64,000 bases of DNA from Octopus sinensis (taxonomy: Eukaryota), in the NCBI RefSeq assembly GCF_006345805.1, contig NC_043021.1:496001-560000 (forward strand). Direction: 5' to 3'. How positions within the stretch are numbered: position 1 is the first letter of the stretch; every line of letters begins with the position of its first letter. Below, one piece after another: positions 1 through 64,000 of this stretch. The notes below the pieces were generated by a model. That model was not told the DNA's origin, did not search any database, and saw only the letters and a list, made by a program, of their open reading frames with translations. The translations under genes were made by a program, and so were the position numbers.

Positions 1-3000
1 ACTAACACTAACAAATGGGACTGACACCAACACATGGGGCTAACACGAACACATGGGACTAACACCAACTCATGGAGCTAACAGCAAAACAGGGTCTAAA
101 ACAAACACATGGGGCTAACACCAAAACAGGGACTAACACCAAAACTGGGACTAACACCAACACATGGTCTAACACAAACACATACGGCTAACACCAAAAT
201 CGGGACTAACACCAACACATGAGGCTAACACCAAAACAGGGACTAACACCAAATCTGGGACTAACACAAACACATGGGGCTAACACCAAAACAGGGTCTA
301 ACACAAACACATGGGGCTAACACCAAAACAGGGACTAACACCAAAACTGGGACTAACACAAACACATGGGGCTAACACCAAAACAGGGACTAACACCAAA
401 ACAGGGGCTAACACCAAAACAGAGACTAACACCAAAACAGGGACTAACACCAAAACAGGGACTAACACCAACACATGGGGCTAACACCAAAACAGGGACT
501 AACACCAACACATGGGGCTAACACCAAAACAGGGGCTAACACCAAAACTGGGACTTACACCAACACATGGGGCTAACACCAAAACAGGGACTAACACCAA
601 CACATGGGGCTAATACCAAAACAGGGACTAACACCAACACATGGGGCTAACACCAACACAGGGGGCTAACACCAACACAGGGACTAACACTAACACAGGG
701 ACTAACACCAACACATGGGAGTAACACCAACATGTGGGGCTAACACCAAAACAGGGACTAACACCAACACATGGGGCTAACACCAAAACAGGGGCTAACA
801 CCAACACAGGGGGCTAACACCGACACAGGGGGCTAACACCGACACAGGGACTAACACCAAAACTGGGACTAACACCAACACATGGGGCTAACACGAACAC
901 ATGGGACTAACACCAACACATGGGGCTAACACCAAAACAGGGTCTAACACAAACCATGGGGCTAACACCAAAACAGGCACTAACACAAACACATGGGGCT
1001 AACACCAAAACAGGGTCTAACACAAACACATGGGGCTAACACCAAAACGGACTAACACCAACACGTGGGGCTAACAGCAAAACAGGGTCTAAAACAAACA
1101 TGGGGCTAACACCAAAACAGGGACTAACACCAACACATGGTCTAACACAAACACATGCGGCTAACACCAAAACAGGGACTAACACCAAATCTGGGACTAA
1201 CACAAACACATGGGGCTAACACCAAAACAGGGCCTAACACAAACACATGGGGCTAACACCAAAACAGGGACTAACACCAATACAGGGGCTAACACCAAAA
1301 CAGGAACTAACACCAAAACTGGGACTAACACCAAAACAGGGACTAACACCAAAACAGGGACTAACACCAACACATGGGGCTAACACCAAAACAGGGACTA
1401 ACACCAACACATGGGGCTAACACCAAAAACAGGGGCTAACACCAAAACTGGTACTTAAACACCAACACATGGGCTAACACCAAAACAGGACTAACACCAA
1501 CACATGGGGCTAACACCAAAACAGGGACTAACACCAACACATGGGGCTAACACCAACACAGGGGGCTAACACCAACACAGCGACTAACACCAACACAGGG
1601 ACTAACACCAACACATGGAGTAAACACCACACGTGGGGCTAACACCAAAACAGGGACTAACACAAATACATGGGGCTACACAACCAAACAGGGACTAACA
1701 CACCAAAACTGGGACTAACACCAACACATGGGGCTAACACCAAAACAGGGTCTAACATAAACATGGGGCTAACACCAAAACAGGGACAAACACAAACATG
1801 GGGCTAACACCAAAACAGGGACTAACACCAACACATGGGGCTAACACCAACACATGGAGCTAACACCAACACAGGGACTAACACCAACACATGGGGCTAA
1901 CACCAAAACAGGGTCTAACACCAAAACAGGGACTAACACCAAAACTGGGACTAACACCAACACATGGGGCTAACACCAAAACAGGGTCTAACACAAACAT
2001 GGGGCTAACACCAAAACAGGGACTAACACCAAAACTGGGACTAACACCAAAACTGGGACTAACACCAACACATGGGTCTAACACAAACACATGGGGCTAA
2101 CACAAACACATGGGGCTAACACCAAAACAGGGACTAACACCAAAACTTGGACTAACACAAACACATGGGGCTAACACCAAAACAGGGTCTAACACCAAAA
2201 CAGGGACTAACACCAACACATGGGGCTAACACCAAAACAGGGACTAACACCAACACATGGGGCTAACACCAAAACAGGGGCTAACACCAAAACTGGGACT
2301 TACACCAACACATGGGGCTAACACCAAAACAGGGACTAACACCAACACATGGGGCTAACACCAAAACAGGGACTAACACCAACACATGGGGCTAACACCA
2401 ACACAGGGGGCTAACACCAACACAGGGACTAACACCAACACATGGGAGTAACACCAACACGTGGGGCTAACACCAAAACAGGGACTAACACCAACACATT
2501 GGGCTAACACCAAAACAGGGACTAACACCAACACAGGGGGCTAACACCAACACAGGGGGCTAACACCAACACAGGGACTAACACCAAAACTGGGACTAAC
2601 ACCAACACATGGGGCTAACACCAAAACAGGGTCTAACACAAACACATGGGGCTAACACCAAAACAGGCACTAACACAAACACATGGGGCTAACACCAAAA
2701 CAGGGTCTAACACAAACACATGGGGCTAACACCAAAACTGGGACTAACACCAACACATGGGGCTAACAGCAAAACAGGGTCTAAAACAAACATGGGGCTA
2801 ACACCAAAACAGGGACTAACACCAACACGTGGTCTAACAATTACACATGCGGCTATCACCAAAATCGGGACTAACACCAACACATGAGGCTAACACCAAA
2901 ACAGGGACTAACACCAAATCTGGGACTAACACAAACACATGGGGCTAACACCAAAACAGGGCCTAACACAAACACATGGGGCTAACACCAAAACAGGGAC

Positions 3001-5010
3001 TAACACCAAAACAGGGGCTAACACCAAAACAGGGACTAACACCAAAACTGGGACTAACACCAAAACAGGGACTAACACCAAAACAGGGACTAACACCAAC
3101 ACATGGGGCTAACACCAAAACAGGGACTAACACCAACACATGGGGCTAACACCAAAACAGGGGCTAACACCAAAACTGGGACTTACACCAACACATGGGG
3201 CTAACACCAAAACAGGGACTAACACCAACACATGGGGCTAACACCAAAACAGGGACTAACACCAACACATGGGGCTAACACCAACACAGGGGGCTAACAC
3301 CAACACAGGGACTAACACCAACACAGGGACTAACACCAACACATGGGAGTAACACCAACACGTGGGGCTAACACCAAAACAGGGACTAACACCAACACAT
3401 GGGGCTAACACCAAAACAGGGTCTAACACAAATACATGGGGCTAACACCAAAACAGGGACTAACACCAAAACTGGGACTAACACCAACACATGGGGCTAA
3501 CACCAAAACAGGGTCTAACATAAACATGGGGCTAACACCAAAACAGGGACAAACACAAACATGGGGCTAACACCAAAACAGGGACTAACACCAACACATG
3601 GGGCTAACACCAACACATGGAGCTAACACCAACACAGGGACTAACACCAACACATGGGAGTAACACCAATACGTGGGGCTAACACCAAAACAGGGACTAA
3701 CACCAACACATGGGGCTAACACCAAAACAGGGTCTAACACCAAAACAGGGACTAACACCAAAACTGGGACTAACACCAACACATGGGGCTAACACCAAAA
3801 CAGGGTCTAACACAAACATGGGGCTAACACCAAAACAGGGACTAACACCAAAACTGGGACTAACACCAAAACTGGGACTAACACCAACACATGGGGCTAA
3901 CACCAAAACTGGGACTAACACCAACACATGGGACTAACACCAAAACAGGGTCTAACACAAACACATGGGGCTAACACCAAAACAGGGACTAACACCAAAA
4001 CTGGGACTAACACAAACACATGGGGCTAACACCAAAACAGGGTCTAACACCAAAACAGGGACTAACACCAAAACTGGGACTAACAACAAAACAGGGACTA
4101 ACACAAACACATGGGGCTAACACCAAAACAGGGACTAACACCAAAACAGGGACTAACACCAAAACTGGGACTAACACCAACACATGGGGCTAACACCAAA
4201 ACAGGGACTAACACCAACACATGGGGCTAACACCAAAACATGGACTAACACCAAAACAGGCACTAATACAAACACATGGGGCTGGTACCAAAACAGGGTC
4301 TAACAAACACATGGGGCTAACACCAAAACAGACTAACACCAAAACTGGGACTAACACGAACACATGGGGCTAACACGAACACATGGGACTAACACCAAAA
4401 CAGGGACTAACACCAACACATGGGGCTAACACCAAAACAGGATCTAGCACAAACACATGGGGCTAACACCAAAACAGACTAACACCAAAACTGGGACTAA
4501 CACGAACACATGGGGCTAACACGAACACATGGGACTAACACCAAAACTGGGACTAACACCAACACATGGGACTAACACCAAAACAGGGTCTAACACAAAC
4601 ACATGGGGCTAACACCAAAACAGGACTAACACCAAAACTGGGACTAGCACCAACACATGGGACTAACACCAAAACAGGGTCTAACACAAACACATGGGGC
4701 CAACACCAAAACAGGGACTAACACCAAAACTGGGACTAACACCAAAACAGGCACTAACACCAACACATGGGGCTAACACCAAAACAGGGTCTAACACAAA
4801 CACATGGGGCTAACACCAAAACAGGGACTATCACCAACATATGGGGCTAACACCAAAACAGGGTCTAACACAAACACATGGGGCTAACACCAAAACAGGG
4901 ACTAACACCAACACATGGGGCTAACACCAACACATGGGGCTAACACCAACACATAGGAATAACACCAACACATGGGGCTAACACCAACACATGGGGCTTG
5001 CACGAACATG
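1..5010. repeat. Minisatellite array of 18-19 bp monomers (CTAACACCAAAACAGGGA / CTAACACCAACACATGGGG variants) with roughly 0.83-0.9 kb higher-order periodicity
   Basis: Continuous tandem monomers; rare variants recur, e.g. GGAGTAA near 718, 1617, 2444, 3345. The array runs off the left edge of the window. Confidence 0.97.
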
Positions 5011-5779
5011 AACTAACCAGCAATGAACTTATTAAGTGATTGGTATTTGTAGTAGTAAAAGAGAGTTTTCATCAAATTGTAAATACAAAGAAACGATGAA
5101 CTGCATGAAACTAACAAGTGTGGATGGACCAGAAAAGCTTTTAAACCACTCTTACTCACCTGAGTAACCTCGTAGTATATACATAGGATTCTATTAATTG
5201 CCTTCAACAACATTAGAACATACATGGGTTGTAGAGCTTGATCTGTGCTGTTCTCCATAACATTTGTTTATACACAATTTTAAGGGATTGCCCTTGTTTC
5301 TCATTAAACAAATGTTCCGAGTATGGCCCTTGCTCTCCCCAATAACACTAGTTTATATACAGATTTTAATACTGTCCTTTTTACTCTAAAAATACTACAT
5401 CAAAATATACAAAAATAAGGGAAATTAAGTGCAAAATGTGGAAAAGAAAATATTTTTATCTCTAAAACATGTTTATTTGTTGTTATTGCCGTTCATTTGC
5501 AAGTTCAATGAACCTAGGATTAAAGGTGACATTAAATGTGTCCTTTTTTTAATATTATAAAGTGTTAAGGAAGACTTAGCTACTATTTCTTGCAGATCGA
5601 GTAACTATATAGAGATTCCACATTAACCCATGCCTTTAAAAGTAAATGTGAATCCACTCAGAGAAGCCAAGAAAGCTAAGCACACTTCTCACATGTAGCC
5701 ACTGTCCCTTTTCATAGCTTTCTTCATGTTAATATATATGAAAACACACACACACACAAAATGATTGGTGACAACATAC

Positions 5780-5864
5780 CTGTATAGACAGCTTGTGTAC
5801 TGGTTCAGAGATATGGTCAAAACTAGTTCGCCGGTGCTTGTCTAACTCATGGTCAATATCCTGC
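5780..5864 (-). CDS. ABCC8/ABCC9: SUR exon 22: NBD1-TMD2 linker (QDIDHELDKHRRTSFDHISEPVHKLSIQ)
   Basis: ttccag|G...CAG|gtatgt, 85 nt, phase 2-0. Confidence 0.75.
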
Positions 5865-7939
5865 CTGGAAGTTAACAAAAATACCACACAGATAAAATAT
5901 AAACTCCACATAAATAAATAATAAATGTGTTCTACTCTCTGCCAAATGTGTTTCAATGTTGGCCATACTGTCTACCAAATGTATTACATTGTCCCCTAAG
6001 TTATCTCTTTGTAGATCTAAACCCATTCAGCATTTAAACTGACCCAAATATTCTTCCTGTTTTATGATCAAACTGGCCAGATCCAGTCTCTCTAACCTAC
6101 CCTACAATGCTAGTTCTAAAAAATATACAGTAGTCACACAATTGAAATCTCAAAATTACAAGATAATGCTGGATAAATTCAAAAACGTGTGGATAAATAA
6201 ATGTTACATTTGATAGAATACTCTGAATGCCAAAGGGTTTAAAAAGGGCAGCATCTTACTTGGAGACTGTTTTAAACTTAGATCTTGAAAATACAAGGTG
6301 ACCACACTAAGCAATGATGTAGATGAATACAAACTTGCTACAAGATGAAAATATGCTTGAGGCACATTCGAATCCATAGTAAAGGTCATTCACTGAATTT
6401 TTTCATGGAGAAAATTTCTTGTCAACAGCAAGAAAATGCAGTGAAAGGCATTCTTACACGTTTGTTAAATATACCCCAAACATATTTAAACTGATAATAA
6501 GTTTAGATCTTTAATATTTCAGAGAGATTACATAGGAAATGAGTTAAAGTATATATGTGCGTGTGTGTGTGCACAAGTTTAAATTTTAGATCACCATAGA
6601 GGACAGTCACCCAAAACAATCATCGTTTGCCCTGGAACAGTTTCAGTTTAGGGTTCACACAAATGTTCTACAATAAGAGTGTCAAAGTACAACAATGATT
6701 GAGGGACAGACTCACACTGTACTTACAACACTGCAATAGTAAACTGTACGTTGAAAGGACACAACATGCAATTAAAGATCACACAAGTTTGGTATGAAAA
6801 TATTTTGAGGAAGATGGGGTGAAGGCAGAATAATTTTAAAAAATGACTGTGATAAGGAATAAGAAGAAAAGAAGAAAGAAATAGAGTAAAGTATTGTGAT
6901 TACAAAAATAACAACAACAACAGCTGAAATATTGACTAAATGATCATGTGACTACCTAATTCATTAGGCATACAGAACAAAATGGTTTGGAGAAAAACCT
7001 TTTACTCTGAGCGAGAGGCCCTTTGTTACCAGCAGAGGTAAGAGTTCTCTGAACTTTGCCCAGGCTATTCTTATTCTAGCAGCTACATTTTCAGTGCACC
7101 CTCCTCTGCTACTGACTTGGTCACCTAGCTAACGGAAGCTATCAACTACTTCTAGTTTTTCTCTCTGGGATGTGGCAGAAGTTGTTCTCTGCACTTTTTC
7201 AATGTTATTTATTGTTCCTGAGCATCTGCCACATACAAAAACTATCCTCCCAGTTAGCCTTCCTTTGATATTACTGCACCTCTTATGTGTCCATAGCTTA
7301 CACTGGGTACATCTTATAGAGTTTCTATCTACGCCTTTTCTACAGATCGAGTAGGGCCATCTACCTGAAGGGATTTGTGGTTTGTCTGCCTTCCTACTTA
7401 TTAGGACTTAGGTTTTAGTTAGGCCCTTCAATTCTAATCCTTGTTTCCACACTTGAAACTTCTCTTCGAGTTCTGATAGTGACTCAGCAATTAGAGCAAG
7501 GTCGTCAGCATAGAGGAGCTACCAGGGGCATCCTGTCTTGAATTCCTCCATTATTGCCAGGAGGATTATGATAAATAGGAGAGGGCTGAGGACTGAACTG
7601 TGGTGAACCCCTACCTCTACCCTGAATTCTTCACTGTACTCGTTGCCAACCCTCACCTTACTGACAGCATCCCTGTACATGGCTTGCACAGCTCTCACTA
7701 ACCATTCATCTATCACTAGTTTCCTCATTGACCACCAGATAAGGGATCGGGGGACCCTGTCAAAGGGTTTCTCCATGTATACAATGAGCTTCTTTCAGTT
7801 TCCGTCTACCAAATCCACTCACAAGCCTTTGGTCTGCCCAAGGCTATAGTAGAAGAAACTTGCCCAAAGTGCCATGCAGTGGGATTGAACCCAGAACCAT
7901 GTGGGCATAACTTCTGGGCAACACTGGGATGTATTGATA

Positions 7940-7981
<42 letters not shown>

Positions 7982-9588
7982 AAGTTATTTTATTTCACAC
8001 AGGTAGAAATATAGAAAAAAAAAAGCTGAAAATGCACTGGGATTCATTTAGATTTATTTGTTTAAAAATTTTTAAAGACTCAACTTCAAATATAAGTTTT
8101 TCTCTTCTTCATTCATATTTTAGAGTTTATTTCGACCATTCACCTGCTCAGTGACAATGCCGGGGAGGAGGGGGAAATAAGAGGGTCATCTTGTTGGCTT
8201 TGTTTGTCATCCATCAGACACCCATACAACTTTCAAATTTTAAGGTCTGGCACATTCTTATTGTCCCCCAATAATTTGATTGTCTCAGGTTTATGAATTA
8301 TCAACAATCGAACTTCCGCCATTCATTCCTCCAAATGTTTTGGTTATAAACCCTATCACATTAATAAATGGATAGAAGGTGGGGCTTTGGGGGGGGGGGT
8401 AGACTAAGGGATTTGCACACTCTTCGTTTATGGCTCATGTCATCTCTCTGTTGTAGTTTTCTTACTGTGTTGATGCCATGTGTGTGTGTGTGTGGAATTG
8501 AGTTGGCAGTTATTTTGTAATTAGCTATAAATATTTCCAGAGTTGTTGCTGTTGTGTTTGTTGTTAGTAAAAAACAACATTGAAGAAAGAGAGAAGAAAA
8601 GTAACAACAGCACATACAATACAATAAAAATAATAAAAACAATAAATAATAATCCTTTCTGAAATTCGGTGGGGAGTAGGTACATCAGTTACATTCACCC
8701 CAGTACTCAACTGGTACTTATTTTATCGACCCCAAAAGGATGAAAAGCAAAGTCGACCTAGGCAGAATTTGAACTCAGAACATAAAGTCAGACAAAATTC
8801 AGGGTTAAGCATTTGCCAACGTGCCAACAATGCTGCCCACTCGCCACCTTGATGATAATAATAATCCTTTCTACTATAGGCACAAGGCCTGAAATTTTGG
8901 GGGAGGGTTGATTACATTGATCCCAGTGTTTCAGACCCCAAAAGGATGAAAGGGAAAGTCAACCTCAACAGAATTTGAACTCAAAACATTAAAGTCAGAC
9001 GAAATGCCGTTAAGTATTTTGCCCAGCATGCTAACGATTCTGCCAGCTCACTGCCTTAATAATAATAATATCGAATTTTGGCAGAGAGCCAGCAGTTTTT
9101 TAGGGGCTGGAGAAGAGTTGATTATAGTGACCCCAGTATTTGACTGGTATTTATTTTATAGACTCCGAAAAGGATGAAAAGCAAACTTGACCTCATCAAA
9201 ATTTGGTTTTAGAATATAAAGATGGATGAAATGTAGCTAAGCATTTTGTTCAGCTAATGACTCTGCTAGCTCACCACCTTAATATTAATAACAACAGCAT
9301 TTGGACTTCATTTATTTGTACCCCAGTGTCACTTTCATGGCATGCAATGCTCTCTCACTCAATAATAACAACAGTGATAAGAATCTGGTCAGAAAGAACA
9401 CAAAAGTACATATATACATATATATAAGAATAAGAAAGCATTCACAGAAGTAATACCTCTCAGCCAAACTGGATCTCCTGAAATCAAAGAATCAACAGAT
9501 TAAATGTTCCCCAACAGAACTTGACCAACATTCTTCAGAATAAAGTTGCACAACAGAATAAATAAGGATATATGTATGTATGTATGCA

Positions 9589-9664
<76 letters not shown>

Positions 9665-9770
9665 AAAGAAAATAGAAACTACATGTTGCAATGTAAGGGG
9701 AAAGTAAGAAGAAAAATAAGCGAAAAATGCACATTGGAAATCAAAAGATATATATATAGCTAGATAGATA

Positions 9771-9816
<46 letters not shown>

Positions 9817-12800
9817 CACACATTTAACATATATATATATGAAAATAGTTTCATTCACTGAAAGTTCTGGCCCTCCCTGTTGTTATTGAGTCTCTTGTTA
9901 CTGTTTTGCTATTTAAAACAACTTCAAGAACCTCAGAGAAACAAGAAATCTTGAGTAGCAACAGGATGAAGTTCAAGATCCAAATAAGTTGCTAAACTTT
10001 ATGCTCACTAAATACTTTTCTCTCTTCTTTGATCACCCATACATAACAAAGTGTGTGTGTGTTGCCTCCACAACACACACACAACTCCAAGTTGTATCTT
10101 ACATGTCACTGGTATCTTCCTATGTAAAGAAGATGTCCATTTATAGCTCTTCGGCCTTTTAAAATGGTTCTTCTCAATTTTGTAAAGTAGGAACAGGGAG
10201 CACCCACTCTCTCCCATCTTCAGCCTCTCAGTGGGATATGAGAATGAATACACAGCTACTCACATTAAAAGGTACACACATACACACTCCCTACCAAACC
10301 AACTACAATAACTCTTTCCCAGGCATTAACACCCCCCCCCCACAAAAAAAAAACTTCAAAAGAGAAAAAGGAAAAAAAAAAAAACCAATGGAACAAGTTC
10401 CCCCAAGAAACAAAGACAAACTTTTCAGAATTCAATGCCACAATTAGTATCAATTATGACTGTGCATAAATTTACCAAAATAATTATAGCTGCAGCTAAA
10501 AATATATTCATTAAGGCAATACAAGACATACAACTCTGATTACAAAACTGAAACTGTCAAACTGATAATGAGTAGAGACAACCTCAGGCACTAAAACCAG
10601 AAACAAAAGAAATAAAAGCAAATGAATAAATATAAAAAACAAATAATAATGAAAATTGATTAATGTTTGTATCCAACATAAATTAGAAAAAAAAGAGTAA
10701 CAAACATCATCATCATCCTCAACAATCACACAATAACATCTTGGAATCAGATTGAAACAGGAAGGAAACACGATTATCAGACATCAACATTATCCTTTTA
10801 TATATCTATTTTTTATGCTGGCATGGGATGAACGGACCACCGTGATCCAAAGCAATTGTTATTTGGAGCTGGTGTCCATCTAGAAAGGCCAGAAGATCAA
10901 GGGTTGTACATATCATACATCTGTTTGCCTTTCCTACCACCAACCACTCTACAGAATGTATTGAGTGCATTTTATTGTGGCACCAACACTAGAGAGGTTG
11001 CTGTCTCTTCAGCATGTCTAAACAATCTTCTCTGCACTATGTTTATCTTTGTTCATTTACTAACCACTTTACAAGAGTGTACAGGGTTGACATTGTTTGA
11101 AAATCAGCCAAAACAACACAATGAAAACAGAAACATAAAACAAACAAAAAATGCACCATCCCTGTACACACACACACACACACACGCACAAATCACCTGC
11201 TGAAAAACAAAATTGCTCTACATAATTCATATGAAAATAACTTGAAAGAAAGAAATATTTTTATCTCTACTGAATAATAACCAATAAAAAATATTGGTTG
11301 GTTGGTTGAATTCTCTAGTCGTACTTATAGTGTATAAAGAGCAGAAGAATGAGTGTAAAAAAAGAGATACAGAGAGATTTAACACAAGTACAGGATGACT
11401 GCACATACTAGGCTTGGTAACAGACAATGAGTAAAGGAATGTCTCGCATGCACACACACAATGACAAAGAATCATAGAAAGAGGAAGAGGAGAGGGAGAA
11501 AATAACAAAGTAACAAATATTTTTCTTTTCAAAATTAATATTCATGTCCTCATTTTGTATAAACACCAAGAAATTTGATAAAAATTAATTATTGTATGTA
11601 TGTCATATTTCCTGATGTTACCCACGGTAGCAAAAGTATAGTTCCAAAGTTACCAATCATATGAAGCAGGCAACACTCTAGTTTTGCTGTTTTATGAAAG
11701 AGAGATCAATAGATTAATCAAAATGTGATTTCATTAGTTTCTAAAATATCAATGTGAAAATTGAAACTTCAATGAATCAACAAAAGAAGGAAATGACACA
11801 AAATCTTTGAAATATTTGTATTGACTAATGAGTAAAGGATGACTATGACAAAAGAGTGAATATTGAAGATAATAGATGCTTTGGGTGAGGTATAAGAGTG
11901 ATATATGAGAGTGGACACCTCAACAAAGAGTTACAACCCCAGGTCATTTCAGTTTTACAGTTTATATCATACTAAACCTAAGTAGACAAAAGCATGCCCT
12001 ACTGCCCCTCGGGTCACCCAATACATGCACTGGGCAGTCCAGAGTATTGAGCAGCATTTATAACAAAAAATGCAAGACAGATGTAAAACCTAGTGACTTA
12101 GATATACTCAGATTGTGAGAGAGAGAGAGAGATGTGAATAGCAGAGAGAGACTGGTTCATGAGAGAGAGAGAGAAAGAAATGTGAATACTAGAGAGACTG
12201 GTTGGTATGTGAGAGAGAAAGAATGAGTGTAACAGAACATACTAATAATGACCAAAATTCCAGAAAAGATAATACAAACAGGAAACAAAAAAATACCTTT
12301 CTGGAAGACTTGATCTCCTCCTGGGGCAACAAAATAAAAACAACAGCTTCATTACTGATATTTAACATGTTGGAACATGCTATTTAGGGTGATTAGAACA
12401 AATTATAGCTACATGTGACATGTTGTAATAGACTCTTAATAGGTTTTGCTGAAGTTTTTCATTATTCCTTTGACTTGCAACGTGTTCAGGCTGGACACAT
12501 CAATCGCATCAGTGTAGGAAGACCTTCAAAGTCATAGCTGAGTATGACAGATCATAACATACATTGAGAGGTCATAGCAAGCCATAAGATGTATTGACAA
12601 GGCATAGAAGACCATGACAGATCACCGGAAGTCATTGCGAACTAAAGAGATGTTGACAGGTCATAGGACACAATGAGAAGGGATAGCAGGTCATCAGAGG
12701 TGATGACAGGCCATAGCAGACTATGGCAGATCATAAAAGATAAAACTGACCCGGAAATAGAAGGTACTCCTCATTTGATTTATATGTTGCAAAACCGTAG

Positions 12801-14808
12801 ACATAGAGAGAACATTTCACAACATGACATATAAGAGTACATCAGTACCCAATATACAGAGAGTACCTAAAAAAGGATCATGAGCCATAAGCTCATAAGG
12901 CCAGTTTCCCAGAATCTGTGGTGTATACACACACCCTGGATGGGACTCCAGCCCACTTTAGGATTACTCACTTTTGCCAAATGAGGGGACTGGAACAACA
13001 TGAAATGAAATGTTTTTGCTCACCCAGTCCAGGAATTGAAACCACAATATTATAATCATGAGTGCAACACCCTAACCAATAAGCCATGCACCACCACAGA
13101 GTGTACCCGAGTACATGATACAGAAAGCACTTCGATAGATAAAGAGAGTATTCCACTACAACAAAGATAATACCTCACTACAAAAGAGGCAGAACCTTAC
13201 AAAAATATAGAGTTCTTCATTACACAACACATAAAGTACCTTACAAAATTGACTACAAGATATAGGGTACGTCACTACAAGACATACAGGCAACACTACA
13301 CTACATGGTACAGAGTACCTCAAGACAGACAGTATAGTACCTCATCGCAAGATATAGAGTACCATGCCAAAAAAAAAACCTGATGGTAGTTCATTATAAG
13401 GCATGCAGTACCACATAATAAAGCATACAAAGTACCTTATTATGAAATTTAGAGTACCACAAGGAAGACACGACTTTATTACAAGACAAATGGTACCATG
13501 CTGTAAGACAGTCATGCAGTACTGCACAAGACAGGGGACAAACTACTCTTGCTACTACTAATAACACTACTGACCAATACTTATTGATACTTTTGAAAGA
13601 ATATCAATATGTATTGAGTACTTCACTACTAGATCTTGTTCTGAAATATATATAAAAACCAAGCTGTGTCACACACACAAACACACAGAGTATTTTGCAA
13701 CATCCAGCTCACACACACACACACAGTACTCTACAGATACTGATAACATTTTACTACATCACACACACTCACAGTATACAGCTGCATGACAAGGACATGA
13801 CCACATGACATCAATATATATAAAAATCTATCAAAAATACCTTTCAACCACATTAGTTCTTCTGGAAATAAAATTGATATAATAATGAAAGTTAGAAGAT
13901 AAAGTAAAACTGATTAATTATTATAATTTATGTGTTCTTGACAATGATGATGATGTTGATAATTATTTAGGATTTAGGTACAAGGCCATCAATTACAAAG
14001 GGTGGGATGGTCAATTCCATCAACCCCACTAACTTACTTTAAGACCAGCAAATTTATGAAGGGATTAAGCAATTATATCAACCCCAATTCTTCACTAAAA
14101 CTTTAATGATCCCAAAAGAATGAAAGACAAAATCAAACTCAGTGGAATTTGAACTTACAATATACAGAACCAGAACAAATAGGCAAAACATTTCTCCAGA
14201 CTCTCTACTGTTTCTGCCAATCTTCTACCATAATTGTTTTCAATAATGGCACAAGGTTTGGAAAATAGGGATAGGAACCGAGTAAAATATCTATCAAGTA
14301 CTGGGGGTCAATTAAATTTGAATCCCAGGACTTGACTGGTATAACTTATTTTGTCAACCCTGAAAGGATGTGTGGTAAAGTTGACCTCAGTGGAATTTGA
14401 ACTCAGAATGTTAAAAGTGCTGGAACAGTAGTTTCTTTTTCTCGCAGTCTAACAATGCTGCCACTCCACTACTGACACTGACCCCCAGTTCACAACTCGT
14501 ACCTTATTTCATTGCCTGCAGAAAGATGGAAGACAAGGCAGACTTTGGCAGGATTCGAGCTCAGAACATAAAATGTCGGATTAAATGCTGCCAAGCATTT
14601 TACCTGTTGTACTAACAATTCTACCAGCTCACCACAACACCAATAATAATAATAATCCTTTCTACTAAAGGCACAAGGTGTAACTGGTACTTATTTCATC
14701 AACCCCAAAAGGGTAAAAGGCAAAGTCAACCTCAGTGGAATCTGAACTCAACGTAAAGATTGACAAAATACCGATAAGCATTTTGCCTGGCGTGCTAACA
14801 ATTCTGCC

Positions 14809-14852
<44 letters not shown>

Positions 14853-16654
14853 GGCCATGCATTTTCTGGGGTGAAGTTTATTGACTCAAACTTTATATTA
14901 ACAACTCCAGTAAAAGGTAAAGTTCACCCCAACTGGATTTGAACTCTGAACAGACACAGGAGTGGCTGTGTAACTTAGGCACAGGAGTGGCTGTGTGGTA
15001 ATAAATTTGTTTACCAACCACATGGTTCCTGCGTGGTACCTAGGGCAAGTGTCATCTACTATAGTCTTGGGCCGACCAAAGCCATGTGAGTGGATTTGAT
15101 AGGCAGAAACTGAAAGAAGCTCGTCTATATGTATGTATTTGTGTGTCTGTGCTTGTTTGCCCACCATTGCCTGACAGCCAATGTTGGTGTGTTTACATTC
15201 CCAAACTTAGTGGTTCAGCAAAATAAACCGATAGAATAAGTACCAGGCTTACAAAGAATAAGTCCTGGGGCGATTTGCTCGACTAAAGGCGGTGCTCCAG
15301 CATGGATGCAGTCAAATGACTGAAACAAGTAAAAGAATATATACATTATTTAGACAACATAAATACCAGAAAATATTTGTCCAATACTCTACAGATTTCT
15401 GGCAGCCCTCTCAACGAGTTCAAATATAGAGAGAAGGCCAGGAAGTTGGGGAGAGGGCTAGCATTTACTTTATATACCCTGAACAAATATTAAGGATGTG
15501 GATCGCATAATTAATATAATGGCTATAAATGGGATTAGTGAATGTCAAAGTAGGAGACACTATAAACTTTACAAACTGAGAGAGTAAGTGGATCATCTCT
15601 AAGTAAGGGAGACTACTCGGTATTGATGAAGGGAGGTAACTTGGTCTAACAACAAAATAGCAATTTGAACAGACGTAAGCGATCTCTGTGTGACAGGGGC
15701 AGCTAATGTCGGCTAAGTATACGGGGAACGAAGGAGGGTTAACACTATGAATATTCGCGGGTTACAATGACGTCAAGAGACTTGTAATATGTGGGAGAGG
15801 GTTAACATTTTGTGGGTTAATACTTCATTCAAGGATTATATGGTTTGACCAACTCCCCCATTTATGTGAAGTTAAAACACTCAATGATTTCATGGGTTAA
15901 CAGCCCACATTTAATTAATGTAGGCTAATACTGCATTCAAGAGTTAACCCCCAACTCCAATCAATTATATGGGTTAATATTACATTCAATGGCTAAATGG
16001 GTTAAACCACCATCACCCCCTTTCATTTAAGTGTATTAACAGCATTCAATTACCACATGGGTTAACCTCACATCATTTATCTGGGTTAACACGACGTTCA
16101 ATTATTTTAGCTTCTACAACAATAAAATAGGTTAATATCAAACAGGTAATGGTTGTTACAATACAAAAAAATCAAGTGGGATAACATAAAATGTAGGCAT
16201 GGCAAGAATAATATAACCCAGATGTGAAGTGTAAAGGGGCTAACACTTACTTGTTATCCTTCAGTACTCTTCTCCAGCTTTCATAAAGGTCAGGGTCAGC
16301 ACGCTTTATGTCTTTCAATCTTCCCTGACATTTGATTTGGTGACGATTCACAACAATTATCTGCAGAGAAACAAAACACGTATTACTATTGTGTGGGAGG
16401 AGGGGGGACATGCATGTGTAGAAATTACTATCGTGTGTAAATGTGTGTGTGTTCTTTTACTTTCAGCTATTTGACTGTGGCCATGCTGGAGCACCGCCTT
16501 GAAGGGTTTTAGTCGAACAAAATGACCCCAGAACTTATTTTTCAAAGCCTAGTAACTTATTCCATCAGTTACTTTTGCTGAACCACTAAGTAATGAGGAT
16601 GTAAACACACCAACACTGATTGTCAAGCGGTGGTAATAGGGGACAAACACACAC

Positions 16655-16733
<79 letters not shown>

Positions 16734-17222
16734 GACGGGCTTCTTTCAGTTTCAGTCAACCAAATTCACTCACAAGGCTTCGGTTGACCAGAGGCTATAG
16801 TAGAAAACATCTGCCCAAGGTACCACAATGGGACTGAACCCAGAACAATGTGGTTGGTAAGCAAGCTTCTTACCACACAGCCACGCCTGTATATATTTGT
16901 ATGAATGTGTGTGTATAGTGTACAAAACACTATTATGTGTATACATGTGTGTGTGAAAGGTGTAGGTGTATCTAGGAGTTTATCTGACTGTGTACGTGTG
17001 TCTGTGTTTGTATAAGTATACATGGCAGAGTTGGTGTGTACTGAATGAACAGGGAGCAAGTATGAGTAGATGAGTGCATATAAGTGTGTGTATATGAAAG
17101 TATGGACAGAGATGTAAATATGAAATTGTATATGTATGTATATGAAAGTGTGTGCGTGTGTGACATACAACACTCATCTTCTGACATTATACAATCAGAC
17201 ATACACTCCATTCTCTCCATAT

Positions 17223-17281
<59 letters not shown>

Positions 17282-20200
17282 AGTCACAAATTACAGAAAT
17301 ATTTAGATGAAATTATATATAAAAGTTAAAAAATTCTAATTTTACGGCAAATTGTTTCATAACTGAAAAACGTAAATAATTTATATTATCATATTTAATA
17401 TTTAATGATAAATAAATAAGTTACACCCAAACAAATACACACACACACACACATTTATGCAACATGGTAACATCAACAACAATAATGTAAAACAATGTCT
17501 GTGAAAGGAACTGACCTGATAAGCATTGTAGATGTGAGGAATTTGTGGAGAGACAAGGATAACTGTACGTTTTCTTCTGATCATGCTGCGTACCACTGCC
17601 TCCTCAAAAACATTGCGTCCAAGGTGATGCTCTATCTTGGAGAATGGATCATCCTGGGAACAGAACACGTTTAAATATGTTTTAAAGTTCAAATCTTGTT
17701 TGAAGCAGCTTTTCTTTATTTCCACCCTTGGGGAAAATGAAACTGTGACCTCGGCCTACAATGTGTTTTTTTTTTTATATCCATGACCCTTTTTAGAACT
17801 TTCATGACCAGTTGGATTGGGGAGGAGACAAGGAGAGGGTTTAACCTTCAGACCAGACATTTTGTTAGAATGCTTACAACAAAGTAGACACCTGTAAAGA
17901 ACAGCCAAGGACCAGGTGCTGGTGTTAAACTTGCAAATGGATCGATGATGATGATGATGATGTGAGTTGTTAAGTTCAACTCAATCTTTAACCCCCTAAA
18001 ATAGAAATGTAGCAGCCAGTAAATGGATAACTGGAAGAGTCCATGTAAAGAAGGTGGGTAGATTATGCTTACCATAATAATTGTGTTTGCTGAGGAATAG
18101 AGAGCTCTCGCAAGAGAGATACGCTGTTTCTGACCTTCTGTCAGTAAGATACCCTGAAAATAAAGACAAAATAAAAAGTAATAATTAAAAAGGTGATGTT
18201 GTTTGGTTGGTTGAGCCAGTTCCCACTTCTCACTTGCATCATCTTTATCTTTTAATAATATTTTTTAAAAATCAAGATTTAGCTTCTCAGAACTGCAATT
18301 AAATGAACAACAAAACAATTCCTAGAGATTTTTTTTTTCTACTCTAGGTACAAAGCCTGAAATTTTGGGGGAAGGGGCCAGTCGATTGGATCGACCCCAG
18401 TATGCAACTGATACTTAATTTATCGACTCGGAAGGGATGAAAGGCAAATTCAACCTCGGCAAATTTCATAGAGAATATTGCTACAAACGTGAGCAACACT
18501 GAATCGGAAGATCTAGTCTTCAGGGAAGCAACAGAAATAAATAAATGATGATGATGATGTTGGTGGTAGTAGTAATAATATTTGTTTCAAATTTAAGCCA
18601 GTAATTTTGAGGGGAGGGGATGTTAATCAAGACCATTGTCCCGCGTACTTGACCGGTACTTTATCAAGTCCAAAAGGATGAAAGACAAAGTTGACTGATA
18701 GGATTTGATCTCAGAACACAAAGTGCCCACAACAAATGCCACAAAACATTTTCCCCAACACTCTAATGATTCTGCCAGCTTGCCACCTTTGGCCACCAAT
18801 TTTTGAGGGGATGTAATTCAAAATATAAACAACTAGCAGTATCGCCCGGCGTTGCTCGGGTTTGTAAGGGAAATAATTATATAAGCATTTTTAGAGATGT
18901 AAAGTATAATAGCCATCTCAATATGGCTAACCACAAAGGGGGAGGGGTGTTACTGTAGCTTTTTACGTTCTGAGATTTAATAATAAATTTTAGAGAGTTA
19001 CTTCCCTTATATATGTCAAAAATGGATTAAAAATGGGAAAAATTGATGGTAAATTTTTTTTTAAATCGTAGACTCATCGTAGACGCGCGCTAATACCCAG
19101 ACAGTCTCGATATGAATCACGACTATAAGATACCCGGTTTTGGTTAAACTGCACCGCAAAATGTGGGAGTAGTTAGGAATCTAAATCGTAGGAGACAGAC
19201 ACACAACCTCACTTTTATATATAAAGATTTCCTCTATTTACATAATATTGAGGTCTCTTTCTTTCTTTTGTTATCTTACTGTTTTTACCAATATACATAT
19301 ATATATATATATATAAATATATATATAGTTACAGAGATGTACTTGCATAGCAAGTGACTTGATCTGAGATCGTGTGCTGGAACGAAAACAGTTGCAGCGT
19401 TGAAGGTGTTTATAAGCCATTTAAGAAACACACAAAAACCGTTAGATTCACTTCAACATTTAAATTTAATTTGTGAAAATATTTTCGTCGCTTTGAGACC
19501 GCGACCTGTTAGCACGATATTTTTGTCAGTGAACAGGTCGCGGTCTGAAAGCGACGAAAATATTTTGGCAAATTAAATTTAAATGTTGAAGTGAATGTAA
19601 CGGTTTTTGTGTGTTTCTTAAATGGCTTACAAACACCTTCCACGCTGCAATATATATATACACACATATATATATATGTATGTATGTATGTATGTGTGTA
19701 TATGTGTATGCATGTATGTGTGTGTGTGTGCGTGTCTGTGCTTGTGATTGTCCTCCACCACTGCTTGACAACGAATGTTGGTTTGTTTACATCCCTGTCA
19801 CCTAGTGGTTTGACAAAGGAAACAGATAGAATAAGTACAATGCTTACAAAAATAAAACTGGAGTTGATTCATTAAACTACAATTCTTCAAGGCATTGCCC
19901 CAGCATGGCCACAGACCAATGGCTGGAAAAAGCAGAAGAATAAAAGAATACATTCTCTGCTTTGGTCATATGTTGAAGGCATGAGAAAGCTTGAGTTTAC
20001 ATGAGAAGGCCTAACAGACCTGGTAGAAACAGCAGCCAAATCTCCCTCAAATCACACCTTACTGTCTTATGTATGTATATATATATGAGCCAATGAGGGG
20101 GACCTCTACATGGTAGCTAGACCTGGTAGAAATAGCAGCCAAATTTTCCCCAAATCACACCTTACTGTCTTATCTATGTATATATGTATGTATGAGCCTA

Positions 20201-23200
20201 TGAGGGAGACCCCTACATGGCAGCTAGACCTGGTAGAAATAGCAGCCAAATTTCCCCCAAATCACACCTTACTGTCTTATCTATGTATATATGTATGTAT
20301 GAGCCTATGAGGGAGACCCCTACATGGCAGCTAGACATGGTAGAAATAGCAGCCAAATCTCACTCAAATCACACCTTACTGTCTTATCTTTCTGCTACTT
20401 GGATATAGGTGTTATATTCGTCGTAAAAAAACTTTCCTGTCACACACTCACGCACACGCACACACACACACACACACACACGCACCCTCACACACACACA
20501 CACACCCACTCACACACACGCACGTTAGCTTACAATTTTATTTATATATTTGCGTGTCTGTGTGGAAAGAGGAAGTGGGAGGCAGAGTGAAAGAATCACT
20601 CACTACAGTAAGTCAATTACTTTCATTTTATTCGTTGCCCACTGTGTGTGTGCGTTTGCGTGTGCTGTAAACCAGACTAAGAAAAGCATTTGACACACAC
20701 ACCAGAATGTGAGTTTTCTGTAAATTTTGCTTAACTGGAGTTTAAATTTTAAAAACTGGACCTGGCATGACGCGATGCATTGTACTCTTAAAAATGCAAG
20801 GTAAATTGTAATTGAAGAAATCCTATATTGTAGATTTGTATAACTCCCAAAGGGAGGCAGATAAAATCTGCCTTTTATAATAAGAGATAACAAACCATAA
20901 AATAAATTTTTGTTTTTCAAAACAGTAAGAGGGAAAATAGTGTTTATTTTTGTCTAATTCCACTTTATTCAGATTTGAAAAGTTTCCTCCTACTTTTCTG
21001 AATGTTAAAGTCTTTGATCAGATCCTCAAAATTAATCTCAGGTAACACATCTGCATCTATACTTAGTAGAGATAAAGGCATCCCAAATATTATTTTAGCA
21101 ACTTTAAAGTGATTTCTTTTGTGCAGTAAACCATTTACCATTTCTGTGGTACCCCCTCCTTCCCTTGATGCCCTAAGCATGCGCTTATTTTGCTTAATGG
21201 TTAATCCAGAGCTGGTGGAGACCCATTTGCTACTCTCAACAGACCATATTATTCTACAGTAGCATCTCTTCATTGGCTGAACACTCAAAGTATGGCTCTA
21301 AATATAACAATAATGAGATGATTGACTCATCGACCTACCTGATCACCAACTTCTGTTCGGTCTTTGGCTGGCCACAAAGTCAGGTCTGTGTTCAGAGAAA
21401 CAGCATGGAGTACTTTTTTATATCTGCAATAAGCAACAAGTACTTTAGAGAGACACACACAGATACCACCCAATACATTATGTAAACACATACACACACC
21501 ACCACTGCCACCCAATCCAGTCCCCAATTCCTTATGGTTATTCATAGTACTTAATACTGAAGGTCTTCTCCATCAATTATGGATTCTTTGATGAGCATAC
21601 ATCCCAAACTGTTGACGTTTAACTTTATATTCTCCAAAGTTGATGTACCAATCCTGTCTCTTTCAACAGCAAGAAAACACAACTGCCACTCACACCAAGG
21701 AAACAGCACTGCAGCACACACACACACAGAGTTTCATAAAAAAAAGACTAAACATATTCAAAAAAACACTTACTTTCTATAATTGTATGGTTGACCAAAA
21801 AGTATGTTTTCTTGGACTGTGGCATTCATGAGCCAAGGTGGTTGTGAACAATATGCCAATGTACAGGCTCTGTAAGGAAACAGATTAATCAGTTAATTAT
21901 AATAACAAGTAAGAATGATATTAGTGAAAGAGGTTGTTGTGTTAACTTTACTGTTAGTGACTACAAATGGATAGCAAATTGTTGCAACAAAACTGTTAAG
22001 GATCATTTCTAATTAAACGGCAGAATATGTTATGAATGTATATCTCTGTCACTCTTGTTTCAATGTTTAATTTTTCAAATTTGCCTGATTTGGACAGAGT
22101 TGATTGAGGTATATTTTCTACAGCTGAATGACCTTCCTGTTGACAGCTCTTACCAATTTCCAAGCAAGGAAATAGTTATACATTGTTAGACATGTTTCTG
22201 CAGAATATTAGAAATGAATGACACCACCAGTATGGAAGTGATTCTCGTTTACAACTATTACATGATATCAAGACAAAGAGACACACACAATGTATGTGTG
22301 GGTCACACAGTGGGACTGAACCTGCAACCATGTGGTTGAGAAGCAAACTTCTTTACCACACAACCGTTTCCAATTCATTATATAAGAAATAAGAGATTGC
22401 ACAACCTAGTGATTAGGGTGTTGCACCAACAATCACAAGAATGTGGGTTCATTTCCTAGACCGGGTGGCGTGTTGTGTTCTTCAGTAAAACACTCCATTT
22501 CACTTTTGTCTGCGATCACTTCGACATCTGACATGTGACACACTTGTGCACCTGTACAGGTAATGACAATTTGATGGTGGGAGTAAGAGCTTTGGTGCAA
22601 CACAAACACTTGACTGCTAGAAACAAATCATTTGGGAAGGTTGTTCGGCAAGAAATTGCAGAATTGTCTTTCTCAGACTTGTGAGAGGCTACCATTCATA
22701 CATATAATGTAATGCTGGCTAAATTAGTGAATAAGTGAGAAAGCTGTTACTTATTTTCATATTAGGATAGGGACATAATTTCTGCAGTCTCTGTAACTCT
22801 ATAAACATATTAAGTGTAAAGCTATTTATTACTGCCACATGTTAGGAGTTCAATACAAAACAAAGTAATTAACATGAAGCATGAAAATACATCATTAAAC
22901 CTTTTTAAAAACTGTTTTAATGTTTGTTCATGACATGGGCATGTGTTTGGTCTGAGCTCACAAGGGTAGGATAGGTCAACACAACAAACAACAATAACAA
23001 TTATAACAACAATATATTTGGCATTGATACCACATCAAAGACATGCAGTCCACTCTGTAAAGTGGTTGGCATTAGGAAGGGCAGTATCCAGTCATAGAAA
23101 CAATATCAAAGCAGACAGTGGAACCTGGTGCAGTTTTCTGGCTTTCCAGCTTCTTTGGAATCATCCGATCCATGCCAGCATGGAAATTGAATATTAAATG

Positions 23201-26200
23201 AAGATGATGAAAACATACACACACACACAGACAGAGAAACATAGAAACATACCTGTTCCACTCCATGACTCCAGAATCCAAGACCATTTCCCCCAACATG
23301 GCTGATAACAATGTTGATTTGCCTGACCCAGAGGGACCAGTTATTATTGTCATCTTACCTACAGAATAGAACAACAACAGTAGTAGTAGTAGCAGCAGCA
23401 ACAGTAGTAGCAGCGGCAGCAGCATGTGGTGGTGGTGCCTACAGTAATGATGGTACCAGAGACTACCAAATATCTCCAACATCACCATTAGTGTCCAAGT
23501 GAAGCAACATCATTCACATCCTTCACCACCCATCCCTCATCCCCCATGCAAACCCTCAAATATTCTTAAAAGGTTAACCTTTCACATCACTAACCCATGC
23601 ATTCTCCGCTCCAAATTAGACCTCTACACCCTCAACCACCATCTAATACAACCACCACCACCACACAACTCATACACCTGGCAGAAATTAGATGGTGGTT
23701 TCAACAATAATCTTCCCAAATTTACCATCAACATCAACATTTTCAATTCCTTTTCCTACAATCCACTTATACAAAAATACCTGAAACTGCCTTAAACTTT
23801 TTGAGACACATGGTGTTTTGGTTTGTGTAGCCAAAAAAAGACCAAAATCGTTTTTTTTTTTTTTGTTGAGATTGAAACTGATGGGTACATGAAGAAAACA
23901 AAGGATAAAGTGCCTAAAACTATTTTATTAGTATGTAAAACTAAATATATATTATGAAAGCTTATAAATAATACAAAATATCTACCACAATAAGAAAACC
24001 TACAACAAAATACATATAAATATAGAAAATAATAAGCATAAATGTGCGTGAAAAAAAACAAAACATTATGTACCAAAAGACGATCTCTGATTGGCTATTA
24101 CACTTCAAAATCAACCATTCACAATATTTGTTTCAGTGGTCTGATGCACCAACCTCAAAGTCTTTTCAGCTTGTATCCTTTGGGCCAATCAATCGGCCCA
24201 AGTGTCCCAAGATGGTTAAGAAACAGCACAAAATGCTGCCCATCAAACTGTGGAGCCACTGAGCCTATGTTGTGTACATGAACAACACTTCCAGAACATG
24301 CATTTTCTCAGAGAACCACAATGATCCTCCTCATACCTATCCCTACATGACCTCCCCCAACTACACAGCCTCGTAATGCAGATGACACTCACATCTGCTT
24401 ATCATTTACCAAACGTCTGCACAATTATTCTTTTATATAAACCACAGAGAAACTTGGCTCCACTTACCAAATTTACTGTCTCCTTTCTTATCAGCAACAC
24501 CAGACACAACCAAATACAGCCAACCATGACATTCAGTATCACGCATACACACACACACACATATATATATATAGAGAGAGAGAGAGAAAGAGAAAGAGAA
24601 AGATAAAAGGCAGAAATACTAGGAGATATATACATAAGTTTCAAAGGCGTGGCTGTATAGTAAGTAGTTTGCTTCCCAACCACATGGTTCCAGGTTCAAT
24701 CCCACTGCGTGACACCTTGTCATGCATATCTATATGCATATACATTTGTGTCTGTGTTTGTCCCACCCCCACCCGCCATCATTGCTTGGCAACTGGTGTT
24801 GGTATGTTTACATCCCCATAACTTAGCGGTTCGGCAAAAGAACCAACAGAATAAATACTAGGCTTTAAGAAAATAATATTCAGAATAATCAGAGACAATA
24901 AAGTCAAAGTAAAGTTTACCTTCCTGAGTCTTGCCGACTCATAAGGGGCCGGTTTCCCAGTTTCTATGGCATATATATTCCCCCACCTGGAAGGGATGCC
25001 AGTCCTTCACAGGATAACTCATTTTTGACAGCTGAGTGGACTGGACCAATGTGAAATGAAGTGTTTTCCCTCAAGAACACAACGCATCACCCAGTCCAGG
25101 AATTGAAATCACAATTTTACAATTATGAGTCCAACACTCTAACCTCTAAGCCATGTGCCTCCACAGAGACAATAAAGAGGGCAAAACAACACACAAACAG
25201 GTAGCACTTTTGATCAACAGAAAGAACTGACAAACTACATGTTGGATCCCACATGGCTAACAGCAGTCCTACTTGTGACTTGTCATCTCCATAACAAAAC
25301 AACATGCTATGCCTTATAACTGGTTCAATAGGGAGCACAGCCACAGACCAACTACAACAAAATAAAAATATTAAAATTGTAACTGGCTCAGTTTATTGTC
25401 ACAACAGCTTTGGCTTTCATAGACCCTGCATTATGTAACTTTTAAACCAGCCCAAATATTCTACCAGTTTTATGTTGAAACTGGCCAGATCCAGCCTCTC
25501 CCGCCTACCCTACAATGTCATTCTAAAAGTGAACAGTCATAACATCAAAATCTTAAAGCTATGAGATAACGCATGATTAATTGAAAACAATAAGAATAAA
25601 TAAGGATTCCATTTGACAGAGTAATTTGAATGCTGAAGGGTTAAAAAAAAATGGTCACCTTAAACTAGCCCAACACACAAAGATATAAAACAGTCCAGAA
25701 CAACATCCTAAAAGCACCATGTCTGCTATTCAGCCCTGGCAAACATAACACACACACACCACACCACACCACACCACACCACACCACACCACACCACACA
25801 GAGAAATAGCTGCAACATCAACTGTTTCATTGGCCTCAAACATTCTGCTGGGATGTACAGCAGCACCAAGTGTGGAGGATGAGCAACTGTTGTGCTGTGA
25901 CCAAGTGTCCTTCACCCCACCACCACTGCTGCTGTGGCTGCTACCAGAATCTGCTGGTAGACAGAAAGAGAATGCACAGTCCCCACCGTCATACTTACAC
26001 CCCTTACCAATTTATCACTGCACGTTGAAGCATGCTTTTATGGTCCTGGGGACACACAGAAACATAGCATGACTGAGATGAAGGCCCTGTTGGTAATTTG
26101 GCCTGAATGCTATGCGACGACTGCCCAAACAGAGCTCACCTGGGGCAACACAACCACCACCATTATTACACTTTGCTGCCAAAAGTGATGATGAAGAAGA

Positions 26201-28387
26201 AATTTTGCAATAATATAAAATATGAGGGAGAAACTAAGATGCAGTTACAGGTAAAGAGAGTAGAGATGCTAAAAGAACTTACCCAGAGGGATTTTAATGT
26301 TGATATCTTTTAAACAGGAAGATTCATCAGAGAGGTCTGTAGAGAAAGAAGCGTCAGTGATGTCAAGGGCAAGTCGGTGTTCTAAGGTCGGAGCAGCTTC
26401 TGCTGTTTCTCCCTCATCTTCCGTGATGGAGAGGTTGCCATTGGTATTCCGTCGACGATAATGAAACCCTCGTCTTTCAGCGATGTAGGTGTCGTTTTCA
26501 GAAGTGATTGAGTGCTGTGAAAAGCTTGGCCGACGAAAGGCAGGGTCGAGGATGTCCAACACAGATGCCCCGCTGTTCTGCCGGCTGTGGTTTGGAGTGT
26601 GACCCAAGGGGGGACTACTCTCCACTGATGAGATACTTCCACGCATCGCTCCATTGTGGAACGCCATACTAAGCTGGTTGGTTTTTACATCATACTTCAT
26701 CAGAGTGTCCAGCTTGTTCTAACAACAACAACAACATCAGTAAGAGTGACATCAGACACACACACACACACACACACCACAAACAAGAAAGTGAAGGAGA
26801 CAAAACATGAGGTCTCAAAACGTTTATAAAGAGTAGAAGCAAGAGGAGATATTTTAATTGAAGGTGTATAGAGGATAGCAATAAAAGGAGATGAATTAGT
26901 TGAGGTTGAACAGAGTAGCAGTAGGAGGATATGTAACAGCTGAGGGTGTACAAAGAGTAGCAGTAAGAGGAAATATAACAGTTGAGGGTGTACAAAGAGT
27001 AGCAGTAAGAGGAAACATGACAACTGAAGGTGTACAGAAAGTAGAAATAAGAGATGTAGCAGTAGGAGGAGATGTAACAGTTGAAGGTGTAGAGAGAGTA
27101 GCAGAAAGAGAGATGTAACAGTTGAAGGTGTACAAAAAGTAGCAGTAGGAGATGTAACAGTTGAAGGTGTAGAGAGAGTAGCAGTAAGAGGAGATCTGTC
27201 TGGAAGAGTGGCAGTGATGCTTTCCCAAACTTACTAACATGGGTGGAATTGGTTTTGAAAATTCAGACATTTCTACATCACTGGATCTTGAGTCCATCAC
27301 CAGCGGAGTAAGAGTGGAACCTGTTGTCAGCCATGTGGACTAATTTGGTTTACAGAGGAGAAAATATTTGTAGCCTCCTACACTACCAACTCCTGCAAAA
27401 TAATGTACCATGCAGCCCACCTACATCATAGGACCATAGTGTACCATGTGGTCCACATACAACAGGATAGTGTACCATGAGGTCCACATACAATATGATA
27501 CCACATGGTCTACATACAATAGGACATACAAAGAGGTGCTGAAAAGCTCCTGGCTTTAAGGGCATCGTGAAAGGCCTGGTTAAATGCCCAATCTTCCGAC
27601 TTCTTTTACAGGGCTTAGAAAACCTAAAGGACCGCTGCAATAAGTATGAGAATCTGAGAGGGGAATACGCTGAATAAAATCATAATTAACTGATCCGCCT
27701 GCGTTTTCTTTTACCCAATAGATACAACAGAATGTACTGCATGATGTGGTTGAACTATTATAGAACATACTGTACCATGTGAACCATCATCACAGCACAG
27801 TACACCATGTGATCCATTTTACTATAGGACATTGGGTACCATATCCTCCTTATAAAACAGAAGATTGAGTAAACAGAAAACTAAACATATTTCACATCAG
27901 CAGTCAGGGAAGCACGAGTGTGTAAACCAGACAGGCAGCAGGATTATAACAGCATGAAACTATTGGTAGCTCTTTCGATTGTGTATTTAAATTCATATTT
28001 ATCTCTCACTGGATGGAGTGCTTTTTTTTCTTGACTTTACCTCTATTAGATCTGTAAACTATATGTGTGTGTGGAGGCGCAATGGTCCAGTGGTTAGGGC
28101 AGCTGACTTGCAGTCGTAGGATCATGGTTTCGATTCCCAGACCGGGCATTGTGAGTGTTTATTGAGTGAAAATACCTAAAGCTCCACGAGGCTTCGGCAG
28201 GGGATGGTGGCGAGCCCTGCTGTACTCTTTCACTATAACTTTCTCTCACTCTTTCTTCTGTTGGCCTGCTCGCTTAGCCAGCAGGGTGGCGTCATTTGAA
28301 GGCTAAAACAATGCGAAGCGCATTGTGACCAGCGATGTGTAACAACATCTGATAACCTCGTCGGTCACGGTGAGATATATATATATA

Positions 28388-28418
<31 letters not shown>

Positions 28419-29686
28419 TCACTGTAAGGAAAAGTCGTGTGTGTGTATGTATATATATATATATACATCATCACAGTATTGAGAAGGTCATGTGTGTATG
28501 TGTATAGAATGTGGGGTGTATATACTGTTGTAGGAGGGAAGGGACCACATGGCCAGATGAGACGGGGAACTTAATCCCATCTGATGACTCATTAATCCTA
28601 TCTGCCATTGAAGTGTTAAGGCAATAAATCAGATGTGCAGAAACAAAGCAACAGAGTGCAGTGTATGGTGCATCATTGTGCACATCTCACCTTACAATCA
28701 ATACAGCAGAACATGGACTTGGCTGACTGGACAACTGATCGCAATCGAGACATGGAGAAGGACAACTGAAAGACAAGTTGTTACAACAATGATGATGACT
28801 AGAGTGGTAGTGATGACAATGATGATGATGATGGTGTTATAGCAATGACATTGATGTTAGTGATGGTGATGGTGTTACAGTGGTAAAGATGATTATAGTG
28901 ATGGTGATGGTGTTACAGTGGTAAAGATGATTATAGTGATGGTGATGATGTGATGGAAATGGTATTTTGTGGAACTGACACTGACTGCTTCAGTGGTATG
29001 ATGACGGTGACGGTGATGGTGTATCGTGTAATATGTGACTGGTAATTCAAAAGAGAAACGGTAAAAGCAAAAATTACCTCTGCATCTTTCTGTACATTGC
29101 TTGTCTGGTGGCACTTGGTGAAGAAGGCACTGGGGTGTTGGCATATTTGGCTGGATTGTAAGAAGGATGTCAACTCTCGGCTGCTGCTCTTTGCATTTAG
29201 TAAAGATATGTAAATAACACAGAGGAAGTAAAAAGGATAACACATCACTTGGAAGGTGGCAGCAACAGAAAATACTTGGCCGGGAGTCAGCACTGTTTCC
29301 TTTGAAATATGGTAGTAGAGAAAGGTCTAAAAAAAGAAATAGGATTGAAACGTTAGAAGAGAATTCATAGAGAATGAACTAGTCATCATCACCACCATCA
29401 TTTGACATCTGTTTTCCATGCTGGCATGGGTTGGACAGTTTAACCAGTGCTGGCAAGCCAGAAGACAGTACCAAGCCCTATTGTCTGTTTTGGTGTGGTT
29501 TCTATGCCTGGTTGCCCTTCCTAATGCCAACCGCTTTCAGAGTGGACTGGGTGCTTCTTGTGTGGCACCAGCACTGATGGGGTTACCGAGTAACTTGCAT
29601 GAAAAACATTCCTCAACTGAGAGAGAGAGAGTGATATTGAGGGAGGTGGATTTATGCGATGTGATGAGAGAACACACATATTTATA

Positions 29687-29744
<58 letters not shown>

Positions 29745-30677
29745 TTTTAGTTGTTGCTCTGATAGATCACTTGCAGATATTGTACATACAGTTGTTGTTG
29801 TTGTTGTGTCCCTCTACTGCTAAACCCATTCAGCTCACCCACCCACTCCTCTCTCCTGCAAACCCTACATTTAACATGTCCCCACAACTGTCACTTTCTG
29901 GAACTTCCTCCCAGCTCCCGTCTTCCCCAGACTCACCAGTATGGTATGTCTCCTAACTTTCCTTCACAGTGAAAGGACTCCAAATGATTTACATCCTGAC
30001 TCTCCCTCAGAGTTGAAGGGTCCACAGTAGCCTGCGTACTAACTCTCACCTCAGGGACTTCCTAGAATGGGTCTTGTCAGATAAAAGTCCCTTTCTTTGG
30101 TTTCTGATACCAGAATGTGTATTCTGCTTAATGACAGCAGGGGTAGCTGCAGACCCCCCCTTCCCAGGTCATATAAAGAGAGTTGGAGCTGGTTCATATC
30201 CACAGGACCTGCCCAATGGCAAACAACCACTGGACCGGACCAAGAATATGTGGAGGTGTGACAAGACTTGGTAAGTAAAGCAAGAAGATGTTAGTAGTAT
30301 TACAAGAAGAACAGGTAAAAATGGCAAGGTATGTTATTGCATTAAAATTCTTCAGTTGTTCTTTAGAGAGACACATTAAACAAAGATATGTAGGTTCAAA
30401 TCACAGGAACTTACCGCAGCTGTTGACAATAATGGGGCTGATGTAACAAGGAACTCTGCAAGAGAAACAATCAAAAGTTAATTAAGAAGCCAGTAATCAA
30501 TGCACAAAAACAATAATCTGGTAGAGTCGTTAGGTTATCCCATCAAAGACCTTGTGCTTTTATGTGACACCAGCAGCCACAAACCCACGAGATTAGGATT
30601 GCTCAAATGAAGAGGGGTGTAGGGGGACTTGCTTGTAAGCAAACACATAGGTATATCTATCTATATACATATATACA

Positions 30678-30720
<43 letters not shown>

Positions 30721-33700
30721 CAGTAACTGCCGAAAACGGTCATGACTTCTGGGACTTGACTGAGGAAAGAAGGCCACAAATGACCTGTCTTTCAAATTGT
30801 TGTTTCTCTTGTCCACCTTGTATCGTCTTTCTGTCTGAATGTTTTATTGTACTCTATTGCGTTTTTGTTCCATTTATATATATATATATATATATATCTA
30901 ATAATAGACCTAACTGACTACAATTTTAACCCCTACACTTGGTGCTCCTTCATTTTTATCAAAATTTATAAACATTGGACATTGATATCTTATGGATGCA
31001 GTGGTGTTCATCCATTACCACCAGCCCCCTTACAAACCATTGTTCTCTAAGTTCAGAGATAATTATTGTTTTGTTTTTTTTGTCTTTTGTGAAATTATTC
31101 AATGTAAAAAAAACAGTGTTTTATCATTGTGTTTAGTTTTTCTTTGGTTATTCATGATGGACATCATCAGTTACATCAATGACACCAGTTTGGAACTGCA
31201 AAAGAATTCATTTACATTGTAGGGAGGGATAAGAGAGAAAGAGTGTATAAACTGACCAACAATTGAATTGGAGTAGAATACACACACAAGTCTATCTCTA
31301 TAGATTTTCTAAAGTTCAGAGCCGACACTGAAAGTTACAACATTTCATATAAGAAAACATGAATGCAAAGAATGCAATGAAAGACAGAAACAAATAGGTG
31401 ATATTTCAAGAGTTATTGCTTTTTCATCAGCCCTACATCAAACCCATTAACTATCCATGAACACATTGCTTAAATACCCACCAAGTTTTGTGTTTAATAT
31501 ATAAACTGGATAAACCAGTTTACATATTAAACACATTCCTGGTAACTGGTATGCAAAAGTAAAATACCCACCTTCGGTCGTGAATGACCATGGGATTGCA
31601 CCTGGAAAGTTCCCTTCCAAAGCACAACTTTGGGCAAGGTTGCAAATGGGAAACCAGCAATCGCCCATGCATACCAGCCTCCCCCTCTCCATGCCACCCA
31701 TGTTATCCAAGAGAAAGACAAAGGTCGATACAGCTTGGCACCAGTGACGTCGCAACTCATTTCTACAGATGAGTGATCCAGAGCAAAGTGAAATAAAATG
31801 TCTTGCTCAAGAACACAACACACAGCCTAGTCTGAGAATTGAACTCACTACCTTATGATTGTGGGCCCGACACTCACCATTGAGCAATGCATCATGGTAC
31901 ATACACATAAATCTACCTCGCATTTTATATATACGATCTGTAGTCAAAAAGTATCTGACCTTGATTTTTTTTTGGCACAAAATATTAATGCGTGAGCAAA
32001 ATCCGCATGGGTATGAGGTAACCATGTCTTTCCTGAGCATGTGCAAAAATTTCCGTGTCTGTAGGTTGCACATTTCACCTGCAGTGATGTGTTGAATAGA
32101 AACATGAAGAGTGTGCAATTTTTCTTTGAGTCAAGATGACCGAGTGCATTGAGCAAAGATACTGCATCAAATTCTGCCAAAAACTTGGTGATACGCAAGC
32201 CCAGACTATCAAGAAGATTCAGAAGGCCTTTGGAGATGATGCTATGGGAAAAACACAAATAAAGGAGTGGTACAACCGGTTCAAAGATGGCTGCACCTTA
32301 GTGGACAGTGAGCCATGTTGTGGCCGGACAATTAACAAAGAATACTACCTGGGGGTTCTTTGTCGCATTCATGAAGCTGTGTGGCAAAAACGACCTGACC
32401 TGTGGGCAGCAAAGAACTGGAAACTCTATGAGAATGCACCTACTCATTCCACCTACGTCATCCAAGCATTCCTCGTCATGCAAAACACACCACTTGTTCG
32501 TCAGGCTTCCTACTCCCCAGACTTGACTTCATGTAACTTTTGCCTATTCCCAAAGCTCAAAAAAAAAAAAAAACCACTCAAAGAGAGATTTGAGTCAACA
32601 GAAGACATTAAGCAAAATTCAACGGCACACCTCTACAACATCCCAAAAAGTGATTTCCAGGAATGTTTCCAGCAGTGGCAGGAATGCTGACAAAAGTGTG
32701 TAAACACCCAAGATGAATACTTTGAAGGAGACTAAATTAAAATGGTGAGTTTTTTAATATTATTTGTTTTTTGGCCAAAGGCCAAACACTTTTAGACAAA
32801 ACTTTGTGTGTATATATATATATATACATACATACATACACACAAAAGAGAGAGAAAGTGTGTGTGAGCGTGAAAGTGTACAAACTGACCGATGATAGAC
32901 TTGAGGTAGGCAATACGATACAACAATTTCATCTCCTTCTTTCGGTCCTTACAGACCAAACGGCTGAAACATTTCTCCCAGGCATTTAACTTGATCTGCT
33001 TGATGCCTTTTATTAGTTGTTTTACTTTCTTCACCCTCCTTTCACTGAGATTCTGAAAAAGAGAAAGAATGAGGCAGTAAGAGAGAGAGAGAGAGAGCGA
33101 AGTGGGGTATAATGGGTATAACAGAGTAAAGTGGTAGAGTCACACAGACAATCTAATGAAGTGGTTCTCAACCGCTGTATGTATAAGATTTTGGGGGGTC
33201 CATGCAAAAAATAGTAAATCGGGGATCCACAATAGTCTTTTATGGGTCCCTGAAAAAGTTTTGCTTTAGATGTTTGTATTGGTGTGTATTGCAAGAAACA
33301 GCGAGGTTTCTTTCTCTGACATTTTCCATTATTCAACCGACACAAGTTCATGAGTGAAAAACAAAATAGGAATTTGAAAGAAGTTTCTATAAAACTAGTT
33401 TTTGAACATGGAACGATTGTGGGGGTCCACCAGAAAAGAATAGCAATCAAAGGGATCCATAGATAAAAAATGGTTGAGAACCCCTGCTCTAATGGGATAA
33501 TGACATATATAGGAGAGAAAGCCAGGGCAGAAGAGTTGAACAATGACATATAGATGAGAGTAGAGTAGTTTGGTGTGACAATGGTATTTAGGCTGTACGG
33601 TGATAAATAACAAGTGGGGAGTGCAGTTGAGGAATATCAGCCAGCACCCATCCAACATACCATTATGCTGCCTTGGAGTCTAAACAGGTGCCGTGCAGTG

Positions 33701-36700
33701 GCAATGTGCATACATGTGTGTACGGCAATGATGAAAAAGCCCACTACTGCACTGGAACCGAGTTTTAGGAAGACCACGATAAAACCGACAACAATCTGGA
33801 AAAGAAATAAGAAAGAGAGAGAGAGAGAGAGAGAGCAACAGGTTGAAACAGGTGGTGAGCATCTCATACATGTAACTATGGCAACGGAGTTGGGCGGTCA
33901 AGAGTAAACTGGACATCAATAATAGAAAGGTGATTCTTCTTTTATCCTTCTTTTACTTGTTTCAGTCTTTTGAGTGTGGCCATGCTGGAGCACCACCTTG
34001 AAGGGTTTTAGTCAAACAAATTGACCCCAGGACCTATTTTTTAAGCTTAGTACTTATTCTATCAGTCACTTTTGCAGAACTGCTAAGCTATGGAGATGTA
34101 AGCACAACACTGGTTGTCAAACAGTGATAGAAAAACACATGCACGCACACACACACACACACACATGCACAACAGGCTTCTTTCAGTTTCCATCTATCAA
34201 ATCCACTCACAAGGCTTTGGTCAGCCTGATGCTATAGTAGAAGACACTCGCCCAAGGTGCCACACATTCGGACTGAACCCAGAACTATGTGGTTGGGGGG
34301 CAAGCTTCTTACCCCACAGCCATGCCTGCAACTATGATAATACTGATAACTGTGGAAATAGAATTGGTGAGGCATCCGAAATATGGAACAGAAACTGGAG
34401 AAGCTACAGAACTTTTGAACTAAAATTGGTGAGGCTACAACATAGAGTAACTTGTCTGAGGATATTTACAACAGGTGGTTGGTCTCCACAGTCTCCCCTG
34501 TTGTTTAGTGCCAGGCATAATTAAATTGTTCCATTTAGGACATTCAACAACCGGATCCAATCGGCAAAACTCATAGTTTCTGGTCTAAAGATGAAAATCG
34601 CCATTCTTTTTACCTGGTACCTATTGGTAAAACCCATCTATGGTGGATCCACATTGATTTGGTGTCTATGGAAAGGTTGCAGAATAAAAGGTTCTGTTGA
34701 CAAAAACAATATTTTAATTGCAAACTCATGCCAGACAAATACTTTGGCTGAATGTCAGGATGACTTACCTGAAGAGGTATTGCCCAGAAATAGTGCAAAA
34801 AACTGTAAATGATCATCAGGTTGTTACATTCTAGTGTCACGTGGTTCATTATTTCAGTTTCTGTAATTCTTCCATGGGACAAAGCTTGAGTTGATAACTG
34901 TTGTACCTTGCTGTATATCATCACCTGTAAAAGACCGGGTGTAAAGGTGAGAACAACCAATCAAACTAATATCCTATTGATCACATTGTGTATGATATGT
35001 ACAGACTCAGTTAATTGCTTAATCAATAATCAATGACAATTAAGGAGATAAGCAAGAATATTAGTGACATAAATATGTTGAAAATTGTTGCAAGTGGGAA
35101 TTAAATTACTCCTAGACTTATCCTCTCTTCAGGAATTCCTCTCTATGTCAGTGTGTGTGTGTGTGTGTGTGTGTGGTGATTGCTTTATCTTCTTGGCTGA
35201 TTGCCATCTCCTTCTGCTCCCTTGTTGTCAATGGCATTTCTGACTTTCCATCCATGACCTCACAGATGACTATTGTCTCACTGCAGATCTGAATGGTTTG
35301 AAGTTTAGATGACAGACAAAAGTTGTAACTTCCTGTACACTTCCATCTGGTTAGGTCTGCACACTTGGTCGTTCTTCTATCGCCATAAGACTTTCAGTAG
35401 ATGGAATGACAAATGGGGTCACCATTTAGTATCTAGAGACAGGCAGAAGGGGGGAAGAGGGGAAGACCAGTAATCATGTGAAGCTGCAACGTTTACCTTG
35501 GTGTTTCCCTCTCCTAGAAGGATGCTGTGGCAACAGCTAAGGGTCACTCATTCTCAGTGGTTTTGCTGCATACCCTAACCCCAAGCAAAGGTATTTCAGC
35601 ACCTTTGCACTTAAACAGATAGTCAGAATCCCAGCTATAGGTGTGCGTGTGTGTGTGTGTGTAAAAAATATTCAGAGTGAATATTCAAAAGAAAAGTAGG
35701 TTCAGTTGACCAGCTGACTGGAAATGAGCAACTCTAAGAACAGGAAATGGGAGCCTTTCAGTTATAATGTGTGTGTGTGTGCATGTGTGATATGACACAT
35801 GCACACAAGATGTAAGAGAAGATGGACGCAATAATAGGTAAGGACTTACCTGTATAGCGGCTTTCATCCTCATCCCTTCTCGGATGAGTATAAAAAAATG
35901 GTACTCCATGAGAGAGTACTGCAATAACATGAGTACAAACACTAAAGTGATGAGGATGTAGCCATTGGAGAAGAACTCAGTGACAGACACGTTTAAGTTG
36001 TCCTGCAAAAGAGAGAGATAATGGTTATGGTGTACATGTTGTACTGGGGGTTGGCATGGTTCATGTGGTACTGAGTAGGGGAAATGGGGGCACTATGGGG
36101 GAGGGAGCATGATGTGTTTTGTAATATGTAGTGGTGGCCATGGTACATGTGATTCTTTCAGGTTATCATACATGTGGTATTATGGAATTATGAGTGTGAC
36201 ATGTGATGTATATGGCACATGTGGAGTGGAGGTAGAAGTGGGAGCTTCATGGGTGGAAGGCATGTGGTGGTGGAGGATGTAGTTCTGTGAGAAAGACAGT
36301 GGATATGAAGGTGGGTGGGGTTGTTGTTATGCAAAAAATGTGAGTAGAAGACACACACACACACACACACATATACTTATGTAGATTCATGTGCAGACAC
36401 ACAAAATAACTTGTGAATATTCACACATACACATACACACACAAACAAGCACAGATATGCATACACGTATACATTTACCAACACAGAAACACCCCCACAC
36501 AAACTAGCATACACTCACCACAAATAAACAGACGCACACCTACACACAATCACACACACATATCCCTACCTTTTTATCCTGTAGAGGCAAGAGTGCTGCC
36601 ACAGTGGTCTTAATGGCGGTGGTGGCAGCGGTGGTGGTGGTAGACGATCCATTGTAGATAGAATAAACAGCTCCAACGTCATCTTCCAGGGAACGTCGGG

Positions 36701-38290
36701 TGACAGACACTACACGTGATGTAGCATTGTGGTGTCTGCTAGTCGAACCAATTGGTTGACTGAATTCATTACAATAGTTGAGAATATCTTCTATCCACCA
36801 TGGGCCAATGAATGCCAGTAAGTCAGCTGTTAGACGAAGACAACCACTCCAGATAATGGCCGGCCAGGAAGCTTTAAACATGCTGACTAACAAAGATGGC
36901 TTCAGCCCCAACCGTAATTTTGATTGCTGAAATGACAAGAGAATAATTGCAGAAATTTCACTTAAAGAATGGAGAATACTTCAGATTTGTAATAGAGCAT
37001 ACAACAGTGGTCCTTAAGTGTGGTTCCTGGGGCCGCATGTTACCCACAAGCATCCTTCCGCCAGCTCCTGACAGTCTTCCCTCTATACGTATAACAAGGT
37101 TTCATTTACTTGACTTGTGTCTAACTTTTTCTGGTGTGAACCCCTAAAAAAATCCAGGTTTGGGATCTGACTTGGATATTAGAAAGGTAGAGAACCACTG
37201 GTACAGAAACAGATATTTACATAGATGTGAAGCCAGTATGCTTCACTGGATGTGCAATGTCAGTGTGCATGTACGACAGAGTGTAAGCATCTAGAGAGAA
37301 AAGTTGGGCATAAGAGGCATCAGATGTGGTGTGAAAGAGAGACAAATGCACTGTTATGGTCATGTGATGTGTATGGACAAGGACAGACCTCTAACTGTGG
37401 AAGGAACCTGTGGTAGAGGTAGACCTAAGAAGACATGGGGTGAGGCGGTGAAGCATGATCTTTGAACATTGGACCTCATGGAAGTAATGACAAGCAACCG
37501 AGACTTTTGGCAATATGCTGTGCTTGAGAAGACCCATCAAACCAACTGAAATCACAGTCATGGCCGATGCTGGTGACACGTAACTGACTGATGTAGTCAT
37601 GGCCAATACTGGTGGCCCGTAAAAAGCACCTTTCAAGCGTTGGGCCTCATGAAGGTAAGGCATGCTAACGATTCTGCCAACTCTTCACCTTAAGCTGTTA
37701 CATATTATCACCATAAATATGTCACAATGTAACACCAAGGTGACACAAAGTTTCTGGATCCATTTCTGGGAAGAATATCTCAGTGAAATACTGAAGTTTA
37801 ACTCAACATTGCACATGTGTTTTATCCCCTCAGTTTTAGATCAGAGTAGGTACTAAACCACCAGACACTGTACAGTACCAGATATTTTAGTGTATGACAT
37901 AAATACTATACTCCTAGCTGCTGTATTGTACCAGCTGGTACTGTGCTGTACCACTTAGTATTCATCATTTAAATTAGTAAAACTGATCATCTGTAAAAAC
38001 AAGAACAAACCTTGTTGTTTTCAAATGAAATCCAAATCTTCTTGTAGTTGTATGTAGATTTCTCTGTCTGAAATATTAAAAGTGAAAACGTTAGATAAAC
38101 ATTTGAAATATGAAGCAATTGGTTACAACCAAATAGTCACAAAAGCAGTTCAATGAGTTGTATTGCAATCTGGGATTGAGGATGAAACATACAAAATCAC
38201 TGAGGCCTGTTACAGCTGGCAAAATAAATGACAAAATTGAATCTCGCCATCTCTTCCTTTACTTGTCTACAGGAGTTCATACAACACCAC

Positions 38291-38328
<38 letters not shown>

Positions 38329-40929
38329 ATAGGACAGACTGAAACTTTATTCATTCCTCTTGAATATTGAACTTTGTGACCCTCTCCACTACAGACTCTC
38401 CTGTGTGAAAATATTATTAATACTGACCAATGGATTGGCAGTAATGGTAGAGTCAGGGCTGGATTAAGATCCATCGAGGCCCTAAGCACTTAAAACATTT
38501 TGGTGCCTCCATAAAAGATTATGTAATTCAAAATATAAACAATAACAAACCATAAAATAAATTTTTGTTTTTCAAAACAGTAAGAGGGAAAATAGTGTTT
38601 ATCTTTGTCTCCTTCCCCTTTATTCAGATTTGAAAAGTTTCCTCCTACTTTTCTGAATTGCAAAGTCTTTGATCAGATCCTCAAAATTAATCTTAGGTAA
38701 CACATCTGCATCTATACTTAGTAGAGATAAAGGCATCCCAAATATTATTTTAGCAAGTTTAAAGTGATTTCTTTTGTGCAGTAAACCATTTACCATTTCT
38801 GTGGTGCCTCCTCCTTCCTTTGATACCCTAAGCATGTGCTTATTCTGCTTTATGGTTAATCCAGCACTGGGTAGAGTGCCAAACAAAATGCCCTGTGGTA
38901 TTTCTCTTTATGTTATCATCATCATTTAATATCTGTTTTCCATGCTGGCATGGGTTGGACAGTTTGACAGAAGCTGGCAAGTCAGTGAGGGGGGCACCAG
39001 TTGTCTGCTTTGGTTTCTGCAGCTGGATGCCAACCACTTTACAGAGTGGACTGGGTGCTTTTTATGTGACACCCACACCAGATCAGACAAAGACCCTTTG
39101 GCCAGGAGAGGAGAGTAGTGCTGAAGGAGGTAGGTTTGTGCCAGTTGAGAAGCTCAAGGATAACGGTAGGTTTCTAACTATAAAGGAGATACTTGGCTCC
39201 CCCAGAAGGAAAAGAAAGGAGAGGAAAAGGATATAGGGTCCAAGGGAAAGATAGAGACAGAAAGAAACAGATGGTGTTGGAGACGAATTGGAACATACCC
39301 ACAAGGTACAGGTGGTAGAGACGGGATAGAGAGGGCTGTTTCATTATGGCATGAGAAGAGGTGTTTAGAGATGGGGGAATAGGTGACTGTAGCAAATGAT
39401 GAAGAGAGAAACTGGAGCAGCTGAGGAGAGGATGGTAGATATGTGAGGGCATGGAGAGTGTGTGTGGATGAGCATATGGTGGGTCTGCAGTGAGCGGAAG
39501 GGCCTGCAGTGTGTGGTGATCATGAGTGGGTGTTCCGAGTTCAAATCCCACCAATGTCAATTTCACTTTTTATCCCTCCAGAATAAAGTTCTGGACAAGT
39601 GCTGGGGTCAATGCAATCAACTAAACCCCTTCAACTCATTTCTGGCCTTGTGCCAACGTTAGAAACAACTATTATTGATAATGGTGATGGTGGTGGAGAG
39701 AGTGGGGAGGAGTGGTGATGATGATGATGGGGGCATTGCAAACCACATGCAGTCAGGTCCATGGGGTCACCGTAACCAACCTTCTAAAGACACACAGACC
39801 ACACCCTTTATAGGGTTGCACTGGCCACCTATAATAGGATCACAGTAAATGCCTAAAGTCACGCAGAGACAAGTGATGTACACAACCATTCCATGTCATT
39901 TTCTTGTCATTAGACATTTTCCATAACCAATATTTCTGTTTTCCCTAATGAAAATTTTATCATCATTTTCACTGTTAGTATTGGGTGACAAACTGTCAAG
40001 TTCTGGCCTTTCATGTTCAAACCCCACTGACATCACTTTTGCCTTTCGTCCCTCAAGAGTAAATAAAGTCAAATTCTGAGATTGACATAACTGACCATTT
40101 CCTTTTGAAAATTTCTGGCTTTGCACCAATGCAAAAAAGTTGCTGGCAGAAGCATTAGCATACTGGGCATAATGCTTAGTGGCATTTCATCCATCTTTAA
40201 TCTTTACGTTCTGAGTTCAAATACTGCCGAGGTCAACTTTGCTTTTCATATTTTTGTGAGGTCAAATAAATAAGTACCAGTTGAGAACTGGGGTCGGTGT
40301 AATTAACTTAACCCCACCCCTGAAATCACCAGCTTGTGCCAAAATTGTGAAATCGATATTATTATTATTATTATTGAGTGAGAGAGCAGTTCATGCCATC
40401 AAAGTGACACTGGAGTAAAATATACGAAGCCCAATATACCCATCATGACTACCCGTCTGATAAAGGTACACCAGGCACATGCATCACAACCATATGTGCG
40501 CGATATGGTGATCTCATATCAAGATAAACAGCACATGACCTTGCAGGTGGGGCCCAGTTAGAATTTTCTTCAGGTTGAGTAGCCCATCCTGCTCAAACGG
40601 TCCCTGAATAAGGGTTGCTTAAGGATGTTGAAAGAACCACCCATGTTTCCAGAGGTGAACTATTCAAACCTCAAAGAATCCCTCTCAACACATGGCTATG
40701 ATGCTCCCCAACTACTTCTGCTCGTGATCAGAGATGCACATATCGTCAGCCACTAAGGGACATGCTCAACTGGTTAAGGTCAAACAACTGACAAGCAAAT
40801 CTGTGGTATTGAGCAGAATATTTGCTGTAGCCCATCTTTTATACCAAGACAAAACAATGTACATGATAACACTTCCAATCAGTTAAGATCAGAAGCCATG
40901 AGAGCCACTGCCTGGTACTGCATCAGGGC

Positions 40930-40965
<36 letters not shown>

Positions 40966-43900
40966 GGCAGTTGCTGGCAAAACCCTGAGCATGCCAGACA
41001 AAATGCTTAGTGTCATTTCACCAATCTCCATCTCTGAGCTCAAATTCCACAGAGGTCAACTTTGACTTTCATCCTTTCGGGGTCAATAAATTAAGTACCA
41101 ATTACGTACTGGGGTTGATGTGATCAGCTAACTACAATCAGCCACCAAATAACTCTTGAATCACATTCTACTTCCTTCAAAAAAAAAGGGGGCACAATAA
41201 ATACTGCAGCCCAAGATACACTGTGAAAATAAATGTCGGAGTGGTTATGGCAGGAGAACCTTTAACAATAGGGTCTGGTTATTAAGGGCTGAGAGTAACA
41301 AGCACAACTGGAACATCTTTAATCATAAATCAGTTGGATCAGAGCTGAGCCAAGCCTTAAGCGGCAACCACCACTACAAACACCATCATCACCACCACCA
41401 TCACTACAACTACCAACACCACCATTTCCATCACACTACAAACACCATCGCCACCACCACCATCATCATCATCATCATCACCCAGTTACTCAATAGTCAT
41501 CAACTACAGAGAGATATGGGTAGATCTGGAGTGAATGATTGGTGGATTACAGTTGGTTGATGTTTAAATATCTTCCTGTCATCATCGATGGGATGGACCA
41601 TGGCTCACAACAACTACAACAACAACAATTAGGTTAGTTTGAAGGTTGAGGTTGGTGGTGTGTGGTGGTGAGAATGCCATGCTGGTATTACATATATCAA
41701 GGTCAGTGACGCAGAATTGTGAGTAGAGGTGAGAGGTAGGAGGAAGTACAGAGTTGGAGGGAAAGAGCAATAGAGAGTGTGGGAGAGGAGGAGGGAGATT
41801 AGGAGTTACAAGAGAGGAGAGAGAGAAGATAGCAAAAGGGAAAGAGGGAGACAAAGTACAATAGAGTGAGGGGTGGATTTGATAGAGAGATGGAACAAAT
41901 AAGGGGGGGGGGGGTATTAATCCAAATCCAGTAAATATGACAGTGTTCTGGTTTTTAAGAGGATTAAAACAGTTTAGGTAGACAATAATAATAATAATAA
42001 TATTGTTGTATTTCAGGATAGTCTTTTTTTTTTTTTGCTAAATAAACCCAGGCACTAAATATTCATTCTCCACTCGTTTATTACTGTTCTTATTCTAACG
42101 AATGTCATTTGTCCGTAAATCCTGTGTCACACATCTGTGACCTCTTCAGTGACACTTTCCATCCTTGTGTGTGCTCTTGCTCTGCTTAATCCATGATTGA
42201 CACACGAGGATGGAAAATGTCATTGAAGAGGTCACAGATGTGTGATGAAAGATTTCCGGACAATGGACATTCGTTAGAATAATAACAGTGATAAGCAAGT
42301 GAAGAATGAATATATGGCGCATGTGTTTATTTGGAAAAACAAAAAAAAAAAAAATTGACCATCCCAAAATACAAGAATATTTCACATGAGGAGTCTTGCA
42401 ACACAAATTCATAAACAAAATAATAATAATAATATCTGCTTACTAATTGACCCATCATGCCTGTTTGATTCTGGGGTCAAAAAGAAAGGGGACAAAAAAG
42501 CAAAAAAAATACAATCCCTTAAATTTTGAAATAGGAAGAATTCGGGGCATGAGAACAGTAAAGGCTGTGCCTATAATAATTGGTGTGTTGGGAACAGTAA
42601 ACCAAGATATAGACAAATGGCTAAAGGAGATTGGAATAGAATGTCCGGTAGAGCTCGGGTTCTAAGCACTTGAAAGACTGCTGAAAACGTGTGGATACCT
42701 AAAGTCACCGGTAGTAAACCCGGTATCAACAGAATCCTTACCAGGAATAAGACCTAACCTGAGACAGACCAAAATAATAATAACAATAATCCTTTCTACT
42801 AAAGGCACAAAGCCTGAAATTTGTGGGGAGGGGACTAGTTGATTACAATGACCCCAGTGTTTCACTGGTACTTATTTCATCGACCCTGAAAGAATGAAGA
42901 GGAAAGCTGACCTTGACAGAATTGAACTCAGAACATATGCCCGGTGTGCTAATGATTCTGCCAGCTCACTGTCTTAAGAATAATAATAGTAATAATAATC
43001 ACCACAATATACAATTTAAAGCCCTTTAAAGTCACCTCCGGAGTGAAGCAAGGCTGCATGATAGTGCCAACTCTCTTTACCATCTTTATCGCGACAGTGT
43101 TGCATATCATAGATGACCTTCCACCTGGCATCGAGATCTCGTACAGAATGGACGGCAAGCTTTTCAACCTCACTCGCCTCAAAAGTACATCAAAGACAAT
43201 GGCGCGAAGCTTGCTAGAGTTCCAATATGCCGACGACAACAGTGTAGCAGCTTACAGAGAGGATCACCTCCAACAGATCCTAAATGCTTTTCATCATGCA
43301 TATACTAAACTTGGACAAAGCATCAACATCAAGAAGACTCACTTACTCTACCAATCTCCTCCCAATACCCGTGTTGACAACCCGCCATCGATTCAACTTG
43401 AAGGAATTCCACTGGAAAATGTGAACCATTTCTGCTACCTTGGGAGCTATCTGTCAGCAAAGGTAGACCTCAGCAATGAAATCCAACACCGTCTGAAGTG
43501 TGCAGGAACAGCTTTCGCCAAGCTTCAAACAAGAGTTTTTGCTGATTGGGACATCCGAACCGAAACCAAACTCATGGTGTACAGGGCAGTCAGTATTCCA
43601 ACCCTCCTTTACGCATCCAAAACCTGGACCCCGTATAGTCACCACCTCAAAACGCTCGAGAAATTTCACCAACGCTGTCTTCGGAAGATCCTTAACATCA
43701 GCTGGGAAGACAGAAGAACAAACGTCAGCGTGCTACAAGAAGCAAAAATGACCAGCATCGAAGCCTATGTCATCAAAGGCCAACTAAGATGGAGCGGCCA
43801 CATGGTCAGAATGACTGACAAACGACTTCCCAAACAGATATTCTACTCCCAACTCAAAAACGGCAAGCATACAAAAGGAGGCCAGAAGAAACGCTGCAAG

Positions 43901-46900
43901 GACTCCCTGAAAACAAACCTCAAAAAGTGTGACATCGACTTCACTAAGTGGGAGGAAACGGCAAAAAACAGACCACTCTGGAAAACCACCATCCATGAGG
44001 GAACGGCGACTTTCGAGTCGAAAAGGTCTGCAGAGCTGGAGGAGAAAAGACGACGACGGAAGGAGCGCCAACAACAACTCTCCCTTCCGGCACTAGATGT
44101 CCGCACTACGACCGATCTTTTCAAGCAAGTATTGGTCTTATCGGTCACCTATGGACTCACCAGTAAATTTGCGCGAAGACCATCATCCTCGACCTTGAGG
44201 GATTGCCATGATGTGTGATAATAATAATAATAATGGTGATGATGATGGATCCAGTCACCCTAACCATTTTTGCCAGAATCACTCACCTTTTGACAAATTT
44301 GCTGGGAAAAAATACTTCCCCCTCCACTTTCAGTCCTTTCCAAGTGAAACTTGAAAAAGTTGATAAGGGTTTGAATGAAGAGAAAAGTGTCAACCTCAGT
44401 CTTTCAGCTTTCTCCACCAAACAACCTGTGTCACCATAACCACTCGACAGGGGTACCCCAGCCTGCCCCATCTTGTTAAACCTCTGACAGCTAGGTTCAT
44501 CCTACATGCAACAATGACTATGGTGATGATGATGACGATGATGATGTCATAATTAGGTGAAATGGGACAGGGGACAGGGTAGTGTATTGAAGCTCCTTTC
44601 AGCATGTTCTATCACTGCCTGTGGCATATGTTTCTATAAGGATATCATATGTAGTAAACGTGGTATGATGGTATTCATCACAGTTCACATGATGTTAAGA
44701 AATACCCTCCACAGATGTGATGTAACGGAGTTCATTACAGTTCTTAGGGTGTTAAAGAATGCACTATGTAGTTGATGTAATGTAGTGGTGGTCATGGTGG
44801 GAGAGGTTCTGGAAGTACAGACATACAACACATTATTTAGAGACACAGTGGACATACATATATATACAAACACACATTTAGGCACACACACACACACAGT
44901 TCTGACTCATCCAATGTGAGAGAAATATCAATGGTGTGATACATTAGCAACAAGAAACTTATCCATATGATTTGAAAGAGAGAGAGAGAGAATTTGGTGT
45001 AGTGAGTGGAGCCGTGCCATTTTAGGGTCCAATAGAATAGAAACCATCAGCAGTGAAGTCAAGCCTTGAGAAAGGGGCCACTGAGAGAGGAGTTAGGGAA
45101 GTGAAAGAGATGGAGTCAGATCCTTTACTTACCATAGGGAGTTTACCCAGGTTGTGTAACTCTATGACGTGTCGGAAACCTTTCCTTATCAAATCAGTAA
45201 TCCACCAGAAGGTAATCTTTGATAAGAAGCTTACATAGGGTTGGATGTATTTGAGATAAGCCAGTTCTTCAGGGGAGTGTACTGGGCATGGTTCTTGGAA
45301 AAAAGCATATTTCTGGAATGAAAAGATAGTAAGAGATGAACATTATCATGAGATCATTATGAATAACAAAGCCTTCTTGCATTAAATAACTCAATCCCTA
45401 AATACAAAAGAGACCCTTAAAATAAAAAAAAGGCAATATTTACAGAAGAGCTTGATTAGCAGATGGATGTGCAATTTGTTAATATTCAGACTGACCTAAA
45501 GAGAGCAGAATAGCAGAAATGGTTTTTGGCTGAGTGTCTTTATATTCTGAAGTTAGTCTCCACTGTTATCAACAACACTGTTTTTATGTCTGTTTTTCCC
45601 ATTACTGGTTTGTGTTGGCCAAAGTCTTATCTATGACCAGAGACTCTTTCTGTTGATAACCATTGACTGGTTTTCATTCACTGAAAGTGTTGAGTTACAC
45701 AATGTGATATCATGGCTACAAACATGATGTCACTGCTTTGCTCAAACTGTGTCATGCAAACACATACAGAAGGTAAATATTCAGACATACATACATATAT
45801 ACAGGGTCCGGTAAACTGCGCAAAAATGAAAATAACACTGACATCTCATTTTAACAGATATATTTACCAAAATTACATAAAAAGATCTTGAAATACTAAA
45901 GTCTACAGTAAATTTATTCAATAAAATTGCCATTGGCTTCAACCACAGCTTCCAGACGACTACGGAATCACCTGCAACTTTTCTGGGCAGTCTCCTTGTT
46001 TAGGTTGGTGAATGCTGCCATAATCTTTGCCATCAGTTCATCTTTGGTGTTACAAGGAGTTTTGTTGGTCTCTCACTCAACTGTGCTCCACACATAATAA
46101 TCAAGGAGGTTGCAGTCTGGGGAATTAGGTGGCTAGATATTAGGTGTGATGTGGTTGCAGAAATTGTCTGACAGCCATGACTGGGTTCTCCTACTTGTGT
46201 GACATGGTGCAGAGTCTTGTTGCCAGACATAGGGTCTTCCAGCAGCCACCCTCTTGACCCAGGGCAGCACTACCTCCTCCAGGCACTTGATGTAGGCCTC
46301 CATGTTGAGTCTGAAGATAAATGGAGGTATAAAGTTGCCATCACTAGTGATCACTCCAAACGCCATGATATTGACTGGAAGTTTGATCTTTATCATTCTT
46401 GGTACATGTTTTGGGGACACAACAAGCTAACGGTTGTTCTGTGTGTTCCTAGCAGAAACATTTCTCGTCTGAGAAAAACCAAAGCATGTTCAGTTGAAGG
46501 GGATTCTCAAGTTTGTTCAAAAGCTTTGTAGCATGGTCTTTTCCTCTTGTTCTTGATGGCTTAGGATAAAAATAGGCCCTTTCACATCTTGTAGGAGGAA
46601 TACCAAATGTCTTCATGCACTACCTGCCTGATAAGAAGATCAGACACTCCCATGTTCCTGGCGATGGACCTGATTTACTTGGAGGGATCATCATGGCTTG
46701 GATCTCATCAACAAATTCAGGGGTTCTTTTCATATCAGAACGATCAGAGTGAATTTTTTGAGCTGCTGTACTTTTGTAGTCGCCATTAGATTCATCCAAC
46801 TCTTTCCGAATCCTCTGCACTGTCCTCAGATTCACACCCAAGCACTCTGAAATGTTCATGTTGGGAACTTCCGACGCGAATGCCAAGCAGTACGGCATGT

Positions 46901-48067
46901 CGTTTCCAAATTTCTGGCAGGGTGAATTGCATCATGGTACTGTTTTTCTCACAGAGAGTGCCCAACTGACCCTACTAAACTATGTAGTCAACAAAATCAA
47001 AAACAAACAATGTGCATGTGCAAAATTAAAAATATAGAATGGCGACAAATTACCCACCCATTGCACCCTGTGTATATATATATATATGCACACACACACA
47101 TTCATGCACACACACCTACATACATTTTGAATGGTGGAGTTGATGTAGTGACAGGTGGTGTTAAGGATGGATAACCATTCACAATTACAATGACACACAA
47201 GAAACCTGAATGGGGTCACTCAAAATGCTAGAAATAGCTGCCAAATCTCATATCACAACTTAATATTTCAAAAATAAAAAAACAAATTGAAGAATGTAAG
47301 GCAGGATGGTCATGGCTGAAATGCCTTTGAACATAGGTGTGTTGTGAATCAAGGCAGACCTAGGGCTAAAAATAACAACAAAACTAAAGAGAAAGAAGTG
47401 ACCTGATCATTGTTGAGTATCTAACGAGCGTGTATATGTGTATAAGCTTCATTAATCGAACACAATTAATCTTTATTGATGAAGTAATGAAGAGAAGAGA
47501 TGGCGGGAGGATAATCATCCAATTTGGCAGTGAAAACAGATAATTAACAAACACTAACGAACAGAGAAAACATTAACCAACGTTTGTGTTTTTAAATACA
47601 ACAGAATAAGTAAATAAATAAATAAACAAAGGGTATTTTGCGGCCCCTAATTGAAGGAGGAGGAGGAGGAGGTAGGGCAATTGATTGAATTGCAGGTAGG
47701 TGTAAAAAATTAATTTCCTTGTAATTACACAGTGTTCAAGCTAACGAACTATGAAATCTAATTTCCAATGGTGGTGATGGTGATGGTGTAGTGACTGCTA
47801 TCAGTAGGGATGGTGGTGGTGGTGGTGATGGTTGTAGTGGTAGTGGTAATAGTGGGGTGATGGTAGTTGTGATCCAGACAATGCACATTATTTAGTCCCC
47901 GAGTTCACATTTCAATGCTCATGGAGATGAAGTACTAGTAATTTACTGGGGTGATATATTGTCACCATGACAAACACAAAATAACGCATTCAGAAGGTGT
48001 GCATACACAGATCTAGTCCACAACAAAATGCATAGAGCATTGCACATGTGTGTGTGTGTGTGTGCGT

Positions 48068-48111
<44 letters not shown>

Positions 48112-48295
48112 TCATGCACACACACACAGAGGAAGAGCCACATCTGTACAAACATATATACACACACACTACGATATATGCTGTGTTCAACTTTGAACAG
48201 AGTCTAATTATAAAATACAAATACTGCAAAATACATACTGTATGTGTATATATATACATATATAATTATATACACTCACATTAGTCAATACACAC

Positions 48296-48329
<34 letters not shown>

Positions 48330-51300
48330 AATTATTCAATACACTCTATTTATAATACACATTGCACATATACACCACTCAAGCAATACAGTTTTTCTCT
48401 CACTCATATATGTTTGTGTGTGTGTGTACACATGCACATACACACATATACTTTTACAACATACACAGAGTTGGTTTATATATGTTCTTATACACACAGT
48501 GAAACTTCAAGCACATACCACTACCAAGCACACACACACATTAGGTCTATGCGTTGGCTGTATATAAAGTATGAGTCACAACCAGACAAGAAAGTAGAAG
48601 CACAAAATGACCGGTGGTTGAGGACCTTAGTCTGGAGGTTGAGACAGTTATTTAGAAAACCCCCACTTCCTTAGCCTTCCCAGAGGAATGTCTGAGGCAA
48701 TTTATAATTTCCTGATCTTGTATGCACTTATTGGAAATTATGCTACCCAGGTGTCTGAATTAGAAAGTTGTGGTTAGTTGTTAATGGATGTACCAAGAAA
48801 GTGGGGAAGAGAGAGAGGTGGGATAGTGCAGGGCACAACTGACAGATGACCTCAGTTTGCTGGACATTCAATGTCAGACCCACTTTTTTCTTTTTTTTTT
48901 TTTTTGACTAATTGTGGTGACCCGCTGAGGTAATCACTTGTCAGATTTCAGGGTACTGTAACCAGATGATTTTGTTTCGATCTCAACTCAGGGGTGGTCT
49001 GTATTCTTTTAATGGAGAAAAAGTTTTCATCAAATTGGAAGTTGATAGTAAATCTTGACCGAGTCCTACAAACAATAATAAATAATAGAGGGACCAATAT
49101 AAGGCCTTGTCCTATCATTTTTACATAGAACAGCTCTGTCTGCCAACAACAACCATCTTCCTTATGTGGAACTAAAGGAAGAGATCCCTGAACCTGTACA
49201 AGCAACAAAACTTTTGAAGACGATTCCACAGAAGTGAACAGGTTCCAAAGCTGTTTGCAACAATTCTCATTTCTGCCGAAGCTACTTTGTTACGACGCTC
49301 GTGTTAACTCTGCCTCGGTCCCTTTGACTCGGGTTAGAGATTTTCCGATGCTGGTTGGAATTGAGTTTTAAGTCTAAGGCTGCCAATGAACAAGAGAGCT
49401 GTAGCTCTACGGTTGGAACAAACAGCTCTGCATTGTTTGTTTTGTGTAGTGGCTGTATTGTAGGCACAGGTGTGGTTGTCAGCTAAGAAGCTAGCTTCCT
49501 AACCACATGGTTCCAGGTTCGATCCCACTGCATGGCACTTTGGGCAAGTGTCTTCTACTGTAGCCTCAGGTTAACCAAAGCCTTACAAGTGAATTTGGTA
49601 CATGGAAACTGAAAGAAGCCCACTGTATATATATGTATGCGTGTTTGTCCCCCACCTCCCCTTGACAACTGGTGTTGATGTGTTTATGTCCCTGTAACTT
49701 AACAGTTCAGCAAAAGTCCTGAGGTTGATTCATTTGACTAAAATTTCTTCCAGGCAGTGCTCTAGCATGGCCACTAATGACTGAAAAAAATAAAAGGTAA
49801 AAGAAAAATAGATAATTAAAAGCTATTGGACCATTTTCCTTCAGGATCACTGCAGAATGTTCCTCAGCCAGGGAAATTTCCTGGGATTTTGTTTAATTTT
49901 GACAGCAGCAGCACCCCACCCCACCCAACTCCTAACATTGATGACTCATTAACGGTGGATTATGGTATAATTTACAAAATTCCAACAAGATTATTGGGTC
50001 TACAATTTAGGAGCTGGTTGAGGTGTCCACTCCATTGCTGACTGGTCTTTCATTAGAGAATTGCAATTCCAATAAGTAAAGGGGTACCATGGAACAATTC
50101 CTGGGGCTTTAGAGTGACTTAATGACTTCATAGAGATTATCAGCCTCCTCAGCATACATCAGGATTTCTGCAATTTTTGTAATCCACCATTTTCCAAGGT
50201 ACCAAGAGTAAACTTTAACATCACTCCAACAAGCTTGCCACAGCTTTCAGAGACAACCACTGGACAATTCCTTGCCACATGATGAAGGATTGTCCAGAGT
50301 TACCCCATGGGTTACATGTATATCGTTGTGCAATTGTGCAGGAGTCTTCATTAATCCTGTCTTGTTTGGTGTAGTGTTTGTATGGCTGAGGGAGGGGAAA
50401 AGGAATGCTACAATTTGGGCCGAAAGAACCCATGTATTCCTAGGCAGCATCTATGTTACTCAACATCAGCACAAGAACGGATATAGTTGGAAGGTATCAA
50501 AATTATTATGATTTCCTGTTGGCAGCTGAAGAAGAAACTATCCCACGACATAGGATCACATCATACATATCCTTCTTTAAGATGGTAGTGGTGGGGGGGG
50601 GGTGATTTGAGGGAGATTTAGCTGTTATTTGTAGCAAGCAGAATGAGGTTCCTTCATTAATGCGCATATGTGGAATGTATGTATGTACGGTGTAATGTGT
50701 ATCTGCATGTGTGTGTTTATTATATGATGTGTGTGTGTGTGTATGCACGCGCGTGCAGATTAATTTCCTGAATGAGAAACAAGCTTCTCTGAAGTCAATA
50801 ACCTCTTAACCAACACCAACACCACCGCCATGTTATTCAGTATCAATTTATCCAGTATTTTTAACCATTCTTTTTAAAGATGGAATGGAAATAATTGAGG
50901 AAGATTTCTTGTAAATTGAACAAGACTTTCTTGCAAGGATCCACCCGCTCACCTACCCTTTTCAACTTATACCCTGGCAACTTTTCCATACCTCCACAAC
51001 ACATACATACAACCTCGTATGCAGATAACATAACACTCCGTGTAATGCATGTACAGATGCCCCCACTATTACCATCACCTGAGAAACTGTACTTGAAGTA
51101 GCTCCTGCTAAATCAAGTGTGCCTCAATGTAGTCCTTCAAGCACATAGAAATAACAGTCAAATTCCCTCAAATTACATCTTACCAACTTAGAAAAAGATG
51201 GGATGGTCCTATGTGAAATATCTTATCATAGGCCAACTGTTTGATCAGAGCTGACTTGAGACTAAAAAACTGTTTCCCTTCTTTCCAGCAGCACTAAAAC

Positions 51301-54300
51301 ACAACAAATACAACCAACCACCATACACACAGACAACCATATACATATATACATACATGCACACGCACACACACACACACATTGAGAAGACCCATCAGGC
51401 CAAGTGAAACTGTAGTCATGGTAGATAATGGTGTCACACAACTGGCACCTGGGCCAGTGGCACATAGAAGCACTCATTACATTCTCCAAGTGGTTGCTGA
51501 TAGGAAGGGCATCCAACCATTAGAAACCATGCCAAATCAAACTGGAACTTGATGCAACCTTCCAGCCTTGCCAGCCCTGGTCAAACCATCCAACCCATGC
51601 CAGCAAGGACAACAGATGATAAAAGAAGATGATAATGATGATCACACACACACACACACATACATATATCATTTAATGTCCAATTTCTGTGCTGGCATGG
51701 GTCAGATGGTTTGAGAGGAGCTGGCAAGCCAGAAGACTGCACCAACTTCCACTGTCAGCTTTGGTATAGTTTCTACAGCTGGATGCCCTTCCTAACACCA
51801 ACCCCTGTACAGAGTGCACTGGGTGCCGTTTCACATGGCACAAGCACCCAGCAAAGTTACCAAGTACTTTGCAAGATAAGACCCTTCGTGTGAGTATTGA
51901 GGGAGGCGACTTTGTGCCAGGGGACTAGAGGTTGGAGTATGAAGAGAGGGAAAGAAATAGGGACCTTGCTGTTGAGGAGAGACATGGCTACCCCAGTTGG
52001 AGAGAAATAGAGGAGAGAGAAAAAGATCATGAAGATATGTTAGGGTATACTAAACCCTCAAATTACAGGGAAGTATATATGTGGCACAGAGGGTGAGCAG
52101 GTGGGTAAGTTTGTGAGGGTGTGAAAGGAGGGAGGGAGATGGAAGGAGGGGAAAGGATTGCAGTGAGAGAACACAAGTGGGAGGGAGGAGGTGTTAGAAA
52201 GATGAGTTGTGGAGGAGGGATTTGTCAGGGATAGATTGCATGCAGGGGCATATATATAAACATCATGCTTCTAGGGCCTTGTAGGGTTTTATAGAAGATG
52301 GATGGGTCTTCTCAAGCACAGCAAAATGCCAATCATCTCAGTCCTTCCTCATCTTCTCTGAAGGTCAATTTCCACCACCTTGTCCCAACATCCTCTTCCA
52401 ACCCTTCCAATCCACATTAAGCCATTGGCACTTCTTAATGCAGCTGTCCTCATCCATACACATCACATGACCATACCAGCACAGTAGTTCTTTTGCCCAT
52501 TACATCTAATGTTTCATACACCCAATTCTTTTCTACACATTTGTACTTTGCCATACATGAATGCTGACACTGCACATCCATCGGAGCATTGCTAACTTCA
52601 CTTCTTTCAAGCTTTCACATGTCCTCTGCAGTCACACTCCATGTTTCACTGCCATGCAACATGGCTCTTCATACACAAGCACAATACTATCGGCCTTTCA
52701 CTTTGAAGGAGAGGCAAAATCACAACCCAGCTTTCTAACCCTTTCCCAGTCCCTTTATTTCTTTATTGCCCACAAGGGCTAAACGTAGAGGGGACAAACA
52801 AGGACAGACAAACGGAATAAGTTATTACATCGACGCCAGTGCGTGACTGGTACTTAATTTATCAACCCCAAAAGGATGAAAGGCAAAGTTGACCTCGGCA
52901 GAATTTGAACTTAGAACGTATCAGCAGATGAAATACCGCTAAGCATTTCGCTAACATTTCTGCCAGTTCACAGCCTTCCCCAGTCCCCTACCCAAGTTCA
53001 TCACTCGCTGTATTGCCTTCCCCTCTGTCTCCCACTCTCCCTCTCCTTGCAAACCTTACTCCACACACAATGTGTCCCTCTTGAATCACTCCCGCACAAT
53101 ATATCCTCATAACACCCCACCTCCTTCTACTTGCGTCCATTCACTACATTCCCTCCCCTCTACCTCCCACTCTCATGAACTTACCCACACACTCACCCTT
53201 TCCAATCCCTTGTCCCACTTATATACACCTCCCCCCATAACTTCAGTGTACACCCCACCCCACCCCCATCTCATTTCTCTCTCTCTTTCTCTCCTACTGA
53301 AGTATCCCTGTATCTCCTCTACTACAGGACCCCTATTTCTGTCCCTTTATTCATCCTCTAACCTTTCATCACCTGGCACAAAATTACTTCCCTCAAAACT
53401 ACTCCCACTTCAGTTGAGGGATCTTCTAAATTATTCAGTGACCTCATTGCTGAGGGTGCCACATAAAAATCACCCAGTGCCACTCTGTAAAGTGGTTGGC
53501 ATCAGGAAAGGCATCCCAGCCATAGAAACCTTGCTAAAACAGATAACTGGAGCTTGGTGCAGCTCTCTGGCTGGCCAGCTCCTGTCAAACTGTCCAACCC
53601 ATGCCAGCATGGGAAATGGACATTAAACGGTGAGATATATCATCATCATCATCATCATCATCTAACATCCGATTTCCATGCTGGCATGGGTTGGACGGTT
53701 TGATATGGAGCTGGCCAGCCGGGAGCTGTCCAGACTCCAATTGTCTGTTGTGGCATAGCTTGTATGGCTGGATGCCCTTTCTAATGCCAACCACTTTACA
53801 TGGGTATGTTTTACATGTCAATGACAAGGGGTGCATTTACCTAACACTGGCACCTGTAAAGGAGAAGCCTGTATGTATGGATGACAGCAATTTTACAAAC
53901 ACACAACACAGACAAATATGTGTACACATACATACATAAGAACACACACATACATAAGCACATACACACATACATATATGTGAACACCATGTTTTGTCAG
54001 TTAAAAATCTGTCCTGTTTGGCACAAGACCTAACTACAGGGTGTCGTTAACAATTTTTATAACAAATAATGTGACAAAATATAATCCAAAGACACAGTCT
54101 TCAGTAATGCTAAATCTGCTACTTTTGATTTGGGGAACTCCTTTAATAGGGCCCTCCAATACGTCATGTGGTAGGTGTTAACAATAAGGATAGTTGGCTT
54201 GTGACAGGGTCTGGTGGTGTTTAGTAATAGCTGTGTGTGATGATGATGTTAGAATTATCACAAAGACTAACAAAGGAAAAGCACAACAAAAGGCCATTTC

Positions 54301-56534
54301 CTCTGGAACCAGTAAAATATGGGTGACACAAAACATGTCCAAAGTTCTCGCCTTTGTCTGCAACTATTTAACTCACAACAAAAATAATGTTCCTGAATGT
54401 TAATATAATCCACAGCATTTTGCTGTATTCGTTAACGAGTAACTCTCCCAGCTGATGTCGGAGTTTAATCTAACATTACAAGACATTTCAAGAATAACAC
54501 ATGAATTTCTTCAAACTGTTTGAAGCACTTTGGGCTGAACCCTTTTCTTACCATTTTTCTTTTGAAATACATTTTGTTTCAATCAATTTTGAAAATAATG
54601 AAGAATTTAGTAAAATAAAATTGTTGTTATTCAGCTGGTGTTTGGAACACAAACAGGAAATTTTGATGGAAGATTTTTAGATCAGTGTTATACGATGCAG
54701 GAAGTTTGTATTATACAACCGAGAGTGGCCTCAGGCAGTTTGGAATGAAAAAAAGGGTTGAAAATCCCCTGAGAAAATGGTGACAAAACATCTTTTGAAG
54801 AAAGGTGATCAAAATTCCTTATTTAATGCAAACAATGATACAGTCCATATTTATAATAGATTTGGAAGATCATCTTTTAACATTCATTCAAGGATGATGA
54901 TGATGATGATCAGAGCCAGATGATAAAAACTGTACACTACAAGAAATGTTTCACTCTAACGAAATGCCTCTAAAGCTATTCACTAGAAAGAAGTGGCAAA
55001 AAGTTCATCTGTATTTTCTTTTAAAATATTGTAATTAGTTTAAAGAAAAGACATTGCTATGTGAGTCCATTGCTATGTCAGTCCACTGGTATGTGAATAG
55101 TCATGAGTCTTGCTACAGTGGAGAAAGTTTGTGGTTCAGTCTGGACCATGATATTAGTAATTAACAAAATGTCACATGATCGACCAGACTATCAGATGTT
55201 ATACATCACTGGTCACAATGCACTTTTGCAGCCGTTTTAGCTTTTGAATAACACCACCCCACTGGCTAGGTGAGCAGGCCAACATGCCCCCTGGTGAGAG
55301 GGCCAGTCTATTTATAGCTGAGTGGACTGGAACAATGTGAAATGAAGTGTTTTGCTCAAAAACACAGCATGCAGCCAGGTCTGGGAATCGAACCCACACT
55401 CTAGTGATCTTGAGTGAAAAACCCTAACCAATAGACCATGGGACTTCACAAAATATAGCACAGAATAAAACAAGAGTATTTACTAAACACTGGGAAAGAC
55501 TGACCTTGTAACAGGTTAAATGGAATTCAAATATTGTAATTTGTTGTCCTGACAGGCACCACAGAAGGAAGGCATGGATGAGGGTGCTTTTAGGATTGAA
55601 AGTAAAGAATTTAGGGCACAGCTAGATGCTTAACAGGGCTCTGTCTTCACTCCTTTACTATTCATAATTCTAGAGACTATAACACAAGAACTTGGGACAG
55701 ATTGTCTGTGCATGGGAACTTTTATAGACCCTTACGCCAGAATCTGCCAAAAAACCAAAGGATTGTTTGTGTGCATGTATAAAGTTATAAAATGTTTTGT
55801 GTGTGTGTGTGAATGTATATATATATTTGTATAAGAATCTGGCTATGATATAACACATTGACAACAAAAAAAATGATGACACTCACCTGTACTCGGAGTA
55901 CATCCATTTCAACAAAGATGAGGATGCCATAGACAACAGTCACAACCCATGTAAGGTCAAGTCGAAGATCAGTGAAGTCCATGTTGTTCCTGTAGAGGGA
56001 GATCAGTTTGAAAACTCGGAGTACAAAGGCAGCTGACCAGTAGCCGAGCAAGATGAGCAGGAATCCTGGTGAGTTCCAGATTTCAACATTGTGGTAATAT
56101 GTGATGCTCATAACTGATCCAATGAGAGCAGCACAAGGGGGTATAAAAACATGATAGTTGACAGAGTCGGGGTCATGGGCATCGGAAGTCAAACCCTCGG
56201 CAATTTCCATGAGGTTCACCCCAATCAGAAAAAGAGTGACCACCCAACGAAAGGCATGCACTCGAAAATGTACCCATGTTTTCACTTTCTTAGTTCCGAT
56301 CACAGATTTGCTCCATATTATCAATATTGGGACACTGAACAGCAGGAATATGCAATGTGGGATGATGTTGAGAACATCAATGAAACAGTCGTTCTGAAGG
56401 ACACCGTTTGCAACGCTCAAAGCATCCAAACGTGAACCACAAAAGCCATAGGTTTTCTTGGCAGCGACAACCTGCTTTGGTAAAGTCTTTGTTATCAAAG
56501 GCCCGGTGACATTTAAAGGTGTCTGCTGGGTCAT
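5780..56534 (-). CDS. ABCC8/ABCC9: Sulfonylurea receptor-like ABC protein (ABCC8/ABCC9/Sur group), multi-exon, 3'-incomplete in window (TMD0-L0-TMD1-NBD1 present; TMD2/NBD2 not found)
   Basis: 22 GT-AG exons join in frame (3483 nt, 1161 aa). SUR hallmarks: FCG..NGVLQNDCFIDVLN (TMD0), SKITFWW (L0), LRLTADLLAFIGP (TM6), GIKQIKLNAWE, Walker A GPSGSGKST, Q-loop [26 protein letters not shown]. Confidence 0.93.
6017..6242. mobile_element. piggyBac-like MITE (second copy at about 25435-25645)
   Basis: Ends taaacccattcagcatt ... aatgccaaagggttta; the internal sequence aaactggccagatccag..cctaccctacaatg is shared by both copies. Confidence 0.5.
7410..7790 (-). mobile_element. RTE-clade LINE reverse-transcriptase fragment, decayed
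   Basis: EKPFDRVPR...GVHHSSVLSPLLFII...GCPW*LLYADDLAL; in-frame stop just before YADD (7501-7512). Confidence 0.88.
8645..9285 (-). mobile_element. Three tandem copies of tRNA-derived SINE family A (further copies at 13965-14810, 18335-18790, 42785-42975, 52780-52975, 60840-60990 on minus; 40135-40350 and 40960-41120 on plus)
   Basis: A-box-like GCTGGCAGAATCGTTAG, B-box GAGTTCAAATTCC, core CTTTCATCCTTTCGGGGTCGATAAA (MetaSINE-like, from memory), (TTA)n tail. Confidence 0.85.
9457..9477 (-). CDS. ABCC8/ABCC9: Predicted 21-nt microexon 21 (RSSLAE)
   Basis: ttctttgatttcag|GAGATCCAGTTTGGCTGAGAG|gtatta; phase 2-2, similar to microexon 20. Confidence 0.62.
12297..12320 (-). CDS. ABCC8/ABCC9: Predicted 24-nt microexon 20 (RRSSLPE)
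   Basis: tttttattttgttgccccag|GAGGAGATCAAGTCTTCCAGAAAG|gtattt; phase 2-2, frame-preserving. Confidence 0.6.
14980..15340 (+). mobile_element. tRNA-derived SINE family B (further copies at 24645-24865, 49465-49790, 61415-61560 on plus; 7790-7905, 16450-16890, 33955-34325, 59525-59900 on minus)
   Basis: Shared GTGGCTGTGTGGTAAG..AACCACATGGTTCC..GGCAAGTGTCTTCTACTATAG..GGAAACTGAAAGAAGCC. Confidence 0.85.
16251..16360 (-). CDS. ABCC8/ABCC9: SUR exon 19: end of NBD1 (IIVVNRHQIKCQGRLKDIKRADPDLYESWRRVLKDN)
   Basis: ctgcag|ATA...AA|gtaagt, 110 nt, phase 0-2. Confidence 0.92.
17516..17653 (-). CDS. ABCC8/ABCC9: SUR exon 18: D-loop/H-switch (DDPFSKIEHHLGRNVFEEAVVRSMIRRKRTVILVSPQIPHIYNAYQ)
   Basis: cccag|GAT...CAG|gtcagt, 138 nt, phase 0-0. 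Confidence 0.93.
18073..18153 (-). CDS. ABCC8/ABCC9: SUR exon 17: signature and Walker B (GILLTEGQKQRISLARALYSSANTIIM)
   Basis: tttcag|GGT...ATG|gtaagc, 81 nt, phase 0-0. Confidence 0.94.
19392..19650. repeat. Long palindrome, about 119-bp arms, about 21-nt loop
   Basis: Arm 19392-19510 is the reverse complement of 19532-19650, about 6 mismatches by eye. Confidence 0.93.
20005..20390. repeat. 107-bp tandem repeat, about 3.5 copies
   Basis: ATGG(T/C)AGCTAGAC recurs at 20110, 20217 and 20324. Confidence 0.93.
20888..21214 (-). mobile_element. Right part of a hAT-derived MITE (left remnant at 18811-18832)
   Basis: Near-identical to 38543-38869; carries LSLLSIDADVLPEINFEDLIKDF; TIR ttaatccagagctg. 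Confidence 0.85.
21339..21423 (-). CDS. ABCC8/ABCC9: SUR exon 16: helical subdomain/X-loop (YKKVLHAVSLNTDLTLWPAKDRTEVGDQ)
   Basis: ttgcag|A...CAG|gtaggt, 85 nt, phase 2-0. Confidence 0.94.
21774..21869 (-). CDS. ABCC8/ABCC9: SUR exon 15: Q-loop ([31 protein letters not shown])
   Basis: ttacag|A...AA|gtaagt, 96 nt, phase 2-2. Confidence 0.94.
23253..23358 (-). CDS. ABCC8/ABCC9: SUR exon 14: NBD1 Walker A (GKMTIITGPSGSGKSTLLSAMLGEM)
   Basis: ctgtag|GT...AG|gtatgt, 106 nt, phase 1-2. Confidence 0.95.
26283..26718 (-). CDS. ABCC8/ABCC9: SUR exon 13: Ser-rich linker and first NBD1 strands (ALDITDASFST...LKDINIKIPL)
   Basis: tgttag|AAC...G|gtaagt, 436 nt, phase 0-1. Confidence 0.9.
26885..27200. 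repeat. Degenerate roughly 42-bp tandem repeat (GAGTAGCAGTAAGAGGAGATGTAACAGTTGAAGGTGTACAAA) in intron 12
   Basis: About 7 imperfect copies; gives the repeated peptide RVAVRGNITVEGVQ on plus. Confidence 0.85.
27235..27320 (-). CDS. ABCC8/ABCC9: SUR exon 12: linker (STLTPLVMDSRSSDVEMSEFSKPIPPML)
   Basis: aacag|GT...TTA|gtaagt, 86 nt, phase 1-0. Confidence 0.7.
28073..28372 (+). mobile_element. tRNA-derived SINE family C (related copies at 55175-55445, 12890-13100, 24915-25165, 31560-31900 on minus; 22385-22620 on plus)
   Basis: GGAGGCGCAATGGTCCAGTGGTTAGGGC (A box) ... GGTTTCGATTCCC (B box); the tail is shared in reverse with 55175-55260. Confidence 0.8.
28526..28601 (-). CDS. ABCC8/ABCC9: Probable SUR exon 11: linker (IGLMSHQMGLSSPSHLAMWSLPSYN)
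   Basis: ggcag|ATA...A|gtatat, 76 nt, phase 0-1. It is the exon I found that repairs the phase between exons 10 and 12; the donor is weak and there is no homology support. Confidence 0.55.
29078..29326 (-). CDS. ABCC8/ABCC9: SUR exon 10: TM11 (TFLYYHISKETVLTPGQVFSVAATFQVMCYPFYFL...NAKSSSRELTSFLQ...KDAE)
   Basis: ttttag|ACC...GAG|gtaatt, 249 nt, phase 0-0. Aligns without gaps to the ABCC pattern LT.E.VF.SLALFN.L.FP....VS..RL..FL. Confidence 0.9.
30415..30455 (-). CDS. ABCC8/ABCC9: SUR exon 9: TM10 (EFLVTSAPLLSTAA)
   Basis: ttgcag|AG...GCG|gtaagt, 41 nt, phase 1-0. Aligns to IFMNTAIPIAAVLI. Confidence 0.85.
31932..32812 (+). mobile_element. Internally deleted mariner element (ORF 32136-32690)
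   Basis: N-terminal HTH EQRYCIKFCQKLG...EWYNRFKDG fused to the C-terminal catalytic half (INKEYYLGVL, YENAPTH, YSPDLTSCNFCLFPKLK); degenerate TIRs with TA flanks. Confidence 0.88.
32890..33052 (-). CDS. ABCC8/ABCC9: SUR exon 8: ICL2 (NLSERRVKKVKQLIKGIKQIKLNAWEK...LKSII)
   Basis: tttcag|AAT...G|gtcagt, 163 nt, phase 0-1. Confidence 0.92.
33159..33486. mobile_element. hAT/Charlie-type MITE (similar elements at about 37010-37200 and 62974-63232)
   Basis: TIRs agtggttctcaacc / ggttgagaacccctg; 8-bp TSD atctaatg / ctctaatg. Confidence 0.75.
33661..33795 (-). CDS. ABCC8/ABCC9: SUR exon 7: TM8-TM9 (IVVGFIVVFLKLGSSAVVG...LQGSIM)
   Basis: ttccag|ATT...ATG|gtatgt, 135 nt, phase 0-0. Confidence 0.9.
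34769..34924 (-). CDS. ABCC8/ABCC9: SUR exon 6: ICL1-TM8 (VMIYSKVQQLS...FWAIPLQ)
   Basis: ttacag|GTG...CAG|gtaagt, 156 nt, phase 0-0. Confidence 0.92.
35850..36002 (-). CDS. ABCC8/ABCC9: SUR exon 5: TM7 (DNLNVSVTEFFSNGYIL...GMRMKAAIQ)
   Basis: ttgcag|GAC...CAG|gtaagt, 153 nt, phase 0-0. Confidence 0.92.
36570..36926 (-). CDS. ABCC8/ABCC9: SUR exon 4: TM6 and extended extracellular loop
   Basis: tttcag|CAA...AAG|gtaggg, 357 nt. Encodes CLRLTADLLAFIGPWWI. The donor position is less certain than the acceptor. Confidence 0.85.
37240..37550 (+). mobile_element. RTE LINE 3'-end fragment (antisense copy at about 52290-52560)
   Basis: REKLGIRGIRCGV..YGHVM...CGRGRPKKTW...NRDFWQYAVLEKT. Confidence 0.75.
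38011..38067 (-). CDS. ABCC8/ABCC9: SUR exon 3: end of L0 (TEKSTYNYKKIWISFENNK)
   Basis: tttcag|ACA...AAG|gtttgt, 57 nt, phase 0-0. Aligns to SUR1 ALTNYQRLCEAF. Confidence 0.8.
38454..38869 (-). mobile_element. Complete hAT-derived MITE with a transposase C-terminal dimerisation-domain remnant
   Basis: TIRs cagggctggattaa / ttaatccagcactg; perfect 8-bp TSD GGTAGAGT (38446-38453 and 38870-38877); LSLLSIDADVLPKINFEDLIKDFAIQKSRRKLF. Confidence 0.9.
40375..40931. mobile_element. About 560-bp interspersed repeat flanked by (TTA)n tracts
   Basis: Its first ~50 bp occur in reverse complement at about 9310-9362; class not determined. Confidence 0.55.
42001..42379. mobile_element. About 380-bp imperfect palindrome, TA-flanked (Tc1/mariner-type MITE likely)
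   Basis: tattgttgtatttcaggatagtc ... gaccatcccaaaatacaagaata; arms about 175 bp, roughly 80-85% identical by eye. Confidence 0.8.
42500..42740 (+). mobile_element. R4/Dong-like (RLE) LINE C-terminal fragment
   Basis: KYNPLNFEIGRIRGMRTVKAVPIIIGVLGTV...KWLKEIGI resembles the KY.DL..EI.R.W....VVPVV.GALG tail of R4-clade elements. Confidence 0.6.
43010..44225 (+). mobile_element. 5'-truncated RTE-clade LINE, relatively young
   Basis: ORF 43043-44218: GVKQGC..PTLF, QYADD, FCYLGS, QLRWSGHMVRM, GGQKKR. A C2H2-like tail CPHYDRSFQASIGLIGHLWTH* lies in a shifted frame (stop 44164-44166); (TAA)n 3' tail. Confidence 0.93.
45133..45312 (-). CDS. ABCC8/ABCC9: SUR exon 2: L0/lasso (KYAFFQEPCPVHSPEELAYLKYIQPYVSFLSKITFWWITDLIRKGFRHVIELHNLGKLPM)
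   Basis: ttccag|AAA...ATG|gtaagt, 180 nt, phase 0-0. Resembles SUR1 FLQPFVNLLSKGTYWWM...GKLP. Not in the ORF track. Confidence 0.92.
45802..47070 (-). mobile_element. Full-length decayed Tc1/mariner transposon (Bmmar1/maT-like)
   Basis: cagggt termini with TA flanks; HTH NISECLGVNLRTVQRIRKEL; catalytic core WQQDSAPCHTSRRTQ..I*PPNSPDCN; frameshifts and stops. Confidence 0.87.
48980..49150 (-). mobile_element. Highly decayed LINE RT fragment
   Basis: GQGLILVPLLFII...NFQFDENFFSIKRI resembles PQGSILGPLLFII...FADD. Confidence 0.45.
50925..51050 (+). mobile_element. Decayed LINE RT fragment
   Basis: LQGSTRSPTLFNLY...TSYADNITL resembles PQGS.LSP.LFN.Y...YADD. Confidence 0.6.
51400..51860. mobile_element. 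Back-to-back copies of a common short interspersed repeat (also at about 10800-11000, 23040-23200, 29400-29600, 38920-39060, 53470-53820, 62160-62350)
   Basis: Shared TTCCATGCTGGCATGGGTTGGACGG...GGATGCCCTTCCTAA(C/T)GCCAACC motif; often next to RTE 3' ends. Confidence 0.75.
55887..56534 (-). CDS. ABCC8/ABCC9: SUR exon 1 (coding part): N-terminus and TMD0
   Basis: ATG at 56534 (MTQQTPLNVT...YGFCGSRLDALSVANGVLQNDCFIDVLNIIPH...VLRVQ), donor CAG|gtgagt, phase 0. Possible acceptor at 56576, so the start codon is not certain. Confidence 0.93.
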
Positions 56535-58716
56535 GTTGTTGCTGTTGCTGTTGGTTGAATCAATAACCAAATACACCTGAATGTTACAGCACAAAGCTAA
56601 CACGACAGCTGATCAGATCTGTGTGAGTGTGTGTGTGTGGAAATGTCAGAGATATTTTGGTAAATGGTGGTGGAGCTGGCAGCACTGGGGGGGTGGGTGT
56701 ATGCCAACCCCCATAGCAGCTTACTTATTGGCAATCTATAAGGTGAGTCTTGGGATAGAAAGGAGAGGAGCGGGATACCAGACAGACAAACAGCTAAGTA
56801 GATATTGGTGGGGGGTGGTGTTGAAGGATGGGGGGGTTCTAAAAGATGTAATCACTAATTCTTAAGAAAGTAAAGAAAAATAGATATTTTATTTTTTTTT
56901 ATTTATGAGAAATAATTTCATTTTATATTTTCTATATCAAGATATCATTATCATCATTATCAGTAGTAGTAGTAATAGTAGTAGTAGATAATACTATTTC
57001 ATTAGTATTTTCATTTTGATTGTGTCTGTGTTTTGTGTGTGTGTTGAGGTATTTCGTTCTGTTCTTGAGAGAGGTATGTTGACGAAAAGTGTTAGAGCAA
57101 TGGAGGGACAGCACCAATAATGATTTTAAATAATCAAATAAATATAGTTCAGAAACGGTAATATTTTTTCTTTTTTAACAGGTGTCTGTGAAGGCCATCC
57201 TAAAATTTTACCATTCTAACAGCCAACATCCATCAAGACAATTAGGGAAACCAAGAAAACACCTTAAATATATAAAGAAAATCTTTTCTGGGGTGGAGGG
57301 AGGGTTGGCGCTTGGTTTCAGTTTATTTTGAAGTTTATTTCTTGATTTTTTTTTAAATTTGAAAGCAATGAAGTAAAATGATGCGCGAAGCCAAAACAGT
57401 TGACATGTGCAATGGAGCGATTAACTGGAACAGGTTGGTGCATGGCACAGTGCCACCTCTTCCTCTTCTTAATATTTGTGCCAAGGTTGGGTTGCTGGGG
57501 AAATCAATCCTTTCCAATCTTCATCGATGCAATCCAGAGGATGGCAAAGTCTACATAGTCTGTTGCGTGTATGTGTGTGTGTGTGTGTTTCTGTCACGTA
57601 GGTGTTTGAAGCTAGCGGGATGCGGGCAGGTCGAGGAAGAAAGACTGAACAATATTAATCTGGTTTATGATGATGGTACTACTGTTGATGATGTTGTTGT
57701 TACTGCTGTGTTAGCAGCAGCAGCAGCAACAGCAGTCAGTTGTAGTCAAGGCTAACAACAACAACAACTGCCGCTGCTGCTGCTGCTGTGGTAGGTGTTC
57801 CGTGAGAGCTGTGAGTCCAGCGTAATGTCCATGTCGTCCAGTTACAACGGAGACAGAGTGCAGTTATGTCCAGTCTTGTCCACACAAAAGTACAACGGGA
57901 GAGCCAAGGTAAACAGACTGAAATAGAAGAATGGAATTAAAAGGTTAATTAATTAACTAACAGGTTAACATATAAGACTCATTAACATCAATAGCATTAA
58001 TTAATTAGCAATAATGAATTTTTAATTAGACACGAATACATGGGCAGGTAGAATTAAGTGTTTTACTTTGGCAGTTGCAAATAACAGTCATTGTACCTCT
58101 CACCATATAAAAACAACAACAATAATAATAATAATCACAGTAACAAGTCAGAAGAAAAGGACTTGTGACTTTGGCAAAAAGCCACAATTTTAAAGGAAGC
58201 AGCATAGATGTCTAATAATGATTATATCTTCATTGTTTTCTTCGATTTCCGTTCTGTGGTAACAACTTGCATCTGTCCTTGGACAGATGCAGTCATCCGT
58301 TTCGCAATGAGAAAAGATGGTGGTCATCCATGCTCAACCCTTCATCATCTCTGAAGAAAATAAGATAATGAGGGGTCCTTATGAACCTTAACGGGGAGAG
58401 AATGAAAACAATCAACCACTTCCGCCAATACATGACAAGTGCCTTGTTTATTGACTCCAGAAAGAGGAATGGCTAAGTTCACCTCAGTGGATTGCATAGA
58501 ATCAGACTGCCAGGTTGCATGGAACTGGTAAAACTACCACAGGTCATTCCATTTCATGCGAATCTGCTCTTAGGATGTTTTTCTTGTTTTTTCTTCTTTA
58601 GGAATAAGGACCCCAGGACCTGATTGATCTTTTATTGACAAGAGAAGGATGAACAGTAAGGCCGAACCCTGCAGAGTTTCAACTCAGAAGAGAAAGGGTT
58701 ACAACGAAATAGCAAG

Positions 58717-58762
<46 letters not shown>

Positions 58763-58871
58763 TGGCTTCACCACCCCACATCATCATATATTTTATTTGC
58801 TGGGTGTAGTCAGTGCCTATGGCTTCCACAGGCCTTCCAGCACCACTGAGATTGGCATTGCAAACATTCTG

Positions 58872-58938
<67 letters not shown>

Positions 58939-59313
58939 TACATACACATGCATTTGCACGTGTAAGTTTCTGTACGGTTTCTCTCAACCAAATTGAAGTG
59001 AGAAGCAATCAATGAACCCAAGGCTAGAACAGAAGAGACTTACACAAAGTGCTGTGCAGTGGGATCAATCCCAGAACCACATGGTTTGCCAAGGAAACTT
59101 GATAAAGTGCACAGCTACACCTCTGCCTCTATACATATCCTATGTCGCCCAAACGCAATAAATTTTGTTCGATCCTTCCCCAATCTTTTCCCTCTATTGT
59201 ACAGTCCTATCTTTCTTTTTGGCAATTTTTTTTCCATCTCTCCTTATATTTCACTCTTTGCTGGCCTGACTCCTCACGTACACGCACATACACACACATG
59301 TTAAACCCAACAC

Positions 59314-59348
<35 letters not shown>

Positions 59349-59482
59349 ATCCTTTTCTGCTGAAGAGCATAGTCTCAAAACATCAAAGACTTTTCCATTC
59401 TCCCCAAGCACCAAACACTAATACACCTGCTTGTAGTCCCCTCACCTGTCTTTGTCTTTTGTTTTCTGTACATTTGAACTAA

Positions 59483-59519
<37 letters not shown>

Positions 59520-60590
59520 TATATACGATGGGCTTCTTTCAGTTTCCATCTACAAAATCCACTCACAAGTCTTTGGTCAGAATGGCCATAGTAGAAGATA
59601 CTTGCCCAATGTACCACACAGTGGGACTGAACCCAGAACCATGTGGTTAGAAAGCAAACTTCTTACCACACAACCATTATATATATATATAACGGGAAGC
59701 TTTATGAAAATAGACAAAAGACGAAGGCAGGTGGAAAACAAACAAACAATATATATATATATATATATATGAATATATATGATGGGTTTCTTTCAGTTTC
59801 CATCTACCAAATCCATTCATAAGACATTGGAAGGCTCAGGGCTTGCGAAAAGGTAGCACACAGTGGGACTGAACATGGAACCATTTGGTTGGGAAGCAAA
59901 CCATGTAATACTCTAACCTTTTGGACATTTATCCTGTTCTAAGGAGGGAGGGAGGAAAGGAGAGAGAGAGAGGGGGGAGTATAGACAGGTCTTCTTGTCT
60001 GGGATGAAAAATTGTGGATAAGAAAATGAATGAAGTATAGGATGTGGGGGAGATGGAGGAGGGGGAAAGGTGGTGTCAGTAGTGGAGGATGGAGGAAGAG
60101 GAGGTGTAATATCTAGGTTGCAGGGGAGGGGGTGGTAGATGAAGTGATGAGAATCTATAAAAGACAAATACAATACAAGGCGAGGGGACGAGAGGGGTTG
60201 AATCCAGGAGTCCATCAGTAGGAGTGGTCATCATGTAAAAAGGGGAGAGGCTGTAAATAATGGAAAGAGTTAAGAATGTTTGTTACAGAAGTGGTCAGAA
60301 TTATGAGGTGGGGGGGGGGAGGAATAGAAGTATATGGACAGCATGTGCTTTATTTCTGCAGTCAATTAATTCTACAACAGATCACATTTTTAATTAAATA
60401 TGAAGAAACGAAAAAAAAAAAACAAGATAAAATAGGAAATGAAATTTAAAAAATGGATATGGATTAAGCAACAGAAGAAGGAGGAGGAGGGGTGGTGGGC
60501 CACCCACCCCGGAACAACTGGTGAGCATGGCCATGCTCCACGGTAATGACCATGATGGCTTTGTCACAAGGAATGGTCAGTGGCACTCAC

Positions 60591-60777
60591 TGTGGCAGCC
60601 ACTCCACCTCATGGAATTCATTTCTAAGACGCACCACCATTTATCTTGAATCTGTGGAGTAAATCAGTAACGTAGGTTCCAAGAACACATGAGATCATGA
60701 CATCGACCAGCACGAACCAATCATGGCTGGTCAGACCCCTGTTTTTATTAAATTTTTGGCTTCTCCATGAACCGATG
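60591..60777 (-). other. Candidate 5'-UTR exon of the SUR gene
   Basis: Polypyrimidine-rich tctttcag| acceptor and ACA|gtgagt donor, 187 nt of unique sequence, no long ORF. Confidence 0.35.
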
Positions 60778-63700
60778 CTGAAAGACTGGAGCCAGGAAAA
60801 GAGAAATAAAGATTGACAGAACAGAAATACACTACAAATATTCTTTTCTACTCTAGGCACAAGGCCCAAAATTTTAGGGGAGGTGGCCAGTCAATTAGAT
60901 CGACCCTAGTGTGCAACTGGTACTTAATTTATCAACCCCAAAAGGCTGAACGGTGGAATTTGAACTCAGAACGTAAAGAACAAACAGAAATACACCACAA
61001 ATATTTCTTTGCATAAGACATGGGATGATGGGGAGTTGTCATGCACAGAAATACACACACATGGGTTCCTCAGTGTGTGTTTGTGTGTATAAATGGCCAG
61101 GCACTCATATACAGATAAATATATACATATGTGTATATATATATATATATAATTTACTGTTAATAAAAACCAGGGTGCGTTGCGTTCTGTTACTTAATAA
61201 GTGAGAAAATGTATAGTAAATGCACAAACAGAAAACGGACACAGAATGTCCCTAATTCTTCATCAGTTATCAACCAGATAACCAGATGGTAGCTTTGCAC
61301 CATTCAGGATATATCATACATACATACATATATATATATATATATGTATTACACACACACACAACATGCATAAATACAGGTCATATACCAAGAAACACAC
61401 ACACACATATGCATGGTCGTGTGGTAAGAATGTTGCTTGCAAACTACATCGTTCTCAGTTCAGTCCCACTGTATGGCATCTCAGACAAGTGTTTACTGTA
61501 GTCTAAAGCCCTGTGAATGGATTTGTTATATGGAAACTAAAAGAAGCCCATTGTATACAAATGTGCGTGTGTGTGTGTGTGTGTGTGTGAGAAAGTTACT
61601 GTTTCCTTGCTTTGACATCACATGATTGTTGTAAACGAATGTCACCATCACGCAAGTGATGTCCTCAGTTTCCAATCTTCCATGAAAACATGTCTGGTCA
61701 TGGAGAAATATTACTTTACTCAGAAATAGGTGAGGGTTGGTGACAGGAAGGGCATCCAATTGTAGAAAGATCTTCCACAAGTTCCATGTGATCCATAGCC
61801 AGCAGGGAAAAGTAGATGTTGAAACGATCACGCACACACACCCACCCACCCACACACATGAAGAAACTCTACCACTCCTTTAGTCTCAAATGCTACCTTA
61901 TCTGTTGCTCCACCACTTCACCACCACCTTATAAGAAAGAGAAAAACTAGAATATGGGGGCTCTCTTGATTAGTAGGGTTGTATACATGACAGATCACGA
62001 ACTAAGGTGTTTAGAAGTTTGCTAAGCAACTGCATGGTTTCAATCCCAACACACAGCATCTTGCACTAATGTCTTCTACAAAAGTCCCAGGTAAACCAAA
62101 ATATTATAAGCGTTTCAAGTCCGAATTGGTAGATTTAATCCATCCAGAAAGAAATCATCATCAGTTAATGTCCACTTTCCATGCCAGCATTGGTTGGACA
62201 GCTCGACATGGAGCTGTCCAGCCTCCAACTGTCTATTGTGGCATGGTTTCTATGGCTGGATGCCCTTCCTAACACCAGCCACTTTACAGAGTGTGCTGGG
62301 AGCATTTTATGTGGTACCAGCACAGGTGCATTTACTCATCACTGGCAGAGGTGCTTTTTATGTGGCACCAGCACAAATGAAAATTAAAAATATGGAGACA
62401 CAGAACCGGTAGATGACCAGATGTGGTACTGAAGTGGTAGAACTGGTAGAGTAACATTTAGTTAGATCTAAACATCAAAACACACTGAGCTCATTCTTCT
62501 GGATATAAAACGTCTTAGTTATGTCAACTTCTCCTTTCACCCTTCCACAGACACAGAACACAACAGTTATAGATATACATTCTATTACAGAGGGATGTGA
62601 TACAGTGAGAGGGGGGTGCTATGCTAAGAAATGTAAAGCTGAGCCAGGAAGAAAGAACGAGAAGTACCTGTTCATTCTTTCCCCCCAGCTCAACTTTACT
62701 TCTCTTAGCATAGCACCCTCTCTCACGTTCCTACAAAGGTGTCACCCTGTCGCATCCCTCTGTAGTAGACCATGAGCATGTTGCCTGAGATACACCAATG
62801 TTTTTTACACATAACACAATACAGACATATGACATATATACAAGATTATACAAAACACAAAAGACATCCAGCGCTGCAGACATACAAGCACAGTCATAGC
62901 TGGACTACAACGGTCATTCCTCAGCCCACCACCATCATATCATTGTTTCTCTGACCTTCAACTAACCCTCTACACCAGTGGGTCACAACTGGGTCCACAT
63001 GACCATTGCGGAGCCATATAAGATTTTCTTATTAAAAATTTAAGTGCAATAAATTGGTTAAACTTCTGCAATGCACAAAATAATCTGACAATATTTTTAT
63101 ACAATTCCAAATAATATTTAATTCAAAAATGATTTTTTTTTTAAACATCAAACGGTCATAAGGGTGGAGCAGAGTAAAATAGGAATTAAAGGTGGTACAA
63201 AGGTAACAAAAAAAAAAAAGGTTGAGAATCATTACTCTACACTCTGGCCCTCAACTAGATTCTGCAGCACATCAGAAACCACCATCAGACAGATCTTTGC
63301 AACTGATCCCCTACAGGGAACTCTACCAAACCTTCAACTCTCTCTCTCTCTCTCTCTCTCTCTCAACTTATGCATCACAACTCACCAGAAAGCACCATAG
63401 TTACACCTTCCTCTCTCTCTAGTACTCCACTAACCCTCCATAGGGATCAACATCATATTGTTGAGACCGAACATGGTGATAGACAATACAATGGACTGCA
63501 GTGTCTCAAATGACCAGAGACTAAGCCAGTGTTTACATCATCATCCTACCCAAATTCTCATCAAAATATAAGACAAGTGACACTATGAATGAAAAGCAAT
63601 GTTGTAATGGAATGCCTCGCAGTCTGACAAAGATACCGATTTGGTGTTGGAAACAGGTTGTGGAGAACATCAGTGATCTCATTCAGGCCTTCATTAGGCC

Positions 63701-64000
63701 CAATTGCCCATCACTTCAGATCTTATGACACGTTTGACTGAAATGATGAGCAGAAGCCCCACCAAAGAAAGTGATTAGTGGACTTTGAACAGACCCTATG
63801 ACCTCGGCAGGCTCACTGGAGTTCAGGTTAAGCCTGAACTTCAGCTGTCAGTAAGAATATCAGTAGAGAGAGAGAATGGAGGGAGAGCAAGTTGCAGAGG
63901 ATTTTAGTTCTGGAGACAAAGGATTGAGTGTTTAGCATGGAGTGTGAGGAACATGACAACGGAAATGGTAGAACAGTTTATTAGTTCATATGTACAGGAG

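Follow-up and report, generated by a model that had tools for sequence, protein, structure and literature searches.

Three conserved, combinatorially used cassette microexons at the start of the NBD1-TMD2 linker of an octopus SUR (ABCC8/9) orthologue

The gene on the minus strand of the window, i.e. the whole 64,000-nucleotide stretch of Octopus sinensis DNA analyzed here, is a SUR (ABCC8/9) orthologue that carries three cassette microexons, termed A, B and C, in a 10,386-nt intron. The microexons lie at the very start (N-terminal end) of the NBD1-TMD2 (N1-T2) linker and, as had been anticipated for two of them, their alternative use sets the number of R-R-x-S-hydrophobic motifs, which ranges from 1 to 3 across isoforms. 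The cluster is genuine and ordinary in kind, and a putative phospho-regulatory role is plausible. We consider the explanation as a whole, namely three coding, selected and combinatorially used microexons with a proposed role in linker phospho-regulation, to be highly probable. The exons are already present in RefSeq models and so are neither new to databases nor a discovery as sequence; a literature search found no paper on octopus SUR microexons or motifs.

The window matched O. sinensis chromosome CM016883.1 with 0 mismatches across the 57,034 nt compared. Searches with phmmer against the PDB returned E-values of 1.1e-147 for SUR2B, ~1e-143 for SUR1 and ~3e-71 for MRP1. In these searches the SUR-specific TMD0 aligned over its full length, exon 1 and the next exons corresponding to SUR2B residues 3-333 (199 bits), and an N-terminal TMD0-L0 module thus precedes the ABC core. 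TMD1 and NBD1 are encoded within the window, and the full-length models mapping onto it have two PF00664 and two PF00005 domains, i.e. two ABC_membrane plus ABC_tran halves. The exon map was fixed by exact mapping of RefSeq isoform X1 from O. sinensis (XP_036369025.1) to 22 coding exons of the window, with A, B and C being coding exons 19, 20 and 21; a human SUR1 sequence served solely as a tblastn guide in locating exons and supports no conclusion. The public models of the locus, automated annotations named only 'ABCC9-like', include RefSeq XP_036369025.1 to XP_036369034.1 (O. sinensis) as well as XP_014770068.1, XP_014770071.1 and XP_014770072.1 for O. bimaculoides and CAI9740487, CAI9740488 and CAI9740490 for O. 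vulgaris.

The intron is bounded upstream by coding exon 18 (exon 19 in the sequence-only reading; 16251-16360, minus strand, as for all features of the window described here), the last NBD1 exon, which encodes residues 1053-1089 of XP_036369025.1 and corresponds in the alignment to the end of NBD1 in SUR2B. Exon 18 closes with ...YESWRRVLKDN plus AA (...GATAACAA, followed by gtaagt, at 16251) and, ending in AA, leaves phase 2. Microexon A (13841-13861; 21 nt) reads AAGAACTAATGTGGTTGAAAG between tatttccag and gtattttt, and encodes RTNVVE plus a junction R. Microexon B (12297-12320; 24 nt; previously numbered exon 20) reads GAGGAGATCAAGTCTTCCAGAAAG between ttgccccag and gtattttt, and encodes RRSSLPE plus a junction R, such that its R-R-x-S-L motif is self-contained. 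Microexon C (9457-9477; 21 nt; previously numbered exon 21) reads GAGATCCAGTTTGGCTGAGAG between gatttcag and gtattact, and encodes RSSLAE plus a junction R. Coding exon 22 (5780-5864) begins with GCAGGATATT after ttccag at 5864 and encodes QDIDHELDKHRRTSFDHISEPVHKLSIQ, including a constitutive R-R-T-S-F motif (5833-5819). All three microexons have AG/GT sites and pyrimidine tracts, are no longer than 27 nt and are of phase 2-2; each can, therefore, be independently included or skipped without a change of frame. Because the microexons end in AG and the next exon begins with G or A, an Arg codon is recreated at every post-microexon junction; the first base of exon 22, a G, completes a K or R junction codon, which is Lys at the direct 18-22 junction.

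The sequence-only reading had proposed a pair of duplicated tiny exons in the NBD1-TMD2 linker, each adding an RRSS site. The coordinates, AG/GT sites and phase of the two exons, B and C, were confirmed exactly as given there, and both exons occur in isoforms that RefSeq lists for O. sinensis and O. bimaculoides; however, the intron holds three microexons, A (13861-13841, RTNVVE) having been missed. Likewise, although B supplies a complete site, C encodes only RSSLAE, and the first basic residue of its [K/R]-R-S-S-L motif comes from the junction codon, being K after exon 18 and R after A or B. The spliced peptide with B and C, DNK-RRSSLPE-R-RSSLAE-R-QDI...HRRTSF, has the three motifs predicted earlier and is exactly that of RefSeq X3, which reads DNKRRSSLPERRSSLAERQDI. 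The sequences of B and C each occur once in the window.

Between them, the annotated Octopus models include each of the eight possible on/off combinations of A, B and C, although some RefSeq (Gnomon) combinations may join separate junction supports rather than full-length reads. Models are annotated with no microexon (O. bimaculoides X3, O. vulgaris CAI9740490), with A alone (O. vulgaris CAI9740487), B alone (O. sinensis X5, O. bimaculoides X2) or C alone (O. sinensis X7), with A+B (O. sinensis X2), A+C (O. sinensis X4, O. vulgaris CAI9740488) or B+C (O. sinensis X3), and with all three (X1 of both O. sinensis and O. bimaculoides). Viewed exon by exon, A is included in O. sinensis X1, X2, X4, X8 and X10, O. 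bimaculoides X1 and O. vulgaris models; B in O. sinensis X1, X2, X3, X5, X8 and X10 and O. bimaculoides X1 and X2; and C in O. sinensis X1, X3, X4, X7, X8 and X10, O. bimaculoides X1 and O. vulgaris CAI9740488. Intronless Logan contigs of 5.5-7.5 kb from three runs (SRR25158139, SRR27666080 and SRR8281677), representing two cephalopod lineages ~70% identical to octopus SUR, contain no microexon, A, C, A+C, or A with another microexon. Inclusion and skipping are thus both seen in transcripts or transcript-based models, for B only in the RefSeq models of two species; B is absent from the O. vulgaris models, the Argonauta model and the Logan run assemblies examined. A literature search found no mention of the three runs, and neither ABCC nor SUR is named in the one preprint on comparative splicing that covers O. 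bimaculoides.

Comparison across cephalopods, which had been put forward as a check, reveals B and C in both O. bimaculoides and Argonauta, with C also present in the two more distant lineages. O. sinensis and O. bimaculoides share all 66 nt of A, B and C, against an identity of 82-89% for the surrounding intron, rising to about 94% for the block that contains C; the probability of 66/66 identity by chance is roughly 4e-4. In the orthologous 10.7-kb intron of Argonauta hians the colinear conserved islands are the flanking exons, A and B only. There, A (RTNLVE, L001 31293-31313) has conserved flanking intron, and B (RRCSLPE, L001 34217-34240) lies inside a ~150-nt island of about 68% identity, so that conservation extends across species to both exon and flanking intron. 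Argonauta C (RSSLVD, L001 37530-37550) was found by motif; its splice-site flanks are conserved, including 16 identical nt upstream, and it differs from Octopus C at 6 nt, 4 of the differences being synonymous, with the R-S-S-L core unaltered. The annotated Argonauta protein skips A, B and C. The run assemblies contain the forms KNVVPE and KTAAPE of A, and RCSLAE and RSSLAE of C, the acidic tail of C being variable (AE, VD). These patterns of identity and substitution indicate that A, B and C are under purifying selection.

R-R-x-S-hydrophobic is the optimal consensus for basophilic kinases of the PKA/PKG type, although R-R-x-S motifs are frequent in disordered basic segments, a point against reading each as a phosphosite. 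A PKA-type consensus (R-R/K-x-S/T-hydrophobic) is present in B (RRSSL), C ([K/R]RSSL) and exon 22 (RRTSF), so isoforms carry one, two or three predicted sites within about 45 residues. The core is conserved, as RRCSL in Argonauta B, RSSL in Argonauta C, and RRCSL and RRSSL in the two distant lineages, with the exon 22 motif being RRTSF in Argonauta and RRTSL in the more distant lineages. The second Ser and the Leu that follows are invariant in the B and C motifs (RRSSL, RRCSL), as expected for R-R-x-S-hydrophobic. The consensus occurs a fourth time, ahead of NBD1, as FRRPSF (26535-26521).

With respect to position, the phmmer alignment of NBD1 ends at ...WRRVLKD, i.e. SUR2B residue ~912, and the placement of the microexons in the NBD1-TMD2 linker is in agreement with the sequence-only reading. 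About 50 residues downstream octopus SUR has an acidic ED-like tract (EDDGLEEDD...DNEEEE). The combination of this linker position with multiple kinase consensus sites, numbering 1-3 by isoform, is reminiscent of an R domain. For SUR2B and SUR1, PKA sites have been reported at other places, near the start of NBD1 and in NBD2. The SUR2B N1-T2 linker (residues 911-976) is disordered and contains an autoinhibitory ED domain (PMC8694068), and this linker forms, in CFTR and Ycf1, an R region that is regulated by phosphorylation (PMC8694068; bioRxiv 10.64898/2026.09.28.753909); phosphorylation of the SUR1 linker has been called an open question (bioRxiv 10.64898/2026.09.28.753909).

In the mechanism that we propose, the inserts RRSSLPE-R (from B) and RSSLAE-R (from C) each form an R-R-x-S-hydrophobic site, the serine of which would be phosphorylated. 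Phosphorylation would turn the net-basic insert acidic; the acidic insert may then change how the linker contacts the NBDs and its partner Kir6, through which Mg-nucleotide activation of the channel could be altered. The model is based on analogy with the R regions of CFTR and Ycf1 and with the ED domain of SUR2. The R domain of CFTR (ABCC7) and the R region of yeast Ycf1p are, like the octopus segment, disordered NBD1-TMD2 linkers with several R-R/K-x-S sites for PKA-type kinases, and their phosphorylation shifts the linker from an inhibitory position (PMC8694068; 10.64898/2026.09.28.753909). The R domain is, however, long and constitutive, whereas octopus SUR employs cassette microexons, with the number of predicted sites (1-3) being set by splicing. 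Further, octopus SUR, as an orthologue that has a TMD0, is not a channel or transporter of the CFTR/Ycf1p type, and the likeness drawn here is one of position and motifs.

It is possible, but in our view rather unlikely, that the microexons, while real and conserved, act as length or charge spacers or as a docking motif (e.g. a 14-3-3-like motif, or a basic patch binding against the acidic ED-like tract), the R-R-x-S sequences being a by-product of a basic, Ser-rich disordered segment. Consistent with this possibility, A has no conserved Ser/Thr (RTNVVE, RTNLVE, KNVVPE, KTAAPE), yet is conserved and alternatively used like B and C; each of the microexons contributes net positive charge immediately ahead of the acidic tract; and one distant lineage has another microexon at this location, IQTWLK, which has no phosphosite motif. 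A itself is probably a spacer or charge element, not a conserved phosphosite. In the case of B and C, however, the most constrained positions are those of the kinase consensus (the two basic residues, the second Ser and the Leu at +1), whereas the first Ser (S/C) and the tail (PE, AE, VD) vary; the consensus is, moreover, constitutive in exon 22 (RRTSF/L) and present in a fourth copy before NBD1 (FRRPSF).

A related matter is how inclusion of the microexons is controlled. The sequence-only reading pointed to neural microexons controlled by SRRM3/4-type eMIC factors via UGC and to a tissue-specific number of phosphosites; the corresponding model, in which neurons would carry more phosphosites than other tissues, we regard as doubtful as it stands. 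Microexons of the SRRM3/4 program are of 3-27 nt and frame-preserving, and a length of 21-24 nt, a symmetric phase and a deep conservation that includes the flanking intron are typical of them. The UGC noted near the 3' splice site of B is indeed present (12326-12328, minus strand, at -8 to -6) as a candidate SRRM-type enhancer, and is conserved at -6 to -4 in Argonauta. Such a UGC is found between the branch point and the AG in about 75-79% of SRRM3/4-dependent microexons, but is not obligatory (10.1101/2024.09.17.613571). Unlike B, neither A nor C has a UGC within 20 nt of its acceptor in Octopus or Argonauta, and a stretch of 15-20 nt would contain a single UGC by chance in about one case in four or five. 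Octopus has an Rbfox-type GCAUG 112 nt downstream of C, but Argonauta lacks it and it is not claimed as a regulatory element. The presence of three adjacent, probably paralogous and combinatorial microexons is also less usual than that of a single switch-like exon.

The possibility of a chance origin was addressed by analysis of the 10,386-nt intron, which contains 299 AG..GT candidates of 3-30 nt that are open in phase 2. Among these, A has the best joint splice-site score, with B being 3rd and C 14th, the donor of C being weak (GAG/gtatta), and [RK][RK]x[ST] is carried at only two of the 299 loci, i.e. B and C. Of 1000 dinucleotide shuffles, 0.7% produced a pair that agreed at 7/8 residues, and a six-frame scan of the 64-kb window for [RK][RK]SS[LIVM], RSSL.E and R[RK][ST]S[LF] gave matches only in B, C and exon 22; the shuffles, the motif scan and the cross-species conservation lead us to reject chance. 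The notion that the microexons are fortuitous AG...GT matches or annotation artefacts, i.e. splicing noise carried between models with no biological role, is thus highly improbable and, so far as sequence evidence reaches, already refuted: although the open candidates are numerous, the donor of C scores poorly, and all three exons are absent from the Argonauta model and from one model each of O. vulgaris and O. bimaculoides, they are 100% identical between two Octopus species inside a ~86% identical intron, are kept in Argonauta with splice sites and open frame, recur (A and C) in independent de novo run assemblies of two more distant cephalopod lineages, and have substitutions skewed to synonymous ones.

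The proposal that two of the microexons are duplicates is borne out as plausible. Over the aligned 21 nt, Octopus B and C show 6 nucleotide differences, of which 5 are synonymous; B and C share 14-16/21 nt in most comparisons (10/21 against Argonauta C), and C orthologues from different lineages are identical at 15-18/21 nt. B and C thus plausibly descend one from another; most likely, C was duplicated in the octopod lineage to give B and the acceptor shifted 3 nt upstream, by which an extra Arg was built in. A shared interspersed repeat as the source of the likeness was rejected, because the flanks of B and C do not align and the repeat families of the intron are located elsewhere; the remaining similar pairs in the intron, unlike B and C, are interspersed repeat copies.

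No part of SUR proteins is less well understood than the NBD1-TMD2 linker, and recent structural work describes this linker as a disordered, autoinhibitory regulator (bioRxiv 10.64898/2026.09.28.753909). Taken to its furthest extent, our interpretation would be that coleoids have a splice-programmable 'mini R domain' in the K-ATP regulatory subunit, in which three paralogous microexons older than the split of octopods from the more distant lineages set, through combinatorial inclusion, 1-3 cAMP/cGMP-kinase sites, as well as length and charge, before the autoinhibitory acidic tract; we offer this tentatively and consider it less likely to be correct than not to be. Were it correct, tissues would obtain K-ATP channels with differing gain for kinase signaling, the octopus linker would be the first ABCC linker with phospho-regulation dosed by microexon splicing, and it would constitute a natural experiment on whether SUR N1-T2 linkers are subject to phospho-regulation in the first place. 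The natural cephalopod isoforms, the sole differences between which are 7-22 residues and 0-2 kinase-type motifs where the linker begins, are easily expressed and compared. With its three neighboring, probably duplicated microexons, which occur in every combination, the locus may also be useful for studies on the evolution of microexon recognition outside vertebrates and insects.

Vertebrate SUR2 (ABCC9) is one of the closest systems for comparison, being of the same family and having the same linker, with an acidic tract, the SUR2 autoinhibitory ED domain (PMC8694068), resembling that of octopus. In the SUR sequences compared, those of turtle, amphioxus, oyster and snail, ...W[KR]x(4-7) is followed directly by the linker, with no microexon-sized insert at this junction, whereas octopus adds the microexons, a feature which is thus lineage-specific and without functional precedent in studied SURs. 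The snail and amphioxus SUR sequences have alternative inserts of their own, which sit farther down the linker.

The gene in which the microexons lie is a SUR (ABCC8/9) orthologue on the minus strand. Searched against solved structures, a partial spliced translation (TMD0, L0, TMD1, NBD1 and the start of the linker) aligned with SUR2B at E = 1.1e-147, SUR1 at ~1e-143, MRP1 at ~3e-71 and CFTR at ~1e-61, with the SUR-specific TMD0 aligned along its whole length. The NBD1 alignment stops at ...YESWRRVLKD, facing SUR2B residue ~912; since the SUR2B NBD1-TMD2 (N1-T2) linker comprises residues 911-976 (PMC8694068), the microexons enter at the first linker residues. The window has 0 mismatches to Octopus sinensis GCA_006345805.1 chromosome CM016883.1 across the 57,034 nt in common, and the RefSeq isoform X1 (XP_036369025.1) fits it exactly with 22 coding exons. 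This mapping places coding exon 18 at 16360-16251, exon 19 (microexon A, 21 nt, RTNVVE) at 13861-13841, exon 20 (microexon B, 24 nt, RRSSLPE) at 12320-12297, exon 21 (microexon C, 21 nt, RSSLAE) at 9477-9457 and exon 22 at 5864-5780, all on the minus strand. A, B and C, which lengthen the beginning of the N1-T2 linker by 7, 8 and 7 residues, respectively, are almost certainly independent, frame-neutral cassette microexons that are conserved, coding and alternatively used.

The sequence-only reading had described B and C, and its observation is correct in every detail: each string occurs once in the window, at the mapped minus-strand position. In gene sense, with slashes at exon boundaries, B reads ttgccccag/GAGGAGATCAAGTCTTCCAGAAAG/gtattttt and C gatttcag/GAGATCCAGTTTGGCTGAGAG/gtattact; the upstream exon ends in ...CTGAAGGATAACAA/gtaagt at 16251 and the downstream exon begins ttccag/GCAGGATATTGAC at 5864. 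From these ends B and C are entered and left in phase 2, as proposed, and the predicted spliced product, DNK-RRSSLPE-R-RSSLAE-R-QDIDHELDKHRRTSF, was reproduced and is identical to annotated O. sinensis X3. The "pair" is borne out by the gene models for B and C, but it overlooked A in the same intron, i.e. two of the three microexons were found. Every microexon ends in AG and the next exon begins with G or A, so that an Arg is formed at each post-microexon junction, whereas exon 18 ends in AA, giving Lys before the first included exon. The idea that each microexon adds an RRSS site consequently applies to B as a self-contained unit, both arginines of the motif lying within B itself, but C needs a junction residue (K or R), KRSSL being formed when exon 18 directly precedes it and RRSSL when A or B does. 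B has a tandem acceptor, CAG/GAG (12318-12322, minus strand), the second AG of which would yield a 21-nt exon, RSSLPE, parallel to C; it is used by no annotated isoform.

A full-length relative was reached by exhaustive search with the exon-1 translation, and a follow-up search gave its name and neighbours. The relatives comprise an Argonauta hians ABCC9-like protein, a cluster of 21 Octopus proteins (O. sinensis X1-X10, O. bimaculoides X1-X3 and O. vulgaris) and two clusters of predicted proteins from Logan run assemblies, with ~70% identity to octopus SUR and 86% between the clusters, one being cuttlefish-like as judged by the Acanthosepion (Sepia) pharaonis fragment in it. Their linkers contain no microexon (O. 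bimaculoides X3, O. vulgaris CAI9740490, Argonauta), A (O. vulgaris CAI9740487), B (O. sinensis X5, O. bimaculoides X2), C (O. sinensis X7), A+B (O. sinensis X2), A+C (O. sinensis X4, O. vulgaris CAI9740488), B+C (O. sinensis X3) or A+B+C (O. sinensis X1, X8 and X10, O. bimaculoides X1). The microexons are thus already in public gene models (RefSeq, ENA); no discussion of octopus SUR microexons was found in the literature searched. The kind is a known one, both cassette-microexon clusters and kinase-site-bearing ABCC linkers being established categories.

In the 10,386-nt intron between exons 18 and 22 there are 299 AG...GT intervals (3-30 nt) open in phase 2, among which [RK][RK]x[ST] is encoded at the B and C loci only. 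Among 1000 shuffles that preserved dinucleotides, 0.7% produced a candidate pair matching at 7/8 residues. The likeness of B and C might reflect a shared repeat, as do the remaining similar candidate pairs in the intron, which are interspersed repeat copies; neither microexon, however, belongs to any repeat, and their flanks fail to align. In a six-frame scan of the 64-kb window for [RK][RK]SS[LIVM], RSSL.E and R[RK][ST]S[LF], the matches were B, C and exon 22 only. By a small splice-site weight matrix, built from 14-15 confident sites of the same gene, A ranked best of the 299, B third and C 14th, the donor of C (GAG/gtatta) being weak.

Conservation, which had been suggested as a check, was found for both B and C in O. 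bimaculoides and Argonauta, and for C also in more distant cephalopods. In the O. bimaculoides genome A, B and C are identical to those of O. sinensis (66/66 nt), the surrounding intron being 82-89% identical (~94% in a block around C); given this divergence, the chance of such identity is roughly 4e-4. In the orthologous Argonauta hians intron (10.7 kb), blastn gave colinear islands only at the two flanking exons and at A and B with their flanks; C was located by motif, with 16 identical nt before the acceptor and TTCTGNGAATGC kept downstream. The Argonauta microexons, A (GCGAACCAATCTTGTGGAAAG, RTNLVE), B (GAGGAGATGCAGTCTACCAGAAAG, RRCSLPE) and C (ACGCTCCAGCTTGGTTGACAG, RSSLVD), retain length, AG/GT sites and frame. 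For more distant cephalopods the evidence comes from Logan contigs (5.5-7.5 kb, intronless) of three separate runs, reading ESK-KNVVPE-R-RCSLAE-R-KENE (SRR25158139), EYK-KTAAPE-R-RSSLAE-R-KENE (SRR27666080) and ESK-KENE (SRR8281677); other members of the Logan clusters have A only, C only, or A with a further microexon, IQTWLK. Their presence in these lineages makes A and C older than the octopod split from them, and B has so far been found in octopods only. One assembly in the cuttlefish-like cluster (P0186) has A followed by the 7-residue IQTWLK-R where octopods have B, so that an additional microexon particular to this lineage seems to lie in the same intron. At the exon 18/22 junction, the SUR sequences of snail, oyster, amphioxus and turtle have no insert; their alternative inserts, where present, sit further along the linker.

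With respect to origin, B and C have 14-16/21 nt in common in most comparisons (10 against Argonauta C), C orthologues across lineages have 15-18/21, and the internal gAG/GAGATC of B aligns with the C acceptor cAG/GAGATC. The simplest history would be that C was duplicated in the octopod lineage and that the acceptor of the copy then shifted 3 nt upstream, adding the extra Arg to B. A shares with B its frame, its length and a ...GAAAG/gtatttt donor, and has only 11-14/21 nt in common with B or C; a single origin of all three is possible.

The substitution pattern bears on function. Between Octopus and Argonauta 6 nt of C differ, 4 of them synonymously (an Arg codon, AGA to CGC, is among these), with R-S-S-L unchanged; between Octopus B and C, 5 of the 6 differences in the aligned 21 nt are synonymous. 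All B/C copies keep both basic residues, the second Ser and the Leu after it, whereas the first Ser (Cys possible) and the tail (PE, AE, VD) vary. PKA and related basophilic kinases have R-R-x-S-hydrophobic as their optimal consensus, and the constraint on B and C is, at the sequence level, as expected for it; B and C each add a conserved kinase-type consensus to the start of the N1-T2 linker. Exon 22 carries a constitutive copy of the same consensus 18 residues from its start (octopods, RRTSF; the two Logan lineages, RRTSL), and because those of B and C are optional, an isoform has one, two or three motifs within ~45 residues. Tryptic peptides with the motif serines would carry SSLPER, SSLAER and TSFDHISEPVHK. 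The codon of the invariant second Ser (12306-12308 and 9466-9468, minus strand) is AGT or AGC in all species compared, including loci L001 (Argonauta hians), L002 and L003, and never TCN; as pure speculation, A-to-I editing of AGY in coleoids would recode Ser to Gly and abolish the site. A further R-R-x-S-hydrophobic match, FRRPSF (26521-26535, minus strand), lies within exon 12 (26283-26718), in the long Ser-rich insertion that precedes NBD1, with counterparts FRRPSM in Argonauta and FRK[HPT]SM in the two Logan lineages; kinase-type motifs are thus not restricted to the N1-T2 linker.

The main interest of the locus is as a natural isoform series for the question, posed elsewhere (10.64898/2026.09.28.753909), of whether phosphorylation regulates SUR N1-T2 linkers. 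The ED domain of the SUR2B linker is autoinhibitory and mobile, and lies between the NBDs and Kir6; the corresponding linker of CFTR and Ycf1 is freed by phosphorylation (PMC8694068; 10.64898/2026.09.28.753909). Octopus SUR has an acidic ED-like tract, EDDGLEEDD...DNEEEE, ~50 residues downstream of the microexon segment; for octopus, phospho-regulation of the linker is proposed by analogy with CFTR, Ycf1 and the SUR2 ED domain. The second Ser of B and C would be the target of PKA, PKG or a similar kinase, phosphorylation turning each insert from net basic (+1 to +2) to net acidic, and splicing would set how far kinase signalling shifts the linker equilibrium. We regard phosphorylation of the linker serines in vivo as an evenly balanced proposition, and a tissue-specific dosage role, as the reading had envisaged, as rather doubtful.

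Control by SRRM3/4-type eMIC factors, which had been put forward on the basis of a UGC near the 3' splice site, is likewise tentative and, in our view, somewhat unlikely. The UGC is real at B (12328-12326, -8 to -6; Argonauta counterpart at -6 to -4), but there is none within 20 nt of the acceptors of A and C in Octopus or Argonauta; of SRRM3/4-dependent microexons, about three in four have a UGC, which is no absolute requirement (10.1101/2024.09.17.613571). The GCAUG at +112 of C in Octopus is absent in Argonauta. The clearest candidate intronic element, which may have a splicing role, is formed by CAUGUGG-type repeats 25-90 nt downstream of A, with 2-3 copies in Octopus (13782-13817, minus strand; ucaugugg ucauguc ucaugcag) and three copies in Argonauta (ACAUGUGGCAU; acauguggcau; L001 ~31335-31410, plus strand).

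Elsewhere in the gene, coding exon 11 (28691-28765, minus strand), between TMD1 and NBD1, is a 75-nt cassette exon (LSFSMSRLRSVVQSAKSMFCCIDCK, ctttcag/.../gtgagat) that most isoforms of O. sinensis and O. bimaculoides include and that O. sinensis X10, the models for O. vulgaris and Argonauta, and the run assemblies lack. The NBD1 motifs look degenerate (18130-18144 and 17543-17557, minus strand), the signature being LTEGQ instead of LSGGQ and the H-loop LVSPQ compared with LVTHK in SUR2B, VTSQ or VTTQ in the run-assembly proteins and VTHH in snail. The intron downstream of exon 22 is occupied up to the window edge by a ~5-kb minisatellite (1-4998) with an 18-nt unit, ACTAACACCAAAACAGGG, in ~272 copies, in which 37- and 55-nt periods are also readable. 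Between C and exon 22 lies a degenerate retroelement fragment (7132-7794, minus strand) with a PHD-finger match (E = 1.6e-5) and a weak RVT_1 match below the Pfam cutoff (E = 0.004); it is flanked by SINE-like repeat copies at 8709-9250, which recur at 14089-14950.

Follow-up and report, generated by a model that had tools for sequence, protein, structure and literature searches.

The sulfonylurea receptors (SURs) are the textbook example of an ABC transporter turned channel regulator, and in vertebrates they act as the nucleotide-sensing regulatory subunit of the Kir6 (KATP) potassium channels. For decades, the relative importance of hydrolysis at NBD2 and of nucleotide binding in these proteins has been debated using engineered Lys-to-Arg/Ala and Glu-to-Gln mutants. 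A sequence-only reading of a 64-kb stretch of Octopus sinensis DNA (the window) proposed that it encodes a SUR-family protein with a degenerate NBD1, a candidate pseudo-ATPase. Here we ask whether this gene is intact, whether its unusual motifs are shared by other SURs, and what such a protein might do.

The minus strand of the window carries a SUR (ABCC8/9) ortholog in 18 exons with GT-AG junctions, giving a frame of 1,092 codons with no stops, or 1,099 if a 21-nt alternative microexon is included (Table 1). The earlier count of 1161 intact codons was thus too high, and the right-hand end given at the time, 26330, falls short of the A-loop codons, which sit 8-22 nt past it. Exons were located by tblastn with the Argonauta ortholog P0121, the AG acceptor and GT donor junctions were then inspected, and the long query for the homolog search was assembled from exons read by eye. 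The exon structure is that of the Argonauta gene, and the junctions reproduce the Argonauta ortholog. Encoded in the window are TMD0, L0, TMD1, NBD1 and the start of the NBD1-TMD2 linker, which make up the front two-thirds of a cephalopod SUR. Exon 18 is the final exon here, with TMD2 and NBD2 lying past the left edge; sensitive tblastn found no exon downstream of it within the 64-kb window, and the Argonauta gene has 15 more exons after its counterpart. Pfam searches of intron ORFs gave only sub-threshold matches to RVT_1 (17 bits) and HTH_23 (18 bits), and a PHD match just at the cut-off.

Table 1. Exons, NBD1 motifs and candidate microexon of the SUR gene, in positions of the window
Feature	Position	Strand	Codons (aa)	Content or state	Basis
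Exon 1	55887..56534	-	1-216	start codon and TMD0	tblastn; GTGAGT donor
Exon 2	45133..45312	-	217-276	L0 linker (KYAFFQEP...LGKLPM)	tblastn; AG/GT junctions
Exon 3	38011..38067	-	277-295	L0 linker	tblastn; junctions
Exon 4	36570..36926	-	296-414	TMD1 start, Thr/Ser-rich extracellular insert	tblastn; junctions
Exon 5	35850..36002	-	415-465	TMD1	tblastn; junctions
Exon 6	34769..34924	-	466-517	TMD1	tblastn; junctions
Exon 7	33661..33795	-	518-562	TMD1	tblastn; junctions
Exon 8	32890..33052	-	563-616	TMD1 intracellular loop	tblastn; junctions
Exon 9	30415..30455	-	617-630	41-nt TMD1 exon, EFLVTSAPLLSTA	sensitive tblastn; junctions
Exon 10	29078..29326	-	631-713	final TMD1 helix, start of TMD1-NBD1 linker	tblastn; junctions
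Exon 11	26283..26718	-	714-858	linker, first NBD1 strand, A-loop position	tblastn; junctions
A-loop position, ASFST	26352-26338	-		Thr where other SURs carry Trp or Tyr	
Exon 12	23253..23358	-	859-893	NBD1 Walker A	junctions; motif comparison
NBD1 Walker A, GPSGSGKST	23338-23312	-		intact	
Exon 13	21774..21869	-	894-925	NBD1 Q-loop (CSQPPW)	tblastn; junctions
NBD1 Q-loop, CSQ	Gln at 21844-21842	-		intact	
Exon 14	21339..21423	-	926-954	X-loop	junctions; motif comparison
X-loop, TEVGDQ(G)	21356-21339	-		canonical form TEIGEKG/TEIGERG	
Exon 15	18073..18153	-	955-981	signature, beginning of Walker B (ANTIIM)	junctions; motif comparison
Signature, LTEGQ	18144-18130	-		canonical LSGGQ; Glu codon GAA	
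Exon 16	17516..17653	-	982-1027	Walker B Asp-Asp, D-loop, H-loop	junctions; motif comparison
D-loop in DDPFSKIE	17653-17630	-		SKIE against canonical SALD; Walker B Asp-Asp kept	
H-loop, VSPQ	17554-17543	-		canonical VTH; His lost	
Exon 17	16251..16360	-	1028-1063	C-terminal strands and helix of NBD1	tblastn; junctions
Candidate alternative 21-nt microexon	9457..9477	-		GAGATCCAGTTTGGCTGAGAG, inserts RSSLAE(R)	flanks TTTCAG/GTATTA; in phase with exons 17 and 18
Exon 18	5780..5864	-	1064-1092	NBD1-TMD2 linker, QDIDHELDKHRRTSFDHISEPVHKLSIQ	tblastn (including sensitive); junctions

The assignment to the SUR family holds. Against the PDB, the TMD0 exon matched SUR1/SUR2 chains only (E 5e-39), and the same query returned SUR-like proteins in an exhaustive representative search; NBD1, which has the SUR-type DDPFS Walker B, matched SUR2B/SUR1 best and is 40-45% identical to SUR1/2. 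In Pfam the window protein scored 55.9 bits for ABC_membrane (cut-off 28; aa 412-659) and 69.1 bits for ABC_tran (cut-off 25), while the Argonauta ortholog matched each twice, giving a full TMD0-L0-TMD1-NBD1-TMD2-NBD2 order; the architecture is that of a long ABCC-type ABC protein. A neighbor-joining tree on Kimura distances with bootstrap (25 taxa, 1,435 columns) separated SURs from MRPs, joined the cephalopods as a monophyletic group and placed them within the mollusc SUR clade, each with 100% support, the cephalopods on a long stem. Because the protein nests within mollusc SURs and no canonical cephalopod copy was found, in databases that hold few cephalopod proteomes, the gene is, on these sequences, the cephalopod ortholog of SUR and not the paralog that had been suggested.

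Every NBD1 motif string first reported is present on the minus strand, the motifs being distributed over seven consecutive exons (11-17), each with an AG acceptor and a GT donor. Across four cephalopods the A-loop column reads Thr, Thr, Met and Lys, against Trp in nearly all other SURs, and the H-loop position (Pro/Ser/Thr) and the D-loop vary among cephalopods as well. The sequence-only reading concluded from NBD1 that both nucleotide sites would be compromised, a step that NBD1 does not justify. In SUR2 structures the NBD1 signature lies away from the consensus-site nucleotide (PMC9106677), so that NBD1 changes alone prove little, and CFTR tolerates the same Gly-to-Glu change, G550E (LSEGQ), which even improves its function (PMC10202470).

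The decisive evidence comes from NBD2 of the orthologs. In all three full-length cephalopod orthologs, NBD2 reads GHAGSGRSS, PHDP and VEQEHTN(E/D)D in place of the canonical GRTGSGKSS, PQDP and LDEATASID; the Walker A Lys has become Arg, the Q-loop Gln His, and the Walker B Asp-Glu pair Glu-Gln, with neighbouring residues altered as well. The motif residues were exchanged for chemically similar ones (K>R, D>E, E>Q, Q>H), and octopods and decapodiforms share identical NBD2 replacements. Altogether 20 of 63 otherwise invariant NBD2 columns were replaced and then fixed, 15 of them in or adjoining Walker A, the Q-loop, the pre-signature stretch, Walker B/D-loop or the H-loop. Several features remain: the glycines of both P-loops, the NBD2 A-loop Tyr, the FS/TxGQ signature of NBD2 and its H-loop His. 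Among the domains, NBD2 varies least between cephalopods (83-95% identity), and coleoids show strict conservation of the remodelled residues of site 2 and of both P-loops. For O. sinensis itself we infer the state of NBD2 from these orthologs; Argonauta, at 86% identity over aligned positions, is the nearest of them.

Taken by site, site 2 in the orthologs lacks Lys, Asp, Glu and Gln and faces a Glu in its partner signature; site 1 retains Asp-Asp and FS/TxGQ and lacks the catalytic Glu, the H-loop His and the A-loop aromatic. Absence of the catalytic Glu at site 1 is common to all ABCCs. Neither composite site would be expected to form a catalytically competent ABC ATPase, and the LTEGQ of the window, paired with the NBD2 of the three full-length orthologs, would not make a canonical consensus site 2. 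As judged from the alignments, residues lining both composite sites were replaced on the coleoid stem. Compromise of both sites and the pseudo-ATPase proposal thus gain from ortholog NBD2, altered in Walker A, Q-loop and Walker B, the support that NBD1 could not give.

The pattern is not routine among invertebrate SURs, an explanation that we rejected on a comparison with about 55 other SUR-family proteins (molluscs, an annelid, echinoderms, chordates and insects), in which the columns struck in cephalopods are invariant or nearly so. All of these keep NBD2 GxxGSGK(S/T), Q and DEAT, and all but one, with LTPGQ, keep xSGGQ in NBD1; the NBD1 H-loop His is missing in dipteran Sur, in one transcript-derived mollusc SUR and in one starfish copy. 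In cephalopods 7 of the 43 NBD1 columns that are otherwise invariant have been replaced; the corresponding range for other clades is 0-4, or 0-5 over the invariant NBD1/NBD2 columns. The NBD changes exceed ordinary divergence and, among the proteins compared, are specific to cephalopods, with consensus-site remodelling found in no other clade.

The gene is intact and its splice sites are canonical; relatives transcribe it, and purifying selection on it is strong. Four independent sources carry the degenerate motifs: the window, the genome of Argonauta hians, and intronless RNA-seq contigs from two decapodiform lineages, one of them Sepia-like. Since synonymous sites are saturated and JC-corrected dS is undefined for most pairs, we give proportions of differences: between cephalopod pairs, pS is 0.65-0.9 and pN 0.04-0.15 in NBD1 and 0.03-0.11 in NBD2, and dN/dS, a rough upper-level indication, is 0.008-0.09 where computable. 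The NBDs are better conserved than the TMDs across cephalopods; TMD0 is 96% identical between octopods (exon 1 against Argonauta, dN/dS about 0.008) and about 80% identical between octopods and decapodiforms (dN/dS about 0.008-0.08). A pseudogene or an assembly or sequencing artefact, for which the unusual motifs themselves and nothing further would speak, is rejected with near certainty, in agreement with the earlier view, given the stop-free frame with its 17 GT-AG introns, the recurrence of the same motifs in an independent genome and in several RNA-seq contigs of two further lineages, and a dN/dS far below 1 with dS saturated.

Canonical residues might instead be restored after transcription, by A-to-I editing or alternative exons. 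A single A-to-I edit would turn the signature Glu codon (GAA/GAG) into Gly (GGA/GGG), and every within-lineage variant in the Sepia-like transcript cluster is an A>G change, one of them producing a Gln-to-Arg change in the X-loop that yields the canonical TEVGERG. Yet all RNA-derived contigs carry LTEGQ, and editing is incapable of changing Arg to Lys, Gln to Glu, Glu to Asp, His to Gln, or Thr, Met or Lys to Trp. Neither strand of the window has another Walker A exon or another exon with an ABC-type signature, so a hidden canonical alternative exon was also rejected, and we regard restoration as highly improbable.

The one alternative exon predicted from the O. sinensis genomic sequence is the microexon, placed between NBD1 (exon 17) and exon 18. 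Independent transcript contigs of decapodiforms either contain or lack the same cassette (RCSLAER / RSSLAER), and the Lys-Arg-Ser-Ser around the first Ser of the microexon is reminiscent of the phosphorylation sites of basophilic kinases. In the Argonauta intron no RSSLAER microexon was found; blastn of the 10-kb intron against it gave microsatellite matches only, and a pattern scan gave no match to a second cassette of the KNVVPER type.

Could the protein nevertheless be a working ATPase or transporter with unconventional catalytic residues? The retained NBD2 H-loop His and the Glu at the Walker B Asp position would be compatible with this, as would the tolerance of some ABC proteins, CFTR among them, for single non-canonical residues. 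However, the Lys-to-Arg, catalytic Glu-to-Gln and Gln-to-His replacements and the Glu of the partner signature all fall in the sole potentially catalytic site, and either the Walker A Lys-to-Arg or the catalytic Glu-to-Gln change is by itself a standard way to kill ABC ATPases. We consider this reading very unlikely. With the residues that normally bind and split ATP replaced in both sites, it is very probable that this ABC protein is naturally non-enzymatic.

The former consensus site might have been converted into a sensor of another signal, such as a metal ion, protons or Mg-free nucleotide. The replacements, fixed and clustered at the pocket, add four histidines (GHAGSGRSS, PHDP, EQEH, TLHH) and extra carboxylates beside the retained H-loop His. 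We hold this conversion to be doubtful; if true, some other signal would replace the ADP/ATP ratio in gating a KATP-like channel complex, and splicing of the Lys-Arg-Ser-Ser microexon and A-to-I recoding could tune the complex further.

A possible, though rather unlikely, reading is that of a nucleotide-insensitive scaffold, with no binding at either site and the NBDs conserved solely for folding and trafficking, for contacts with partners or for regulation by phosphorylation. Contact residues are lost in both sites, the TMD2 loop motif GRILNRFS (Gly to Ala, Cys or Ser; Arg to Thr) and other otherwise invariant TMD columns are also changed in cephalopods, and the alternatively spliced cassette follows NBD1. 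Strict coleoid conservation of the remodelled site 2 and of the P-loops is nevertheless hard to explain for an empty pocket.

Alternatively, the NBDs may still bind ATP or ADP, for example Mg-independently, and couple metabolism to the channel as a non-hydrolysing sensor of altered affinity or kinetics, much as if the engineered Glu-to-Gln and Lys-to-Arg mutants that trap or weaken nucleotide states had been fixed naturally. In its favour, the replacements are non-random, both fixed and conservative; NBD1 keeps its Walker A Lys and Q-loop, and the P-loop glycines, the NBD2 A-loop Tyr and FS/TxGQ are also retained; NBD2 is the domain best conserved among cephalopods; and nucleotide binding at NBS2 of SUR1 is Mg-independent (PMC6400584). 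Against this, Mg-nucleotide at site 2 is held by three side chains, and all of them are changed: in SUR2, Q-loop Q1390 and Walker B E1470 hold the Mg-ADP whose binding at NBD2 drives activation (PMC9106677), and the Walker A mutation K1384A in SUR1 impairs activation by Mg-nucleotide (PMC6400584). Moreover, ATP stacks on A-loop W677 in SUR2 (PMC9106677), and the variable NBD1 A-loop (T/M/K), H-loop (P/S/T) and D-loop of cephalopods suggest relaxed constraint at site 1. Such a sensor is a serious candidate, with somewhat less than an even chance in our judgement.

The best explanation, which we consider probable, is a hydrolysis-dead, remodelled regulatory SUR, the coleoid ortholog of ABCC8/9. 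It would neither hydrolyse ATP nor run the canonical Mg-ADP switch of vertebrates, and its most likely role would be that of a non-enzymatic regulatory subunit. In vertebrate SURs, Kir6 is docked by TMD0, an N-terminal domain of five helices; the highly conserved coleoid TMD0 would likewise dock a partner channel, with the NBDs retained as a remodelled regulatory or ligand-binding module and not decaying. The Lys-Arg-Ser-Ser microexon, and possibly A-to-I recoding, may provide fine-tuning. Unlike hydrolysis, nucleotide binding may persist, because the NBD2 replacements are conservative, NBD2 keeps its A-loop Tyr and its signature, and both NBDs keep their glycine-rich P-loops. Activation of vertebrate SURs rests mainly on Mg-ADP binding and less on hydrolysis, so that loss of hydrolysis alone might alter physiology less than the term pseudo-ATPase implies.

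A literature search found no published description of a degenerate cephalopod SUR. Coleoids appear to carry the Lys-to-Arg and Glu-to-Gln changes naturally, fixed and under constraint, in what appears to be their only SUR, which also lacks the NBD1 signature Gly, a canonical D-loop, the H-loop His and the A-loop Trp. If borne out biochemically, a full-length ABC protein in which neither site is catalytic would be a rarity. It would offer a natural experiment on what non-catalytic NBDs do in a SUR, and would hint that metabolic sensing of excitability is wired differently in these animals, with their large nervous systems.

The window protein shares the TMD0-L0-TMD1-NBD1 order of vertebrate SUR1/SUR2 (ABCC8/ABCC9), and its cephalopod orthologs share the full architecture. 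Vertebrate SURs sense Mg-ADP/ATP with a canonical consensus site (NBD2 GRTGSGKSS, Q and DEAT; NBD1 LSGGQ) and an NBD1 A-loop Trp, whereas the cephalopod SUR has changed all of these motifs. Its orthologs in other invertebrates (mollusc, annelid, echinoderm, amphioxus ABCC9-like and insect Sur) have canonical NBD2 motifs where cephalopods have a remodelled consensus site. Cephalopod TMD0 is about 50% identical to that of gastropod and bivalve SURs, the level seen between gastropods and bivalves. Of the ABCC degenerate site known from CFTR, MRP1 and SUR, the NBD1 Walker B Asp-Asp and the NBD2 signature FSxGQ are kept, and cephalopod LTEGQ repeats the CFTR G550E change. Experimenters abolish hydrolysis with Walker B E>Q or Walker A K>R/A mutants, and cephalopod NBD2 carries both E>Q and K>R naturally. 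In contrast to CFTR, MRP1 and other SURs, the second, normally catalytic site thus appears degenerate as well, fixed across an animal clade and not engineered.

A long query assembled from exons recognisable by eye recovered full-length relatives of this SUR-family (ABCC8/9) protein, including the Argonauta hians ortholog P0121 ('ABCC9-like isoform X4'), the transcript-derived cephalopod orthologs P0122 and P0123, 11 other mollusc SURs and annelid, amphioxus and insect Sur proteins. When P0121 was mapped onto the window, which is eukaryotic, AT-rich and repeat-laden DNA, and each junction was solved, we obtained 18 minus-strand exons from 56534 to 5780, comprising 1,092 codons without a stop, all with AG acceptors and GT donors, and reaching from TMD0 and L0 through TMD1 and NBD1 into the first exon of the linker. 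The genomic locus in Argonauta shares this exon structure and continues for another 15 exons; the exon expected after the linker exon (SNLGIPISRQ...) was not found in the window. The sequence-only reading had counted slightly too many codons (1,161) and had set its right end too short, leaving the A-loop codons just outside. Scanning the three reading frames of the minus strand for motifs recovered all of the NBD1 strings that this reading had quoted, each of them once. A hidden canonical alternative exon is excluded, because neither strand of the window has a second Walker A or ABC-type signature.

Features located in the window
Feature	Position	Strand	Source
A-loop position, ASFST	26352-26338	minus	motif scan
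Walker A, GPSGSGKST	23338-23312	minus	motif scan
Q-loop exon, ACTLAYCSQPPWLMNATVQENILFG	21869-21774	minus	
X-loop, TEVGDQ	21356-21339	minus	motif scan
Signature, LTEGQ	18144-18130	minus	motif scan
Walker B/D-loop, DDPFSKIE	17653-17630	minus	motif scan
H-loop, VSPQ	17554-17543	minus	motif scan
Candidate microexon, 21 nt, GAGATCCAGTTTGGCTGAGAG	9477-9457	minus	
Tandem satellite, 18-nt unit ACTAACACCAAAACAGGG	1-4998		
Mobile-element-like fragments	7132-7794, 46136-46931	minus	
Interspersed repeat, examples	62335-62168, 53817-53665, 51924-51676, 39153-38929, 29536-29330	minus	
Interspersed repeat, example	23018-23197	plus	

Among all PDB sequences, the TMD0 exon matched SUR1 and SUR2 chains only (E 5e-39), the best NBD1 matches were SUR2B and SUR1, and Pfam ABC_membrane and ABC_tran scored above their cut-offs. 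In a neighbour-joining tree of 25 proteins, MRP outgroups included (1,435 columns, 200 bootstraps), the split of SURs from MRPs, the monophyly of the cephalopods, and a clade of cephalopods, gastropods and bivalves were each recovered in 100% of replicates, with a long cephalopod stem branch and short branches within the group. The gene had been taken for a possible SUR paralog; the tree instead makes it the cephalopod ortholog of the mollusc SUR, not an old paralog. No canonical cephalopod SUR turned up when 1.8 billion representatives were searched exhaustively with TMD0, or when the window protein and a canonical oyster SUR served as queries in word-index searches, and a second, canonical cephalopod copy is unlikely, with the databases covering cephalopods thinly.

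Degenerate motifs are not routine in invertebrate SURs. We aligned the cephalopod proteins with 15 non-cephalopod SURs and also inspected about 40 further SUR-family proteins; these sets covered bivalves, gastropods, a hemichordate, starfish, amphioxus, fish, insects and other representatives. Outside the cephalopods, NBD1 was canonical with few exceptions (F(S/T)W, xSGGQ, DDP(L/F)SALD, VTH), as was NBD2 (GRTGSGKSS, IPQDP, LDEATASID, IAHR). The NBD1 exceptions were limited to a missing H-loop His (dipteran Sur, a single transcript-derived mollusc SUR and a single starfish copy), an A-loop Trp to Tyr change in one bivalve, and an LTPGQ signature in one protein. Partial degeneration of NBD1 was also seen in the SUR-like proteins P0171, P0273 and P0342/P0344/P0389; neither Walker A nor Walker B of NBD2 is remodelled in any of them. 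One of these, of 1,447 aa, reads GPNAGGKTS and LTPGQ with a canonical NBD2, and another reads GKDGSGKET, LSQGQ and NEPFSALQ. In dipteran Sur, NBD1 reads VTQQ and the signature of NBD2 is LSAGH.

Alignment beyond the window revealed that NBD2 is remodelled in all three full-length cephalopod orthologs. Walker A is GHAGSGRSS (Lys>Arg) in each, with the Arg encoded by CGG in the Argonauta genome; the Q-loop is PHDP (Gln>His), VIVEQEHTN(E/D)D replaces LDEATASID in Walker B and the D-loop (Asp>Glu, catalytic Glu>Gln), and TLHH replaces IAHR. NBD2 keeps its H-loop His, A-loop Tyr and FS/TxGQ signature. The 15 other SURs are invariant at 63 NBD2 columns; all cephalopods depart from them at 20 of these, nearly always through one fixed residue, and 15 of the 20 lie in or directly adjoin nucleotide-site motifs. 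Counted in this way, other clades give 0-5. The corresponding NBD1 count is 7/43 for cephalopods and 0-4 for other clades, and TMD0 is not accelerated. At NBD1 the cephalopods differ among themselves in the A-loop (T/T/M/K), H-loop (P/P/S/T) and D-loop (SKIE/SKIE/ATIE/STME), a variation that points to relaxed constraint on those parts of site 1, the degenerate ABCC site.

Four fixed new histidines (R>H, Q>H, T>H, R>H; Argonauta residues 1546, 1593, 1675 and 1705) are also present in the NBD2 of P0121-P0123; they adjoin the retained H-loop His at the former consensus site, with D>E, A>E and N>E alongside. A pocket so rich in His and carboxylates is unusual, a hint that its ligand has changed. 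Additionally, the highly conserved TMD2 intracellular-loop motif P(S/T)GRI(L/I)NRFS has become PTATILNTFS (Gly>A/C/S, Arg>Thr; Argonauta residues 1286-1291), and immediately ahead of NBD2 a group of residues that are invariant elsewhere (1464-1491) is replaced, so that the coupling of NBDs to TMDs may, these changes suggest, have been rewired along with the NBDs.

The NBD1 changes are common to four sources: the window, the independent Argonauta genome, intronless cuttlefish-like RNA-seq contigs and a third cephalopod lineage. Besides a fragment from Acanthosepion pharaonis, the cuttlefish-like 90% cluster contains eight further transcript contigs of near-full length. By pairwise Nei-Gojobori counts among cephalopods, synonymous sites are saturated (pS 0.65-0.9) and pN is low (0.04-0.15 in NBD1, 0.03-0.11 in NBD2), with dN/dS of 0.008-0.09 for those pairs with correctable dS. 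A pseudogene or artefact was rejected on the shared changes and on low pN against saturated pS, and the stop-free frame, AG/GT junctions and dN/dS uphold the earlier view of an intact gene. Within cephalopods the transmembrane domains are less conserved than the NBDs.

Restoration of the motifs by RNA editing was also considered. The LTEGQ Glu codon is GAA at 18136-18138 and GAG in a further sequence, L003; in principle, one A-to-I edit at the second codon position could turn the signature into LTGGQ by converting Glu to Gly. Every RNA-derived contig in this analysis reads Glu, and none of the other degenerate residues is restorable by A>G changes. Between independent assemblies, the cuttlefish-like cluster (L001; P0122, P0151-P0160) varies by I201M, K563R, Q938R and K1079R, all requiring A>G, and by E>V at position 14 of P0154, which does not fit; a further member, possibly of another species, has many differences and is left out here. 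The four A>G variants fit what A-to-I RNA recoding in coleoids would produce. Q938R changes the X-loop from TEVGEQG to the canonical TEVGERG.

Within the 10.4-kb intron that separates exons 17 and 18 lies a candidate 21-nt microexon, flanked by TTTCAG and GTATTA and in phase with its neighbours, which would insert RSSLAE(R) and create Lys-Arg-Ser-Ser around the first Ser. Decapodiform transcript contigs variably include this cassette, as RCSLAER or RSSLAER, and others (KNVVPER and IQTWLKR). The 21-nt sequence looks like a conserved alternative microexon, adding a possible phosphorylation site after NBD1.

Inside the window, the intron that follows exon 18 is filled by the 5-kb satellite (about 270 copies, higher-order periods of 37 and 55 nt, strong A-over-T skew). 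Other introns carry stop-free fragments resembling decayed mobile elements: an RVT_1-like stretch (17 bits, below cut-off) adjoins a PHD-finger-like ORF, and further up lie DDE-transposase-like pieces recognised by eye and a neighbouring ORF with a weak HTH_23 match (18 bits, below cut-off). Only the PHD match passes its curated threshold, marginally. An interspersed repeat translating as ...HPVHSVKWL(A/V)LGRA(S)SHRNH... occurs in several introns in both orientations, and probably belongs to the short mobile elements of this genome, SINE-like or otherwise.

With conservative, fixed replacements and two intact P-loops, the cephalopod NBDs look repurposed and not decayed. We slightly prefer the reading that they would still bind nucleotide; that they may now be nucleotide-insensitive, as the sequence-only reading had also entertained, we regard as somewhat less probable. 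A partner channel may still be docked, as the very strong TMD0 conservation suggests. Our literature search found nothing on cephalopod SUR or KATP subunits and, for ABC proteins with both sites degenerate, returned one-degenerate-site systems only.

Known systems allow these changes to be read in functional terms. The claim that both sites are compromised had been drawn from NBD1, and that was insufficient, because in SUR2 the NBD1 signature remains away from the consensus-site Mg-ADP (PMC9106677) and CFTR G550E, exactly LSEGQ, is tolerated, its function even enhanced (PMC10202470); the NBD2 of the orthologs independently shows that site 2, the consensus site, is degenerate. Judged from this domain, the only potentially catalytic site shows none of the required Lys, Asp, Glu and Gln, and we infer that cephalopod SUR would be hydrolysis-dead and unable to run the canonical Mg-ADP switch. 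In SUR2, degenerate-site ATP stacks on A-loop W677, the NBD2 P-loop, Q1390 of the Q-loop and E1470 of Walker B hold the consensus-site Mg-ADP, and binding of this Mg-ADP to NBD2 leads to an asymmetric NBD dimer and channel opening (PMC9106677), while in SUR1 mutation of the NBD2 Walker A Lys impairs activation by Mg-nucleotide (PMC6400584).
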